Shown: positions 1-64,000, numbered from the stretch's first letter. The stretch: DNA of 64,000 nucleotides from Candidatus Auribacter fodinae (GCA_003599815.1 QZJZ01000010.1:15050-79049), one strand, 5' to 3'. The notes: generated by a model not told the origin, from the letters alone. Numbers and translations: made by a program.

Positions 1-125
1 TGAGCGATATCTTTAATTCTAACGCTTGACTTTGCGCAGACAGCCGGGCAATTCACATGCATACAATATAAACAAATCACTATAAGTGCGATTAAACGAT
101 TACACATACGCCGGTTCTCCATTCA

Positions 126-749
126 TTAAAAAAGCGAAAACATATCCCGAAGCCATGTAAAAACACCACGCCGCTGATTGTCAGCGATAGGCCCTTTACC
201 TTCGTAATATATCTGCGCATCGGATATTAAATTCGAGTCAATAGTATTTTCTGGAGTCACATCACTGCGGCGTACAATCCCGCTGATGATGATTTTCTTC
301 TTGTCATTCGCCACTGAAATAATGCGGCTTCCCTGAATAAGCAGGTTTCCGTTCGGATAAACTTCTATCACCTTTGCAGATATTTCCGCAGTCAAGGTAT
401 CCTGTTCGGTTATCGCGCCTTTTCCTGTAAAATCTTTTTCCGTATCATATTCCCATGCAGGAAGTTCTCCATTGTGCGCCAGCACACCTTTCGATGCGGT
501 CTGCGGGTAAAGCCAGCTTGTTATAGAACCTTTATTGGATACATCTTTGCTGGTCGATGTTTCCGAACTTCTTTTTGCTGAAGTAGTTTCCTTTATAACA
601 ATAGTGATTATATCTCCAATCTGAGCCGCCTTGTCATCGGTAAACAATGATTGCCCCGAATAAGACTGATGCCACAGGGAATCGGCATACCCTTTTGAGG
701 CAACAATAAATAAGGCAATTAACAACATAACGGAAAACACGTTTCTCAT
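126..749 (-). CDS. flgH: Flagellar L-ring lipoprotein FlgH
   Basis: 207 aa with a signal peptide and lipobox-like N-terminus (MRNVFSVMLLIALFIVASKG). FlgH-like sequence throughout. A GGAGA ribosome-binding site sits 7 nt upstream. The start overlaps the flgA stop (ATGA), which suggests translational coupling. Confidence 0.85.
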   Translation of the reverse strand: MRNVFSVMLLIALFIVASKGYADSLWHQSYSGQSLFTDDKAAQIGDIITIVIKETTSAKRSSETSTSKDVSNKGSITSWLYPQTASKGVLAHNGELPAWEYDTEKDFTGKGAITEQDTLTAEISAKVIEVYPNGNLLIQGSRIISVANDKKKIIISGIVRRSDVTPENTIDSNLISDAQIYYEGKGPIADNQRRGVFTWLRDMFSLF

Positions 750-1735
750 CTCAAATTCTCCTGCGCCTCAATTTCAACAGTACGTACCCCAACAACACGG
801 GCAAAAAACAGTTTTTTGGAATCAGTGTTCTGGATGCGAATAAATTGCCCTACACAGCCATCCTCTTTAGCTACCCCGACGGTCTCGATTTGAAAATTTT
901 CATGTTTATACAGCACTTGTACAAGCTCTCTGCGATGAACAATAACCGGCATATCCACAAAATCGTCTTTTATAATTTTCTGAGCGGATATGCTTCTTGT
1001 CGCCACCATTCCCAGTACAAAGCGCGGGTCGCTCAGGGCATCCTGAGAACTCGGCTGCAGCTCACGTTTGGCCATCATGATATTAGCCGGAGAAAACATC
1101 TCTCCGCGTTTTATGTTTCGTGACGCGACAAGAACGTCTTTGAACACCCGTACCCTCAAAAACACATCCACACTTTTCTGGACTCTGCCGTCAACACTGA
1201 TAATTACCGAATACCGTACCTGCCCTATGTAACTCACTTTTGAGACAGGCACCACTTCAACCGTTACTGCGCCAAGACAAACTTCAACAGTTTCCGGCAT
1301 GCGAATCGGCTCGATAATAACCTCTTCTTCACTCCATGGCATAGTTTCTCTGATAAACGTTTCAACAACCGTTACCAGATCCTCTGCCAATACAGGCTGT
1401 AACTGAGGTTTTATGGTTGATACCTCAGCCCCGCTGAAACTGATGGTTTGCGCTTCTATTCCTTCCTGTCCCAGCCGGTATATGATTTCAGCAGGGGTAA
1501 TATTACGTTTTGCGGTTTCCATTTCAGGCACTTTACCCATGGGGATCCTGCCGATCATATCAGCAAGCGGCGTCTGCGCTCCGGTTATAGTAGCGATGTC
1601 GCCAATGGTAAACTCCTGAGACGCGAGTTGAACTTCTTTTTTCAGCTCTATTATAATGCCTTCCGCCTGCGCTATTCCCGAAAGAACAGGCACCAGCAGG
1701 AAAGATATAATCGATAAGAACCACCTGTTCACCAT
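746..1735 (-). CDS. flgA: Flagellar basal-body P-ring formation protein FlgA (SAF-domain), longer than typical
   Basis: 329 aa with an N-terminal signal peptide. It sits between flgG and flgH in the canonical position and has a FlgA/SAF-like C-terminal region. The assignment leans partly on synteny. Confidence 0.6.
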   Translation of the reverse strand: MVNRWFLSIISFLLVPVLSGIAQAEGIIIELKKEVQLASQEFTIGDIATITGAQTPLADMIGRIPMGKVPEMETAKRNITPAEIIYRLGQEGIEAQTISFSGAEVSTIKPQLQPVLAEDLVTVVETFIRETMPWSEEEVIIEPIRMPETVEVCLGAVTVEVVPVSKVSYIGQVRYSVIISVDGRVQKSVDVFLRVRVFKDVLVASRNIKRGEMFSPANIMMAKRELQPSSQDALSDPRFVLGMVATRSISAQKIIKDDFVDMPVIVHRRELVQVLYKHENFQIETVGVAKEDGCVGQFIRIQNTDSKKLFFARVVGVRTVEIEAQENLR

Positions 1736-1742
1736 AAAACTA

Positions 1743-2525
1743 TTACCTCAACTGATTGGCGATCTGCAGCATTTCGTCGGCAGTCCGTATTGCCCTTGAG
1801 TTCACTTCATACGCACGCTGAGCAATAATCATATTTACCAGTTCGTCTACTATTTCAACATTTGACAACTCTAAAAATCCCTGAGCCATAGTTCCCCGCC
1901 CTTCAAGCCCCGCAACACCAGTCGATGGCGCTCCGGACGCTTCTGTTTCCAGCAGCAAGTTGCGCCCCTGTGCGCTTAAACCCGCAGGATTGGCAAATGT
2001 AGCAATGGTTATCTGCCCGACATTGCTGATGGAACCGTCGTCCAGAATCGCTGAGACGGTACCGTCCTGCCCGATACTAACTTGTTTTGAATTTGTGGGA
2101 ACCGAAATCGCCGGCTGAAGAACAAATCCGTCATTATTTACGATACTCCCGTTTGCATCGAGGTTAAACGACCCGTCACGTGTATAGGCTATCGTTCCAT
2201 CCGGCTGAAGTATCTGAAAAAAGCCGTCACCTTCTATCGCGATATCAAGATCGTTCCCTGTAAGGGTAATTGTTCCCTGAGTGAACAGTTTGCTTATCGC
2301 CACCGGCTTCACACCAAGCCCGACCTGCATTCCTTCAGGCACCTGATTACCATCGGCAGTTTCAGAACCCGCCGCTTTAAGTGTCTGGTAGAGCAAATCC
2401 TGAAAATCTATCCTGCTCTTTTTGAAACCAGTCGTATTGACGTTGGCAAGGTTGTTTGCAATGGTATCTACGTATAACTGTTGAGCCTTCATTCCTGTCG
2501 AAGAAGTAAAAAGCGCACCTAGCAT
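1743..2525 (-). CDS. flgG: Flagellar basal-body distal rod protein FlgG
   Basis: 260 aa. The N-terminus MLGALFTSSTGMKAQQ...IANNLANVNTTGFK and the C-terminus ...AQRAYEVNSRAIRTADEMLQ are the classic rod-protein terminal motifs. A strong AGGAGG ribosome-binding site is present. Confidence 0.85.
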   Translation of the reverse strand: MLGALFTSSTGMKAQQLYVDTIANNLANVNTTGFKKSRIDFQDLLYQTLKAAGSETADGNQVPEGMQVGLGVKPVAISKLFTQGTITLTGNDLDIAIEGDGFFQILQPDGTIAYTRDGSFNLDANGSIVNNDGFVLQPAISVPTNSKQVSIGQDGTVSAILDDGSISNVGQITIATFANPAGLSAQGRNLLLETEASGAPSTGVAGLEGRGTMAQGFLELSNVEIVDELVNMIIAQRAYEVNSRAIRTADEMLQIANQLR

Positions 2526-2558
2526 TTATTTTCCTCCTGAACTATATATTATATATTG

Positions 2559-3332
2559 CTATACTCTACCGATTTCATTGACACTTCTTGCTAACACTTC
2601 GCTGTGATTTTTCAGAATTTTTTGATTCGTTTCATACAGGCGCATGTTTGTAATCATAGACACCATCTCATCAAGAATATTGACGTTGGATTCTTCAAGA
2701 TATCCCTGACTCAGGACAAAATCTTCACCGACTAACGTTTGCTCATCCTTTGGTTTAAAGAGGCTGTAACCAAGAGGCTGCATTTGAGAAGGGTCTTCAA
2801 CATCCACAATTTTCAGTTTTCCGATTCTTTCACTCTTCCCATCCTTCAGAACTGAAACGTCACCCGACGCATCAATGGTGACACCGCGTACAATAGCAGG
2901 ATTGGCATCTTCATTCTCAAATACACGCAATTTACCGTTTTCACCGAGCACAAAATAACCTTCGGGAGTAACCAGATACCCCTCTTTATTAAACGTGAAC
3001 CGGCCGTTGCGCGTATAAAGTTCCTGCCCATCGACGTTCAGTGCAAAAAAACCTTCTCCCTCTATGGCGATATCCAGAGGGTTCCCTGTATGTTTCAGCC
3101 TGCCCTGTTCGAAAATAGTGTATGGATCAGTCGTTTTGACTCCTCCGACCTGATCTTTAAGATGCGGGTATGCCTGCATGTACTGATCAAAATCTTTTGT
3201 ATATTCTCTGCATACAGCATTCTGTCGTTTGTGGCCCGTAACGCTTGCTTTCGCGATATTGTTGGCAATCAGTTCATGGAGCTGAGCCTGAGCTATAAGC
3301 CCGGAAGCGGAATTGTAGAGACCCTCAAACAT
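2559..3332 (-). CDS. flgF: Flagellar proximal rod protein FlgF/FlgG family (start corrected to internal Met MFEGLYN)
   Basis: Rod-protein N-terminal motif MFEGLYNSASGLIAQ...IANNIAKASVTGHK. An AGGAGG site lies 5 nt upstream of the ATG at 3332. The 20 codons upstream of that (to 3392) overlap a sigma-54 promoter and are not coding. Confidence 0.75.
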   Translation of the reverse strand: MFEGLYNSASGLIAQAQLHELIANNIAKASVTGHKRQNAVCREYTKDFDQYMQAYPHLKDQVGGVKTTDPYTIFEQGRLKHTGNPLDIAIEGEGFFALNVDGQELYTRNGRFTFNKEGYLVTPEGYFVLGENGKLRVFENEDANPAIVRGVTIDASGDVSVLKDGKSERIGKLKIVDVEDPSQMQPLGYSLFKPKDEQTLVGEDFVLSQGYLEESNVNILDEMVSMITNMRLYETNQKILKNHSEVLARSVNEIGRV

Positions 3333-3370
3333 ATTTTCCTCCTGTATACTTTTTTCTGCAGGAGCTAAGA

Positions 3371-3387
3371 TGCAATACGTATGCCAA
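3371..3387 (-). promoter_or_regulatory. Sigma-54 (RpoN) -24/-12 promoter for the flgF-flgG-flgA-flgH operon
   Basis: The minus strand reads TTGGCATACGTATTGCAT. That is GG-N10-GC with the TGGCA and TTGCA contexts, matching the TGGCAC-N5-TTGCA consensus. It lies about 40 nt upstream of the flgF ATG. Confidence 0.5.
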
Positions 3388-3556
3388 TACACTTTTTTTC
3401 ACCGGTTGACAAAATCTAAGCTTATATTAAGTTCATACTGGCTATTTTCGAATATGTTGCAAATATCAACAAACTGTTTGAATTAATTTCACAAAGTGCT
3501 GACAGGAAAAATTTTCCTACCGCAAACAGCACAGAAAAATATCTCTGTCTGTTAGC

Positions 3557-3585
3557 TTGTTTATTTAACCGCTTGATGCTATAAT
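3557..3585 (+). promoter_or_regulatory. Putative sigma-70 promoter for folE (-35 TTGTTT, 17 nt spacer, -10 TATAAT), implying a ~190 nt leader
   Basis: TATAAT at 3580-3585 with TTGTTT at 3557-3562. This is the only consensus -10 in the 390 bp intergenic region upstream of folE. Confidence 0.3.
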
Positions 3586-3784
3586 AATCAAATTGTTAAT
3601 ATTTGGAGAGCGATGAAAAAGTCATAAAAGAATGTCATTGCGAAGCTCAGAAAGGACTGCGGCAATCTCAGCTTTATACATTTTTAGATTACCGCGTAGC
3701 TAACGTTCTTCGTGATGACATTAAAAAAACAAAACTTAGAAACTTTTTCAGCACCTTCCAGTCTTTAAATTTAAGGAGTTTTTT

Positions 3785-4342
3785 ATGGAATCAGCTATAA
3801 GGAAAATCATTGAACATATTGGAGAAGACCCCAACCGCGAAGGGCTTGTACGCACGCCACACCGGGTTGCGGAAGCATACAAATATCTCACCAAGGGATA
3901 CTCGGTTGATATCGATTCACTTATCAATGGCGCCGTATTTAGCGAAAAATACGACGAAATGGTTATTGTGCGAGACATAGACTTTTACAGCCTGTGCGAA
4001 CATCATATGCTTCCTTTTTACGGTAAATGCCATATTGCCTACCTTCCTAACGGTAAAGTCATGGGATTAAGTAAACTGCCTCGTATTGTAGAGACGTTCA
4101 GCAGAAGACTGCAAATTCAGGAACGACTCACCAACGAAATAGCAGAGTGCCTGATGAAACACCTTAACCCTCTTGGAGTTGCGGTTGTCATGGAAGCAAC
4201 TCACCTTTGTATGGTTATCAGAGGCGTGGAGAAACAGAACGCATTCGCTACAACCAGTTCGATGCTCGGCGCCTTCAGAAGCGACAGAAGCACAAGGATG
4301 GAATTTTTGAATTTAATACAATTGCCCCGATTAAACAGATAG
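3785..4342 (+). CDS. folE: GTP cyclohydrolase I
   Basis: 185 aa. The stretch ...[12 protein letters not shown]...[21 protein letters not shown]...KLPRIVE...RLQIQERLT is unmistakable FolE. A good AAGGAG ribosome-binding site is present. Confidence 0.9.
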
Positions 4343-4395
4343 TTCAACCGGGGCAATTTATATCGTTTGCCTGTTCAGGCAGTTAGTGCATAAAA

Positions 4396-4713
4396 CTATA
4401 ACGAATTCAAAATACTTGATGCGGTATCTTCCAATACTTCGCGGTTATTTTCATAAAACCCGCTCTGAATACGCTCTTTAACACGATTAACCACTTCAGG
4501 GCGTACTGACGGCATTTTACGGGCTATATCAGTATATTTCTGTATTTCCTGCGCTGTACGCGCCTGATCTGATATCTGTAAAGAATCGGTATGTCGTGAT
4601 ACCTGAGCATCTTCAGCCGTCTTTGTACTGCGTGCCGAAGTCTGGGTCGGATTATTTCGTATTTCCCCTGCACGAATCTGACGGGTTATATTGTTTATAT
4701 TCTTTATCTCCAT
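4396..4713 (-). CDS. flgM: Anti-sigma-28 factor FlgM
   Basis: 105 aa, Ser/Thr/Gln-rich and predicted disordered in the N-terminal region. The C-terminal region RPEVVNRVKERIQSGFYENNREVLEDTASSIL matches the FlgM sigma-28-binding helix. A sigma-28 promoter lies upstream. Confidence 0.7.
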   Translation of the reverse strand: MEIKNINNITRQIRAGEIRNNPTQTSARSTKTAEDAQVSRHTDSLQISDQARTAQEIQKYTDIARKMPSVRPEVVNRVKERIQSGFYENNREVLEDTASSILNSL

Positions 4714-4748
4714 AACCTACTCCCTCTTTTATTTTGTGCTCATTACCA

Positions 4749-4775
4749 TTATCGGTAAAAGCATAAACTCTTTTA
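4749..4775 (-). promoter_or_regulatory. Sigma-28 (FliA) promoter for flgM
   Basis: The minus strand reads TAAA-N15-ACCGATAA, one mismatch from the TAAA-N15-GCCGATAA consensus. The -10 element ends about 36 nt upstream of the flgM ATG. Confidence 0.55.
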
Positions 4776-4940
4776 GGAAAAATTTTCCTATCACCGCATA
4801 TTTTTGAGATCATTTTACAATTTTCTTCATACCAATATGTTATAAAATCACTCAAAATTCTGTTAATAGGTTGTTATCGTCACTTACAACGATTACTTTA
4901 TTCTTGAAGGAAAATAGTTTCTATTATTGGAAAGCTTTAT

Positions 4941-6071
4941 TTAATTCAAATCGATTATCTTTTTGTTTTTATATACATCTATCATCTTCTCAAACGAATC
5001 ACAGCTTTCCGCTGTTTGAGCCCATTCCAGCATCTCATCTATTCCGAGTTCAAGCGAGACGGGCAGAAATATGCCAAGATCATGTTGTAAACGGGATGTG
5101 TCAGCATAACACGCCCTGATGTCTCCGCGACGGTACATATGGCTGATACTGGGCTGAATCTTAGAACTCATCACACGTGCTATAATTCCCGCCAGTTTCA
5201 TGATAGATACCTGCCTGCCGCTGCCGACATTATAAACGCGGCACTTATCATCTGAGGAATATATCATTCGCATTAAGATTTCTATCGCGTCATGTATCCA
5301 TATAAAATCACGTATTTGCCCACCGTCCTCAAAAAGGATCGGTGTTTTTTTTCGTTTAAGGCGATTAATGATGACCGGAATTATACCGGCGAACTGATTG
5401 GTTAATGACTGGCGAGGGCCATAGACCGGAAAAAATCGCGCTATTGCGGCAGGAAACGAATACTCCCTGCTGAAATTTTTTACCATCGTTTCCTGTACAT
5501 GTTTGGTTAACGCATATGAACTGGACGGATTCGTTACCCTGTCTTCAGGTGTTGGTATCGCTTCAAGATCATGCCCGCATTTATCACAGGCCGGCTGGTA
5601 ATGATGTTTTTTTATAGATTCCTCATCTCTGGACACCATGTCCTTTACGCCGCATGAAGGGCATATATAAGAACCTTCACCATAGACACACCATGATGAG
5701 CCGAGCACAAATTTTTTACAGCAATGCTCCCCATTAGCCAGAATGTCAAGAATATTGACCGTACCGCCCACATTCACGTCCCAGTAATCCTTGATGTTCC
5801 ATAATGAGGGCATGATACCAACCCTTGACGCAAGGTGCACTATGACTGACTGGTCTTTTATTATTGTACGTAAATGATCGTAATCACAAACATCCCCTTT
5901 GATGAAAAATGCCTTGTGATTCATATACGCAGGCGGTTTTCCGTCTGGATGGATAAGCGGGTCAAGGGTATCCAGAATAGTTACTTCATGTCCTTCGGCA
6001 ATAAGCCTGTCAGCCAGATGCGACCCGATAAATCCCGCACCGCCGGTTATCAATACATGTTCCATGCTCAA
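4941..6071 (-). CDS. NAD-dependent sugar epimerase/dehydratase (extended SDR) with an inserted CxxC...CxxC zinc ribbon
   Basis: Rossmann motif TGGAGFIGSHL and the catalytic SYALTKH (S...YxxxK). A roughly 40 aa insertion containing four cysteines lies between the central strand and the catalytic Tyr: C137 and C140 (...YICPSCG...), C162 and C165 (...ACDKCGH...). Confidence 0.8.
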   Translation of the reverse strand: MSMEHVLITGGAGFIGSHLADRLIAEGHEVTILDTLDPLIHPDGKPPAYMNHKAFFIKGDVCDYDHLRTIIKDQSVIVHLASRVGIMPSLWNIKDYWDVNVGGTVNILDILANGEHCCKKFVLGSSWCVYGEGSYICPSCGVKDMVSRDEESIKKHHYQPACDKCGHDLEAIPTPEDRVTNPSSSYALTKHVQETMVKNFSREYSFPAAIARFFPVYGPRQSLTNQFAGIIPVIINRLKRKKTPILFEDGGQIRDFIWIHDAIEILMRMIYSSDDKCRVYNVGSGRQVSIMKLAGIIARVMSSKIQPSISHMYRRGDIRACYADTSRLQHDLGIFLPVSLELGIDEMLEWAQTAESCDSFEKMIDVYKNKKIIDLN

Positions 6072-6099
6072 AGCGCCCTCCCGGTAACCATCGACTGAT

Positions 6100-6669
6100 T
6101 CAACGCCTGAAATATCTGAATATCAGGGCAAACGGGCTTAACAGTACCATAAGAAAAGCTGTGTAGGCTATCAATAAAAACGTAAAAAAAAGATTTATTC
6201 CAAAGATGGCATAACTGAATACATACTCTACTGCTTTTTTATAGAATCGATTCGGTTTTAAAACTGAAAGAAAACCATCTGGATCCAGAGTAAGTTTATA
6301 ACGCGAGTTCAGCCAGTACGCGTACAAATCAACATTGAAATACCGCGCCATTCCGTTTTGAACCCCATATAGTATAAACACTGCGTCATATTCCTTATTA
6401 CGAAACTCGCGATAATGATCTCCCAGCCGGGCCAGTGTAAAACCTGATGCGTCTTGGGTTTCATATATATTATGAATTTCAGGATACGATTCGCAAGGAT
6501 GCGGAACGCTGTTTTTTACTCGTAAAATATCTACCTGCGCATGTTCGTATTCTTCACGAATCAGCTTAAAAGCAGTCTCCATGGATGGAGAATACGACCG
6601 GATAACCAGTACTTTTTGTATATCATAAACAAAATGTTTACCATTGTTGAGCTGATCCATTCCGAACAA
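6100..6669 (-). CDS. Hypothetical protein with C-terminal transmembrane anchor, embedded in glycosylation operon
   Basis: 189 aa ORF in operon context with tight spacing to both neighbours. It has a hydrophobic C-terminus (FGINLFFTFLLIAYTAFLMVLLSPFALIF). I recognise no motif. Confidence 0.4.
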   Translation of the reverse strand: MFGMDQLNNGKHFVYDIQKVLVIRSYSPSMETAFKLIREEYEHAQVDILRVKNSVPHPCESYPEIHNIYETQDASGFTLARLGDHYREFRNKEYDAVFILYGVQNGMARYFNVDLYAYWLNSRYKLTLDPDGFLSVLKPNRFYKKAVEYVFSYAIFGINLFFTFLLIAYTAFLMVLLSPFALIFRYFRR

Positions 6670-6672
6670 ACC

Positions 6673-7641
6673 CTACCGTTTATCAATATTGTTATAGGCA
6701 TTGTCCCAGTCTCTGTGCCCATGGATGAACAAGGAATAGCGCTTCAACACCATTTTGGGCATTTTCCACGCGGCGCTGATCCGGCTACGCAGGAAACTGA
6801 ACCCGCGGCGCGTCTGTGAAAATTGGCGCGCCATATCAATCTGGTGACTGATAATATCCATAAAATGAACTATAAGCCAGTCCCGCTTATAATTTTTTAC
6901 GATAGTAAACAGCTTATTCCTGTTGGTCAGAAATACGTGACGAGGGCTGAGCGCGCCCAGCGTGGCACTGCCGTGGTGATAACACTTCGCTGATGGAACA
7001 TACAACGCCTTATACCCCGCAAGCAATGACCGGAAATCAAGATCAACATCTTCCATATAGGCAAAATAATCCTCGTCAAAAAAACCGATCTCATCAAAAA
7101 GACTGCGGCGATACACCGCCGCTCCGGCACATGCCCCGAACACATATTTCTGCTGATCGAATTGCCCGTTATCAAGCTGATTATGTCCCCGATTAGTAGG
7201 CGCTCCTCCGGCTGAAAAAGCATCACCCGCGGCATCAATCATCTCACGATGTTTTGCGTTGAGCATTTTACCCGATGCCATACCGCACTGCGGATCTTGT
7301 CTGAGCGTTTCTATCAAAACCGCAAAATAGTCGGATTCGATTTCAACATCATTATTGATGAGCGCAATATATTCTCCTGAAGCGGCCTTTATACCCGCGT
7401 TGCAGGCCGCCGCAAACCCTTTATTTTTTTTGAAGGAGATCATCTTGACGTCAGGAAACGATGTCTCCACCAATTTAACAGAACCATCCTTACTGCCATT
7501 ATCGACAACAATGAGCTCGTAGTCAGTAAAGATGTTTCTCTGCATTGATTTAAGGCACGCCTCCAGATACATTATTCCGTTCCAGTTCGGGATAATGACA
7601 GAAACCCTGTTTTTTATAAACCGTACTGCTTTGAGAGCCAT
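6673..7641 (-). CDS. Glycosyltransferase family 2
   Basis: VSVIIPNWNG...ELIVVDNGS.DGS...DxD-type motif (NNDVE) is typical of GT-A/GT2. The start is placed at the internal Met (MALKAV) to avoid overlapping the upstream gene; the longest ORF extends to 7701. Confidence 0.8.
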   Translation of the reverse strand: MALKAVRFIKNRVSVIIPNWNGIMYLEACLKSMQRNIFTDYELIVVDNGSKDGSVKLVETSFPDVKMISFKKNKGFAAACNAGIKAASGEYIALINNDVEIESDYFAVLIETLRQDPQCGMASGKMLNAKHREMIDAAGDAFSAGGAPTNRGHNQLDNGQFDQQKYVFGACAGAAVYRRSLFDEIGFFDEDYFAYMEDVDLDFRSLLAGYKALYVPSAKCYHHGSATLGALSPRHVFLTNRNKLFTIVKNYKRDWLIVHFMDIISHQIDMARQFSQTRRGFSFLRSRISAAWKMPKMVLKRYSLFIHGHRDWDNAYNNIDKR

Positions 7642-7663
7642 GATATCTTTCCGTACTATTTTA

Positions 7664-8026
7664 TCACCCGATAGAACTGCCCGGCGCGACATCACTGTCA
7701 ACCGTCAGCAGAGCCAAACCTTTTTCATCCCGCGCGGCAAGCAGCATACCTTGAGACACAATGCCCCTCAGCTTGGCTGGCTTTAAATTTGCAACCACGA
7801 CTATTTTTTTCCCGATCAACTGTTCGGGCGAATAATACTGCGCTATACCCGCAACGAGTGTGCGTTCCTCATCTCCAAGTGAGATACTCAGTTTCATCAG
7901 CTTCTCCGTTTCAGGAACCGGTTCCGCAGTAAGAATCTGAGCAACCCTTAGCTTCACGGAAAAAAACTCTTTAATATCAATTAAACCGTCATCCTGAGAA
8001 ACGGTTTGTTTTGCCTGTTCTTCCAT
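7664..8026 (-). CDS. Stand-alone tRNA-binding domain protein (CsaA/Trbp111/MetRS C-terminal-like OB fold)
   Basis: 120 aa. The sequence ...LRVAQILTAEPVPETEKLMKLSISLGDEERTLVAGIAQYY...LIGKKIVVVANLKPAKLRGIVSQGMLLAA matches the EMAP/CsaA tRNA-binding domain signature. A GAGGAG ribosome-binding site is present. Confidence 0.75.
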   Translation of the reverse strand: MEEQAKQTVSQDDGLIDIKEFFSVKLRVAQILTAEPVPETEKLMKLSISLGDEERTLVAGIAQYYSPEQLIGKKIVVVANLKPAKLRGIVSQGMLLAARDEKGLALLTVDSDVAPGSSIG

Positions 8027-8042
8027 TATATACTCCTCTGCT

Positions 8043-8504
8043 TCATTTATTCTCGCTCAGATTTTTCTCGATAGTATCTATTTCATACCCGCAATTCCTC
8101 AACAAGGCATACCGCTTTCTGCTAGCCAAAACCAGATTGTCATCATACTTTTCGGCAAAATCGACTATGCGGGGAAATCGTTCAATAAACGCCATATCAC
8201 GTTCAGTATAATCCGACGCTACGATAAGATAATCATAATGCCGGGCAAGCCGTTGCATCCCCCCTATCACCACCGGGCTTTCAACTCTTTTTTCAGGGCG
8301 GAATACCTCATGCGGAACAAAAGACGACGGCTTGAATGTCCATAAAAGATCGTCCAGAATTCCGGCTTGTTCAGGGGTACCGGCGTAAATATAAACTGAA
8401 TTTCCCTGCTCATAACGATGCTCAGTTATAGCACAGATATAATTGTTCTTTTCAGGTTCGTGGAGAATATAAAACCACGCTCGTTTATGAACAGGCTCAG
8501 TCAT
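8043..8504 (-). CDS. holC: DNA polymerase III chi subunit
   Basis: WFYILHEP...ICAITEHRYEQGNSVYIYAGTPEQAGILDDLLWTFKPSSFVPHEV aligns motif-for-motif with E. coli HolC (TFYLLDND...LVCEIAAERWRSGKRVLIACEDEKQAYRLDEALWARPAESFVPHNL). The C-terminal VDF motif is also conserved. Confidence 0.75.
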   Translation of the reverse strand: MTEPVHKRAWFYILHEPEKNNYICAITEHRYEQGNSVYIYAGTPEQAGILDDLLWTFKPSSFVPHEVFRPEKRVESPVVIGGMQRLARHYDYLIVASDYTERDMAFIERFPRIVDFAEKYDDNLVLASRKRYALLRNCGYEIDTIEKNLSENK

Positions 8505-8536
8505 TGACGATACAGAATCCTCTAAGCAAATCAGGT

Positions 8537-10024
8537 TTATTGTACAGAGTACAGCTTTTCGGTCAGTTTTTCATGAAGGCCGGGTGATATAGCTGTTGTC
8601 CGGGGAAATGATATGGTTTTGTTTAATTGATTATTTCTCAAGTTGTCCAATATGTTCGAGCAACATAATTCTACACCACGCACTGACGCTCCAGTTTCCG
8701 ACAAGGTATAGAATGTCACTTTTTGAGAGTATATTTCAACTAATTTTTCAATATTTTTCCGGTAACTGTTCAGGGATATCGCTGAAAGGACAGGAGTCCG
8801 GTTATATGACGGAACCATAACCTGCTTCTCTCTTGCGATTCGTTTCCGATGCAATATCTCCATCGATTTGAAACGATGCGAGTAGGTATAAAGCTGACGG
8901 CTTTCATAGGAATACGCTGAATACGCTCTGCTTTGCGGATACGCATAATCCATCCCGGCGAAAAATATCTGAGTAAACCCAAATTGAACCGCTATATCAA
9001 CCGCGATACACGATACAGACCCGCCTGCATGCACAACTCCCTTGCCTGTCAATAATTCCTCATATTCTCCTGTCACGGAATGCCCTTTTTGCAGGAACAC
9101 CATAAATGGGCCCGGATACTGCGCAATAGTCTCTGCGTTGGAGACCGGACAGAACAACAGCGGAACAGGTCGTGGAGGAACCAGCCTGAAATGACGAAGG
9201 GTTATAGGCTGGGGATCCACACTGACTATAAAATCAGGACATATATTATTGGTCAAAAGTATTTGCAATGCGGTATCAACAGAAATGATATAAACAGCGC
9301 CTTCAAACTCCCGCAACAACGGCAATGTCTCATCCAGAGACGGCCCTGCGCCAACTATAACAACAGGTTTTCCATGAAACGCACATTTCAAATCGTCTAT
9401 ACCCGGTGAGCGAACTACCGTTTCAAGATTCTTCTCAAAATTAAGCAGGAACTGATTCCTGAACTTTGAGGACGTACGGCGTTCCATCTGCATTGACTCA
9501 AAAAAAGAGTGAATATTGCGAAACTGAGGCGGCAGGCACTTATAAGATGCCTGATGAATGACATACGACCACTGTAAATTCTCTAGTTCCCTGCTTATAT
9601 CATGGAAGCGTTCCAGAACTTCTTTTTCCGTAACGCCGGTTATAAGGCTGAAACGGCATAACGACGCAAAATGTTCAAGGTTCACAACAGACAACCCGGC
9701 AGTCAGGATTTCCGGATTTAGTTCAATAACGACAAGAATACCGTCACTGCCGATACGCTGAGCGATCTCAAAAAGGTGATACCCCAGCCCAAAGCCATAA
9801 ATGACAACATGATTGTCTTTCAGTTGAATACTGTCTGCAAAACGCTGTGCTTCCCGTTCAGGGTTCATCATACTGTGAAGCAATACATCCTTATACCTGA
9901 ACGTATAAGAACCGGAACGGGTAGGCAGAAGATTTATTTGCGTTTGACAGATGTGCCGCTCCACATACGGACAAACTGCTCGGATAAACTCCAAATTATC
10001 TTGAAATCGTTTTACGGGATCCAT
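8537..10024 (-). CDS. Motility accessory factor (Maf/DUF115, MAF_flag10) family putative flagellin nonulosonic-acid glycosyltransferase
   Basis: VVIVGAGPSLDETLPLL...AVYIISVDTALQILLTNNICPDFIVSVDPQ is the diagnostic Maf/DUF115 core. 495 aa. A second paralog lies at 17689-19563. Confidence 0.75.
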   Translation of the reverse strand: MDPVKRFQDNLEFIRAVCPYVERHICQTQINLLPTRSGSYTFRYKDVLLHSMMNPEREAQRFADSIQLKDNHVVIYGFGLGYHLFEIAQRIGSDGILVVIELNPEILTAGLSVVNLEHFASLCRFSLITGVTEKEVLERFHDISRELENLQWSYVIHQASYKCLPPQFRNIHSFFESMQMERRTSSKFRNQFLLNFEKNLETVVRSPGIDDLKCAFHGKPVVIVGAGPSLDETLPLLREFEGAVYIISVDTALQILLTNNICPDFIVSVDPQPITLRHFRLVPPRPVPLLFCPVSNAETIAQYPGPFMVFLQKGHSVTGEYEELLTGKGVVHAGGSVSCIAVDIAVQFGFTQIFFAGMDYAYPQSRAYSAYSYESRQLYTYSHRFKSMEILHRKRIAREKQVMVPSYNRTPVLSAISLNSYRKNIEKLVEIYSQKVTFYTLSETGASVRGVELCCSNILDNLRNNQLNKTISFPRTTAISPGLHEKLTEKLYSVQ

Positions 10025-10977
10025 TATCGAATATCAAATGTGTACAGCACACTGTTCCAGCTGTCCAATACCAGAACATGCCCGTCACCAGTAGCGCAGG
10101 CGGCATTCAGGGATGCACCATCCTTCTGCAGCCGTGCTTTGATTTCACCATCAATTGTCATGATATATAGACTGTCAGATGTCTCCGATGATACAGCGAT
10201 TGTCCGTTTATCTATAGCCGTAACATACGCAATAAATTCCAACGGCAAGGAAGAATTGCTTGAAGAAAACGACCGCTGAAACTGTCCATCACGACTAAAT
10301 TTTTGTAATCGATCATTACCGCTGTCAACAACCCAAACAGAACCGTCTTCCGTGTATGCCGCTGACAACGGGTACTCCATTGTCCCTATTTTATAATCAT
10401 CTTTGAAAAAGAAGACATCAGGGGGCTTTAAACGATGAGAGCGTCGTACCCATGAATCAAAAACCATCCCCCGGCGAAATTCTTCGCTTTCATAATATGA
10501 CTGATCCGGCCCCGGAACCCCAAATATCCTGAGCAGTGTGCCGTCTAGAGCAAACACCTGTACTCGATGATTGTTTCTATCTGTTACAATAATACTGTCG
10601 CCGGCAGAACATATTCCCCACGGTTCGCTGAACTGCCCCGGTTCGCGCCCATACGACCCAATAGTTTTAAGTATACTGCCATCCATATCCATTGCCGCAA
10701 TCCGATGATTCCAGCGGTCAGCTACCCATAATAACCCTGTCCGGTCAATGGTTAGTGATGTAGGATAATCAAATAACCCTGAGGTTTTACCATGCCCTCC
10801 CACCGTCTTAACAACAGTCCCATCCAGATTCAGCCAGAAGATCTTATGATCAAACTGCCCTGCTATTACAATACTTTTGTCGTATTTTATAATCGAAGAC
10901 GGATTACTATCTTTCATTACATCAATACGTAATGACTTGCTGGGATTAATAACTCGAACATCTGTTACTGTATTCAT
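10024..10977 (-). CDS. NHL-repeat (six-bladed beta-propeller) protein, no signal peptide
   Basis: Repeated ...VADRWNHRIAAMDMDG..., ...VTDRNNHRVQVFALDG... and ...VVDSGNDRLQKFSRDG... units are typical NHL repeats. Confidence 0.7.
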   Translation of the reverse strand: MNTVTDVRVINPSKSLRIDVMKDSNPSSIIKYDKSIVIAGQFDHKIFWLNLDGTVVKTVGGHGKTSGLFDYPTSLTIDRTGLLWVADRWNHRIAAMDMDGSILKTIGSYGREPGQFSEPWGICSAGDSIIVTDRNNHRVQVFALDGTLLRIFGVPGPDQSYYESEEFRRGMVFDSWVRRSHRLKPPDVFFFKDDYKIGTMEYPLSAAYTEDGSVWVVDSGNDRLQKFSRDGQFQRSFSSSNSSLPLEFIAYVTAIDKRTIAVSSETSDSLYIMTIDGEIKARLQKDGASLNAACATGDGHVLVLDSWNSVLYTFDIR

Positions 10978-10978
10978 A

Positions 10979-12172
10979 TCACTTCACAGAAATTAAATTT
11001 TTAGCACCGTAAGTATGAACCAGATCCTTAATGGAATCGGTTACGTACATAATATCTTCATAAGTTATATCAGGAAACAAGGGTAATGTTACAACACTTT
11101 TGGAAAGTTTAGCCGCCTCTGGAAAATCGCTTTCCTGATAGCCAAATGTTTCCTGATAATAAGGATGCAGATGAAGTGATACGAAATGTATACTTGATCC
11201 GATTCCTCGTTCACGCAATTTCAGGAGGAATTCATCACGGGTAATCGAAAGCTGGTTCAGATTCAGTTTGACCACCATCAGATGATGTGCATGGCGGTCT
11301 GTCCTGTGCTCTCTAAGCAATTCGATTTCAGGCATTGCCCCTAGCTGTTCCCTGTATATAGCCGCGGCCCTGGTACGTGCTTCATGCATCTTTTCAATGC
11401 GGCGTAACTGTACCAAACCGAGCGCGGCCTGAAGGTCGCTGAGATTATATTTATACCCATGATACATTATCTTATAGTAATCCAATTTTGCCGAACCGTC
11501 GGGTAAATAACGTTTCCACGCGTCTTTACTCATTCCATGCAGGCTCAGTATACGTACCTTTTCAGCGAGCAGGTCGTTATCGCAGGTTACCATTCCGCCT
11601 TCCGCTGTGGTCAGGTTTTTGGTTGCGTAAAATGAGAAACAGGTAAAATCGCCGATTGAACCTATTTTATTTCCTTTGTATTTTGTTTCAAGGGCATGCG
11701 CCGCATCTTCAATAACCATCAGGTCATGTTCAAGTGCAATGTCCATTATAGGATCCATGTCGCATGGCTGGCCCGCGAAGTGTACCGGTACTATAGCGCG
11801 TGTTTTTTCATTCACCGCTTGAGCAATATTTCTTGGGTCAATATTTCCTGTGAAGGGGTCTACATCGACAAACCGTATCCGGCCGCCTGCATGCAGTATT
11901 TCACTGGCAGTAGCTGAAAAGGTAAATGGTGTAGTGATTACTTCATCATCAGGTTTAAGATCAAGTGTCAGCAACGCCAAATGTAACGCGGCGGTACATG
12001 AACTGACAGCTATGGCATTCTGCGCATTGGTGTATCGAGCAAATTCAGATTCAAATTCCTGCACTTTTGGGCCGGTAGTAAGCCAACCTGAACGTAATAC
12101 TTCGAGTACAGCCTGTTCTTCTTCTTTGCCAATAGACGGTTTAAAAAACGGTACATTACGCATCATGCCCAT
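10979..12172 (-). CDS. DegT/DnrJ/EryC1/StrS-family PLP-dependent sugar aminotransferase (PseC/PglE-like)
   Basis: The N-terminus ...PFFKPSIGKEEEQAVLEVLRSGWLTTGPKVQEFE is DegT-like. Motifs ...FSFYATKNLTTAEGGMV... and ...LSLHG...KRY follow, with the conserved Lys in the SFYATK region. Confidence 0.85.
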   Translation of the reverse strand: MGMMRNVPFFKPSIGKEEEQAVLEVLRSGWLTTGPKVQEFESEFARYTNAQNAIAVSSCTAALHLALLTLDLKPDDEVITTPFTFSATASEILHAGGRIRFVDVDPFTGNIDPRNIAQAVNEKTRAIVPVHFAGQPCDMDPIMDIALEHDLMVIEDAAHALETKYKGNKIGSIGDFTCFSFYATKNLTTAEGGMVTCDNDLLAEKVRILSLHGMSKDAWKRYLPDGSAKLDYYKIMYHGYKYNLSDLQAALGLVQLRRIEKMHEARTRAAAIYREQLGAMPEIELLREHRTDRHAHHLMVVKLNLNQLSITRDEFLLKLRERGIGSSIHFVSLHLHPYYQETFGYQESDFPEAAKLSKSVVTLPLFPDITYEDIMYVTDSIKDLVHTYGAKNLISVK

Positions 12173-12193
12173 AGTCGTTCCTTGTGTTATTGT

Positions 12194-14551
12194 TTACACA
12201 GCGCAATCGGTATGTTCTGTGTTAAGTACTCTTAAAACCTGTTCCGCCGAGCGCATTGTGCCGCTTGTTTGCTGAGCGTCATCACGCGGAATGCAGATCA
12301 GCGAATTGACAGTATTACATAATTGATTCCGCACGGTATTGGCGCTGTTCGCATGCCCGACATAACTGATCCGCGCGGTCATATGCCCTCTCCAGTGAAT
12401 ACGTCCTGTTTCATCAGACTCACTTATTGAATTGTATACACGCATCAAATACGATTTTTTTATTTCCTGATACTCAATCATCGGAACGGAATAGAGGAGC
12501 GACTTATCAGTACATATCGCTATCCCCTTATCTTTATCGGAAATATCAACCCATCCCTCGGTGGCTCCCAGACAGGTTCTCGCGGAGGTAAAAGCGCCTA
12601 CAGAATGGTGGTGGTTAATTATCTTTCCATTCGGATTAAAGCATTCAATATCTTTCCCGCCGTTAATCGTGGAAAACCGGAGCGTATTTACGTCAAATGC
12701 TTCCGGATTTAATGTCGTAATGCCAAGCCGAAAAAATATCGGGGTAAGGTCAGCAAAATAGAAGCGGTAGAAGACATCAACTCTCGGTTTATTTCGATAC
12801 ACATAAAAGGTTTTCCACACTTTTCCAGACCCCATGTCCATCTCAGCAGACACTGGAAGGCGCACGGGAAAAACAGACGGATTATCTGGAACGACAATTC
12901 TTGTCTGAACAGTATCGTTATACAGTTTGCCGAAGAAATCACACAACTGTATACCGCCTGTATAATAATCACTTGAATGTCCGATATGATCGTAATAAAC
13001 CGGCGGAAGGTAACCAGCCAATGATTTCGATGATATCCCCGGATATATAAGTTCACGTATATCAGCGCCAGTTTTAGCAGACATGGTCAATATGACAGAA
13101 TCCGTTTCTATGTTTATCCTGTCCCCGGTGTATTGGTGATGTTTATATTCTACTTCTTGTCCAAGTTCCACAATACGTCCCTGAGCGGCGTATCCTGCTT
13201 CAATGAAAGGGCATACTGTCATTTTTACCTGACGTATACTTCCGTCACGGTACAACTGGCGATGCTCACATTGTGAAACTACAAGCTGTCCGTCAATCTC
13301 AACACCGATTCGGCCACGCTTGACGCCTTTTTCGAATGACAGTGTAATTTCAACCGCTTCACCGTTCCAGTCGTGAGCAAAAGGGTTAATCAGTATAAAA
13401 TCGTATTGAGGGGTGAAATGGCTGTATACGGCGGAAAGGCGCTCATCGATTTTATGTGAAAGCTGGCCAAGCTTCATTTTTCCGTTATAGTGTTTCTCTT
13501 CGGTTGTTTTGGTACGAAGGTCACTGCCCCACATTTCATTTAAACCGCTCCAGAGGTCATTATTATTACCCGCCAGCCCATTAAAAAATTCGAGTTCTTT
13601 TAGTTTGTTGTAACTGGCATAACATTGGGAATTCAAATGTACGTTATCCCTGCCGCTGACAGCCCATCTGACAACATTATAGTCATCACGGTTTTTGCAT
13701 GGGATAGGGCATTCGGGCGACTCAATTTCTATTTCGGTTTCAGGAGCAAGCAGACCAAGTACCTCAGACGGATTGATCAGTTGAGCGTTATTCCGCGAAG
13801 TAAGTTTTTTCAGCAGTTTTTCTATTTTATTAATTTCACCGGAAATTATTTCCTGTATTCCCGGGCGGTAATCAAAAATTTCCCAGTCGGTTCCATACAA
13901 AGCAAGCGCACGGTCATGCTCGTCATGCTGATGCGACATCACACTTGTCAAAAAGTCATCTATACTGAGACGGTCATAAATACAGCGCTGAAATTTGTAC
14001 GAATTAAGCGAACTGTTCCATATAATTGGGATCACCGCGCCATTTGTCCCTTTTACCAGTGCAGGTTTATACCGCAGGTCAGGTGGAAAATCGTTATATT
14101 CCGCGGCATTATCCCAATCCATTATCAATGCGCGATACCCTATTTCCCTGAATAACTCAGGGATGGCTTTGGAATATGTCTGTTCATTGATAAAGCCGAT
14201 TTCAGGGAATTCACCCAACAAATTCCGGTACACTTTCCGTCCTTCCCGAAGGTTCACGCGATTAACGTCAACTGGAATCAACGGGAATATGCTCTGTGTC
14301 ATTGATGAACCTATAACATCACATTTCCCATCCATCCAGAGTTCGCGGATCGTTTCAACGAAATGCGGGTCAATAGAGTTAATGGTTTCCAATGTGGACG
14401 CGCTGAATTCTATACCAAGTTTATAGCCCTTGGAGATCAGATCAACAACCGGCCAATAACACTTGTCCAGTATGACGGGATACTGGTCGGTCGGAATGCA
14501 GGAAAAAGAAAGATTCGCATGAAAAATTGTATAAAAGTAGAGTTTTCCCAA
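12194..14551 (-). CDS. Large GH57-like / polysaccharide-deacetylase-fold domain protein (785 aa) of unknown role
   Basis: The N-terminal ~350 aa (LYFYTIFHANLSFS...CDVIGSSMTQSIFPLIP...FGEFPEIGFINEQTYSKAIPELFREIGYRALIMD) resembles the glycoside hydrolase family 57 catalytic (beta/alpha)7 barrel. I recognise nothing in the C-terminal half. Confidence 0.5.
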   Translation of the reverse strand: MGKLYFYTIFHANLSFSCIPTDQYPVILDKCYWPVVDLISKGYKLGIEFSASTLETINSIDPHFVETIRELWMDGKCDVIGSSMTQSIFPLIPVDVNRVNLREGRKVYRNLLGEFPEIGFINEQTYSKAIPELFREIGYRALIMDWDNAAEYNDFPPDLRYKPALVKGTNGAVIPIIWNSSLNSYKFQRCIYDRLSIDDFLTSVMSHQHDEHDRALALYGTDWEIFDYRPGIQEIISGEINKIEKLLKKLTSRNNAQLINPSEVLGLLAPETEIEIESPECPIPCKNRDDYNVVRWAVSGRDNVHLNSQCYASYNKLKELEFFNGLAGNNNDLWSGLNEMWGSDLRTKTTEEKHYNGKMKLGQLSHKIDERLSAVYSHFTPQYDFILINPFAHDWNGEAVEITLSFEKGVKRGRIGVEIDGQLVVSQCEHRQLYRDGSIRQVKMTVCPFIEAGYAAQGRIVELGQEVEYKHHQYTGDRINIETDSVILTMSAKTGADIRELIYPGISSKSLAGYLPPVYYDHIGHSSDYYTGGIQLCDFFGKLYNDTVQTRIVVPDNPSVFPVRLPVSAEMDMGSGKVWKTFYVYRNKPRVDVFYRFYFADLTPIFFRLGITTLNPEAFDVNTLRFSTINGGKDIECFNPNGKIINHHHSVGAFTSARTCLGATEGWVDISDKDKGIAICTDKSLLYSVPMIEYQEIKKSYLMRVYNSISESDETGRIHWRGHMTARISYVGHANSANTVRNQLCNTVNSLICIPRDDAQQTSGTMRSAEQVLRVLNTEHTDCAV

Positions 14552-14712
14552 TATATCAGCTCCTGTTTAGCCGGATATTTCCACAGTTCACCGCTAAACA
14601 TTAGCATAACTTATACCAACACGCACCAACGCAATAATTACAAGAAAATTGAACTTAAAAGCGACTACCAAATGAGAAAAAGATATGCTTTACAACCATC
14701 CTGTCGGCAATT

Positions 14713-15972
14713 TCAACACAAATTACATTCAGCCGGAATAGGTTCCGTAATAATTTTCAGGGTATTCATCACCCGTTCAACACTGCAAAACGCTTCTTCC
14801 CTGTTTGAAGCTGAACAGATAATATTTGCCGCTTTCCCCATATTGCTGACAACAGGCTGAATAATATCACCCTGTTTTACATGGAGAAAAATATGCCGGA
14901 ACCCCGGAATAGAATCGAGTTGATCCAAACCTTCTATGGCAACTACTCGTCCCGGTTCAGGAATTATTGCCCGTTCGCAGGCAACGTGATTTCGTGATGG
15001 AGTTATATCTGCAATATTTAACGGCAACCCGATAGCAATATCTATCGCCGCTTTTATGGAGCGCATTCCGGTAGCAAGCGGATCTGTATACTGGCTATGA
15101 TACCCCCCACTGAGGCGGGCGGTTATTTCACCGATTTTCGGACCGTCTTTTGTGATCTTCATATCAGCTTTTGACGCGCCATACCGAATGCCGACCGCTT
15201 TGATTCCCTGCTTCATGACATCCAGCACCTGAGCACGCATTTCCTCCGAAATAGTTGATGGAACAGTATGCCCTATCTCTACAAAAAATGGTTCCCGTTC
15301 AATATGCCGGTCAGCTATTGTCAGAAGATGGACTTCACCATCATAGACCAGAGTATCAACACTCAGTTCAGGGCCTGCCATGTATTCTTCCATCACCGCT
15401 TTACCGGTTAAACTGAAAGACAACGCGGTTTGTAATGCCTCTTCAACCTCTGTGATGCTGTCAAGACGCCTGACACCGCGAGCACCCATATTATCCACCG
15501 GTTTGACAACCAGCGGAAAACCAATATGCTTTACCGCTTTAAGAGCGTCATTAAGAGACCCGACCTCCGCCCATTTTGGAGCAGGTACGCCGTGCTTCCA
15601 GAAACATTCTCGCATCCTTGCCTTATTCGTCGCGCACAACGCTGTTTCCGGCGATACGCCAACCAGTCCCAGTTCCTGAGCTACTGCCGCAACCGTCCGT
15701 GATACATCCGTTCCCACCGTCATTACACCATGAACTGTATGTATTTTATCGCTAAATACCCTTGCCGCCCTGACTGTTGCGTCAATATCTCTGGTGCTGA
15801 CAATCATCTTGTAATCCGCATACTGAAATCCAACGGCGTTTTCGTCCATATCTGAAGCAAGAACTTTCATACCAAGCTCTTTTGCTTGCTTTATCGCGGC
15901 GCTCTGAAACAAACCTGCACCAATAACCATGAGCAGTTTATTGTCGTAAAGTGACATAATCGGTTTCTCCAC
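14713..15972 (-). CDS. ATP-grasp domain ligase
   Basis: The pre-ATP-grasp N-terminus MVIGAGLFQSAAIKQAKELGMKVLASD is followed by an ATP-grasp core ...FPLVVKPVDNMGARGVRRL...EEYMAGPELSVDTLVYDGEVHLL... Confidence 0.75.
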   Translation of the reverse strand: MEKPIMSLYDNKLLMVIGAGLFQSAAIKQAKELGMKVLASDMDENAVGFQYADYKMIVSTRDIDATVRAARVFSDKIHTVHGVMTVGTDVSRTVAAVAQELGLVGVSPETALCATNKARMRECFWKHGVPAPKWAEVGSLNDALKAVKHIGFPLVVKPVDNMGARGVRRLDSITEVEEALQTALSFSLTGKAVMEEYMAGPELSVDTLVYDGEVHLLTIADRHIEREPFFVEIGHTVPSTISEEMRAQVLDVMKQGIKAVGIRYGASKADMKITKDGPKIGEITARLSGGYHSQYTDPLATGMRSIKAAIDIAIGLPLNIADITPSRNHVACERAIIPEPGRVVAIEGLDQLDSIPGFRHIFLHVKQGDIIQPVVSNMGKAANIICSASNREEAFCSVERVMNTLKIITEPIPAECNLC

Positions 15973-16999
15973 ATTGATTTCTGACTATATCTCCAATAAG
16001 GTTTGCGATGCGAAAAACGCCTTTTGCATCTATAATCTCTTTACCTCTTAAAGACATCGCCTCGCGCAACTCTTTATTTTTGATTACCCGTGAAAATGCC
16101 TGCAAAAATTTCCATGCGTCTTTTTCATTATAGCTGAAAGGACAGAAACAGAATCCGAGCCGCTCAAATTCCCTGCCTATATCATACTGGTGCTCAACCT
16201 GCGGCAGAACCAAAGACGGAGTGCCGGATGCCACTGCTTCATACAAGGTGACGCCTCCTGAGATAATCGCAATATCCGCTTCATACAGCAATTCACCCAT
16301 ACTGTCGGTATCGTATATATATTCATAATGGAATTTAGAGCATAATTGTTTGACTCTTTCCGCATCTTTAACGCCTGACCCGACAACAACTTTAATCTGA
16401 AATTTCTGCAAATGGCTTCCAAGTAATTCAACAATCCATGGCGTAAGGTTACGGGGATCACTCCCGCCAAGTGATATGACAAGATTCCTGACAACAGGGG
16501 CAACACTCTTGTCGCGGTCATGTATTTCGCTGAATACCGGATCCATAACCATATATTGCTTGCCGAACATTCTTATTTGTCCTGAAATCGAAGAAATTTG
16601 CTTTTCAGAAAGATTAGCGTCTATAAGGACATCAGCGTAATCTCTCCCTGATCCCAGATCGTCAAAATGAATCAGATAAAAATCTTCGTCCGCCAGAGCC
16701 CGCACCGTTGCCTCATCAGTGTCCCTGACATCCTGAACAACGATTCTTGCGTTATAACGGTCACGATAACTCAGCGCCTTTTGATATATATCACCATCAG
16801 GCACGTTCTCAACTTGCACTCCCCATGATGCAATTTCTGAAACGACATAATCAGGAGAGCTGGTCAATACCAAAGGCTGAATAGTATTCCGCCTGAGAAC
16901 GGTACATAATGAACGGGCACGCATGATGTGCCCGAGCCCGATGTCATGACTGCCATGTACGCAATAAAGAATTGGTTTCTCAAAAATTCGATTATTCAT
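15938..16999 (-). CDS. pseG: PseG-like UDP-sugar hydrolase (GT28/MurG-like fold; UDP-2,4-diacetamido-2,4,6-trideoxy-L-altropyranose hydrolase family)
   Basis: The N-terminus ILYCVHGSHDIGLGHIMRARSLCTVLRR matches the PseG GxGHxxR motif. The C-terminal ...ISGGVTLYEAVASGTPSLVLP resembles the MurG/PseG C-domain. Confidence 0.65.
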   Translation of the reverse strand: MNNRIFEKPILYCVHGSHDIGLGHIMRARSLCTVLRRNTIQPLVLTSSPDYVVSEIASWGVQVENVPDGDIYQKALSYRDRYNARIVVQDVRDTDEATVRALADEDFYLIHFDDLGSGRDYADVLIDANLSEKQISSISGQIRMFGKQYMVMDPVFSEIHDRDKSVAPVVRNLVISLGGSDPRNLTPWIVELLGSHLQKFQIKVVVGSGVKDAERVKQLCSKFHYEYIYDTDSMGELLYEADIAIISGGVTLYEAVASGTPSLVLPQVEHQYDIGREFERLGFCFCPFSYNEKDAWKFLQAFSRVIKNKELREAMSLRGKEIIDAKGVFRIANLIGDIVRNQCGETDYVTLRQ

Positions 17000-17005
17000 T
17001 ATGGT

Positions 17006-17692
17006 TTATAATAATTGAGAATATGTCTGCCACCATGCGGCAAACTGTTTATTAAACCAGCCGGTACTTCCGGCAAGCAATTCACACCGTTCATACCATC
17101 CAAGAATTATTATTTCATCTAAACCGGTTACAGCACTAAAAAAAGGCTTATTTTCAGATTCAACGACCGGCAGTTCGTGACTCAGTTTATACAGTTTATC
17201 CCATATTTTCGGGTATCGGGCAAGAAAACCCGATTCCATGCCTTCATCTTTTATGCGACAATTCCGGCAATGTATAGATGCCGCGCTTCCCTGAGGGTAT
17301 TCTATACCCCAGAAAATGTCCGGCACCTCCCTGCCGTAGACCCTGCATGAAAAAGGACGGACAGGGTATATCAGGCATCTGCCGTTATCACGAAACACAC
17401 ATTTTCGTTCCTTTGGTTCAGCATAAAAAAAACGCGCGTGTTCATCAACTGAAAATTTATCATATATATATTGTGCTATCGCATAAAACTCAATGGTATA
17501 AATTAGCGGCAGGCTCATGAAATTACCATTTTCATCACAGGCTGAATCAAGTTTTGTACAACACCAGTCACCGCATTCGGATTTCATACACTGTGTGGGA
17601 GGCACGCTGTCAAGCAATGAACATAACTCTACTATTCGCTCTTTAGCACTCCTCGTATGCTTAAGGATAGAATCCATTAGCAACGCCTTCAT
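17006..17692 (-). CDS. YkgJ/UPF0153-family CxxCxxCC Fe-S/zinc-chelating domain protein; FliB (flagellin lysine-N-methylase)-like
   Basis: Cys cluster ...CMKSECGDWCCTKLDSAC... plus downstream ...RCLIYPVRPFSCRVYG... are typical of the PF03692 family to which Salmonella FliB belongs. It lies in a flagellin-modification operon. Confidence 0.55.
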   Translation of the reverse strand: MKALLMDSILKHTRSAKERIVELCSLLDSVPPTQCMKSECGDWCCTKLDSACDENGNFMSLPLIYTIEFYAIAQYIYDKFSVDEHARFFYAEPKERKCVFRDNGRCLIYPVRPFSCRVYGREVPDIFWGIEYPQGSAASIHCRNCRIKDEGMESGFLARYPKIWDKLYKLSHELPVVESENKPFFSAVTGLDEIIILGWYERCELLAGSTGWFNKQFAAWWQTYSQLL

Positions 17693-19563
17693 GAATCGCT
17701 ACCGACATTATTTTTGAACTCATCAAAATTTTTTATAAACATTGAGCATTGTTCAATAAGACGCTGGAAAATTGTTTTGTCTTTGTTGACCAGATCTTTC
17801 AGCCCATCAAGGTTATCCTTGTCAATGGTATCTATTGATCCGAGATCCTTTTTCGCCTGTAATACCATGATATCGGTAATATTATTTCCCAGCAACCGGA
17901 ACACATCTTTTCTGCTGTGCAATTTGCGAGATATAGAAGCCCAGTCTTTGAAAAACTGGTACAACCGCTGATTCGACATATTGTTGTTCTTCACATATTT
18001 TTCTATTGAGTTCAGTATTTCTACTCCATCTGAACAGATCGATACGACATCTTTCAATCCCTTCACTGCGGCATTTATTTTTTGAACAAGGAGATTCCGG
18101 TTACATTCAGGTTTGGCATTATACGCAGTGTGAATCGTGTTTTTGGTATCTATTTGCTGTGACGCTTTACGCAGGATAAATTCTTTTAAAGACAACGGTT
18201 TTGCGCCCGCAATATACGCGCCTCCTTCAGTAAGGTCGTAACAGTCCGGCTTATGTTTATCGAGCAGATCCTCAAAATGTTTCAGGAACACATGCATGGA
18301 TGTGGTGGTAATAACCCTGCCGCCAAAAATATCCTGAACCAGAACCGTGTCTTTCTGATCCTGACTGACCGAACTTTTGCGCACCATAGCCGAGCCGCGG
18401 ACATGGGTCATTTTGTCTGGGAACGACAAGTCCTGCCCTACCAGCCCGACAGGCGTAAGCCCCAGCTTTAACGCCAGCATAAGTGCGGTATGCGCAACAG
18501 AAAGCCCCTTATCCATATTGCCTTTATTTTCCACCGCATCCGATAACCAGTCACAGAGCGATTTGCCCGGCAGCGACATCATAAACTTCGGGCCTTTATA
18601 TCCATAAGTAATGTCAGGATAGACTTCAGGATCGACAATAAGCGCGGTGTTCAGTTCAGGTATTCCCTGAAAATAACGCGCATTATGTTTGGTATAATCA
18701 ATACTCACTACGATATCAGGTTCGATCCCGTGTTTCAATAACACCCTCAAGGCGGTATCCACAGAAATAATAACCGCTTTACCCTGAGCCTGTTTCAGAT
18801 ACCGTATATTTTTATTTAGCGACGGCCCTGCGGATACAACAATACCTGGAAAACCGACAAACTTATTGAATAATTTATTTATCCCCGGCGTACTGACGTA
18901 TGCCGGCATATTCCTGAAAATGTTCGTTGCAAAGTCTTCTGAAGCTTTGATCTGCGATACGGTATTGACCCGCGCCCATTGAAACGTGTCGCGTATCTTT
19001 TCACCAATAGTATTGTAATACGCAGGGTCAATTTTTCCTGAAGCCTGATGACTGACAACAGTAATTCCGTTAGCGAAAAGAGTTATGGCGCATCCCTGCA
19101 GTGCTCGAAAAATGTCCATAGGAGAACGGTCTACCGCGAAATATATTTTTGTGACACCGTAGAATTCACGTAAATCAGCGTGAGACAGGAATGCCTTGAA
19201 AACCGCAGGATCTTTTTCGATCACCAAAATAAAATCCCTTGATTTAGACCGGGATACAAGCTCTTTCACATGGTATCCAAGCCCTAACCCAAGTACAGCT
19301 ATGTTCACGTGCGGCGTCATTGTCAAGCTGTCGATAAAACGTGTTGCCTCTTTGACAGGGTCATACATACTGTGCAGCATCGCATCGCCATGTTTTAGAG
19401 TAGGCACGCCCGTACGCGACTCAACAACAGATATATGTCCGTTATTTCCATTATTATTGCAAAGAGCGGCAACATCAGCGGCAATATCGGGCTGATTCTG
19501 CTTGATAAGTTCAATATTGCGTTTTAAACGGTACTGAACTGACTGCTGAAGAGTATCGACCAT
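17689..19563 (-). CDS. Motility accessory factor (Maf/DUF115) family paralog, 624 aa
   Basis: IVVSAGPSLNKNIRYLKQAQGKAVIISVDTALRVLLKHGIEPDIVVSIDYTKH is the Maf/DUF115 core. The architecture is similar to the paralog at 8537-10024. Confidence 0.75.
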   Translation of the reverse strand: MVDTLQQSVQYRLKRNIELIKQNQPDIAADVAALCNNNGNNGHISVVESRTGVPTLKHGDAMLHSMYDPVKEATRFIDSLTMTPHVNIAVLGLGLGYHVKELVSRSKSRDFILVIEKDPAVFKAFLSHADLREFYGVTKIYFAVDRSPMDIFRALQGCAITLFANGITVVSHQASGKIDPAYYNTIGEKIRDTFQWARVNTVSQIKASEDFATNIFRNMPAYVSTPGINKLFNKFVGFPGIVVSAGPSLNKNIRYLKQAQGKAVIISVDTALRVLLKHGIEPDIVVSIDYTKHNARYFQGIPELNTALIVDPEVYPDITYGYKGPKFMMSLPGKSLCDWLSDAVENKGNMDKGLSVAHTALMLALKLGLTPVGLVGQDLSFPDKMTHVRGSAMVRKSSVSQDQKDTVLVQDIFGGRVITTTSMHVFLKHFEDLLDKHKPDCYDLTEGGAYIAGAKPLSLKEFILRKASQQIDTKNTIHTAYNAKPECNRNLLVQKINAAVKGLKDVVSICSDGVEILNSIEKYVKNNNMSNQRLYQFFKDWASISRKLHSRKDVFRLLGNNITDIMVLQAKKDLGSIDTIDKDNLDGLKDLVNKDKTIFQRLIEQCSMFIKNFDEFKNNVGSDS

Positions 19564-19579
19564 AAATGAGGAACTCCTT

Positions 19580-20200
19580 TTATCTGGCGGCGATATGCTC
19601 TATCAACACGTCAGCAATTTCAATTTCCTCATCGATTTTTGATGCCAGTTCATATTCAAGAAGATCAGAAAGCATAACAAGGTCATCCGCTTCGATAGCC
19701 TTTTTGGTATCCATGAGAAGAGAGAGTAACTCTTCATTGGCACGGTCAACGGATTTATCATTAACTTTGAGCGTGGAATAATTTATCTGCAGTAAGACCG
19801 CAAGGTCGTCGAGAAACTGGATAATTTTTCTCCATTCGGTACACGACTGGGAAAAAGTTTCCAGTGCGCGACCACGGTCTCCGGCCTGGAGCGACTCAGC
19901 AATATTGTTCATTGAACCGGACAGCTTCGGAAGTCCGTCCTTAATTTCTTTCAACGCCCGGATAGCCGTTTTGTTCACATCATCCGTTTTAATAACAATC
20001 TCTTTAAATGTTGACGGGTTTGCCGCTTTTATTTCCTGATCGAACTCATGAAGTTTACGTCCGTCTACAGTTACATCAATCACCAGCCTGCGGTCATCTA
20101 TGTCACGAACATGATTCTGGATAGTCAGCAACACTTCATCGAATGACGAACATCTATCAGTGTTTAAATCTGTTTTGACACCATCAACAATAATTTTCAT
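19580..20200 (-). CDS. Hypothetical protein, first gene of the flagellin-modification operon (start corrected to MKIIVDG)
   Basis: A GGGAGG ribosome-binding site sits 8 nt upstream of the ATG at 20200. The ORF is 206 aa with an acidic, helical C-terminal half and no recognised domain. The longest ORF extends to 20254 but lacks a ribosome-binding site. Confidence 0.45.
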   Translation of the reverse strand: MKIIVDGVKTDLNTDRCSSFDEVLLTIQNHVRDIDDRRLVIDVTVDGRKLHEFDQEIKAANPSTFKEIVIKTDDVNKTAIRALKEIKDGLPKLSGSMNNIAESLQAGDRGRALETFSQSCTEWRKIIQFLDDLAVLLQINYSTLKVNDKSVDRANEELLSLLMDTKKAIEADDLVMLSDLLEYELASKIDEEIEIADVLIEHIAAR

Positions 20201-20465
20201 CTGGATTACCTCCCGATTTAAATGTAAGTGGGAAAATACGGATAACCGGCTCAATCTCCTCAGAATAACCCGCTGAATTTTGTTCTCCGTATTCTCCCCG
20301 AATAATGTAACAAGTCAGAAGCGTTTCCCGACACTGCCTGAAATAACCGTTTAAATGCCCCACAAATGCAAATAGAAAACGACGCAGTATTCAGATAAGC
20401 AGATATCGTTCCATATCGCTAAAAAACTAAAACGCCATGATTCTCCTGACGTTTTATAAATAGAG

Positions 20466-20494
20466 TTTACAAATATAATTCCTTATCTTAATAT
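20466..20494 (+). promoter_or_regulatory. Putative sigma-70 promoter (TTTACA-N17-TAATAT) for the divergent GT2-TPR gene
   Basis: Hexamers sit at the correct spacing about 30 nt upstream of the AGGAG site and the ATG at 20523. Confidence 0.3.
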
Positions 20495-20522
20495 CCTTGA
20501 TATACACAGGAGAACTGATGTA

Positions 20523-21713
20523 ATGAATGCATCCGGTATCAGTTTGTGCATGATTGTCAAAAATGAAGAGAAACGCATTAACAGCTGTTTGCTCTCTATC
20601 GCAGGGTGCGTTGACGAACTAATTGTCGTAGATACCGGATCAACCGATGCCACTGTCGCACTGGCAAAACATGCTGGCGCTGTGGTGTATGAGTTTGAAT
20701 TCAAGGACAGCATCGCTGACGCCCGAAATTTCGCACTTTCAAAAGCCCGGTTTGAGTGGATCCTTGTTCTTGACGCTGATGAACGGCTCGCGGCACGGGA
20801 TTTTCCACGTATCCGGGCATGCGCGAACGATACGGAACATGACGGCTTCATCTTTTTCCAACGCCATTACGTAAATGACCCTGACGTAGAAAACTGGCGG
20901 CCAAACGATCATACCTACACTGAAGCTGAAGGTTATTCCGGCTACTTTGATGTGGAAGTAGTCCGCATGTTCAGAAACCGGCCGTTTATCAGATATAAAG
21001 GACATGTGCACGAACTTGTCGAAGAATCACTTAAAAGCCGTCCCAAACGGCATTCCAGCGTCCCTATTCACCATTACGGGCTTGCCCACGGGCGAATCAC
21101 TTCAAAAGAAAAAAACCAGCAGTATCTTGAATTACTGCTTAAAGATCTCAACGACAATCCAGACTCGTTTAAAACACGTTACCTGCTTGGACGGCAATAC
21201 TACCAATTGGAAAAATATGACGATGCCATCACCCATCTGAAAAAAGCAGTCTCGCTCAACGCAAAGGACGCCAGCGCGTTTAACAGCCTCGGCATGGCAT
21301 GCATTCATATAAACCGTTTTGACGATGCGATAGATTACTTAACACAGGCAACGATCTTATCACCTTTATATGAAGAACCTTTTTTTTCTCTTGGAGTTGC
21401 GTACCTGAAAAAGGGTGCCCTGCGGCAGGCGCTTGACGCAGTGAGGACTTTTCTTGAAATAAACCCTCGTGGCGTTAAAGGGCTGAACCTGATCGGGTAT
21501 ATTTATCTGCAACAGGATTTACTGGGTATGGCGGAACAATATTTTCGTAAAGCGCTTTCTATTCATCCGCTTTATGCGCTGGCACGCGGCAACCTGATAA
21601 AAATACTGGTCGCGAAAAAAGATTATGCCAGTGCGAGAAACGAAGCTAAACTGCTCATTGAAACAAACCCCGACGCTAAAAATTGGCTAACAAGCCTGAT
21701 TCCTGAAGAATAA
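20523..21713 (+). CDS. Glycosyltransferase family 2 fused to C-terminal TPR repeats
   Basis: The N-terminus ISLCMIVKNEEKRINSCLLSIAGCVDELIVVDTGSTD...DADE is a GT2/GT-A core. The C-terminal ~200 aa contains at least four TPR-like repeats (AxxxxxAxxLxP patterns). Confidence 0.8.
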   Translation: MNASGISLCMIVKNEEKRINSCLLSIAGCVDELIVVDTGSTDATVALAKHAGAVVYEFEFKDSIADARNFALSKARFEWILVLDADERLAARDFPRIRACANDTEHDGFIFFQRHYVNDPDVENWRPNDHTYTEAEGYSGYFDVEVVRMFRNRPFIRYKGHVHELVEESLKSRPKRHSSVPIHHYGLAHGRITSKEKNQQYLELLLKDLNDNPDSFKTRYLLGRQYYQLEKYDDAITHLKKAVSLNAKDASAFNSLGMACIHINRFDDAIDYLTQATILSPLYEEPFFSLGVAYLKKGALRQALDAVRTFLEINPRGVKGLNLIGYIYLQQDLLGMAEQYFRKALSIHPLYALARGNLIKILVAKKDYASARNEAKLLIETNPDAKNWLTSLIPEE

Positions 21714-22054
21714 TAGGCTAGCGCCGTTTATAATCAGGGCATTTTCTCGCATTCGGGCGATCAGGACGGGAACAGGCGTTCCCGTAATCGTACTTGCAGG
21801 TATCACACAAAATCTTCCAGTTCATTAAGCTGTCCAGCACCGTCATAAGCTGTTTTAACATGATAATTCTCCTTGCCACGCAATAAGCTGATTCTTCGTT
21901 ATGCCTGATGATTTTGTATTTATGACATATTTACTCAAAAAGAATTGTTATTTACGCTTTTACTATGATATAATATCTCACTTTTTCATATAATCCGAAA
22001 AAAACATAATCTACCTTTCGTTTTTATTATATCATAAACAAAGGACTGAATCCA

Positions 22055-22642
22055 ATGACAAAGCCAAAAATGAGAAAACGCCGCAATTATTTTATAAATA
22101 AACAGGTGCAGGGAATATACGCGCTCTTTATAATTATGAGCGTCAGCATCATTTCATTGCTGGTCAGCATGGAAATTCTCAGGTCTTTTTACAAAACTTT
22201 CGGCGACGTTGGAGAACAATCATTCTTTAATCATATTGATATGGTCTTTGTCATAAAGGTATTATTACTGCTGATCCTTGGAAGCCTGCTTATCGGCGGA
22301 CTTTCGCTCTTCGCATCGCATCGTATCGCCGGTCCTATCTTCAGATTAAATTCCAGCCTGAAAAAATTGACAAAAGGTGAACTCAAGGAACGGGTTTCGT
22401 TTCGTAAGAACGATTATTTTCAGGAAGTCGCGGCAAATTTCAATTCGCTTGCCGAAGCGCTCGAAACAAAAGTAGTGAACGAACAAGAAAAAATCGCTGA
22501 AATGGAACATAAAGTTGATGATATTGTTAAACAGCTTGAACTGGTTGATTTCGATAGAGAAACCACTTTAGTATCACTGGAAGAACTGAAACGGCTGATC
22601 GAAGAATGCCAGCGCGATATTCGTGAAGAACGCGGTTTTTAA
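22055..22642 (+). CDS. Small membrane protein with two TM helices and a HAMP-like domain
   Basis: Two hydrophobic segments are followed by ...HRIAGPIFRLNSSLKKLTKGELKERVSFRKNDYFQEVAANFNSLAEAL, which is a HAMP-type linker. A coiled-coil tail follows. Confidence 0.55.
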   Translation: MTKPKMRKRRNYFINKQVQGIYALFIIMSVSIISLLVSMEILRSFYKTFGDVGEQSFFNHIDMVFVIKVLLLLILGSLLIGGLSLFASHRIAGPIFRLNSSLKKLTKGELKERVSFRKNDYFQEVAANFNSLAEALETKVVNEQEKIAEMEHKVDDIVKQLELVDFDRETTLVSLEELKRLIEECQRDIREERGF

Positions 22643-22666
22643 TAAAGAAATGACGAAGGAGTTTTC

Positions 22667-23953
22667 ATGACTATAACAGCACTGCGGGGTACATATGACA
22701 TACTGCCCCCTCAATCATATATATGGGAAAAGGCCGAATCTCAGGCGCGCAAGATGTTCGCTCTGTATGGATACAGCGAGCTTCGCACACCGATAATAGA
22801 ACAAACGCAATTATTCTCACGGTCAATTGGTGAAAACACAGATATCGTCAGTAAAGAAATGTACACGTTTGCCGACCGGAAAGGACGCTCCATCACCATG
22901 CGTCCCGAAGCGACAGCGCCGGTTGTACGCGCGTATATCGAGCATAAATTATATAAAGACCAGTCCCTGTGCAAATTTTATTATATCGGGCCAATGTTCC
23001 GCTATGAGCGCCCACAGGCAGGACGAAACCGCCAGTTTTATCAACTCGGCACGGAAATTCTTGGTACAGAACACCCCTATCACGACGCGGAATCAATTTC
23101 CCTTGCCGTCTCGTACTTCAAATCACTGGGGATTGATAATATTGTCGTTAAGATTAATTCAGTGGGAGACGCTGAAAGCAAACAGAAATACAACTCTATT
23201 CTTAAGAATTTTTTTGCAGGTTCATTAGATACAATGTGCCCTGACTGCAACACCCGGTTTGAAAAAAATACGCTCCGTATGCTCGATTGCAAAGTTCCGG
23301 CATGCAAGGAAATCATCAAAAACGCTCCCCCGTTGAATGAAAACTTAAATGATGCATCCAAAACTCATTTTGAGTCAGTGCTCGCGTTATTAGACAAAAT
23401 GAAAATAGCCTACGAAATAGAACCTCGCCTTGTACGGGGATTGGATTATTACACCAATACCATTTTTGAAATAACTCATTCGCATCTCGGCAGTCAGGAC
23501 GCGCTCGGCGGCGGAGGGCGGTACAATAACCTGATCGCTGAAATGGGCGGCCCGCAAACAGGCGCAGTCGGATTTGCCGTAGGCATTGACCGCCTGGTCA
23601 TCGTATTGGAAAAAATGACGGCTAATAACAGCACAATAACAGCCGGTTCTGATCTGGATCTCTATATACTCAACCTGGATAATGCGTTATTTACCGATCA
23701 TGCTGAACTCCTTCACAGCTTACGCCAACATGATATTCGTGCAGACATATGCACCGAACAAAAAAGTTTCAAAGCCCAGATGCGTTCCGCCAATAAAGCC
23801 AACGCGCGGTTTGTTCTTATTCAGGGGCAGAACGAACGGGATAACAATATTTTTAAATTAAAAGATATGATTAATGGCACTGAAGAAGACATCAAAACTA
23901 TAAATAATAATGTAGATATAGACAAACTGGTAGAAAGGATACGACAATCATGA
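22667..23953 (+). CDS. hisS: Histidine--tRNA ligase
   Basis: LRGTYDILP...MRPEATAPVVRAY...YYIGPMFRYERPQAGRNRQFYQLG... are class II HisRS motifs. Confidence 0.9.
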   Translation: MTITALRGTYDILPPQSYIWEKAESQARKMFALYGYSELRTPIIEQTQLFSRSIGENTDIVSKEMYTFADRKGRSITMRPEATAPVVRAYIEHKLYKDQSLCKFYYIGPMFRYERPQAGRNRQFYQLGTEILGTEHPYHDAESISLAVSYFKSLGIDNIVVKINSVGDAESKQKYNSILKNFFAGSLDTMCPDCNTRFEKNTLRMLDCKVPACKEIIKNAPPLNENLNDASKTHFESVLALLDKMKIAYEIEPRLVRGLDYYTNTIFEITHSHLGSQDALGGGGRYNNLIAEMGGPQTGAVGFAVGIDRLVIVLEKMTANNSTITAGSDLDLYILNLDNALFTDHAELLHSLRQHDIRADICTEQKSFKAQMRSANKANARFVLIQGQNERDNNIFKLKDMINGTEEDIKTINNNVDIDKLVERIRQS

Positions 23954-25746
23954 GCATGGAGCTCTCATTTAAAGATTTTTTTGTGCACAGCCTCCGGTCA
24001 CATCACTGCAACCAATTGACAAAAGCTGATGTTGGAAAACGCGTAACTCTGATGGGATGGGTACACAACAGGCGCGACCACGGCGGAGTAATATTCATCG
24101 ACCTCCGCGACCGTGAAGGATTAACGCAAATCGTCTTCAACCCTGAAATCTGCGGCACCAGCCACACGATGGCAGAACATTTTCGCGCGGAATTTGTGCT
24201 TCATGTTGAAGGTGAAGTATCCGCTCGTCCCGATTACTCAATAAACCCGAACCTGCCCACAGGTGAAATTGAGGTAATGGTTGATACCGTGAAATTGCTC
24301 AACAACTGCAACCCGCTCCCATTTCAGTTGGATGAGGCTGATTCCGTATCCGAAGAACTGCGCCTCACGTATCGCTATCTGGATTTCCGTCGTCCGCAGA
24401 TGTCGTCAATCCTCCAAGCGCGGCACAGGGTCGCGTTTGCGGTTCGTCAATATCTTAACAGCGAGGGTTTTCTTGAGGTAGAAACTCCAATACTTACCAA
24501 AAGCACTCCGGAAGGAGCGCGGGATTACCTTGTTCCAAGCAGGGTTAATCCTGGCAACTTTTTCGCGTTGCCGCAGTCTCCGCAAATCATGAAGCAGTTG
24601 CTCATGGTCGGCGGAATTGATAAATATTTTCAGATATGCAAATGTTTTCGTGATGAGGATCTGCGCGCTGACCGCCAGCCTGAATTCACCCAGATAGATA
24701 TGGAAATGAGCTATGTCACTCAGGAAGAGGTTTTTCGCATAACTGAAGGCGTTATCAGAAACGCATTCAAAGCGGGGATTAATCATGACTTACGGCTTCC
24801 ATTCCCCCGCATGACACATAAGGAATCTATGGATCTTTACGGGTGCGACAAGCCGGATTTGCGATTCGGACTGGAATTATTTAACGCTACCGAGATATTA
24901 AAAGATTCCAATTTCAAAATATTCAATACAACGCTGGAACAAGGCGGAGTGATTAAAGGGCTTATGTACCCCGGCGGCGCTTCGTTTTCCCGCAAAGATC
25001 TTGATGACCTGACCTCGTATGTGGGTAATTATGGCGCCAAAGGCCTTGCGTGGTTTAAGTTTGTTGACGGCAGTGTTCAGTCGCCTATCGCCAAATTTTT
25101 CAATGAAGATTCCATCGCCAAACTACAGTCTCTTTCCGGCGCGAAAAATAATGACATCGTTTTCATGGTCTGTGACACGCAAAACGTTGTCAACCAGTCA
25201 TTATCAGCATTACGTAACCATCTTGCCCGCATTGGCAAGATGATCGATGATTCGGTATTCTCATTTTTATGGATCATTGACTTTCCGTTGTTCAAATACA
25301 ATGACGAAGAACAACGCCTTGAAAGCGAGCATCATCCGTTTACCGCTCCTGTGGTTGAGGATATAGACCTTCTTGATTCAAACCCTCTGGCAGTTCGATC
25401 AAGTTCATACGACCTCGTTTTGAACGGCGTCGAAGTCGGCAGCGGCAGTATAAGGATCCATAACTACGCCTTACAGAAAAAGATATTCGAGCTTCTCAGT
25501 CTTGATGAATACGCGATAAACGAACAATTTGGATTTTTCCTCGACGCGTTGAAAATGGGCGCGCCGCCGCACGGCGGTATCGCTCCAGGCTTAGACAGGA
25601 TTCTGATGCTCATGCTCGGATTAAGCAGTATACGTGACGTCATCGCGTTTCCAAAAACACAGAAAGCGAGCTGTCTGCTGACCAAATCACCATCAGCAGT
25701 CAGTGATCGCCAACTTAAAGAATTGCATCTAAGAATTACAAAGTAG
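23950..25746 (+). CDS. aspS: Aspartate--tRNA ligase
   Basis: ...GWVHNRRDHGGVIFIDLRDREGLTQIVF... (OB anticodon-binding domain) plus class II motifs ...FRDEDLRADRQPEFTQIDMEMS... and ...GGIAPGLDRILMLM... Start overlaps hisS stop (ATGA). Confidence 0.9.
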   Translation: MSMELSFKDFFVHSLRSHHCNQLTKADVGKRVTLMGWVHNRRDHGGVIFIDLRDREGLTQIVFNPEICGTSHTMAEHFRAEFVLHVEGEVSARPDYSINPNLPTGEIEVMVDTVKLLNNCNPLPFQLDEADSVSEELRLTYRYLDFRRPQMSSILQARHRVAFAVRQYLNSEGFLEVETPILTKSTPEGARDYLVPSRVNPGNFFALPQSPQIMKQLLMVGGIDKYFQICKCFRDEDLRADRQPEFTQIDMEMSYVTQEEVFRITEGVIRNAFKAGINHDLRLPFPRMTHKESMDLYGCDKPDLRFGLELFNATEILKDSNFKIFNTTLEQGGVIKGLMYPGGASFSRKDLDDLTSYVGNYGAKGLAWFKFVDGSVQSPIAKFFNEDSIAKLQSLSGAKNNDIVFMVCDTQNVVNQSLSALRNHLARIGKMIDDSVFSFLWIIDFPLFKYNDEEQRLESEHHPFTAPVVEDIDLLDSNPLAVRSSSYDLVLNGVEVGSGSIRIHNYALQKKIFELLSLDEYAINEQFGFFLDALKMGAPPHGGIAPGLDRILMLMLGLSSIRDVIAFPKTQKASCLLTKSPSAVSDRQLKELHLRITK

Positions 25747-25783
25747 TATAATACAGCCCTGAACAAGGGGGATCAACTCGACA

Positions 25784-26821
25784 ATGGCAAAAATGCGGTT
25801 GCAGTTTGAAAATGGAAGAATAGCACGTTCATTGTTCTGTAATGATGAGTCAAATCTTGACCTGATTGAAGAAAAACTGCGCCTGAAAATTACGTCACGC
25901 GATAATTTCTTTGTGCTCAAAGGGCCGGAAGAAAACCTGAACAGAGCGAAAATTTTTTTCGCCGAACTGGTCAAATTACTGGAACGCGGGTCGGATATTC
26001 ATAAAACCGAATTTCTCTATACCCTGAATCAGGTAAAAGAATCGGATGATGAGGAAACGCTGGTTAATCCTGAAACATCACGCATAGAATTGCCCGGGCG
26101 CAGAAAAGTTATCGTGCCAAAAACACCCGGACAGAAAACGTATGTGGAAACAATTCAGGTACGGTCGCTTGTATTCGGTATCGGTCCTGCAGGAACAGGG
26201 AAAACGTATCTTGCGATGGCTATGGCAGTCGCCGCGCTCAAAGCAGGACAAGTACGAAGAATTATGCTGACACGCCCTGCAGTTGAAGCTGGCGAGAGCC
26301 TCGGATTTTTGCCCGGAGACCTGTACGAGAAAGTTCTCCCCTATCTGAGGCCGTTGTACGATGCGCTCTATGACATGATCGACGAAGATTCCATTGAAAG
26401 GTACAGAGACCGAGGCATAATTGAAGTCGTTCCGCTTGCGTATATGCGAGGGCGGACGCTGAACGATTCATTCATCATACTTGATGAAGCCCAGAACACC
26501 ACTGTTGAACAAATGCGGATGTTTCTCACCCGGCTTGGATTCGGTTCCAAAGCAGTGGTGACCGGCGACGTGACTCAAATAGATCTCCCGTCATACCGTA
26601 ATTCAGGGCTGATCCAGGTTCAATCTATTTTAAAAGGAATAGAAGATATAGACTTTGTCTACTTCAATGAGCATGATGTTGTGCGTCATCCTCTGGTATC
26701 CAAAATTATCAAAGCATATGAAACTCACGACGAACAATCCAAGGTAAATGAAACGATTTATCCGAAAAAGAAAACTCATAAAAAACAAGCTGATCAGTAC
26801 CCAGAAGCGAAAAACAGCTGA
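25784..26821 (+). CDS. phoH: PhoH-like ATPase (YbeZ)
   Basis: A Walker A motif, FGIGPAGTGKTYLAMAMAV, and the PhoH signature ...RIMLTRPAVEAGESLGFLPGDL... Confidence 0.9.
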   Translation: MAKMRLQFENGRIARSLFCNDESNLDLIEEKLRLKITSRDNFFVLKGPEENLNRAKIFFAELVKLLERGSDIHKTEFLYTLNQVKESDDEETLVNPETSRIELPGRRKVIVPKTPGQKTYVETIQVRSLVFGIGPAGTGKTYLAMAMAVAALKAGQVRRIMLTRPAVEAGESLGFLPGDLYEKVLPYLRPLYDALYDMIDEDSIERYRDRGIIEVVPLAYMRGRTLNDSFIILDEAQNTTVEQMRMFLTRLGFGSKAVVTGDVTQIDLPSYRNSGLIQVQSILKGIEDIDFVYFNEHDVVRHPLVSKIIKAYETHDEQSKVNETIYPKKKTHKKQADQYPEAKNS

Positions 26822-28394
26822 AGCCACGAAACTAAGAACATTTATCGAATATGGCCGACTCTTTCGGTACACGCTTTTAGTGGTTACTATTGTTTTGACT
26901 TTCGCGTTGCTGTCGCTTTCAATAAACTGGTCCGGTCTTTTTGTCGTTAATTACCTTGATAATTCCTTTTTCCCGCTCGGACAGCTGACACGATACATCA
27001 GTATGCTGACGGGACTCGGAATTATCGGCGCATTGTTTTTGTATTCCATAAATCACTACCTGAAAATTTTTAAAACCGTCTCTTTTAAAAATAATATAGA
27101 GATGCTGCTCGGTGTGTTCACGTTATTATTGGCATTACTTATGACGCGAATAATGATGTATATACTGCAAACACCTGTTGACGCCTCGCACCTTACTATC
27201 CGCATAGTATCGGCATTAAAGTATACGCCACTGTTCCCATCAATCATGAGTGCCATACTGTGCGGTATCCTGTTGCCGATCCCCGGGGCGCTCATTATTG
27301 TCTCTGTTTTCTCATTATGCATCGGTATCATGTATCATGGCGATTTTGTTATTTTTATCATGAGTATACTGTCGCTCTCTATTGGTATTCTTATTTCATT
27401 CCGGGCACGGCGGCGCTCACACCTTATGCGCGCCGGACTGGTAACCGGTATTATTCAGGGATTGTTTATTTTCGCAGGCGGTATAATTTCAGAACAGGAA
27501 GCGCCTCTGCTCATTATTCATTCCCTGAACGGCATAACCAACGGTTTTCTCGGTGGTTTTTTCTGCGCAGGTTTGTTACCTATTATGGAGGCGCTCTTCC
27601 ATGTGACCACAGATATACGGCTTGTGGAATTGTCAGACCTTAACCACCCTTTGCTTAAAAAACTGGTGCTTGAGGCGCCCGGTACGTATCACCACAGCCT
27701 TATTGTCGCCAACCTTGCTGAATCCGCGGCGGAAGTAGTCGGAGCAAACCCACTGCTGACCCGGGTAGGATCTTATTTCCACGATATTGGCAAATTGAAA
27801 AAACCTGAATATTTTTCTGAGAACGAGTGGCGCGGCAAAAGCAGGCACGACAAACTGATTCCAAGCATGAGCAGTCTGATTATAATATCTCATGTAAAAG
27901 ACGGCATTGATCTCTCACGGAAATATGGTTTGCCGAAAGAAATAGTGGAAATTATTCAACAGCATCACGGGCGAAGCCTTGTCTTCTTTTTCTTCAAACG
28001 GGCGGAACAGAACCTGCAGATGAATGAGACTATCAACGAAGAAGAATACAGATACCCCGGCCCCATTCCGCAAACAAAAGAAGCGGCTATTATTCTGCTT
28101 GCCGATGCAACTGAAGCGGCATCGCGTTCACTTGACAAACCGACACCGTCAAGGATAAGTAATCTGATCGAAAATATTTTCAATTCACGAATTGCCGACG
28201 GTCAGCTCAACAATTCACAACTGACTATGAACGATTTAACACGCATAAAAGAGTGTTTTGCGTATATTTTAAACAGTATATTCCATACACGCCCGAAGTA
28301 TCCCGATGACGAAACAAAAATTATAGAGGACACTCATGAAAATCAGGATAAGCAATCGCCAGAAACGGTTTCAGATATACCCATCAACGATTAA
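26748..28394 (+). CDS. 7TM-receptor/HD-domain membrane phosphohydrolase (PgpH/YqfF-like)
   Basis: Multiple TM helices are followed by the HD domain ...HHSLIVANLAESAA...SYFHDIGKL...IISHVKDGI... The longest ORF overlaps the phoH 3' end by 74 nt, so the true start is uncertain. Confidence 0.8.
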   Translation: MKRFIRKRKLIKNKLISTQKRKTAEATKLRTFIEYGRLFRYTLLVVTIVLTFALLSLSINWSGLFVVNYLDNSFFPLGQLTRYISMLTGLGIIGALFLYSINHYLKIFKTVSFKNNIEMLLGVFTLLLALLMTRIMMYILQTPVDASHLTIRIVSALKYTPLFPSIMSAILCGILLPIPGALIIVSVFSLCIGIMYHGDFVIFIMSILSLSIGILISFRARRRSHLMRAGLVTGIIQGLFIFAGGIISEQEAPLLIIHSLNGITNGFLGGFFCAGLLPIMEALFHVTTDIRLVELSDLNHPLLKKLVLEAPGTYHHSLIVANLAESAAEVVGANPLLTRVGSYFHDIGKLKKPEYFSENEWRGKSRHDKLIPSMSSLIIISHVKDGIDLSRKYGLPKEIVEIIQQHHGRSLVFFFFKRAEQNLQMNETINEEEYRYPGPIPQTKEAAIILLADATEAASRSLDKPTPSRISNLIENIFNSRIADGQLNNSQLTMNDLTRIKECFAYILNSIFHTRPKYPDDETKIIEDTHENQDKQSPETVSDIPIND

Positions 28395-28815
28395 AAATAT
28401 CTGTGCGGAAGTTCTCACCTGCGAAGGCGAACCGGAATCAGTCGAGTTGGACGTCAGTATCGTTTCAGATGAAGAAATAGAACAATTAAACGAGCAGTAC
28501 TTGCAGCATACCGGACCGACAGACGTTCTCTCCTTCTCCCAGCGAGAAGGTGATGATGTTGACGGGCTTGACGATCAGATTGGAGATGTGGTAGTCTCAG
28601 CCGACCGTGCCTTTGAACAGTCAGCTATATTCGACACCAGCTTTAATGAAGAATTCGCGCTGTATATTATACATGGAATACTCCATCTTCTGGGATATGA
28701 CGATACCACCGATGAGGACAAAGACTGCATGGAAAAAAGACAGCAGTACTTATTACAGAAACTGGTAAGAGCAGGCGGAAGCATACAATTGATTTCCGAC
28801 CAAACCGAAGGATAA
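28336..28815 (+). CDS. ybeY: rRNA maturation endoribonuclease YbeY
   Basis: The zinc-binding motif ...YIIHGILHLLGYDD... (HxxxHxxxxxH) matches YbeY, as does the overall size. Confidence 0.85.
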   Translation: MKIRISNRQKRFQIYPSTIKNICAEVLTCEGEPESVELDVSIVSDEEIEQLNEQYLQHTGPTDVLSFSQREGDDVDGLDDQIGDVVVSADRAFEQSAIFDTSFNEEFALYIIHGILHLLGYDDTTDEDKDCMEKRQQYLLQKLVRAGGSIQLISDQTEG

Positions 28816-28825
28816 AGAGCCACTC

Positions 28826-30136
28826 ATGATTTTTATATTTTTAACGGTATCACTCATCGTTTTTTCATTATGCTCATCGCTGGAAGTAACGCTATGGTTA
28901 ATAAGCGATATCAAAGCAAAATTGCTGGAAGACAAGTCCCCGCGCATTAAAAAAGTGGTAAGCCTGTGGGTTCATCATTCTGAAAATATCATTTCTACCC
29001 TGCTTATTATCAAGTCCTTGGCGGGCATATGCCTGGTCGCGCTCGTTCTGAGCGCTGAGATGCAATTGCTTCCACATTACGATTCCATGTCTGTTCTGAT
29101 TCTCTCCTGCATGGGTATCAGCTTAGTGTTTATTACCATATGTGAAGTCGTCCCAAAAATCCTGATTAAAAGAAAACCCGATCTGATACCAATATACATT
29201 ATTCGCCCGTTTTACTATATCTCATTCATTTTTTTTGTTGTTAATGCTCTGCTTCGCGCCTTGGCCAATTCGTTCACCGGAATACTGCGTGTCCCTGCGG
29301 AACAGACTGATTATTCGTTCACCGAAGAAGAAATAAAAACAATTATCGAAATGGGCGAAGAAGAAGGCACAGTCGAAGCTGATGAACGCAAAATGATTCA
29401 CAGTATATTTGATTTCGGTGAAACAATTGTGCGTGAAGTTATGAGCCCGCGAGTCGATATGATCTGCATACAGCATACAGCCGCCCTGAAACAAGCGGTT
29501 GAACTGATTCGTGACTGCCACCACTCGCGAATACCTGTGTACAAAGAAAACATAGATAACATTGTCGGCATACTTTACGCAAAAGACATTCTTGACTTTC
29601 TCGAACAGGATGTTTTTCATAAAACCGCTGTTAGAGATATCATGCACCCCCCCATGTTTGTCCCTGAAACTAAACTGATTAGTGAATTACTGCATGAATT
29701 CAGAAAAGATAAAACACATCTTGCCATTGCTGTTGACGAATATGGAGGCACTTCAGGAGTGGTAACGATTGAGGATATCCTTGAAGAAATCATTGGAGAA
29801 ATACAGGACGAGTATGATACGGATGAAGAAGCGCTTTTTACACAACATTCCGATCATTACATCTTTGACGCAAAAATGCCTATCCCTGAATTTAAGGAAT
29901 TACTCAATATCGATGACGAGTTTGAAGACGAAAGTGAATATGACAGCCTGGGAGGATACGCTTTTTATCAGTTGGGCAGAATACCCCAGATAGGCGAAAT
30001 TTTTGTGAGGCATAACCTTGAATTTGAAGTTGTCGACGCTGACGAAAAACGGGTTATTACACTAAAAGTTTCTATCATTAAATCAGAGTACAAAAATGAT
30101 ACACCTGAACACGACACGAACAATAAGGAAATTTAA
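28826..30136 (+). CDS. corC: CNNM/CorC-family protein (DUF21 TM domain + CBS pair + CorC_HlyC)
   Basis: An N-terminal 4-TM DUF21 domain is followed by CBS-pair and C-terminal transporter-associated domains. It sits at the conserved position after ybeY. Confidence 0.85.
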   Translation: MIFIFLTVSLIVFSLCSSLEVTLWLISDIKAKLLEDKSPRIKKVVSLWVHHSENIISTLLIIKSLAGICLVALVLSAEMQLLPHYDSMSVLILSCMGISLVFITICEVVPKILIKRKPDLIPIYIIRPFYYISFIFFVVNALLRALANSFTGILRVPAEQTDYSFTEEEIKTIIEMGEEEGTVEADERKMIHSIFDFGETIVREVMSPRVDMICIQHTAALKQAVELIRDCHHSRIPVYKENIDNIVGILYAKDILDFLEQDVFHKTAVRDIMHPPMFVPETKLISELLHEFRKDKTHLAIAVDEYGGTSGVVTIEDILEEIIGEIQDEYDTDEEALFTQHSDHYIFDAKMPIPEFKELLNIDDEFEDESEYDSLGGYAFYQLGRIPQIGEIFVRHNLEFEVVDADEKRVITLKVSIIKSEYKNDTPEHDTNNKEI

Positions 30137-30137
30137 A

Positions 30138-30782
30138 ATGTTGCTCAGACGAATGCGTAATTATCTCTTAACCGGCATTATTATAATTCTGCCTATAGTC
30201 ATTTCAATATACCTGATAGTCTTCCTTTTTATTAAAGCGACTGATTATATATTCAACCTTTTTCCGGGCATGTACTATGATCAGCTTCAGCTCAAAATTC
30301 TCATCAGGGTTATCGCGCTTGGATTTCTTATTACAGGGCTTATCCTTGTCGGTATGTTCGGACGCAATGTCATCGGAAGACGGCTACTGACGTTTGGGGA
30401 ATCAATATTACTGAGAATACCATTGCTCGGACGTGTCTATGTTGCGGTAAAACAGGTAAGTGAAGCATTTCTTGGATACGATAAAACCATCCTTAATAAA
30501 GTATGCCTTGTCGAATACCCGAGGAAAGGCATGCACGCCATAGGGTTTATCACATCCACCGCCGTCGGTGAAGTACAATATAAAACGGAAAAAAAAGTTA
30601 TAAACGTTTTTGTGCCAACAACTCCCAACCCTACTTCAGGCACACTTATAATGATTCCGGAAGAAGATGTTACACCACTTGATATGTCCATTGAAGACGG
30701 GTTAAAACTGGTTATTTCAGGCGGAGCGGTAAACCCTCCCTATACCCCCCCTGCAAAAGGTGCGCCTCAACCACCCAGATAA
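30138..30782 (+). CDS. DUF502-family membrane protein
   Basis: Two TM helices, then ...VCLVEYPRKGMHAIGFIT... typical of DUF502/COG2928. The start is placed at the ATG 1 nt after the corC stop. Confidence 0.7.
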   Translation: MLLRRMRNYLLTGIIIILPIVISIYLIVFLFIKATDYIFNLFPGMYYDQLQLKILIRVIALGFLITGLILVGMFGRNVIGRRLLTFGESILLRIPLLGRVYVAVKQVSEAFLGYDKTILNKVCLVEYPRKGMHAIGFITSTAVGEVQYKTEKKVINVFVPTTPNPTSGTLIMIPEEDVTPLDMSIEDGLKLVISGGAVNPPYTPPAKGAPQPPR

Positions 30783-30801
30783 GCGAAAGGACCAGTGCCA
30801 T

Positions 30802-31584
30802 ATGCCGGAGATATGTGAAACGACAGGTATTGTGCTCCGCAAATTCGACTATTCCAATACCAGCCTGATATTCCATTTGTTCTCAGGCGCTGAAGGCATG
30901 ATACACATTCTTGCACGAGGGGCAAAATCACCCAAAAGCGCTTTTCGCGGAAGAATAGAGCTGTTTCACGAACTGCGTTGTCATTATCTAAAAACAGGAT
31001 CAACATCATTATACACGCTCAAAGAATGTACCCCGCTGACCCGCTGCAAATCAGCAACAAACCCTGACATCTTTTTTCTCTGTTCATTTATTGCCGACTG
31101 TATATGTTCATTTCCATGGGAATCCGGCGAAACAATTGAAATATATAATGTATTGAAAAAAACTCTTGATGCTTTGGAACACACCGAGCAAGACAACTAT
31201 ACAACTATTATCCTCTATTATTCATGCAGAGTCTTATCTGTTTTAGGATATATGCCGGATACTGTTTCATGTACCCGATCAGGAATGCCTCTCGCCGGGC
31301 AAATCTACCCCATTTTCGAACCTGTGCCGGGATTCGCACTGCGTTCATCCCTGACAATCACGGAACAAAACAGGTATACAACATCATTAGATAGAGACTT
31401 CCTGTCGGCATTCGAATCAGTTATCGCTATGGAAACTATGGATCAGTTCCTGTCAATCTCATATACGGAAACTATGATAACAAAACTTGCCTCAATCTGT
31501 ATTTTTTTTCTGAACGGTTTATCGGACAGGAAAATGCGTTCTTTTGAACTGCTTCAGAAAACAGGGATTATTTCATCATTATAG
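30802..31584 (+). CDS. recO: DNA repair protein RecO
   Basis: N-terminal OB fold ...GIVLRKFDYSNTSLIFHLFSGAEGMIHILARGAKSPKS.FRG... A C-terminal Cys-containing region follows. Start at the Met with an AAAGGA ribosome-binding site. Confidence 0.7.
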   Translation: MPEICETTGIVLRKFDYSNTSLIFHLFSGAEGMIHILARGAKSPKSAFRGRIELFHELRCHYLKTGSTSLYTLKECTPLTRCKSATNPDIFFLCSFIADCICSFPWESGETIEIYNVLKKTLDALEHTEQDNYTTIILYYSCRVLSVLGYMPDTVSCTRSGMPLAGQIYPIFEPVPGFALRSSLTITEQNRYTTSLDRDFLSAFESVIAMETMDQFLSISYTETMITKLASICIFFLNGLSDRKMRSFELLQKTGIISSL

Positions 31585-31587
31585 GAA

Positions 31588-33396
31588 TTAGCAATACTTG
31601 ATCTGGCTCGCTTGGTCAATCAGGTCATCAGGTGTTGCCGCTTCATTCGGGTATGCCGCGTCGCCCACCCGGACAACAACATTTTTTCCATTCAGCAAAG
31701 CGCATAAACCGGAATGAATTTGTTTTGATTTTTCGCCGGCAGACATTCCCGGGCAAAGAATAACATATACCTCCGGTGTTGCCTGAGAAAAACAATCAGT
31801 TCCACTGAGTACTTGTGAGAAAACTTCATTAATCTCGGATAGCGAACAGGCTCCTGACTGCAATACTGCCTCAAGCCCTTCCATTTCTACAATAATCAGT
31901 ATTCCTCCTGATCCGGACTGAGCGGCAACTGCAATCGTTTTTTCCAGTTTATCCTGAAAAGCTTCCATATCCACACTTTTCGGCTTTTCCTTGATTTTTG
32001 GCTGTTGCGGCAATATTGATGGAGCAGGCTGTTTCAATATGCTCTTCTGAGTAAGATGATTTACCTCTGGTTCACGTGGTTTCAGGATAGTCGGTCCATT
32101 CTGCATAATTGCGTCGCTTTTTACGATATCCAACTTCTTCTCTGTGTCCTGTGTAACGGGTTGAAGAGGTGCGTTGGGTAAAACAACCGTCGCTTTGGAT
32201 GCGTCCTGTTCATGTTGCGACTCAATAACGTTCTGTAAAAAGTTCTTCATATCGTCGCCTGTATCATTCAATGAAATATCTACCTGAAGTATTTCATCGA
32301 CATCATCAGGAACAGACACAGCCTCAGTAATTTCTTCTTCCTGTTCAGTCATCTTTTCAAAAATGGATTTGTTTAATGCTTTTCTATACGCCTCTCGAGC
32401 GGAAATAACCTTTTCCATTACAAGCTTTGATAATGACTGATCCATTGTACAGTTGCCTTCCTGCTTGCTGGTCTCCATAATTGAGGAAATCTGATGTGAT
32501 TTTCCTTCACGAATCAGATTAGCAACACCCGGATTGACAACCAGCACTTCATGAACAGCCACCCTGCCTTTTTTATCTTTTCGTTTCAATAACTGCTGAG
32601 CAATAATGCCCTTCAGCGATGACGCCAGCATTGTCCGTATCTGTTCCTGCTGGTTTTCAGGGAACACATCGATAATACGGTTAATTGTTTTTGGCGCACT
32701 GTTAGTGTGAAGAGTACCAAAAACAAGTATCCCCATTTCAGCCGCCGTAATTGCAAGGGATATGGTCTCAAGGTCACGCATTTCCCCCACCAGAATCACA
32801 TCAGGGTCTTCACGCATCGCGGCACGCAAGGCGTTTGCGAATGAACGAGTATGACGTCCGACTTCACGATGCGAAATAATGGACTGTTTTTCTTCGTGCA
32901 CGAATTCCAACGGATCCTCAATCGTTATTATATGCAATCGGCGATCTGTATTAATCAAATCGATCAGCGCGGCCAGTGTCGTTGATTTACCTGAACCGGT
33001 CGGGCCGGTAACCAGTACAAGGCCGCTTTTCAGATAAGTAAAATTACGAATAGTCTCCGATACTCCCAATTCATCACATGAAAATACCTGCGACGGGATC
33101 ATCCTGAATACTGCACAGACGCCGTTATTCTGCCGGAAAATGTTACCGCGATAACGAGATACTCCTTTAATTTCATAGGACATATCAATGTCATTGTTAT
33201 TTTCAAAAGAAGCTATCTGGTCAGCATCCATTATTTCATACAACAGCGACTTATTGAATTCAGAAGTCAGCACATCAAGAGACGTGCGCCTCATCACACC
33301 ATTCAGGCGTACTATTGGAGGGTCTCCCGGCACCATGTGCAAGTCAGAAGCATTATGTTCAGGCAACAGTTTCAGTATCTGATCTATTTTAGCCAT
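31588..33396 (-). CDS. PilT/PilU-family type IV pilus retraction ATPase paralog with ~260 aa C-terminal extension (putative degenerate GGDEF-like domain)
   Basis: It has a Walker A box (LVTGPTGSGKSTTLAAL) and the PilT core to about residue 345. The C-terminal tail has GGDEF-like secondary-structure blocks (ILIIVEMEG..., ...EVYVILCPG..., ...VVVRVGDAAYP...DDLIDQAS), but the GG[DE]EF motif itself is absent. Confidence 0.8.
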   Translation of the reverse strand: MAKIDQILKLLPEHNASDLHMVPGDPPIVRLNGVMRRTSLDVLTSEFNKSLLYEIMDADQIASFENNNDIDMSYEIKGVSRYRGNIFRQNNGVCAVFRMIPSQVFSCDELGVSETIRNFTYLKSGLVLVTGPTGSGKSTTLAALIDLINTDRRLHIITIEDPLEFVHEEKQSIISHREVGRHTRSFANALRAAMREDPDVILVGEMRDLETISLAITAAEMGILVFGTLHTNSAPKTINRIIDVFPENQQEQIRTMLASSLKGIIAQQLLKRKDKKGRVAVHEVLVVNPGVANLIREGKSHQISSIMETSKQEGNCTMDQSLSKLVMEKVISAREAYRKALNKSIFEKMTEQEEEITEAVSVPDDVDEILQVDISLNDTGDDMKNFLQNVIESQHEQDASKATVVLPNAPLQPVTQDTEKKLDIVKSDAIMQNGPTILKPREPEVNHLTQKSILKQPAPSILPQQPKIKEKPKSVDMEAFQDKLEKTIAVAAQSGSGGILIIVEMEGLEAVLQSGACSLSEINEVFSQVLSGTDCFSQATPEVYVILCPGMSAGEKSKQIHSGLCALLNGKNVVVRVGDAAYPNEAATPDDLIDQASQIKYC

Positions 33397-34465
33397 TGTT
33401 CTCCTCCTTAAGAAACTGTCTGAACTGAGTCTTATCCTGAGCGAAAGCATACGCTTTCTGAGGAGAAATAACGCCGTTTTTAAGTAAATCCATAATACTA
33501 TCGTCCATCATGCACATACCTGACTTGGCTTTTCCGCTCTGAATAATGGACGGTATTTGAAACGTTTTGTTATCGCGAATCATATTTGCCAGAGCAGACG
33601 TATTGATCAGCAATTCCGCCGCGACAACCATTCCCTGCTTATCAGATCTGGGTATAAGCTGTTGAGATAATACGCCTTTCAATGATTCAGCCAGCATAAT
33701 GCGCACTTTATTCTGTTCACCCGGCGGAAACACATCAATAATACGGTTTACCGTACCAACCGCATCAGTAGTGTGCAATGTACCGAAAACAAGATGACCC
33801 GTCTCAGCCGCCGTAAGCGCTAGAGATATGGTTTCTAGGTCACGAAGTTCGCCCACCATAATCACATCAGGGTCTTCACGCAGTGCTGACCGCAATGCCG
33901 CAGTGTAACTTTTGGTATGAATACGGACTTCACGCTGGTTAACCACACCGCGAAGGTTTTTATGTATATATTCTATCGGATCTTCAATAGTGAGAATATG
34001 GTCAGCCCTGTTTCTGTTTATAAGGTTAACCATGGAGGCAAGTGTCGTGGTTTTTCCACTGCCCATGGGCCCGGTTACCAGAACCAGTCCCTGATGAAGG
34101 TCGGTAAAATTTTTAACCGCTGGAGGCAACCCGAGATCATGGAGTTCAGGTATAGTATCCGGTATCAGCCTGAATACGCCATTTACTCCGCCGCGGTACT
34201 GCATGAACAAGTTACCGCGATACCTGTAATTATCGGTGGAAGTATAGGCAAAATCAAGGTCAAGGGACTGCTTAAAGAATTCGCTCTGTTCAGACGTGAG
34301 CATTGCAAACAACATATCATGAGAATTCGATACAACATCATCATTATCATTAAGATACGTTAGTTCACCATGAAGCCGGACAACAGGAGCACGTCCTGAG
34401 GCAATATGGATGTCAGACGCACCCTTTTCCCGGGCTTGCGCGAATAGTTCTTCGATTTTGAGCAT
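33389..34465 (-). CDS. pilT: Type IV pilus twitching-motility ATPase PilT
   Basis: 358 aa. LVTGPMGSGKTTTLASMVNLIN, ...ILTIEDPIEY... and ...VGELRD.ETI... are PilT hallmarks. Confidence 0.85.
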   Translation of the reverse strand: MLKIEELFAQAREKGASDIHIASGRAPVVRLHGELTYLNDNDDVVSNSHDMLFAMLTSEQSEFFKQSLDLDFAYTSTDNYRYRGNLFMQYRGGVNGVFRLIPDTIPELHDLGLPPAVKNFTDLHQGLVLVTGPMGSGKTTTLASMVNLINRNRADHILTIEDPIEYIHKNLRGVVNQREVRIHTKSYTAALRSALREDPDVIMVGELRDLETISLALTAAETGHLVFGTLHTTDAVGTVNRIIDVFPPGEQNKVRIMLAESLKGVLSQQLIPRSDKQGMVVAAELLINTSALANMIRDNKTFQIPSIIQSGKAKSGMCMMDDSIMDLLKNGVISPQKAYAFAQDKTQFRQFLKEENNG

Positions 34466-34474
34466 GGCGATAGT

Positions 34475-35539
34475 TTACTGTTCAGGGTTAAGTGCCGTTA
34501 TCCTTCGTCGTTCGGCCTGCCTGAAATTCTGCTCATATGAGTTTTTGTACTGACTGCGCACCAATGATTCCTCACCTTCGCGCAATTCCTGCACTTTTGC
34601 TTCAAATGCCCTGATGTAGAGATCTATGATGTTCCCCACTTCAGGATGCGCATAGCGTTTAAGGCGTTTAAGTTGCAGTAGAGCTTTCATGGCATCCGGC
34701 CTACGATGATAATATCGCCAGTATTCGGGTGAGAATTGAGCAAATTCTTTAATTATTTTTTCCAGCCGCTCGGTAGACAATGCAAACAAGTCACCGCTTT
34801 CCATACCCACCACAATGTCTACGTATTCCTGTTTCTGCTGTGCCTGTTCAAGCTTCTGTTTTTCTCTTTCAAGTTTAATACGAACCAGCTTTCTGTTTAT
34901 TTCATGGAGTTCTTCCAATTTGTGAAGTAGATAAAAACGGCTCTTTTCATCCATTTCATCAATATAATCTATCTCTTCCAGACGATACACCGACAACCCG
35001 GTTTCCGTCTCAATCGAAACTATCTCATCGGTACTTGTCCGTATTACTCCTTCAACCGATTCGCCATTCGCCAGCAAAATTATATCCGCAGGAGCGACAG
35101 CTACTTCAAGCTGTAATTTAGATTTTTTACGAGTCAGAGACTCAATCGTATCATTCTCTTCTTCGGCAATGACAGGCACATACTGATCCGGCATAGATTC
35201 AAGCAGGGCTTCAAAACCAAGATCTTCCAGTGCTTTCAGTTCGTCATCGTACAATGTATCGTTATCAACATATCCGTCATCAAGGTCAGTTATCTCTTCC
35301 GAGACAGAAACATCAGTATCATTCTCCGATTCAGGTGCCGTAGCTTCGCCTCCAAGAATAATGATTACCCCTTCATTATCCATCATAACCCGTGTATCAT
35401 TGCTCTGTTCGGCGAGTACTTGCTCGTTACCGGTATTGTCCGGCATTACCTCTTCAGGCGCAGAGTCCTGTGCCATGCACACAGATGACAAGGAGAACAT
35501 TAAAATTACAAACACATAAACAGAACTTGATTTTTTCAT
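34475..35539 (-). CDS. Secreted acidic/coiled-coil hypothetical protein
   Basis: Signal peptide MKKSSSVYVFVILMFSLSSVCMAQ. The N-terminal half is Asp/Glu-rich and low-complexity; the C-terminal half is charged and helical. It lies between the NYN gene and pilT with 2 nt and 10 nt gaps. Confidence 0.5.
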   Translation of the reverse strand: MKKSSSVYVFVILMFSLSSVCMAQDSAPEEVMPDNTGNEQVLAEQSNDTRVMMDNEGVIIILGGEATAPESENDTDVSVSEEITDLDDGYVDNDTLYDDELKALEDLGFEALLESMPDQYVPVIAEEENDTIESLTRKKSKLQLEVAVAPADIILLANGESVEGVIRTSTDEIVSIETETGLSVYRLEEIDYIDEMDEKSRFYLLHKLEELHEINRKLVRIKLEREKQKLEQAQQKQEYVDIVVGMESGDLFALSTERLEKIIKEFAQFSPEYWRYYHRRPDAMKALLQLKRLKRYAHPEVGNIIDLYIRAFEAKVQELREGEESLVRSQYKNSYEQNFRQAERRRITALNPEQ

Positions 35540-35540
35540 T

Positions 35541-36110
35541 TTATGTTCTTTCTTTCGTTTTACTGTCTTTGTTATCTTTAAAGATCAGCGATTCATCTAT
35601 TGGTATGAACAATGTTGCCGCCACCTGAAGTTCCTGAGCAGTACTTCGTTCAAAAGCGACTACTTCCACCCTGCATCCGCGCGCTTTGAGCATTTCCACA
35701 AGAGGGACAAAATCGCCATCGCCAGTAACCAGCACAACAGTATCGACTTTATCTGATATGGCTATGGAGTCGATTGCGATCCCCATATCCCAGTCGCCTT
35801 TAGCGGTTCCATCAGGCCGTATTTTCAATTCCTTTTTCCGAATCTCATATCCCACTCTGGTTAAAACATCGATAAAACCGCTCTGATTAATATCTTCGTG
35901 TTGAACAATATACGCTATCGCCCGTATCATTTGCCGATCGCCGACAATCATGTCCATCAGCTTTTTAAAGTTAATTTTTGAATGGAATATATTTCGCGCG
36001 GAATAAAAGACGTTCTGAACATCAACAAATATGCCGATACGCTGGGGAAAATGACGGTATGTGTTAAAATCAAAATTTGCTTCATCCAAGTCATCTCTTC
36101 TAACTGCCAT
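35541..36110 (-). CDS. NYN-domain (LabA-like/DUF88) putative RNase
   Basis: ...IGIFVDVQNVFYSA...RAIAYIV...VVLVTGDGDFVPLVEMLKARGCRVEVVAF... carries the PIN-like Asp residues typical of NYN/LabA. Confidence 0.75.
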   Translation of the reverse strand: MAVRRDDLDEANFDFNTYRHFPQRIGIFVDVQNVFYSARNIFHSKINFKKLMDMIVGDRQMIRAIAYIVQHEDINQSGFIDVLTRVGYEIRKKELKIRPDGTAKGDWDMGIAIDSIAISDKVDTVVLVTGDGDFVPLVEMLKARGCRVEVVAFERSTAQELQVAATLFIPIDESLIFKDNKDSKTKERT

Positions 36111-36280
36111 AACGCTCCTTTATGTAATAAAGATCTTCAGAATACACTTTTCATTATTATAGTACCAGAAAACAGACGTCTATTTCGAGAAAAATTTCAA
36201 TTGTCACCTGATTTTCAAAGCTATATACTTGAGATACAAACAACACATCAACATTTCATTTTATTTTCCGGACACGCTAA

Positions 36281-37450
36281 ATGACACTATCAGTTTTTGA
36301 TCGAGACCAGTTGGAACAGAATGAACATGCGCTCCTTGCTCCGTACGCAATGAAAAGCAATATGAGCAAAGGCAGGCTCTATAATGAACCGGAACATCCA
36401 TACCGTTCACGGTATCAGAGAGACCGAGACAGGATTGTGCATAGCAGGGCGTTTCGACGGCTTGAATATAAAACACAGGTGTTTGTTAATTCTGAAGGAG
36501 ATCATTTCCGTACACGCCTGACTCATACACTTGAAGTTGCTATGATTACACGAACCATCGGCCGGTGCCTGAGGCTCAATGAAGATCTGATAGAAACGCT
36601 CGCTCTGGCACACGATATGGGGCATCCGGCATTCGGGCATTCCGGTGAACAGAAACTGAACCAGCTCATGCAGGAACACGGAGGATTCGAACACAACCAC
36701 CAGACATTGCGCATCGTAGAGTTACTGGAAAAAAAATATCCTGATTTCGACGGACTGAACCTTACGTGGGAAGTACGAGAAGGAATAATAAAGCACAGCA
36801 TGGACTACAACAAGCCGGAAAAACACCAGTATGATCCATACAAAGCGCCCCTGCTTGAGGTACAAGCTGTAAACATCGGTGATGAAATAGCGTACAATTC
36901 ACATGACCTTGACGATGGGCTTTCCGCCGGTTTATTTACCTTCAGCGACCTTGCTCATATAGACATCTGGCGCGAAGCGTTTAATGCTGTGAACAAAAAA
37001 TATCACGAACTCGATGAAAAAACACTCGGCAGTTATGTCGTTCGTGAAATAATAGACCGTCAGGTTCAGGATGTTTTAACGCATACTCAACACATCATTC
37101 AGCAGTACGGCATATCCTCAGTTGATGATGTCCGCAATACTATGAAACCTATCGTTACATTAAGCCCTGAGCTGGAACAAAAAAATAAAGAGCTGAAAGA
37201 ATACCTGTACAAAAATTTCTACACTCATTATCAGGTTGAAATTATGAACCAGAAAGGATTGCGGATAATCCAGGAATTATTCGAGTTATTCATTAATAAT
37301 CCACGACTGCTAGACCCGTCCACACTGGAACGGCTTAATCATACACCTCTTCAACGAGTGGTCTGCGATTATATTGCAGGTATGACCGACCGCTACGCGT
37401 TCAATACGTACCGTAAACTATGCAGTTTGTCAGAACGCTATAATTTCTAA
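36281..37450 (+). CDS. dgt: dGTP triphosphohydrolase-like HD-domain protein
   Basis: ...YQRDRDRIVHSRAFRRLEYKTQVF...HFRTRLTHTLEVA... and ...LAHDMGHPAFGH... form the HD motif seen in the dGTPase family. Confidence 0.8.
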   Translation: MTLSVFDRDQLEQNEHALLAPYAMKSNMSKGRLYNEPEHPYRSRYQRDRDRIVHSRAFRRLEYKTQVFVNSEGDHFRTRLTHTLEVAMITRTIGRCLRLNEDLIETLALAHDMGHPAFGHSGEQKLNQLMQEHGGFEHNHQTLRIVELLEKKYPDFDGLNLTWEVREGIIKHSMDYNKPEKHQYDPYKAPLLEVQAVNIGDEIAYNSHDLDDGLSAGLFTFSDLAHIDIWREAFNAVNKKYHELDEKTLGSYVVREIIDRQVQDVLTHTQHIIQQYGISSVDDVRNTMKPIVTLSPELEQKNKELKEYLYKNFYTHYQVEIMNQKGLRIIQELFELFINNPRLLDPSTLERLNHTPLQRVVCDYIAGMTDRYAFNTYRKLCSLSERYNF

Positions 37451-37454
37451 AAGA

Positions 37455-38003
37455 TTATTTCTCGGCAGTGCGAATAGAAAAACCTATGTTGCCGGCAGAA
37501 AAGTTATCTTTACTCAACCAGATAACAGACCCGTCTGTCAGCAGGATATTACATCCGCCATTATGTCGAAATGCAGGATTCGCCATGGGGAATAAATCAA
37601 AACCCGCAGGATCATGTATCCCGTCTACGATCAGAACCTTGCGATGAGCGGCATCAGGAAGGCTGTGCTTGTCTTTAATATGGTCATACGCAGATTTATT
37701 CAGCGCGTAATGAGTGTATGTTTTGCCTTTTTCCGGCTGAACTGTTTTGTCCGCTGACGGGCAGACAAGATAATGCTGGTCAACCTTCAGCAGTTCATAC
37801 CACGGAGACTCAGGATGCTCGTCGAATAAAGCAGGGTTCTGTTCAATTTCTTCTATCATATTCTGGTATATTCTTTTCAAATGCCCCGCGCATATCAGTT
37901 GATGAAACTTGTCCGTACCGATGCGGACGCGCGTACCCGATAAAACAACAAGGAATATGATAATCATGGCGATTGCCAGATATTCTTTGATTGTCACTAT
38001 CAT
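37455..38003 (-). CDS. H-X9-DG (DUF1559-like) domain protein with N-terminal hydrophobic segment
   Basis: The C-terminal ...FRHNGGCNILLTDGSVIWLS... fits the H-X9-DG motif. The N-terminal hydrophobic helix is not a canonical prepilin (G-F-T-L-I-E) leader. Confidence 0.5.
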   Translation of the reverse strand: MIVTIKEYLAIAMIIIFLVVLSGTRVRIGTDKFHQLICAGHLKRIYQNMIEEIEQNPALFDEHPESPWYELLKVDQHYLVCPSADKTVQPEKGKTYTHYALNKSAYDHIKDKHSLPDAAHRKVLIVDGIHDPAGFDLFPMANPAFRHNGGCNILLTDGSVIWLSKDNFSAGNIGFSIRTAEK

Positions 38004-38055
38004 AATGAATCAGCCCTTGAATATGCTTGAACAGCAGTTATGAGGATTTTCCATA

Positions 38056-39705
38056 TCATAGACTGTCAATAGGACAATGGTCAAGAGGTATATAATTCTG
38101 AACGATTGGAATACGGCGCCCCTCACCGAATGCTTTCACTGACACTTTCAACGCCAATGCCGCCTGTTTACGTTTATATTCTGTCCGGTCAACCATCTGA
38201 ACAACACGAAGCACGGTTTCCCTGTCATACCCGGCGGTAACAATGTCTTCCACTGCCTGCTGTTCTTCGATATACAGGCGAAGAATCCCATCAAGTATAC
38301 CATAATCCGGTAACGTGTCCTGATCTGTCTGGTTGTGGCGCAGTTCCGCTGAGGGCGGCTTGGTAATGGACGATTCAGGTATAATCTCTCTGTCACGGTT
38401 CAAGGCGTACGCCAGTTCATACACACGGGTTTTAAACACATCCGCTATGACCGCCAGCCCGCCGCACATATCCCCATATAACGTACAGTATCCGACGGCG
38501 AGCTCCGATTTATTGCCGGTAGTCAACAACAACCAACGATGCTTATTCGATAAACTCATCAAAATGGAGCCGCGTATGCGCGCCTGCATGTTTTCTTCCG
38601 TAATATCCCACTGATCTGTCTGGAAAAATGGTGAGATGTGAGATAAATGCGATTGAAAAATAGGTTCTATCGGTATAGTGAAACATTCTATACCAAGGTT
38701 TTTCGCCAGATGAAGCGCATCGGTTTTGCTCCCTTCTGAAGAGAAGCGTGACGGCATGCTGACCCCTTTCACGTGCTCGCTTCCCAATGCGCGCTGAGCC
38801 AGAGCGGCGGTAAGAGCAGAATCTATACCTCCACTCAACCCAAGCACAACTGTCTTGAACCCTGTTTTGTGAGTATAATCCCTGATACCAAGCGTTAATG
38901 CTTCAATTAGATCATCATCAGGGTCAGGAAACTTAAACGTCGACGGGGTGTATTTTTCATCAGTATCATAAACAAGAGCTTCTTCGGAAAATCTGTCAAC
39001 CTGAGTTAAAGCCTCACCTTTTCCATTTACAACAACCGCGCCACCGTCAAAGATTATACCGTCGTTCCCTCCAACCTGATTCACATACAGTAAAGGCACA
39101 CCGCACCTTTTCCCGACAGAAGAGATTAGATTCAACCGTTTTTCCACTTTGCCTTCTTCAAACGGAGACGCTGAAATATTAATTAAATAATCAATGTTTT
39201 TCTCGATTAACTTTTCAATCGGGTCAACACGGTATTTGCGCATCGTTTCAAACCAGAGGTCTTCACAAATGCTAATACCAAAACGTTTACCCCGAATAGT
39301 CAGAACAGTGACAGATTCGGCAGGCGTGAAATACCGGTGTTCATCAAAAACATCATAGGTTGGCAGCAAAGACTTATGCACAAATCGCTGAACCTTCCCC
39401 CCTGAAAGATAGGCGGCGGCATTATACAATTGCCGCTTGCCGTCAACAATACCGGTATCCACACATCCGACGATAATGTCAATGCCTGTTTCCGCAGTCG
39501 CCTGAGCAAGCAGGGATACCGCCTGCCGGATATCATCAATGAATGACGGTTTATCGAGTAAATCTTTTGGCGGATAACCACATACAGACAGTTCAGGAAA
39601 AACAGCAAGATCAGCGGCGCTTTGCTGTATTATCTTACACATTCGTTTCAGATTATTATAAATATCCCCAACAACCGGATTAAAAGGCACTAACATAATT
39701 TTCAT
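38056..39705 (-). CDS. nadE: Glutamine-dependent NAD+ synthetase (CN-hydrolase + NAD synthase domains)
   Basis: The N-terminal nitrilase-like domain (...VFPELSVCGYPP...) is joined to a C-terminal PP-loop ...VVLGLSGGIDSALTAAL... Confidence 0.9.
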   Translation of the reverse strand: MKIMLVPFNPVVGDIYNNLKRMCKIIQQSAADLAVFPELSVCGYPPKDLLDKPSFIDDIRQAVSLLAQATAETGIDIIVGCVDTGIVDGKRQLYNAAAYLSGGKVQRFVHKSLLPTYDVFDEHRYFTPAESVTVLTIRGKRFGISICEDLWFETMRKYRVDPIEKLIEKNIDYLINISASPFEEGKVEKRLNLISSVGKRCGVPLLYVNQVGGNDGIIFDGGAVVVNGKGEALTQVDRFSEEALVYDTDEKYTPSTFKFPDPDDDLIEALTLGIRDYTHKTGFKTVVLGLSGGIDSALTAALAQRALGSEHVKGVSMPSRFSSEGSKTDALHLAKNLGIECFTIPIEPIFQSHLSHISPFFQTDQWDITEENMQARIRGSILMSLSNKHRWLLLTTGNKSELAVGYCTLYGDMCGGLAVIADVFKTRVYELAYALNRDREIIPESSITKPPSAELRHNQTDQDTLPDYGILDGILRLYIEEQQAVEDIVTAGYDRETVLRVVQMVDRTEYKRKQAALALKVSVKAFGEGRRIPIVQNYIPLDHCPIDSL

Positions 39706-39894
39706 TTTTTTGATCCTGAAATATTTATTTTGAACTCGACAAAAGCTCCATTATGCACAAAAAGCCGTCCCTGTTAAATACAATAAGCAAATAACTCGTT
39801 GAATTCAATACTTCTTTTTGATACTATTGCTATTTATCAAAAATGCGGACATTAATTGGCTATAAAACTATAATTCATTTTTTATCAAGTATTT

Positions 39895-41553
39895 ATGAAT
39901 TTCAAAGAATGCATATCACAACTTAATCCGAACCACTTAAAAACCATTACGGAGACGTATGGTATTGTAATAATACCGTTCGCTTCGCAACATGCTCGCG
40001 ATAAACTATTTGAGTATAGCAATAAACCGAATTTTTTCAAGGAATGCCTTGAATATTTATCGCCGGAACAGAAAAAAAGTCTTTTTTTGATCAATTTTTT
40101 CGCTGACTATCTTCCAGCGCCAATCATTAATCAATTCGTTGAGCAATCCGTTCCATGCCAAAAGATATTCGAAACCATCACTGTCCTTCTTAATGCAGGA
40201 TTCATTTTTCATATTATCAACACCGACACGGATGATTCGCATTATATTGTTCCTGATGAATTGCGCACGCTGCTTCATTCAATAGTGGCGAATAATAGAG
40301 CGCTTCTGTTCCCGGCCGAATCAATCGCTCCGTCACGCATCCATGCTGAACACGGTTCATTCATTCTTGGAGTGTTCGCTGTACTCATCGCAGGATTGAA
40401 AGACGAATTGCGCTTTAACATGGATAAAACGCTTAACAAGCGCGTCATAAATAAACTATCCAACCAGCTCTGCGTTATCGCCGACTCTCTGGGAGAAGAT
40501 ACGCTCTCGGCATACTGTAACGCATTGCTGGCGTATGTTACGTCTCTTGACCTGATTACACTCCGGGATCTTAAGCCTCTTTTCCGTATTAAACCGATTA
40601 ACGCATGGGTAAACCTCTCCTATACAGCAAAACAGGCGTCCTTTTTAAATTTCATTATAACATCATACGATGCTAACTACTCATGGCGCTCAATGATGCG
40701 GTTCATGGCGGAAATGAAGGAAGAAACCTTTTATCCTATAACTGCGCTGGCGGAATTGTACAAATCATTCTTTAAAGGCGATAATTTCTCGGAAGATACG
40801 TTTTATCGCAAACCATTATCGTATTTTCCCGTCTTCATACTCCACCAGCTCGATATTATAGAAATCGGTTCAAGCGACTTAGATACATTCTGCGCATGGA
40901 AAATTACCGACTCCGGCATGTGCCTTGTAAAAGGGATTATACCTGAAGCGGGAGAACCTCAGTACGATAACCGCATTATTATTCAGCCTAATTTTGAACT
41001 GATCATATCCAGAGATGCCGATCCACGCATATTGTGGAAACTCTATCTTGCCGCTGATATACACCAATGTGATTTTCTGATGCGGTTTCATTTCAATCGC
41101 CATTCTGTTCATCGCGGATTATCTCAGGAACTTGCTCAACCAGATATTTTTTCGATTCTGGAATCCAACACTGACCAGCCAATACCTCAAAACGTCTTGT
41201 ATTCACTAACGGAATGGTGCGAAGAATATGGATCTGTTTACTTTATGGACGTCTTCCTGCTTCGATGCAAAACCGCCCAACTGGCGGAACAAATCAGCCT
41301 GCATCCCAAGACACGAGATTATATTAAAGGTTCGTTTTCCGATACCGATTTGATTATCAGCAGGGAAGATTATCAGGACGTGTTTGATATCCTGCATTCA
41401 CTTGATCTGATGCCATTACGTAAAATCCGCAAACCGGATGCTAAATCGACTGAAAATATTCCTGATTTTTTAATTGATAACAACTATGTTCTGCGCCCTG
41501 TTTCGCAGTATAACGGACAGTCACTCAAATTTATCCCGGGCATAATAATATGA
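39895..41553 (+). CDS. XPB-helicase-associated partner protein of unknown function
   Basis: 552 aa with no catalytic motif I recognise. Its stop overlaps the start of the XPB-like helicase (ATGA), implying a co-translated pair. Confidence 0.5.
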   Translation: MNFKECISQLNPNHLKTITETYGIVIIPFASQHARDKLFEYSNKPNFFKECLEYLSPEQKKSLFLINFFADYLPAPIINQFVEQSVPCQKIFETITVLLNAGFIFHIINTDTDDSHYIVPDELRTLLHSIVANNRALLFPAESIAPSRIHAEHGSFILGVFAVLIAGLKDELRFNMDKTLNKRVINKLSNQLCVIADSLGEDTLSAYCNALLAYVTSLDLITLRDLKPLFRIKPINAWVNLSYTAKQASFLNFIITSYDANYSWRSMMRFMAEMKEETFYPITALAELYKSFFKGDNFSEDTFYRKPLSYFPVFILHQLDIIEIGSSDLDTFCAWKITDSGMCLVKGIIPEAGEPQYDNRIIIQPNFELIISRDADPRILWKLYLAADIHQCDFLMRFHFNRHSVHRGLSQELAQPDIFSILESNTDQPIPQNVLYSLTEWCEEYGSVYFMDVFLLRCKTAQLAEQISLHPKTRDYIKGSFSDTDLIISREDYQDVFDILHSLDLMPLRKIRKPDAKSTENIPDFLIDNNYVLRPVSQYNGQSLKFIPGIII

Positions 41554-43235
41554 AGTATCAACCAGACAACCCTTTAATCGTGCAGAGCGACAGCACTATT
41601 CTGCTCGAGGTAAACAACACGAAATACCAGGAAGCCCGTATCTGTATCAGCCGTTTCAGCGAATTGGAAAAATCTCCCGAACATATTCATACATATAGAA
41701 TTACTCCATTGTCTCTATGGAATGCCGCTTCAAGCGGGCTTGATCCGAACACTATCATAGATCAACTCAATGCATACTCAAAATACGATGTCCCGCAAAA
41801 TGTACTGCGCGACATCCTTGAATTTACCGGGCGTTACGGCAAAGTCAGATTGACTAAAGCAGATGATTCCGATGTATTGCTCCTTCACTCAACAGATCCG
41901 ATATTTATAGAGGAAATAAGCCACAATAAAAGCGCTCTCCCCTATATCGCCGGCAGAAAAGATGACAACCATTTGGAAATCAAACCTGAACACCGCGGAA
42001 TGATTAAACAGGTACTTATAAAAATGGGGTTCCCGGTCGAAGACCTTGCCGGATACAGACAGGGAACGCCGCATCCAATACATTTACGTGCTGAAACCAG
42101 TGCAGGACATCCGTTCAACCTGCGTCATTATCAGGAAGACTCAGTCGCTTGTTTTTATCAGGCAGGAAGCGTGCGCGGAGGCTCAGGAGTAATCGTGCTT
42201 CCCTGTGGCGCCGGTAAAACAATTATCGGTATAGCGGTTATGTCTCAACTTCAGACCCAGACACTGATCTTATGCACAAATATCGTCGCAGTACGGCAGT
42301 GGATGGATGAAATACTCGATAAAACCGACATCAGGCCAGAAGACATCGGTGAATACAGCGGCGAAAAAAAAGAAATCAAGCCGATAACCATTTCCACATA
42401 CCAGATACTCACCTACCGGAAAGACAAACAGTCCGATTTTGCTCATTTCCACTTATTTAACTCTCAGCAGTGGGGCCTGATCATATACGATGAAGTACAC
42501 CTTCTTCCCGCGCCGATATTCAGGATAACATCATCCATACAAAGTACTCGCCGTCTCGGTTTAACCGCTACTCTTATACGAGAAGACGGGCATGAATCCG
42601 ATGTATTCAGCCTGATAGGACCCAAAAAACAGGATATCCCGTGGAAAGAACTGGAAAAAGAAGGCTGGATTGCCACAGCATTCTGCCATGAAATACGTGT
42701 TCCGCTTCCTGATCACCTGCGAATGCAGCACGCTATGGCTACCTCAAAAACACAATATCGAATCGCGTCCGAAAATACAGCGAAAATATCTATCGTACAA
42801 AAACTTCTTGAAAAACATAAAAATGACAACGTGCTGATTATCGGCCAGTTTCTCACACAACTGGACGAGATAACAGAAGTAATAAAAGCCCCATTGATTA
42901 CCGGCAGTACAAAAAACGAAGAGAGGCAACGGCTATACTCTGAGTTTAAATCGGGTAAAATCAAAATACTTATTGTGTCCAAAGTCGCTAATTTTTCCGT
43001 TGATCTGCCTGACGCCAATGTCGCGATTCAGATTTCCGGCACATTCGGGTCAAGACAGGAAGAAGCGCAACGTCTGGGGCGTATTCTTCGCCCGAAAAAA
43101 ACAGGCGAACATGCCCATTTTTATTCCATCATAACCCGTGAAACGGCTGATCAGAAATACGCGGCAAAACGGCAGTTGTTCCTGACTGAACAAGGATACA
43201 GTTACGAGATCATTGATTCTAAGTCATTGGAATAA
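41550..43235 (+). CDS. XPB/Ssl2 (ERCC3)-like SF2 DNA helicase with N-terminal damage-recognition-like domain
   Basis: N-terminal PLIVQSDSTILLEV... DRD-like region. Helicase motif I, LPCGAGKT; motif II, IYDEVHLL; motif III, LGLTATLIRED; C-terminal RecA2 with ...QRLGRILR... Confidence 0.8.
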   Translation: MKYQPDNPLIVQSDSTILLEVNNTKYQEARICISRFSELEKSPEHIHTYRITPLSLWNAASSGLDPNTIIDQLNAYSKYDVPQNVLRDILEFTGRYGKVRLTKADDSDVLLLHSTDPIFIEEISHNKSALPYIAGRKDDNHLEIKPEHRGMIKQVLIKMGFPVEDLAGYRQGTPHPIHLRAETSAGHPFNLRHYQEDSVACFYQAGSVRGGSGVIVLPCGAGKTIIGIAVMSQLQTQTLILCTNIVAVRQWMDEILDKTDIRPEDIGEYSGEKKEIKPITISTYQILTYRKDKQSDFAHFHLFNSQQWGLIIYDEVHLLPAPIFRITSSIQSTRRLGLTATLIREDGHESDVFSLIGPKKQDIPWKELEKEGWIATAFCHEIRVPLPDHLRMQHAMATSKTQYRIASENTAKISIVQKLLEKHKNDNVLIIGQFLTQLDEITEVIKAPLITGSTKNEERQRLYSEFKSGKIKILIVSKVANFSVDLPDANVAIQISGTFGSRQEEAQRLGRILRPKKTGEHAHFYSIITRETADQKYAAKRQLFLTEQGYSYEIIDSKSLE

Positions 43236-43290
43236 ATCAGGTTCTTAACTAATTACTAAACCATTGTTTTATTAACGACGATATATTAAT

Positions 43291-43317
43291 TATACTTAGT
43301 CTCCTCAACTAAGTATA
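43291..43317. repeat. Perfect 10 bp inverted repeat TATACTTAGT-N7-ACTAAGTATA downstream of XPB gene
   Basis: Read directly: tatacttagt ctcctca actaagtata. It could be an RNA hairpin or a dimeric-regulator operator. Confidence 0.4.
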
Positions 43318-43330
43318 ATAACCCCTGAAG

Positions 43331-43366
43331 AACGAGGGCTGTTTTTCAGCCCTCGTTTGTTTCGCT
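43331..43366 (+). terminator. Rho-independent terminator after XPB helicase gene
   Basis: An 11 bp perfect stem AACGAGGGCTG / CAGCCCTCGTT with a TTTTT loop, followed by TGTTTCGCTTT. Confidence 0.6.
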
Positions 43367-43401
43367 TTACGCGACATAAAAAGTATTTTTAGCCTATCAA
43401 T

Positions 43402-43430
43402 TTGCAACCCGCCCGGTTATGCAGTATAAT
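43402..43430 (+). promoter_or_regulatory. Sigma-70 promoter (TTGCAA-N17-TATAAT) for giant subtilase gene
   Basis: Near-consensus hexamers at optimal spacing sit about 95 nt upstream of the ATG at 43525. Confidence 0.5.
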
Positions 43431-43524
43431 ATATAATGAAAGTGTAATAAAGCATGCTCTTTTTTTGTATTAAGAATAACCATACGTGTATTCACTAATG
43501 ATTATAAACATAAGGAAACGCATT

Positions 43525-46500
43525 ATGAGCACACTCCCCCTTCGAAACAGTGGTATTCGCGTATTATGCGCAATAGTGATATCACTTGTACTAGCAATGA
43601 ACTGCACGCTTCTTTTTGCCCAGTCCAGCAATAGCAGAAAAATAACCCGCGACAGAGAATCCACGCCTGATCGGGATGAACACATCTTTTTACGACGCAG
43701 TCACATAAATACGCGGTTCCATGACAGAACAAAAATACCTCGTCAATTAAGGACACGTTTTGCAAACAGGTTCATCATACAATTCAGCGATACCATTGAC
43801 GAATCATGGATTAATCAGCTGAATGATGCCGGGATAACCCTCGTTTCTTATATTCCTGAAAACGCATATATAATCACCATGAAAGAAGACGCGCCTATCG
43901 ACTGGTCACAGTTCCCTTTTGTCACATGGGCAGGCCCATATGAAGCGTACTATAAGCTGTCTGATGAAATTATCGCCAAAATTGAAGAACAACAGGATGT
44001 ACAGCCGACAGAAGCGGATCAGGAATTTCCTGAAATAATCTCTTTGAATGTGCTCTTTTTCCCGGGGGAAGAAGAAAAAGCGATTGAACAGATCGAAAAC
44101 CTGTTCGGTGAAGTCGTTTCTACCGTCAAACAGGGTTCTTTATCAATGGCAACCGTCCTGATACCCAGTTACCATCTCGAACAGGTAGCGCAGATTGACG
44201 GTGTAAAATGGATAGAAAGCGAACCGCGCTTAGTAAAACATAACGATCTTTCACGCAACCTGACCGGAGTTACCGCAACACTGCTGTCACACGCAACCCT
44301 GACAGGACGCGGTGTCATAGTTAATGTAAATGATACGGGAGTTGACCATACTCATCCCGCATTTGCGCTTAATCCCCTGCTCCCCACAAGTTATCCAGAT
44401 AACAACACCCGCATACGATACTATTCATGGGGTTCAGGAGAACAGGGTGACACTGACGCCCACGGCACACATGTATCAGGGTCTATACTCGGCAATGGCG
44501 CACTTTCCAATACAATCATTTCCGCTCCGGGTTCAACATACCCGTACTCAGTAAAAGGTATGGCTCCCGATGCGGAACTGGTTCTTATGGAAATATTTAA
44601 TGGAGGCGGTATTGCGCACACTACTATTTTAAACACCGCCTATACGCAAGGCGCCCGCATATCGTCCAACAGCTGGGGATACAACGGTTTTTTCGGTCCG
44701 CTTGCGCAATACGATTCTAATGCCGCAATATATGATGCCGGAGTCAGAGATGCGTTAAATATGACTTCAGGAGATCAGGGTTTGACAATATTGTTCGCCG
44801 CAGGTAATTCCGGTGGAGGAACCACGAACGGCCTCGGCGGAAAACCCAATACCGTCGCTTCGCCGGGAACAGCGAAAAACGTGATTACTGTCGGTGCGTA
44901 CGAACTTAACAGAAACGCTGACAACCACAATAACGCGGCAAGCAATGACAACGTTGGCGAAGTATCTTATTTCAGCAGCCGCGGTCCTGTGGAACCGGGT
45001 ACAGACGGTGAATTCGGGAGATTTAAACCGGATATCGTCGCTCCGGGCGTCTATGTTCTTTCAACGCATTCTTCTCAGTCCGAGGATTCCGATTCGTCAC
45101 CGACATCGTGGGATTACAAAGCGGGTAATGTCGACTCCGGTCCCCGATACGAATTTATGTCAGGGACAAGCATGGCATGCCCTGTCACAGCCGGAGTCAG
45201 TTCTCTTATTTATCAATACTACCGAGACCTCGGCAAAGCCATATCTCCCGCCTTACTTAAAGCTCTGCTTATCAATGGAGCCCGCAGTCTGAGCGCAATT
45301 TACGATTTTAATACTAAAGCAGATATAATTTATCAGGGCTGGGGAGGAATCAATTTACAAAATTCTATAGACGGACCGAACGGCATTGGTGACGCGAACG
45401 ACCTGCTTGTCTTCGATCAAGGAGATTTAGGCCTCTTGGAAACAGGCTCCACAGCTACCACCATTATTGCGGTTAATGACCTTTCACGCCCATTGCGTAT
45501 CACGCTTGTCTGGACAGACCCGCCGGGAGACCCCGCCGCTGATATAACACTGGTCAATAACCTTGACCTGCTTGTCACCGCGCCTGACGGTAAAGTATAC
45601 AGGGGTAATAACTTTCCTAAAGGCAGTACATGGACGGCTCCGGACGGCGAACACGATTTTATTAACAATGTTGAAAACGTCTATATCGACTCAGCGCTCA
45701 TCGGCGCCTATACTATATCTGTTAAAGGAACCTCCATTAACGCTGATGCCTGCACACAAACTCCCGGTACAATAGATCAGGATTTCGCGCTGGTTATCTC
45801 AGGAAGTATGGGATTCGAACCGCAGAGCTTCGCTTTAATCACCGTCAATAAACCGGTATGTAATATCGGTGAATTTATTACTGTATCCGTCGCAGATAAT
45901 GACCTCGCCGGATCAGGGTCATGCACCGTAACCGTATCCAGCGAAACGGAAACAGGCGAACAAATGACTCTTCTCGAATCCGCAACTGATGGTGTGTTTA
46001 ATGGTACCATACAGGTTGACAACGGCCCAGTCCAGGCTGGCGACGGCAAAATTCAGGTGGTTCAGGGAGAAGATATTGTCTTTACTTTCATAGATCAGGA
46101 TGACGGACAGGGCAATTTTAATACTCCTCGAACGGCAACAAGCCGCAGTAATACACCCCCTGTATTCTCCGGACTGCAATCATTAACGGAAGAAGAAAGT
46201 CAGATAACCATTTCATGGACTCCTGCCGTTGATCAGGAATCGCCAATAATCTACCGCATTTTCCGTAGAAAAGCCGGAGAAAGTTTTGATTTTTTCAGGC
46301 CATATATGGAAACAACAGACTTCTCCTTTACCGACACAATAGTTTCAGCGATCGTCACCTATCATTACCTTGTCCGTGCGGTCGACAAATATAACTTGTC
46401 AGACAGCAATACAGTAGAGTTATCAGGCAGTCCGGATGACTCAGTACCTCCATCATTTGAAGGATTAAAGGACATCTCTGCCGGTGACAGTACCATTCAG

Positions 46501-49500
46501 CTTGTCTGGTCACCCGCCTATGATCCGAGTTACCCAGTTTCCTACAATATTTACCGGGCAACGACATCCGGCGCTCAGGATTTTAATACTCCCCTTCACA
46601 CGCTGGCAGATCTTACAAAATATACAGATAACACAGTCACAAACGGTATCATGTACTTCTATGTGGTACGCGCTATAGATGCTCTGGGCAATGAAGACAA
46701 CAATACAGTTGAACTGTTCGCACAGCCTGATACACCTCCAAGCAACGTTATTTTTGTTGATAAAGACCGGCTGGGCGGTGGAAACGGTACTTCATGGCTT
46801 CAGGCATACAATAACCTCAGCCTTGCTATTAATGACGCGCAATCAGGCGGTAATCAGATAATATGGGTAGCCGAAGGCACCTATTATTTCAATGATACTA
46901 TTGTTATTCCTAACGGCGTGAAAATTTACGGCGGATTTGCCGGCGACGAAGTCAGCGAAACAGCCCACGAAACCCGTAATCCGCTGGAGCATAAAACAAT
47001 CTTCAAGAATAATTCCTTCTTCGCGGAATCTACTGTCCAGCTTGGCGAGAATGCTCTTCTCAATGGTGTCTATGTCAGTAAATATTATTCCGTATTTTTC
47101 GATGGAGTTGCTATAACCACTGTCGATTCCGGTGCGGAAATTAACCAGTGTGTAATCTACGACTCCAAATGGGGCATTCACAATAAGTCAACGGGTTCAG
47201 GCACTAAAATTTATAACTGCGTATTTCTGAACAACGAAATAGGCGTAGTCATGGACCAGCCGACAGTATCTCTAATTAACAATACATTTCAATTTAATGA
47301 TACCGCGGTTTCCATACTCACCAGCGGAGCCGCAACAATTAAAAACAACATTTTCTACAAGTGTGATGATTATGCGGTAAAAAATACCGGTTCAAGTACA
47401 ACTATATCACTTAACTATAACAATTATTTTGAGAATGGCGACAATTATTTGAATTTGTCGCCCGGGAACAATGAACTGTACGACGACCCTATATTTATAT
47501 CGGAAGACCTGGATTTTCATCTTGGTAAAGGATCTCCATGCATTAACGCCGGTGCAGCGTTAATCAATGACTATGATATCGAAGGGCAAACACGTTCTTC
47601 TGCGGCTATTGATATTGGCGCGGATGAAGTTGAAGTTGTCGATACGCCTTCAACAGCTATGCTCTTTGAAATACTCAACGACCCTATCGGTATGGTCAAA
47701 ATAACCGCAACAGTCAGTGACCCTAACGGTGATCTATGCAGAATGAAGCTGGAACATAAGGATTTGCTTGATCGGAACGCTCCCTATTTTAACAGTATAT
47801 GCGATGGACCTATAAGTTCAGTGCTCGGCTCGCCGCCGGACATCACAAATGATATGGACTACCAAATCGGTTCCAAAACACCTCTGCAAACCTTGGTAGC
47901 CAATACGTTAACATTTTATTGGAATTCAGGCAAAGACGTGTATTTTAAATATCACGTTCCCGCGCCCCGAAAAGAGTATAATATAAAACTCCGTCTCACT
48001 GTTAATGACGGAAAAGCGGATGACACTGCACCGCCTCAACCGAGTTTATATCTTGATAACCGACCGGTTATGCTCACTGAACCCGAATTCACCATAGGCA
48101 CAACAAATACGGTTCACTGCAAAGCGATTGAGCAAGCGTCGCAGTTCTGGTTCCAGGCATCAACATCATCGGCGTTCTCATCCATATTTGCTCAGAGCGG
48201 GTGGATACCCACCTCGTCACATACATTTACCGGTTTGGCGCAAGGCACTCAATACTATTTCCGTACTAAAGCAAGAGCGCTAAAGACTACATCAGCCCAG
48301 TGGATTCAGACAAAATGGAATGAGTTTAACACCAATTCACTGACTGACATTGACGTTATTACTCAACCGTTATCTGCAATACTCAACAGCGATTTTTCGT
48401 GGAAAAATGAGTTAATCCTTGATAGAAGTTTTGAAAGTATGTCCGGCGACTGGACTACCGGCGAGTCGATCAATGCATCGTCGGACAGCCTGATTGTTCA
48501 GAAAAACGGTACATGGGCATCTGATGGTGCATACAGCGCCAAAATTGCCAATAATACAGAGTCATTGAACTATCCCAATGATTACGGATACGTTCGTCAG
48601 AGCATTAACTTAACCAATGTCAGCGCATTGTTGTTTGATGTTAAGTACGAAGCGCTCAACCCAACCGGGCTCAAGGTAAAAGGACAACTCCGTGTCGGCA
48701 GTAAAATCCTGTGGGAAAAGGCTATATCTGGCGATCATCTGAATCAGGAAGTTGATGTTTCAGACATTACCGGCGCACAAAACGTGGAATTCAGGCTGGT
48801 ATTTCTTGATTATGTGCTTTCCACCACTACTTCCGATTTGTTCTCCATGCACATTGACAACATGCGGGCAAAAGGCCTTCAGCTCTATGATAACGACGGC
48901 GGGGTTATGGTAACACCTGTAATTTCACCAACAACTTTTGTCCGCTGGGAAACATTGCAGTATTCAACTTCAAATATCACCGACGCTACGGATGTGACTA
49001 TAGATGTGCTCGATTCATCCGGCAACGTATTGCTGGCAGATGTTCTCAGTACAACTGACTTGATGTCAAACGGAATCACTGGCCCGATCAAACTGCGGGC
49101 AACACTATATTCCTCTGATCCGGCTCAGACACCTGCTTTGGATGAATGGAGTATTACCTACATTGAAAAAGAAAATGAGGCTATTGATTCGGAATATTCC
49201 ACATCAACAACGTCTTATCAGGATTTTGACACGGATAACGACGGGATGCCGAACCAATACGAAACATATTACTCAACTCATCTTGCTGACCCATCCGCAA
49301 TACCGCTTGACCCGGCTGTTGCGGATGGCTCGGTCGACAGTGATAATGACTCCAAATCCAACTTCTGGGAATATATTACAGGCACTGACCCAACTGATCC
49401 GGCTGATTTTATAGAAATGACATCTAACATCACTTACACTGACGGCGTTACTGCTGTGGTATTAACAATACCATCCAAGGACGCACGGTGGTATGAAGCG

Positions 49501-49659
49501 TTCTCCTCTGAATGTGATACATCAGCACCAGTATGGACTCAATTGGGTGAAACCATTCGAGGCAACGGACTTAATATAACCTTTACGGATACGGATGAGG
49601 ATCTTGAGATTCCGTACGAAAAGAAGATATATTTTATCCGCATAAAACGTGACAACTAA
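43525..49659 (+). CDS. Giant (2044 aa) secreted subtilisin-like serine protease (S8) with FN3-like, right-handed beta-helix and Ca-binding repeat regions
   Basis: Signal peptide MSTLPLRNSGIRVLCAIVISLVLAMNCTLLFAQ with an AAGGA ribosome-binding site. S8 catalytic triad motifs VNDTGVDHTHP (Asp), HGTHVSGSILG (His) and GTSMACP (Ser). Two FN3-like modules (PPVFSGL...ISWTP; PPSFEGL...LVWSP). A beta-helix cap ...GGGNGTSWLQAY...GTYYFNDTIVIPNGVKIYGGF and NNxF repeats. C-terminal D-x-D-x-DG thrombospondin-type-3-like Ca-binding motifs. Confidence 0.85.
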   Translation: MSTLPLRNSGIRVLCAIVISLVLAMNCTLLFAQSSNSRKITRDRESTPDRDEHIFLRRSHINTRFHDRTKIPRQLRTRFANRFIIQFSDTIDESWINQLNDAGITLVSYIPENAYIITMKEDAPIDWSQFPFVTWAGPYEAYYKLSDEIIAKIEEQQDVQPTEADQEFPEIISLNVLFFPGEEEKAIEQIENLFGEVVSTVKQGSLSMATVLIPSYHLEQVAQIDGVKWIESEPRLVKHNDLSRNLTGVTATLLSHATLTGRGVIVNVNDTGVDHTHPAFALNPLLPTSYPDNNTRIRYYSWGSGEQGDTDAHGTHVSGSILGNGALSNTIISAPGSTYPYSVKGMAPDAELVLMEIFNGGGIAHTTILNTAYTQGARISSNSWGYNGFFGPLAQYDSNAAIYDAGVRDALNMTSGDQGLTILFAAGNSGGGTTNGLGGKPNTVASPGTAKNVITVGAYELNRNADNHNNAASNDNVGEVSYFSSRGPVEPGTDGEFGRFKPDIVAPGVYVLSTHSSQSEDSDSSPTSWDYKAGNVDSGPRYEFMSGTSMACPVTAGVSSLIYQYYRDLGKAISPALLKALLINGARSLSAIYDFNTKADIIYQGWGGINLQNSIDGPNGIGDANDLLVFDQGDLGLLETGSTATTIIAVNDLSRPLRITLVWTDPPGDPAADITLVNNLDLLVTAPDGKVYRGNNFPKGSTWTAPDGEHDFINNVENVYIDSALIGAYTISVKGTSINADACTQTPGTIDQDFALVISGSMGFEPQSFALITVNKPVCNIGEFITVSVADNDLAGSGSCTVTVSSETETGEQMTLLESATDGVFNGTIQVDNGPVQAGDGKIQVVQGEDIVFTFIDQDDGQGNFNTPRTATSRSNTPPVFSGLQSLTEEESQITISWTPAVDQESPIIYRIFRRKAGESFDFFRPYMETTDFSFTDTIVSAIVTYHYLVRAVDKYNLSDSNTVELSGSPDDSVPPSFEGLKDISAGDSTIQLVWSPAYDPSYPVSYNIYRATTSGAQDFNTPLHTLADLTKYTDNTVTNGIMYFYVVRAIDALGNEDNNTVELFAQPDTPPSNVIFVDKDRLGGGNGTSWLQAYNNLSLAINDAQSGGNQIIWVAEGTYYFNDTIVIPNGVKIYGGFAGDEVSETAHETRNPLEHKTIFKNNSFFAESTVQLGENALLNGVYVSKYYSVFFDGVAITTVDSGAEINQCVIYDSKWGIHNKSTGSGTKIYNCVFLNNEIGVVMDQPTVSLINNTFQFNDTAVSILTSGAATIKNNIFYKCDDYAVKNTGSSTTISLNYNNYFENGDNYLNLSPGNNELYDDPIFISEDLDFHLGKGSPCINAGAALINDYDIEGQTRSSAAIDIGADEVEVVDTPSTAMLFEILNDPIGMVKITATVSDPNGDLCRMKLEHKDLLDRNAPYFNSICDGPISSVLGSPPDITNDMDYQIGSKTPLQTLVANTLTFYWNSGKDVYFKYHVPAPRKEYNIKLRLTVNDGKADDTAPPQPSLYLDNRPVMLTEPEFTIGTTNTVHCKAIEQASQFWFQASTSSAFSSIFAQSGWIPTSSHTFTGLAQGTQYYFRTKARALKTTSAQWIQTKWNEFNTNSLTDIDVITQPLSAILNSDFSWKNELILDRSFESMSGDWTTGESINASSDSLIVQKNGTWASDGAYSAKIANNTESLNYPNDYGYVRQSINLTNVSALLFDVKYEALNPTGLKVKGQLRVGSKILWEKAISGDHLNQEVDVSDITGAQNVEFRLVFLDYVLSTTTSDLFSMHIDNMRAKGLQLYDNDGGVMVTPVISPTTFVRWETLQYSTSNITDATDVTIDVLDSSGNVLLADVLSTTDLMSNGITGPIKLRATLYSSDPAQTPALDEWSITYIEKENEAIDSEYSTSTTSYQDFDTDNDGMPNQYETYYSTHLADPSAIPLDPAVADGSVDSDNDSKSNFWEYITGTDPTDPADFIEMTSNITYTDGVTAVVLTIPSKDARWYEAFSSECDTSAPVWTQLGETIRGNGLNITFTDTDEDLEIPYEKKIYFIRIKRDN

Positions 49660-49682
49660 ACCTTATAATTTCTCTGTCTCAA

Positions 49683-49720
49683 AGCCCCTTCCTGAACCAT
49701 TTAGGAAGGGGCTTTTTATT
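49683..49720 (+). terminator. Rho-independent terminator after giant subtilase gene
   Basis: An 11 bp stem AGCCCCTTCCT / AGGAAGGGGCT with a 9 nt loop, followed by TTTTT. Confidence 0.6.
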
Positions 49721-49794
49721 TGACATCAGAATGTTACATAATTTCATCCATGAATATGCCATTTAATTATAAACGGGAAATACAACGGTATTTA

Positions 49795-49803
49795 TGGTAT
49801 AAT
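49795..49803 (+). promoter_or_regulatory. Extended -10 promoter (TGGTATAAT) for second giant gene
   Basis: TGnTATAAT lies about 60 nt upstream of the ATG at 49865. There is no good -35, which is consistent with the extended -10 class. Confidence 0.35.
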
Positions 49804-49864
49804 AGTATTGTATTTTTTTTACATTTACTGAGTGTCACCGCCACTAAAGGATTATATACATAGC

Positions 49865-52800
49865 ATGAAAGCAAAGAAGTATTTTTATACATTCTGCACG
49901 ATCCTCTTTCTTATTACATATTGTGCATTCAGCCAAAATACAATTAATCACTCATATGGTGAAGAACCTGCCATATCCAGCCGTTCAGAAACCGCATACG
50001 AACCTTCACTTCGGGAAATTCTGGATACGCGATCATACTCTTTAATTGACTGGTACAAGGGAAATTCCAACGTATTTATACTCAATATACAGGATTTTCA
50101 CGGCAATTATGCCACTCAAAAAAAATATTCCGCCCTATTCGAGAGCCTTATAAAAAGCAATCACACGTTCAATATTAAATATATTGCTGTCGAAGGGGCT
50201 TCAGGCATTATAGACACAACAACCGCCTCAACATACCCCGATGAGGCAACACGTAATGAAGTCGCTAATCAATTTTTGAATAGAGGATTTATTTCAGGCA
50301 TAGAGTACTACTCTATTACCGCTGATGATGCTCCGCCTATCATCGGGATCGATGATGCTTCCCTGTATAGAAAAAATGCTGAATTGTTTCTCCGTCTTCA
50401 GGATGAGAACAGCGAGGAAATAAAACGTGCCTCCGCCTTTATGTCATTTGTACAGCAGGAATCCGCCGTTGTAATTAATACTATTCTTTCAGAGGATGAA
50501 AGAATTATTGTCACAGCTTTCACAGAATGGGTAACCAGCCGCATTTCGTCACTGGAGTATCTTCAGCAGATCAGCACTGTTAAACACGGTTCCGGCTTAA
50601 TTCCGCGTTACGCATCGCTCGACCGGCTTCGACACGCTGTAAAATTACAAACTGAAATAATGTATGACCAGCTAGAAAGGGAAAAACTGGAGTTCCTTCA
50701 CTCTGTTCACGCAATTATTCTTCCTGATGAGTATAATGAGTTATCCAAAAACATCATGCGTGCGTCTGTGGGGTCAATTGCGTCTGACGCGGTATACGCA
50801 AAAATTAGTGAAATAGCTGAACGTTATTCCCTGTCTCTTGACACATATCCAACTATTACCAGCATGACAATCATATCCAAAGCGTTTTCTTCTGTTACCG
50901 AGCAAGAGCTTCGGAAAGATTTGTTCTCATTTACGACTGAACTTGTTTCATCTGTCCCCGGACATCATCAGAGTATCACGGATATCCTTGCGTACGTCCG
51001 CATGACAGCCGTCATTGACGCTGTTACACAAACCCGCGCATCAAGAGAAGAATACGACTTTTACAAGAGTCAGTTTGAATCAGCATCCGCAGAAAAACTG
51101 CTTGATACTTTCAAGAATATCACCGGCAAAGATTTATTTGAAGGAACAAACGACACTGAATTACGCAATGTAGACTATATCCTGTCCATGGCAGATCAAT
51201 TCTATCAGGAAGCGCTTAAGCGTGACCAGCTCCTGCTTGAAAACAGCCTCCGTGTAAACCAGAAACTGAACGGCAAAACTATCGTTATGGTTACAGGCGG
51301 GTTTCATTCGGATGGGATAGCCGCGCTGTTAAAAGAACGGTCTATTTCATATGCTATCATTCGCCCTTATCTTGGAGCAGGCAGTTTAGAGTCAAACTAT
51401 AAATCCCTGATGTTTAACCAAACGCCTGCTTTCGACCACATTCTGTCTGCGTTGCCTGGCATGCTGATGCCCTCCTCAAATTTCAGGAATATTTTATACC
51501 CGGCAAATAAAGCGGTTCTACTGGCAAAGTGGATAATTATATCCGAAGCGATAAATCTTGCGCGGGAATCACAAAAACAAATACTCACCGCTGAATATCT
51601 CGCGTCAAGCATTACCGCCCATCAGACAAAATGGCTTGAGGAACTCCGCAGTGAACTTGACTCACGATATAAACCCCTTATCACCGCAGGCATAGCCACA
51701 CCAAAAGATATAGATGTAGAATTTGAGCGTTTCAGAGAAATATTGAATGCCATTGAATTTGATAGAAACGCCTATGCCGTCTACAACTTAATTCCAATAG
51801 TCATTCATGGTGAAACGCCCCATCGGATCATACTCAGCGTAAGTCCGGATAGCACAGTCACACCTCAACTGCCCGATTTTATAGATCTGCTGGATGACTA
51901 CAAAAACCCCTACTATCATTTTCGGATCTGGAACGAAGCAGAGCTGGAACACTATACCCGGCTGTCGGATATAATTGAAAGCAAAGATCTCGAATTATCA
52001 ACTGAAGCGCGCCAAAACATCCTTGTCCTTATGGATTTGTTCGGGTTAGAAACAGTCGACCAGCTTATTGAGGATATGCCCTCCTCAGCTTTAAATTCTC
52101 TGTTGGAAAGCCTCCCTGATTATGAGGAATTAAAACAGTTTGTCACCATGGCAGGGCATGAAAACGCGACTGAACTGCTGATATGGGACCCTCAAGGCTT
52201 TTTCAATTTGGTCTACACGTTTGAGAACATAGACGATACCGAACTTCAGACAAATTACATAGAACTATTGCTGTCACAACGACCGTCTTACCAGAATGGC
52301 GCGGGCAAAATGCCGGAATTCGTTATACAGCAGGCTTCTCTGTATGATGTTGATGAATGGATGCAGTACGGTATACCCAGAACGTTCAGCAGAGAACATT
52401 GGGAATCGGCAGATACAAATGATTTCTTCTACAAAGCTATGGCCGCTAATGGAACAGTCATAGGGTTAATCAGCGCCCGTATAGCTGAAGGACATAACCT
52501 AGTTTATGTTGATTTTCTGGAAACCTGTTCTACCGTTCAGCATAAAGGTATTGGGACAGCTCTTATCAAATCTATTGTTGCAGAAAGCCTTCGGAGCGGC
52601 TTTGACGGTTCCGTTGCGCTTGATCCGCAATTCGGATCCAAGCCATTTTACACAAAATTAGGATTTATTGAGCAAACCAAAGGCAACACCTACCTACTCT
52701 TGCCGGAAGAAAACGCACTGAAGCTGTTAGGATCGCCCGAAGACATTAAACGGGAATCCAAAGTAAAAATAGATGAACAGCGTCTTGCAGAAATAGCATC

Positions 52801-55800
52801 ACTGCCGCAACTTCAGATAATCGAGCAGATAATCCCGCTTTTTCAGCGTTACAACAGCCTCACCAACGACAACAAATTACTCCTGATCAGTCAGCTGATG
52901 GCGGTGTACAATCTGAATCAGGAGCAGGCATTGAACGAACTATACATGATGTTGTCCAGCCCGTCTGTTTTCACAAACAAACTAACGGAATTGTATGATC
53001 TCATGATGGATACATGGATAACCTCTCAGGAAACCACGGACGAACTGCCTAATGCCGTCATTCGCCCTACACTCGGGCAATTGCCTGATGAAATGCAGGT
53101 TACATTTCCGCTTTTTCACCCTAAATATACATCTGTTCTTTTTTCTTTAATCGAACTTAACAAAACAACATCGCCTACTTCATTTGATGCTCCTTTGCGC
53201 GACACCCCTTCCGCTCTGAAATTTATACGGTACATGCTCCAGCAAAATGCGCTGTTTATGGACGTTGTTGCTGTACCTGAGAACGATCCCCGCATTAGCG
53301 GCAAAACCGCAACCCTGGAAGACAACATCCTTTACATCAACGAAAACGCTACCCGTGCCGAATTGTGGTTCTATCTTCCTCATGAGATTTCGCACCTGTT
53401 TAAAAATGAAACTGCCGCCCGGCTTCATGACGCCGACAATATCAATCATTTAAAAAACATAGCGAAAACGCTCCGGGAAGTTGCGGTTCAACTGCCCGTC
53501 GGAGAACGTAAGGATATGCTGATACAAATGTCGTCAGCAGTAATGAAGCACGCATTATCCTTTGAATTGGACATCCATACTGCTTATATGCAGTTAACGA
53601 CTCCCGGAAAGAACATTCTGAGAAACAACAACCTGCCTTATTTCGATACGGAAAATGAATTATACCTTGCTTCTATTGCGGGCGCGGCGTCCCGGCTCAG
53701 GGAACCGGTTACGGATTTAAAATTATTTTCTGAAATAGAAAAGCTTGCGGCAGATGCCAGCGTATCTGTGGACCAACTGACAGCCAGAGTAAACCGGATA
53801 GTTACCCGAAAGATAATTAACAATTCTCTCGAACAAATAAAACCCTATCAAAACGATATTGATGAGATAATTCAAAACTGGCTGAAAAAACAAATTAAAC
53901 ACCGTTTATGGCATTTCACAACACACGCCATGCCCCGTGATTTGCGCCCCTTTGTAACAACATCCTCTCGTGAACTTGGATACCTTGATATAAATGATAT
54001 CCGCACACGAATCGTCGCTCATATTAGATCAATTGAAGATCCCAAAGCAAAAGCCGATTTTGAAGAAATTGTTGCGAAATGGCTTAAACGACTAATATCT
54101 GATAATATTAAATCGCTTAACTTACCCAGTGACCTGCGTTCCGCATTGAATGACGGCTGTTCCAATTGTCTCGGTTATGCCAAACTCTATCGCGCCTTAG
54201 GGTTTCAATTCGGGCTCAACATCGAAGTCACTCTTTATTATTACGAAACGAACGATGTTCCACACCTGCATGCCGCGAATTTAGTGCTTCTTTCTGATGG
54301 ACATCGCTATCTTACTGATATTGGTGACCTTACACAGTATTCACCTCCCTCGCATGTGTGCGTACAACTCGAATCGAGTACCGGGCTTACACCCGCAACG
54401 ATCACCATGCAGGATTATTTAATACATAGCAGAATTATCCGAGGTGTTCCTGAAGAATATGTCAGCGCCTTCGGATATTCTAACAAAGCCTATGACTTAT
54501 TTGTCTACGACTCACGTGTTGAACAGGCATTCCATGCGATTTCAAAAGCGTATGCCCTCGCTCCCGGCAACCCGTACATCGCCTCTAACATGGCAGAGAT
54601 ATCTTTCAGCCATTGGAAGAGATCTCTTACCAGCTTGGGAATCCAGCCGTCTCAAGAGGAACTCCTTGATAAACTTCGCGAATTGTATGAACAATATCAA
54701 TTGCATATCAATTCAATGGAATCCCTGAACAACTACTACAAGGCACAATTGAAAAGCGCGGCGAGAATAGCAAAAGTAGAAATGGTAAACCCCATTAACG
54801 GCGGCAACGGTAATTTCAGGTTCCCGCTATACCAGAATGTACAGAAAAAACAGGAACCGGCAGAAACAGCGGAAACGCAGAAGCCGCAAACACCATCACA
54901 GCCTGTTGACCGTGAAACAGCCGCAAAAAACGATGCAATGGCGCTCGATCATCTTCAGAGAATGGGCGAGATGAACCGCATTGCCCATGGAATCACACCC
55001 ACACAACAAGGATCAAAAACGGAAAATGCCCTGTTTCAATACAAAGTCAATCAATTGCTTGGTACCGGTATAGACTACAACACTGCACGCAGTCTTATAC
55101 AAACAGGAGCGGCTCTGCAAAAAATGATTGAACAACAACAGTTTCAACAAGTAAATGCACGCCTGACGGGGCTTGACCCTCATTTTGCAGAACGGATTAT
55201 GATCGAATTCCCGTATATCATGGCCTACTTACTGGAAATTTATCCTGAATGGTGGAAAGGAAAAGAACTCCGTGAACTCGCTCGCCAGCACCGGCTGACT
55301 GAAGAGGTAAAAGCAATGGTGAGAAAACAGATGACTACTGTAACGGCAACTCAGTCATCACAGGATCGTGACAACATTCGACGCCCTTATGAGTTTAACC
55401 CGCTGTGGACAATCGCCCGAGACCGCGCCAAATTATTGAACAGCCTTGAAAGAGCATATGAACAGGATAGAATTACCGATCAGCAATACCGCGCAATTTA
55501 TAGCCTTCTTACTGCAGATTCCCCTGTTTCAAAAGAATCTTTATCATATGAACAAAGAAGGGTCTTATTTGGCAAAGAAGATGAAATACCTGTACCCGGC
55601 GGATTATCTGTTAGCAATAACTTTATACTCGGAGACACGTTCATCGACGTTCCTAAAACCACTGAATTCAGCACATACGCATCATTCCTTACTACACTTG
55701 TTGATGAGCATCCTCAGGAACTCGCTCTTGTCCTGAATGATATGGATCAGGAACCGTTTCTCGCGGGTATCGTTGCGGCCCGCAAAGGAAAATCTTTCAG

Positions 55801-56314
55801 CAGAGCCCATGCAGACGCGCGAGGCGGGTTATCGTCCGTCGCGGATGACCTTCTGTCTTCTATCAGCGGTGACCAGATCGAATCTTCCCTTGAATCGATA
55901 AGTGAATCAGGGTATATACGCGTTTTTCTTGAGGAGTTGTTCACCTCAAATATACTGCGAAAAGACATTCAGGCATTTGTCAGGTCAGTTCAGGAAAAAG
56001 GGATTTTATCTCCGCAGGAAAAAACTATGTTCGCTTATTTCAATAATTATTATATTACCGGTGATGAAAATACAAAATCATTTCGGGACGGAATCACTCT
56101 TGTAGAGCAACTCTTTCGTATTGATAATGATGTTCGGGATCAACTGACCGCATTGCAGGCACAATTACGCGATGCTGACCCCGGCAAATTCTTATTCGCA
56201 TTAATCACGTCGACTTATTATGACGCGTCAGGTACTCTGGTTTCTCCGACACAGCCGGCATCTGCTTTACGAGGTTATTCTGTCCGGCGTGACCTTCTCG
56301 AACAAGCATTATAA
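49865..56314 (+). CDS. Giant (2149 aa) secreted multi-domain protein: TIKI/TraB/GumN-like domain + GNAT acetyltransferase + HExxH motif + transglutaminase-like Cys-His-Asp core + long helical C-terminal region
   Basis: Signal peptide MKAKKYFYTFCTILFLITYCAFSQ. The N-terminal ~450 aa carry the ...FILNIQDFHGNY... and ...TIVMVTGGFHSDGIAALL... pair characteristic of the TIKI/TraB/GumN/ChaN family (nt ~50040-51330). A GNAT fold follows: ...VIGLISARIAEGHNLVYVDFLETCSTVQHKGIGTALIKSI...YTKLGFIE (nt ~52400-52680). HEISH at nt 53381-53395. A TGase-like core ...CSNCLGYAKLYRALGF...HLHAANLVLLSDGHRYLTDIGD (nt ~54160-54330). Confidence 0.8.
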   Translation: MKAKKYFYTFCTILFLITYCAFSQNTINHSYGEEPAISSRSETAYEPSLREILDTRSYSLIDWYKGNSNVFILNIQDFHGNYATQKKYSALFESLIKSNHTFNIKYIAVEGASGIIDTTTASTYPDEATRNEVANQFLNRGFISGIEYYSITADDAPPIIGIDDASLYRKNAELFLRLQDENSEEIKRASAFMSFVQQESAVVINTILSEDERIIVTAFTEWVTSRISSLEYLQQISTVKHGSGLIPRYASLDRLRHAVKLQTEIMYDQLEREKLEFLHSVHAIILPDEYNELSKNIMRASVGSIASDAVYAKISEIAERYSLSLDTYPTITSMTIISKAFSSVTEQELRKDLFSFTTELVSSVPGHHQSITDILAYVRMTAVIDAVTQTRASREEYDFYKSQFESASAEKLLDTFKNITGKDLFEGTNDTELRNVDYILSMADQFYQEALKRDQLLLENSLRVNQKLNGKTIVMVTGGFHSDGIAALLKERSISYAIIRPYLGAGSLESNYKSLMFNQTPAFDHILSALPGMLMPSSNFRNILYPANKAVLLAKWIIISEAINLARESQKQILTAEYLASSITAHQTKWLEELRSELDSRYKPLITAGIATPKDIDVEFERFREILNAIEFDRNAYAVYNLIPIVIHGETPHRIILSVSPDSTVTPQLPDFIDLLDDYKNPYYHFRIWNEAELEHYTRLSDIIESKDLELSTEARQNILVLMDLFGLETVDQLIEDMPSSALNSLLESLPDYEELKQFVTMAGHENATELLIWDPQGFFNLVYTFENIDDTELQTNYIELLLSQRPSYQNGAGKMPEFVIQQASLYDVDEWMQYGIPRTFSREHWESADTNDFFYKAMAANGTVIGLISARIAEGHNLVYVDFLETCSTVQHKGIGTALIKSIVAESLRSGFDGSVALDPQFGSKPFYTKLGFIEQTKGNTYLLLPEENALKLLGSPEDIKRESKVKIDEQRLAEIASLPQLQIIEQIIPLFQRYNSLTNDNKLLLISQLMAVYNLNQEQALNELYMMLSSPSVFTNKLTELYDLMMDTWITSQETTDELPNAVIRPTLGQLPDEMQVTFPLFHPKYTSVLFSLIELNKTTSPTSFDAPLRDTPSALKFIRYMLQQNALFMDVVAVPENDPRISGKTATLEDNILYINENATRAELWFYLPHEISHLFKNETAARLHDADNINHLKNIAKTLREVAVQLPVGERKDMLIQMSSAVMKHALSFELDIHTAYMQLTTPGKNILRNNNLPYFDTENELYLASIAGAASRLREPVTDLKLFSEIEKLAADASVSVDQLTARVNRIVTRKIINNSLEQIKPYQNDIDEIIQNWLKKQIKHRLWHFTTHAMPRDLRPFVTTSSRELGYLDINDIRTRIVAHIRSIEDPKAKADFEEIVAKWLKRLISDNIKSLNLPSDLRSALNDGCSNCLGYAKLYRALGFQFGLNIEVTLYYYETNDVPHLHAANLVLLSDGHRYLTDIGDLTQYSPPSHVCVQLESSTGLTPATITMQDYLIHSRIIRGVPEEYVSAFGYSNKAYDLFVYDSRVEQAFHAISKAYALAPGNPYIASNMAEISFSHWKRSLTSLGIQPSQEELLDKLRELYEQYQLHINSMESLNNYYKAQLKSAARIAKVEMVNPINGGNGNFRFPLYQNVQKKQEPAETAETQKPQTPSQPVDRETAAKNDAMALDHLQRMGEMNRIAHGITPTQQGSKTENALFQYKVNQLLGTGIDYNTARSLIQTGAALQKMIEQQQFQQVNARLTGLDPHFAERIMIEFPYIMAYLLEIYPEWWKGKELRELARQHRLTEEVKAMVRKQMTTVTATQSSQDRDNIRRPYEFNPLWTIARDRAKLLNSLERAYEQDRITDQQYRAIYSLLTADSPVSKESLSYEQRRVLFGKEDEIPVPGGLSVSNNFILGDTFIDVPKTTEFSTYASFLTTLVDEHPQELALVLNDMDQEPFLAGIVAARKGKSFSRAHADARGGLSSVADDLLSSISGDQIESSLESISESGYIRVFLEELFTSNILRKDIQAFVRSVQEKGILSPQEKTMFAYFNNYYITGDENTKSFRDGITLVEQLFRIDNDVRDQLTALQAQLRDADPGKFLFALITSTYYDASGTLVSPTQPASALRGYSVRRDLLEQAL

Positions 56315-56344
56315 TCAAAATAATAAAAACAATATTCCGGCATA

Positions 56345-56380
56345 AAAAAAGAGCGGATCATCCTGATCCGCTCTTTTTAT
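56345..56380. terminator. Bidirectional rho-independent terminator shared by convergent giant gene and PFOR
   Basis: AAAAAAA-GAGCGGATCA-tcc-TGATCCGCTC-TTTTTAT. The A-tract and T-tract flank a 10 bp stem, so it can function on both strands. Confidence 0.6.
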
Positions 56381-56401
56381 TCGTATGGTTCATAGAACCA
56401 T

Positions 56402-59400
56402 TTATTTTTCTTCTGCCTTAATAGAAGCCAACTGCTGGTAGAGCCTAAACCTGTTTTTCACATCATGCTCAGCAAGGCTAAGCAACTCTTCAGCCTGTTC
56501 AGGATTTGCCTGATATAATGAGCGATAACGGTTTTCTCCTCCAGCATAGTCCTTGAAGCTGATTGACGGTTCGCGAGAATCAAGCTGTAACGGATTTTGC
56601 GTTCCGGAAAGCATCGGATTATACCTGAACAACGGCCAGTGCCCTGAATTAACCGCTTTCTTTTGTTCATCAAGACCAGTTGTCATATTGATACCGTGTG
56701 CTATACAGTGCGCATACGCAATGATCAACGACGGCCCGTCATAGGCTTCCGCTTCCATAAACGCTCTCACTGCCTGGTTCGGATTCGCGCCAAGAGCAAT
56801 TTTGGCGACATATATCGTTCCGTAAGACATCGCAATCATGCCAAGATCTTTTTTCGGCATCAATTTGCCTGCTGATGCGAATTTTGCTGTCGCCGCACGC
56901 GGCGTTGATTTTGACATCTGTCCACCGGTATTGGAATACACTTCAGTATCAAGAACAAGCACATTTACATTTTTACCTGAAGCAAGAACATGATCCAATC
57001 CGCCGTATCCGATATCATACGCCCAGCCGTCTCCGCCGAGAGCCCACACGGATTTTTTCACCAGATAATCGGCAAGTGTAAGCAGGCGTTTTGCCTCAGA
57101 CACATTCTGATGAGCGTCAAGAGCGGATTTAAGCTGAGCTACACGTTTACGCTGTTTCTCGATCTGATCCTGAACAGTCTGTTCAGCGGAAACGATTTCC
57201 TGCAAAAGATCGGCACATATCCCTTTGTCAATCAAGATGCGTGACAGCTCAACCGCGAATTCATACAGTTTATCGACAGTCAACCGCATGCCAAGAGCAA
57301 ACTCAGCGTTATCCTCGAACAGAGAATTTGACCACGCCGGGCCGCGCCCGTCAGCGCGTGTGCAATATGGAGTCGTTGGCAGATTACCGCCATAAATAGA
57401 CGAACAGCCTGTGGCATTAGCGATAATAGCCCTGTCTCCGAATAACTGCGTCAACAGCTTCACATACGCCGTTTCACCACAGCCGGCGCATGCGCCTGAA
57501 TATTCAAACAAAGCTGGTGTCAACTGACTGCCTTTAACCGTGTTCAATTTCTTCTTTTCCGCTTCCAGATCGGGTATGGAAAGGAAAAACTGATAATTTT
57601 TTACTTCCTGATCGCGCAAAGGCGCCTGCGCAATCATGTTAATCGCTTTGCGGTCTGTCTTATTGCCCGCCGCGTCTTTCTGCGATGCAGGACAGGTAAA
57701 TACGCACGCACCACAACCGGTACAATCTTCCGGAGCGATCTGAACAGTAAATTTCATTCCTTCAAAATCCTTGGTTTTCGCATCAATAGATTTGAAATTT
57801 GCCGGAGCGTTTTTCAGTAACGAAGGATCATATGCTTTAATACGAATCGACGCATGCGGGCACACCAGTGAACACTGACCGCACTGAACGCATGTTGCCG
57901 GATCCCATTCAGGAATCTCAACCGCTATATTACGTTTTTCAAACCGAGCGGTCGCCGTTGGGAATGTACCATCAATAGGCATTTTCGATACCGGCAGGGA
58001 ATCGCCTTTACCCTGTATAATTTTACCGATCACTTCCTTAACAAACGCAGGAGCATCAGCAGGTACAGGTTCCATAATGCCGAACTTCGCGGTAACTTTC
58101 GATGGTACCGGAACTTCATAAATATTCTTCAACGCAGTCTCAACAGCGTCAAGGTTCATTTTGACCACTTTCTCGCCTTTTTGACCATAGGTTTTCTTAA
58201 TGGCTCCCTTAATAGCGCTTACGGCCTGATCAATAGGAAGAATGTTGGAAATGGCAAAAAAGGCGGTCTGCATAATCACATTGATACGTTCGCCCAACCC
58301 GCAATCATGGGCAAGCTTTGTTCCGTCAATCACATATACTTTTATTTTTCTGTCAATAATCTGTTTTTGAGTTTCGGACGGGATGTGATCCCATACTTCA
58401 TCCTTGGAAAACGGGCTGTTCAAAAGGAACGTAGCGCCTTCAGTCGCGTTATAGAGCATATCGAATTTTTCAAGAAATGAGAATTTATGACAGGCAACGA
58501 AATTAGCTTTACGGATAAGATACGGCTTACGAATCACTTCAGCTCCAAAACGCAAGTGCGAAATAGTAACAGCTCCGGCTTTTTTGGAATCGTATACAAA
58601 ATAGCCCTGAGCATAATTATTCGTGTTCTCGCCAATGATTTTAATAGAGTTCTTATTCGCGCTGACCGTCCCATCCGCGCCAAGACCGTAAAACATCGCG
58701 CGGTATACGCCTTTCGTTTCGATATCGAAAGACTGGTCATAATCAAGGCTGGTGTGTGTGACATCATCCTCAATGCCAACCGTAAAATGGTTACGGGGCT
58801 TATCCAGCTTAAGGTTGTCAAAAACAGCCTTTGCCATTGCAGGATTAAACTCTTTTGATCCTAATCCGTAACGTCCGCCAACAACAACCGGATAACCGTC
58901 AAATTTGAATTGACCATCTGCCATTGCTTCACCAATCGCAGTACGCACGTCAAGATACAGCGGTTCGCCGATGGATCCGGGTTCTTTGGTGCGGTCGAGA
59001 ACAGCGATTTTCCGTACTGATTTCGGTAATGCGGCGGCAAATGCGGCAACATCAAACGGCCTGTACAGGCGTACTTTCAGCACACCGACTTTTTCGCCTT
59101 TAGCGGTCAGGTACTCAACCAGTTCGTGTACGCATTCCGCGCCAGAACCCATTATAACAATAATACGTTCCGCATCAGGAGCTCCAACATAATCAAACAG
59201 ATGATACTGACGCCCGGTAAGTTTCGCGAATTTGTCCATTTCTTCCTGCACAATAGCCGGAGTATCCATGTAAAACTGGTTCACTGTTTCACGCGCCTGA
59301 AAGTAGACATCAGGGTTCTGAGAAGTTCCTTTAATAAAAGGACGATCCGGAGAAAGTGCCCTAAGACGATGCTGTTCAATGAGATTATCATCCAGCATAG

Positions 59401-59977
59401 CCCTCATTTCGTCAAATGTAGGAAGCTCTACTTTCTGGATTTCATGAGATGTGCGGAACCCGTCAAAAAAATGCATAAAGGGTACTCGTGAACGTAATGT
59501 CGCGGATTGGGCAATCAACGCAAAATCAGTAGCTTCCTGAATACTTCCCGAGCAGAAAAGAGCAAATCCTGTGGATCTCGTGGACATAACATCGGAATGA
59601 TCGCAGAAAATTGAAAGAGCCTGACACGCCAATGAACGAGCGGTTACATGAAAAACAGTAGGAGTCAATTCACCAGCTATTTTATACATGTTGGGGATCA
59701 TCAATAATAATCCCTGCGATGCGGTAAATGTTGTTGTTAATGCTCCTGTGCTCAACGCACCGTGCACAGCGCCGGCGGCGCCGCCTTCCGATTGCAGTTC
59801 GCTTACAACCGGAATAGTGCCCCAGATATTTTTTTCACCGGCGGCCGACTTCGCGTCAGCAATTTCGCCCATACCCGAAGAAGGGGTAATAGGATAAATA
59901 GCAATTACTTCGTTTGTCGCGTGCGCCACATGGGCGACAGCGGAATTCCCGTCAATAGTGATCATTTTTTTACTCAT
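56402..59977 (-). CDS. nifJ: Pyruvate:ferredoxin (flavodoxin) oxidoreductase, single-chain (NifJ/PFOR type)
   Basis: 1191 aa. N-terminus ...IDGNSAVAHVAHATNEVIAIYPITPSS... Two 4Fe-4S ferredoxin motifs (CVQCGQCSLVCPH; CTGCGACVFTCP) and a TPP-binding C-terminal domain (...GGDGWAYDIGYGGLDH...). Confidence 0.95.
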   Translation of the reverse strand: MSKKMITIDGNSAVAHVAHATNEVIAIYPITPSSGMGEIADAKSAAGEKNIWGTIPVVSELQSEGGAAGAVHGALSTGALTTTFTASQGLLLMIPNMYKIAGELTPTVFHVTARSLACQALSIFCDHSDVMSTRSTGFALFCSGSIQEATDFALIAQSATLRSRVPFMHFFDGFRTSHEIQKVELPTFDEMRAMLDDNLIEQHRLRALSPDRPFIKGTSQNPDVYFQARETVNQFYMDTPAIVQEEMDKFAKLTGRQYHLFDYVGAPDAERIIVIMGSGAECVHELVEYLTAKGEKVGVLKVRLYRPFDVAAFAAALPKSVRKIAVLDRTKEPGSIGEPLYLDVRTAIGEAMADGQFKFDGYPVVVGGRYGLGSKEFNPAMAKAVFDNLKLDKPRNHFTVGIEDDVTHTSLDYDQSFDIETKGVYRAMFYGLGADGTVSANKNSIKIIGENTNNYAQGYFVYDSKKAGAVTISHLRFGAEVIRKPYLIRKANFVACHKFSFLEKFDMLYNATEGATFLLNSPFSKDEVWDHIPSETQKQIIDRKIKVYVIDGTKLAHDCGLGERINVIMQTAFFAISNILPIDQAVSAIKGAIKKTYGQKGEKVVKMNLDAVETALKNIYEVPVPSKVTAKFGIMEPVPADAPAFVKEVIGKIIQGKGDSLPVSKMPIDGTFPTATARFEKRNIAVEIPEWDPATCVQCGQCSLVCPHASIRIKAYDPSLLKNAPANFKSIDAKTKDFEGMKFTVQIAPEDCTGCGACVFTCPASQKDAAGNKTDRKAINMIAQAPLRDQEVKNYQFFLSIPDLEAEKKKLNTVKGSQLTPALFEYSGACAGCGETAYVKLLTQLFGDRAIIANATGCSSIYGGNLPTTPYCTRADGRGPAWSNSLFEDNAEFALGMRLTVDKLYEFAVELSRILIDKGICADLLQEIVSAEQTVQDQIEKQRKRVAQLKSALDAHQNVSEAKRLLTLADYLVKKSVWALGGDGWAYDIGYGGLDHVLASGKNVNVLVLDTEVYSNTGGQMSKSTPRAATAKFASAGKLMPKKDLGMIAMSYGTIYVAKIALGANPNQAVRAFMEAEAYDGPSLIIAYAHCIAHGINMTTGLDEQKKAVNSGHWPLFRYNPMLSGTQNPLQLDSREPSISFKDYAGGENRYRSLYQANPEQAEELLSLAEHDVKNRFRLYQQLASIKAEEK

Positions 59978-60005
59978 GTACCCACCTTTTTTTATATGTA
60001 CTCAA

Positions 60006-60020
60006 TTGATAAATTATCAA
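60006..60020. promoter_or_regulatory. Perfect palindrome TTGATAA-A-TTATCAA ~30 nt upstream of PFOR start codon; candidate operator overlapping putative -35
   Basis: A 7 bp inverted repeat with a 1 nt spacer, read directly. On the minus strand it is followed by TATAAA at promoter-like spacing. Confidence 0.3.
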
Positions 60021-60216
60021 AAAGCATATTGTATTGTTGTATTCCACTGTTTGATACGATTCATAGTATTTTATATATACAGCCTGATTTTTCCAATAGT
60101 ATTCGGCTTTTATTACCAATCAATTTGAATCCTAAGCCCTATGCTTCTAAAAAATCAAAAAAGGATTAAATTTATACCATATCTAAAAAAATTTTTCCAT
60201 CGAAATTATACTATTT

Positions 60217-60256
60217 ATCAGAATAATATAGACTTAATCAGAATAATATAGATTTA
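60217..60256. repeat. Tandem direct repeat 2 x 20 bp (ATCAGAATAATATAGACTTA / ATCAGAATAATATAGATTTA) ~250 bp upstream of PFOR
   Basis: Read directly; 19 of 20 positions are identical. The 20 bp periodicity suggests binding sites for a winged-helix or response-regulator dimer. Confidence 0.5.
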
Positions 60257-60487
60257 ACGTTATAAATACATCCAGTACAACAATAGAGCCGACAACCATT
60301 TCATCAACACAACGTAGAGACATAATTAAGGGAGAGGCTCAATTGAGGGCAATGCGCAGTTTACATCTATATCGACATTTATATCATTAAATTGAATGCA
60401 TTAAATCATATTTTTTGACTGTTTACCCAGCGCCAGTGTTCAGTGATAAATCAACATATTCATAAAATATTACCGAACAGTAATTAA

Positions 60488-60985
60488 TCAATTCAGAAGC
60501 ATATCCAGATGTTTCTTCACATCTTCCATCGACGAAGCGTCTATAATGGTATCCACGCGGTAATCGTCGATCTGACTGCCCGCCAGTTTAGCGCTCCAGC
60601 CGCCTGTAAAACTGCATGCGACTATCTTTTTTCGGTACTGCCATGCATACGCCAGTTCCGACAAAGTACCGGTCGCACCGCCAATGCTGATAATCAGGTC
60701 GCCGGACAAAACATTAAACAGATTACGGGCATACCCTATACCAGTGGGAATGACCACAGAGCAATATTCGTTCGCTTCGTCAAACTCCGTACCGGGCAAA
60801 ATCCCTATCACAATACCTCCGTGATCAGCGGCGCCGCGTGACACCGCCTGCATGACACCGGATTTGCCTCCGCTGATGGTTACAAAACCACGCAATGCTA
60901 TCTCGGAACCGATCTGATACCCAATTTCAATCTGTTCAGCAGATGCGTCGCGCCCACCGATAACCACAACTTGTTTATAGCGCAT
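60488..60985 (-). CDS. LOG/TIGR00725-family Rossmann-fold nucleotide-binding protein
   Basis: ...VVVIGGRDASAEQ...ISGGKSGVMQAVSRGA...GIVIGILPG...GGATGTLSELAYAW... match the LOG/YvdD-like family signature GGxxGxM...PGGxGTxxE. Confidence 0.7.
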   Translation of the reverse strand: MRYKQVVVIGGRDASAEQIEIGYQIGSEIALRGFVTISGGKSGVMQAVSRGAADHGGIVIGILPGTEFDEANEYCSVVIPTGIGYARNLFNVLSGDLIISIGGATGTLSELAYAWQYRKKIVACSFTGGWSAKLAGSQIDDYRVDTIIDASSMEDVKKHLDMLLN

Positions 60986-61000
60986 GTATTCTCCCACGCG

Positions 61001-62854
61001 TCATTGCTCCTTCAGCGCTTTTTCAAGCATACGCAATTTTTCATGAATCAACTCATCGCCCGGCTTGAGCCGTTCCGCTTCACGCATTAAACTATGCGCG
61101 CGCTTGTATTCCTGATTATTAGCATAATAGCATGCCAGATTATAATACGCATTGAATTTATCAGGATAATCCCTGACATTTTTCTGCCATATTTCAACAG
61201 CCTCTTCAACCGTCCCAATCTGCATATATGCCGTAGCGAGATTGTTCCATACATCGAACTGATCAGCATTAACGTCCAATGACTTTTTATAGAAACCAAC
61301 AGCTTTTTTCAATTCACCGGTATGGTGATATGCCATGGCAAGATGTTTATACAACTGGTCCGTTGCATATCCCATCATCCACGCGTCAGTCAGGTGCGCA
61401 AGCGCTTCATTGTATTTACCCCGTTGAAATTCAATGACTCCCAGTAAAAAAGCCGCCATCTTTGAGGCAGGATCAAAACGAAGGCTTCGCTTAATCGCTA
61501 TTTCCGCCTTATCCAGATCTCCCTGAGCCAGATACAGATTGCCCCTGTTCAGTAACTGGTTGTATGCAAAACTCATTCTGTATTTTCTGGTCAGAGCTTT
61601 ACTGTTCAGAGCCATAACCAAAAAACCAAAAACCACTATTATTATGATAATCCGTTTAACATATCTTAATTTTAGCCATTCAGCAGTTCGGGCAATACAA
61701 TATCCGCCCGCGATACAGAACAGCGGGATAAACGGCTGTCTGAAACGGGCAATAATATAAAATATGATAACTGATGCGCAGGCACTCACAAAATACACAA
61801 CAAAAAGCCGTTCAGTGCTCTTCCTTGCCGCCAGCATCAAGGCTACCCCAATCAGCGCCAGCGGAGACAACACACCGAATGGTATCCCTCTCAAGCGCAA
61901 TAAAGGCACTACCTCACGCAAAAACTGCACGTCAATAAACTGCGGAAATTCATAACCGAGAAAAAACGCGTACGTTTTCACTGCCTGTTTTGTCGCCCAT
62001 CTGGGAATATTCGAGCTGATATCGGACCAAAGAATTGAAAGAAACCGTAAAAAACTACCGCCGGCACGCTGGATAATCTGAGGCTCGTTTGGAGTGCGGT
62101 ACCACCCGATACCATCAGAGTCATGCCAGTGTCCTGATAACAGCACTATCTCACCCTGCGTGGTAATATTGAGAGGGTCACCGCCGGCAACGATATTACG
62201 CACAATCAAAGCCGAATAGAGAGACATTGTTCCTGCCAGAAACAGTACTCCGCATATACGATGCTTTTTACGGATCAACAATGATACTGCCAGAACAAAA
62301 GGCAAAATAAGACTGTTCGGCCTGCACAGAAACGCCCAGCCGAAACAAACTCCGGAAAGTGCAAACAGCCAGAGGTTCCGGTTCCGGCGGGCACAAAAAA
62401 ATAACCATAACCCCGCAGTCACAAGAAAAGCGATCAAAGGCATCATCAAAAGAGCCGCCTCGTACGCTATAATCGGCAGGTACAAAGAATACAAAAATCC
62501 AGCCAGAATACCGACAACACCCCCGAACATCAACGTCCCGCACTGGATAACCATAAGCCCGGTTATGACGCCAAGCCCGAATTGTATAATGCGCGCAACC
62601 AAAGCGCTGTTCGCGGTAAACTTATAAATAAGCCCAAGAAAATAAATGTAACCCGGCCCACGTGTGATGTTTACTTCGGACAGCAAATACGAGCCTGCTG
62701 AAAATTCCCGCGCCATCCGGTCGTAGTACTCCTGATCGTCAGGAAAGAGAAATATGCTGAATCCGGGATAATCTTTTATCTGGATGAAATAGATTATCCG
62801 AAGGATAACCATCAGCAGAACTACAGTTAAAATACAGATTTTACGTTTACTCAT
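61001..62854 (-). CDS. GT-C fold glycosyltransferase (PMT/ArnT, GT39/GT83-like) with C-terminal TPR repeats
   Basis: The N-terminal ~420 aa carry about 11 TM helices with an early loop acidic motif (...PDDQEYYDRMA...). The C-terminal ~190 aa carry TPR repeats (...AxxYxxxG...). Confidence 0.7.
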   Translation of the reverse strand: MSKRKICILTVVLLMVILRIIYFIQIKDYPGFSIFLFPDDQEYYDRMAREFSAGSYLLSEVNITRGPGYIYFLGLIYKFTANSALVARIIQFGLGVITGLMVIQCGTLMFGGVVGILAGFLYSLYLPIIAYEAALLMMPLIAFLVTAGLWLFFCARRNRNLWLFALSGVCFGWAFLCRPNSLILPFVLAVSLLIRKKHRICGVLFLAGTMSLYSALIVRNIVAGGDPLNITTQGEIVLLSGHWHDSDGIGWYRTPNEPQIIQRAGGSFLRFLSILWSDISSNIPRWATKQAVKTYAFFLGYEFPQFIDVQFLREVVPLLRLRGIPFGVLSPLALIGVALMLAARKSTERLFVVYFVSACASVIIFYIIARFRQPFIPLFCIAGGYCIARTAEWLKLRYVKRIIIIIVVFGFLVMALNSKALTRKYRMSFAYNQLLNRGNLYLAQGDLDKAEIAIKRSLRFDPASKMAAFLLGVIEFQRGKYNEALAHLTDAWMMGYATDQLYKHLAMAYHHTGELKKAVGFYKKSLDVNADQFDVWNNLATAYMQIGTVEEAVEIWQKNVRDYPDKFNAYYNLACYYANNQEYKRAHSLMREAERLKPGDELIHEKLRMLEKALKEQ

Positions 62855-62856
62855 AT

Positions 62857-63216
62857 CTATTTGGAAAAAAACATCTTCACTGAGATTACCAGAAATACCA
62901 GCGCGAACACCTTCTTTAAAACATCACCAGGCAGATGCGCCGCGGCCTTGACTCCAATAAACGCTCCTATAAGCGATAAAGGAAGAAAATACAAAAGCAG
63001 CGACCCTTTCACATTGCCATGCATATGATGGAGGAACGACCCGATCAGAGCCGTGGGAAAAATTACGCACAAAGATGTACCGATGGCAACAATTGGTTCC
63101 AGCCTGAAAACATATATCAGGACTGGAACAGTAATAATGCCTCCCCCTATGCCCAATAACCCACTGAGAAAACCGCTCGATACACCGGCAATCATAACCA
63201 GCACAAACGTATACAT
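62857..63216 (-). CDS. Half-size TSUP (TauE/SafE, DUF81) family membrane protein (4 TM)
   Basis: ...GFLSGLLGIGGGIITVPVLIYVF... is the TauE/SafE N-terminal repeat. The gene is only 119 aa and is followed 2 nt later by the next gene, so it encodes a single 4-TM unit, not the usual 8-TM duplicate. Confidence 0.6.
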   Translation of the reverse strand: MYTFVLVMIAGVSSGFLSGLLGIGGGIITVPVLIYVFRLEPIVAIGTSLCVIFPTALIGSFLHHMHGNVKGSLLLYFLPLSLIGAFIGVKAAAHLPGDVLKKVFALVFLVISVKMFFSK

Positions 63217-63308
63217 TCACTGCCCCCATTTTTTTCTTGAAAACAAAAGGTATACCTGTTAATACCATATATCTACATCTAACAATACTTAGGAGATATA
63301 CACATAGT

Positions 63309-63914
63309 ATGGCAAATGCACTCAAGACTCCAGAGATAATTATAAAAACTTTTACCCAACAGCTCAGGATGGAAGATCTGTTCAGCAGGGAATGCCCTGT
63401 GTGGCTTGAAATCGGCTTTGGAGTAGGTAAATTTTTTCTTGAACAGGCTCGAAATAATCCTGATAAAGGACTGATCGGCGTTGAAAACGACCCTGCCCGA
63501 TATTTCAAGATGCGTGATAAACTTTCCTACATAGATATAGATAATACCCGCATATGCCGAACTGAAGCGGAAATGCTGGTGAAATATCTGATTCCGGAAA
63601 AATCCATTGATTACGTTTTCATTAATTTTCCTGACCCATGGCCCAAAAACAGGCACACGAAATTCCGCCTCTTCACTCTTGATTTCAGTCAAGATCTTGC
63701 GCGAATCATGAAACATGGCGCGCGGGTACGCATAGTCACCGATGTCAAAGAATATGCTGACCATATTAGAAAAGTCATGCTGTTTGAGGACCATTTTATT
63801 CCCGTAAACAATGACACTACATCGTTTCCCACAACGACGTTTCAGGACAGGTTCATAAAAACCAACATACCGTACTATCCGCAAATCTTTCAATCCGTAA
63901 ACGGAATACAATGA
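63309..63914 (+). CDS. trmB: tRNA (guanine46-N7)-methyltransferase
   Basis: ...PVWLEIGFGVGKFFLEQARNNPDKGLIGVE... and ...FINFPDPWPKNRHTKFRL... are TrmB signatures. Start at MANALK (ATG 63309); the longer ORF from 63237 has no ribosome-binding site. Confidence 0.85.
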   Translation: MANALKTPEIIIKTFTQQLRMEDLFSRECPVWLEIGFGVGKFFLEQARNNPDKGLIGVENDPARYFKMRDKLSYIDIDNTRICRTEAEMLVKYLIPEKSIDYVFINFPDPWPKNRHTKFRLFTLDFSQDLARIMKHGARVRIVTDVKEYADHIRKVMLFEDHFIPVNNDTTSFPTTTFQDRFIKTNIPYYPQIFQSVNGIQ

Positions 63915-64000
63915 TGCGATTTGATGAGCCCCTGATCCCATGCACCCTCTTAAAGCGATATAAACGCTTTATGTGTGATATTATACTGGATCATCACATT

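Follow-up and report, generated by a model that had tools for sequence, protein, structure and literature searches.

A predicted exported 2149-aa protein of Candidatus Auribacter fodinae with a Tiki-like N-terminal module and fused GNAT, HExxH and transglutaminase-like modules

Domains of the Tiki, TraB/PrgY and ChaN types are extracytoplasmic in the characterised cases, and ChaN, a member of the Tiki superfamily, is not known to be a hydrolase. Ere and Bcr135/136 proteins carry a helical lid. The effectors of MARTX toxins include a papain/transglutaminase-like module and an acyltransferase. In SirB1-type proteins, the transglutaminase core is followed by TPR, and the third ligand of IrrE is a Glu about 27 residues downstream of HExxH. 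The 2His/2Glu set of the Tiki superfamily consists of acid-x-His, a Glu at a distance of about 28 residues and one more His; it is represented by E3900-x-H3902, E3930 and H4030 in RRSP, and the equivalents in Bcr135 include H85/E113 (PMC6254334).

Long proteins of Omnitrophota were also compared. In two preprint studies, proteins of 10-147 kaa were grouped by their C39, SecA or dockerin content (10.1101/2023.11.21.568195, West-Roberts et al. 2023; 10.64898/2026.06.07.730766), and the N-terminal regions of giant Omnitrophota proteins were described as generally without identifiable domains (10.1101/2023.11.21.568195). Text searches of the two studies gave no mention of a Tiki- or ChaN-like N-terminal module. 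The protein examined here resembles these long proteins in having a signal peptide or TM segments and an array of unrelated enzymes (GNAT, methyltransferase, HATPase and phosphoglucomutase in the long proteins), and most of its relatives belong to the same phyla. However, it is only 2.1 kaa in length and comes from Auribacterota.

The gene and its flanking signals

The window is the whole 64,000-nt stretch of DNA of the uncultured Candidatus Auribacter fodinae that was analysed; positions are counted from its first letter, and features lie on the + strand unless otherwise noted. The ORF occupies 49832-56314 and is a real gene from the ATG at 49865 to 56314, giving a 2149-aa protein with a predicted mass of about 240 kDa. 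Its product has the same sequence as RJP61702.1 / UniRef100_A0A3A4RAP3 (Candidatus Auribacter fodinae), a deposited protein that bears the JGI name 'ImmA (M78 family)'. In the preliminary description, four unrelated enzymatic modules were placed on one exported chain; the ORF and the motifs were located as placed, and behind a predicted signal peptide the chain combines four different modules of enzyme type. The chain is read as a signal peptide followed by a putative Tiki/erythromycin-esterase-type hydrolase, a GNAT domain, an HExxH module and a transglutaminase-like module. The full architecture is common to only five proteins, and no family in Pfam, NCBIfam or PADLOC matches it, in agreement with the earlier view that no characterised family is built in this way. 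About 40% of the chain (aa 566-836, 960-1085 and 1640-2149) is without domain assignment.

The upstream ORF encodes an S8 subtilase with a signal peptide of its own; from the first Met of this peptide, its length is 2044 aa. Between its stop at 49659 and the gene lies an intrinsic-terminator-like hairpin of 16 pairs with a T-run (49681-49715). A putative extended -10-like consensus match, TGgTATAAT, was read 62 nt upstream of the ATG (49795-49803). Beyond the stop of the gene, sequence reading gave a 10-bp GC-rich, bidirectional-terminator-like hairpin with A-run and T-run flanks (about 56350-56378, strand not given). This hairpin (56350-56374) is situated between the gene and a convergent PFOR gene; the terminator scan gave not this hairpin but the adjoining one at 56385-56401. 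An own promoter and bracketing terminators had been proposed for the gene. The hairpins stand and mark the gene off as a separate unit between terminators, while the -10 site is a consensus match only, and in the promoter scan such sites were no commoner than in shuffled sequence. No immunity-like gene was found downstream, where the neighbours are the terminator and the PFOR gene. Also, loci L001-L004 have no conserved small downstream gene in common, and no secretion-system gene adjoins the gene.

The N-terminal module and its family

The N-terminus, MKAKKYFYTFCTILFLITYCAFS followed by Q, resembles a canonical Sec signal peptide. According to sequence features and family comparison, the signal peptide is predicted at aa 1-24 (49865-49936; MKAKK, then YFYTFCTILFLITYC, then AFS before Q), and its form is that of a cleavable one. 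Among 177 members of the family that shares the N-terminal module (N-module), 97% have a positively charged n-region, and the median hydrophobic run is 13 aa; an ending of the type NIAFA before D is frequent in the sampled members. No further TM-like segment exists in the 2149-aa protein. A second such segment is likewise absent in 119 of 181 sampled members, and additional ones occur downstream of the N-module in 62 of the 181.

The N-module, aa ~62-565 (50048-51559), contains an alpha/beta core of the Tiki/TraB/Ere/ChaN superfamily that is split by a helical insert of ~300 aa. In its structure model (pLDDT 85.6, pTM 0.80), a central parallel sheet lies between helices, as is typical of the Tiki superfamily. 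Among the closest folds are those of the toxin PMT and of two effectors, HopBA1 and RRSP; EreC (408 aa) and 2qgm (392 aa) are also among the matches. The modelled fold is that of a Tiki/erythromycin-esterase-type hydrolase, in which the helical insert is lid-like; hydrolase activity is putative. The candidate catalytic set consists of D77-x-H79, E110 (+31) and H481 in GGFH (H79 at nt 50099; GGFH481 at nt 51296-51307, with H481 at 51305-51307), and it is retained in 186-187 of 188 sampled family members; Q85, R453, G478-G479-F480 and P501 are conserved as well. This set corresponds to the RRSP/Bcr135 residues with the first Glu replaced by Asp, and it shares with the superfamily the acid-x-His, the Glu about 30 residues on and the second His in G-x-x-H. 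As in Ere and Bcr135/136, the chain is larger than the minimal core. The N-module differs from the rest of the superfamily in the Asp, in the ~300-aa insert, which has its own conserved pattern and a weak EF-hand-pair-like sequence similarity, and in the lack of a Pfam superfamily match.

The module is covered by no Pfam or NCBIfam model, and the 2149-aa protein has no match to TraB PF01963, Ere PF05139 or ChaN PF04187 at E<=1. PF04187 (ChaN, Tiki superfamily) was matched by relatives, with a best E of 4.8e-5. The TIKI/TraB-type assignment made earlier is right at the superfamily level, as seen from PF04187 in relatives, the fold matches and the conserved residues. Because the query lacks a Pfam family match and PF04187 is found in just 9 of 35 relatives, the N-module is a new branch at the superfamily level and not a member of the TraB, GumN or Tiki family.

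At E<=1e-3, the N-module family comprises 10230 clusters (counted at 50% identity), and at E<=1e-30 at least 7376 clusters have the N-module as their constant head, in front of variable enzyme arrays. In the family layout, a Sec signal peptide is followed about 38 aa on by a ~480-aa module and then by >200 aa of other domains; the 2149-aa protein fits it, with 446.7 bits against the family profile. The module is always N-terminal behind a Sec signal peptide (start at aa ~22-126 in the best 150 of the family clusters) and, unlike other members of the Tiki superfamily, always heads chains 0.5-6.7 kaa in length. Most of the named members belong to Omnitrophota, with Elusimicrobiota and Auribacterota also represented. 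In a genome scan, 371 loci were confirmed; of the 80 among them that were listed, nearly all are from Omnitrophota. The downstream enzyme domains differ between members. Phosphoglucomutase, UDP-glucose pyrophosphorylase, NAD epimerase and PEP-utilising enzymes are found in relatives, as are AAA+, HATPase and sigma-70-like HTH domains, and some relatives have DNA-binding or sigma-54-activator-type domains. The preliminary description did not remark that a very large family of long proteins has the Tiki-like part as its constant N-terminal module, and no published description of such an N-module-headed family of long multi-enzyme proteins was found.

The downstream modules

Behind the N-module, an acidic region, aa ~566-836 (51560-52372), shows conservation in the five full-length homologues only; 48 D+E are counted against 19 K+R at aa 560-830. 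The GNAT acetyltransferase domain follows at aa 837-934 (52373-52666). It was called correctly from the start, as PF00583 is matched at E 4.4e-9 with 37.1 bits against the Pfam cut-off of 20.7, and the match recurs in 5 of 5 homologues. The CoA loop reads Q892-H-K-G895-I-G897 (Q/R-x-x-G-x-G/A), with G895 and G897 invariant, and the nearest solved structures are, weakly, N-acetyltransferases of the Naa30/Naa50 type.

From alignment, model secondary structure and sub-threshold Peptidase_M78 matches, a helical HExxH module was placed at aa ~1086-1349 (53120-53911). HEISH occupies aa 1173-1177 (nt 53381-53395). In the model, H1173-E1174-x-x-H1177 closes a helix (aa 1164-1179) and E1182 opens the next one. 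These four residues (H1173, E1174, H1177 and E1182) are invariant across six homologues, and so are D1189, E1234 and D1236; E1182 (+5), D1189, E1234 and D1236 are candidate third metal ligands. In 5 of 6 members, no Pfam family scores better than Peptidase_M78, which stays below threshold (17-19 bits against 22, best E 3.2e-4), and no zincin fold was found among the matches listed for the module. Of the earlier zincin-like reading, the invariant residues hold, while profile and fold do not bear it out. The module resembles ImmA/IrrE in carrying HExxH in a helix; it differs in that the candidate third ligand is an E at +5 after a turn, and in having no HTH partner.

The transglutaminase-like/papain-like module, aa ~1358-1520 (53936-54424), has a Cys-His-Asp core (C1435/H1469/D1485) with a transglutaminase-like fold, as indicated by its fold matches. 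The earlier call is right at the fold level; Transglut_core is sub-threshold (13 bits against 23, in 2 of 6 members). C1435 stands at a helix N-end (nt 54167) and H1469 on a strand (nt 54269), both invariant across six homologues. D1485 (H+16, nt 54317), likewise on one of the strands that follow the helix, is N in one of the six, and an invariant D1478-G1479 lies in a hairpin turn. The alignment of these homologues, one Omnitrophota protein included, has 25-37% identity and 53 of 566 columns invariant. The fold is shared with 3ISR, TglA, LapG, PNGase, vasohibin and arylamine N-acetyltransferases, as is the placing of the three residues, with Cys opening a helix, His within a strand and Asp at +16 from it; unlike in other transglutaminase-like enzymes, the module is fused 3' of an HExxH module. 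TPR-like helical repeats, aa ~1530-1625 (54452-54739), lie directly 3' of the core, as in SirB1-type proteins. Auribacterota and one Omnitrophota protein have the HExxH-transglutaminase pair in common as a conserved block, in which the TPR is also present, and the three parts travel together. This block was also unremarked in the preliminary description.

The proposed catalytic residues (D77/H79/E110/H481, QxxGxG and C1435/H1469) are all intact, with D1485 retained as D in 5 of 6 homologues. A chance origin of the motifs, which had been allowed for, is rejected on their conservation in relatives (186-187 of 188 for the N-module, six homologues downstream) and on the GNAT Pfam score, as judged by sequence comparison.

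Beyond the TPR, aa ~1640-1720 (54782-55024) show little conservation and include a short P/Q/E/T-rich segment; this stretch is a likely linker. The C-terminal region, aa ~1721-2149 (55025-56311), is without a family match and is conserved in five homologues, with motifs such as DEIPxxGG, EHPxEL and YYxxGDExT. A variable C-terminal toxin domain was not found, the last 430 aa being conserved in all five, and no recognised toxin family was matched in Pfam searches of the query and its homologues or in PADLOC.

Export and possible modes of action

The observations of the preliminary description are confirmed, and its interpretation is partly supported. A functional pair with the subtilase, in which one protein would mature or cut the other, is now quite improbable. 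Both proteins have signal peptides, the order helicase-helicase-subtilase-gene recurs at P0002 (37% identity) and P0193, and S8 domains were proposed to cut giant Omnitrophota proteins in one study (10.1101/2023.11.21.568195). However, the intergenic stretch contains a strong terminator as well as a separate promoter-like site, and no subtilase is present beside paralogue P0005 or homologue P0003. The adjacency is lineage-specific, kept only in close orthologues, and the upstream helicases, being conserved as well, point to mere synteny by descent. It is very improbable indeed that the motifs are relics in a mostly non-catalytic envelope protein with a structural or binding role. Such a protein would fit the sub-threshold Pfam scores of the HExxH and Transglut_core matches, and also the example of ChaN. 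PMT C1/C2, also of the Tiki superfamily, are not hydrolases (PMC6254334). Against this, the proposed catalytic residues, and likewise the GNAT CoA loop, vary hardly or not at all, although overall identity is 20-37%.

Acyl-CoA, on which the GNAT domain depends, would not be expected outside a cytoplasm, and the cytoplasmic-type chemistry of the relatives' cargo also fits export badly. The protein may instead be a membrane-tethered scaffold, by an uncleaved anchor or incomplete export, with GNAT and the other enzymes at the cytoplasmic face. Such an arrangement would suit family cargo requiring acetyl-CoA, NTPs, NAD, SAM and PEP and the DNA-binding or sigma-54-activator-type domains, and the further TM-like segments of the 62 members could return cargo inside; similar enzyme content was read as compatible with the cytoplasmic face in another study (10.64898/2026.06.07.730766), and work at that face has been suggested for many long Omnitrophota proteins. 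It is nevertheless unlikely, as cleaved Sec signals (N-in/C-out) have just such a positive n-region, short h-region and AFA/AFS-type end, and the query, like most sampled members, has no second TM-like segment. The extracytoplasmic location of characterised Tiki, TraB/PrgY and ChaN domains also argues for export. A similarly low probability is assigned to a delivered effector, exported and then entering the cytoplasm of another cell, where GNAT would find acetyl-CoA and peptidase-type modules would release the others. This would reconcile the signal peptide with cofactor-dependent cargo. The constant head with variable cargo resembles polymorphic toxins at the family level, and releasing peptidases of the zincin and transglutaminase-like types are known in those toxins. 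With MARTX and polymorphic toxins as the model, the Tiki-like, HExxH and Cys-His-Asp modules are candidate releasing peptidases. HopBA1, RRSP and PMT among the closest folds point in the same direction, and several enzyme modules on one chain, here of predicted export, with a Tiki-fold module as in RRSP (PMC6254334), are reminiscent of MARTX. Moreover, a host-dependent or predatory life is inferred for Omnitrophota (PMC10066038; 10.1101/2023.11.21.568195), whereas the lifestyle inferred for Ca. Auribacterota is that of free-living fermenters (PMC9324843). Unlike MARTX, the query has an N-terminal Sec signal and no type I secretion signal, and glycine-rich/RTX repeats or a MARTX-type, inositol-phosphate-activated cysteine protease domain gave no Pfam matches in query or homologues. 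A known translocation or receptor-binding domain and an adjoining secretion-system gene are also missing, PADLOC gave no matches, and the relatives' cargo, largely sugar-nucleotide and regulatory enzymes, is unlike that of toxins. The polymorphic toxin suggested earlier is not upheld, given the conserved C-terminus, the lack of a downstream immunity-like gene and the lack of a recognised toxin domain.

The best explanation, at about even odds, is a Sec-exported multi-enzyme protein with a Tiki-like hydrolase head, even though the sub-threshold M78 score and the lack of a listed zincin match for the HExxH module count against it, as do the cofactor and cargo considerations above and the roughly 40% of the chain that lacks an assignment. 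For the whole protein, a molecular function can be proposed from sequence. After translocation across the cytoplasmic membrane and removal of the signal peptide, the head of this exported protein would hydrolyse a peptide or ester bond and, purely by analogy, may also cut its own chain. The cargo would act on proteins or peptides by acetylation, then cleavage or cross-linking, and the TPR may hold the substrate for the cargo enzymes. The site of action would be outside the cytoplasm of the producer, on its own envelope, an extracellular protein or another cell.

Gene structure, homologues and neighbourhood

The query is encoded by an ORF at 49832..56314 (+), in which the ATG at 49865 gives a protein of 2149 aa with the N-terminus MKAKKYFYTFCTILFLITYCAFSQ. 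It is identical to RJP61702.1 / UniRef100_A0A3A4RAP3 from the MAG of Candidatus Auribacter fodinae, whose source habitat is deep-subsurface fluid; the protein is deposited as 'GNAT family N-acetyltransferase' by NCBI and as 'Zn-dependent peptidase ImmA (M78 family)' by JGI. Neither NCBIfam nor PADLOC gave a match to the protein. The chain is one real gene, and it bears a Sec-type signal. The presence of four enzyme-type modules behind this signal, as claimed in the preliminary description, was confirmed, and their key residues are under selection. A stretch at aa ~543-560, considered as a possible further TM segment, was ruled out as too short and amphipathic. The terminators said to bracket the gene can be seen as hairpins on both sides: one of 16 bp with a T-run (49681-49715) lies 3' of the stop of the upstream gene, and a GC-rich one of 10 bp with A-run and T-run flanks (56350-56374) lies between the query gene and a convergent pyruvate:ferredoxin oxidoreductase gene. 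Of the proposed extended -10 promoter, the motif TGgTATAAT is present at 49795-49803; however, it is a mere consensus match, because the sites in a promoter scan were no more numerous than in shuffled sequence.

The whole architecture was found only in P0002-P0005 (30-37% identity) and in P0193, and no additional full-length homologue emerged when the full-length alignment was used as query. P0193 is near-identical to the query, falls in the same 90% cluster, and has the same neighbourhood as the window. P0005 (assembly GCA_040756935.1) is ~30% identical and has another neighbourhood than P0193. Both P0193 and P0005 come from the sequencing run SRR29635779, and for both the NCBI record gives a contig of 516410 bp; therefore, this second Auribacterota MAG probably carries both as paralogues.

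The gene directly upstream of the query, at 43486-49659 (+), encodes an S8 subtilase of 2044 aa, counted from the Met of its own signal peptide, with fn3, a right-handed beta-helix, a 'choice-of-anchor Q' match, and a weak TSP3 match. The suggestion that the two form a protease and effector/maturation pair was not supported. The gene order helicase-helicase-subtilase-query gene is retained at P0002 and P0193, whereas P0005 follows a divergent GH16 gene and P0003 sits among unrelated genes, by which the subtilase is ruled out as a conserved partner. With such patchy synteny and a terminator between the two genes, a dedicated partnership is unlikely. No conserved small downstream gene was found at the homologue loci examined. 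Upstream of the subtilase, two overlapping tandem genes occupy 39895-43235 (+), and the pair is conserved at the P0002 and P0193 loci (L003 and L085). The gene at 41550-43235 encodes an XPB/RAD25-type helicase (Helicase_C_3, ResIII, ERCC3_RAD25_C), and the counterparts of the other, at 39895-41553, bear Helicase_C_3 in both loci.

GNAT module and HExxH-transglutaminase-like block

In the GNAT module, PF00583 matches aa 837-934 (E 4.4e-9, 37.1 bits against a cut-off of 20.7) and is also matched in all 5 full-length homologues. The CoA loop expected from the preliminary description is present as Q-H-K-G-I-G with both glycines invariant, and the closest solved structures, as weak matches, are Naa30/Naa50-type N-terminal acetyltransferases. 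A second GNAT-like domain was observed in P0005 at aa ~700-850 (alignment A2 columns ~718-873), inserted where the query has its acidic linker.

P0006, a TPR-rich Omnitrophota protein of 2837 aa, shares with the query the head and residues 1055-1567, the latter at 26% identity. The HExxH and Cys-His-Asp parts and a TPR are therefore conserved as a single block. Across six aligned sequences of this block, only 53 of 566 columns are invariant, including H1173, E1174, H1177, E1182, D1189, E1234, and D1236 in the HExxH part and N1434, C1435, H1469, and D1478-G1479 in the Cys-His-Asp part. The model of aa 1060-1625 reached a pLDDT of 82.5, which is good for an alignment so shallow. Residue 1179 closes the HExxH helix in this model, and E1182, as the first residue of the following helix, is a candidate third ligand. 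C1435 begins a helix, H1469 lies on a strand, and D1478-G1479 form part of a hairpin turn. Given this turn position, D1478 was ruled out as the catalytic Asp; D1485, 16 residues past the His, suits the canonical spacing better, being D in five of the six sequences and N in one.

The transglutaminase-like call is supported at fold level; at sequence level, Transglut_core matches 2 of the 6 homologues, below threshold. The claimed Cys-His-Asp residues are present, with Cys and His invariant and the Asp in five of six sequences. The claim of a zincin-like HEISH module stood in part: the motif is invariant in the six homologues, but Peptidase_M78 matches five of the six below threshold (best E 3.2e-4), and no zincin was among the listed fold matches of the block model in either fold search. 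The putative zincin assignment thus draws on residue invariance and on profile matches that are weak. When profiles of the HExxH-TGase block and of the full-length alignment were searched against the PDB, the only matches were to TPR proteins and, weakly, to GNATs.

No family match was obtained for the acidic stretch at aa ~566-836 (48 D+E against 19 K+R in aa 560-830), for aa 960-1085, or from the poorly conserved linker at ~1640-1720 through the C-terminus. Residues 566-1085 and 1640-2149 are not shared with any of the 188 sampled members of the family described below outside the five homologues.

The Tiki-like head and its family

According to BLAST comparisons of the query with its 45 database relatives, ~40 long proteins (1.5-3.7 kaa) match only at ~62-550, and in each of them the match sits at the N-terminus. 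Those with a named source come from Omnitrophota and Elusimicrobiota. No Pfam family matched this region of the query (the N-module, aa ~62-565). Across an alignment of 35 modules, H79, Q85, E110, R453, G478-G479-F480-H481, and P501 are invariant, and PF04187 (ChaN, 'Tiki superfamily') matches 9 of the 35 modules (best E 4.8e-5). The AlphaFold2 model built from this alignment is confident (pLDDT 85.6, pTM 0.80); in it, ~300 helical residues divide a strand-helix core into aa ~58-165 and aa ~470-500. The catalytic set of the superfamily consists of two His and two Glu, represented by E3900-x-H3902, E3930, and H4030 in RRSP and by H85/E113 in Bcr135 (PMC6254334). Compared with the RRSP set, the query has D77-x-H79, E110, and H481 in the same layout, and these residues are retained in 186-187 of 188 sampled family members. 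From the residue set, its layout, and the ChaN matches, it follows that the earlier Tiki/TraB call was correct at the superfamily level, and the His pair it pointed to is present as H79 and H481. The active site looks intact. The N-module falls outside the TraB, GumN, and Tiki families themselves and constitutes a new branch within the Tiki/erythromycin-esterase superfamily that keeps every catalytic residue.

In a sequence-profile search of the PDB, the only matches to the N-module were weak ones of EF-hand type, located in the helical insert. The family profile of this insert (window ~50420-50780, aa ~185-305) weakly resembles EF-hand pairs of myosin light chains, centrin, and calmodulin (best E 6.6e-4), and Pfam EF-hand_8 matches one family member. 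No further copy of the N-module was found in the 64-kb window.

When the family profile was run against 1.84 billion cluster representatives (50% identity), 10230 proteins matched at E<=1e-3, of which 7376 reached E<=1e-30. Among the 150 best of these matches, the module begins at aa ~22-126 in chains of 537-6707 aa. A scan of species-representative genomes for [HN][ILV]QDAHCN, which samples only the subgroup of the family with this motif, gave 371 confirmed loci; among the 80 loci listed, nearly all are from Omnitrophota, with two copies in a few genomes. A positively charged n-region precedes the module in 97% of 177 members, followed by a hydrophobic run (median 13 residues) and, ~38 residues past this run, by the module itself. 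In many sampled members the pre-module segment ends in ...NIAFA|D. Such features characterise cleaved Sec signal peptides. No further TM-like segment occurs in 119 of 181 sampled members or in the query, and at least one occurs in the other 62.

The cargo behind the module varies widely. It includes phosphoglucomutase, NTP transferases, UDP-glucose pyrophosphorylase, NAD epimerase, UDP-glucose dehydrogenase, GT2, CofD, PEP-utilising enzymes, PP2C, ABC1, M48, HATPase with GNAT, and methyltransferases, and also AAA+, WD40, TPR, and sigma-70-like domains. A 3475-aa methyltransferase-domain protein is encoded 10 kb downstream of P0005 (L001 and L002, 26738-26810 and beyond, -); since methyltransferase domains also occur in P0044, an Elusimicrobia N-module protein, it may represent one more Auribacterota member of the family. 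Directly upstream of the N-module gene, on the same strand, 41 of 80 Omnitrophota loci (L005-L084) carry an ORF of one large-protein family (within the ~2.5 kb before the gene; e.g. L024:47-2707) with TM segments and no Pfam match. This ORF family has no relative in the window and may serve the Omnitrophota subgroup as a conserved partner.

Similar enzyme content is reported in two preprints on giant proteins of Omnitrophota (10.1101/2023.11.21.568195; 10.64898/2026.06.07.730766). Text searches of the two found no mention of the N-terminal module, and the former describes N-terminal regions as generally lacking identifiable domains. Neither Pfam nor NCBIfam holds a model for this family of at least 7376 clusters. 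Within the libraries and literature searched, no published description or dedicated model of the family was found. As for the earlier statement that no characterised family is known with the query's architecture, no Pfam, NCBIfam, or PADLOC family covers it.

Site of action and significance

The query protein would be exported, its head may act as a peptide- or ester-bond hydrolase, and its cargo would act on proteins or peptides. The chief problem is posed by the GNAT, whose CoA loop is intact: like the cofactor-dependent cargo of the relatives, it is not expected to function away from a cytoplasm. A membrane-tethered cytoplasmic scaffold would address this need for cofactors, but it is at odds with the signal-peptide features and is considered unlikely. 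Delivery into another cell, as by MARTX or polymorphic toxins, would address the same need; however, the query differs from those systems in lacking a translocation module, an immunity gene, and a variable C-terminus, and such delivery is judged improbable to a like degree. The earlier suggestion of polymorphic toxins, one of the kinds of which such multi-enzyme giants were called typical, was not supported, there being no immunity gene, no variable C-terminus, and no PADLOC match.

A broader reading, which is put forward as a quite doubtful one, takes the Tiki-like head as the mark of an effector platform, so far unrecognised, in Omnitrophota, Elusimicrobiota, and Auribacterota; it would comprise thousands of chains exported by Sec in which the constant head is a processing or entry module and variable cofactor-dependent enzymes are delivered into the cytoplasm of another cell. 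If true, the platform would account for acetyl-CoA-, NTP-, NAD-, and SAM-dependent enzymes behind canonical signal peptides, and the enzymes delivered here would be an acetyltransferase and two peptidase-type modules.

The finding is genuine, and its interest lies more in the family than in the single gene. The query belongs with the Tiki superfamily and with the long multi-enzyme proteins of Omnitrophota-like phyla, and is no new kind of system. With a profile of the N-module, the N-termini could be annotated in thousands of long proteins from uncultured phyla whose present label is 'hypothetical' or the name of a single cargo domain. The paradox of canonical signal peptides ahead of enzymes that require cytoplasmic cofactors bears on where the long multi-enzyme proteins of Omnitrophota and their relatives act, whether inside the producer, at its surface, or in other cells. 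For this question the query is a tractable case, with a length of 2.1 kaa, no extra TM segments, and only protein-directed modules.
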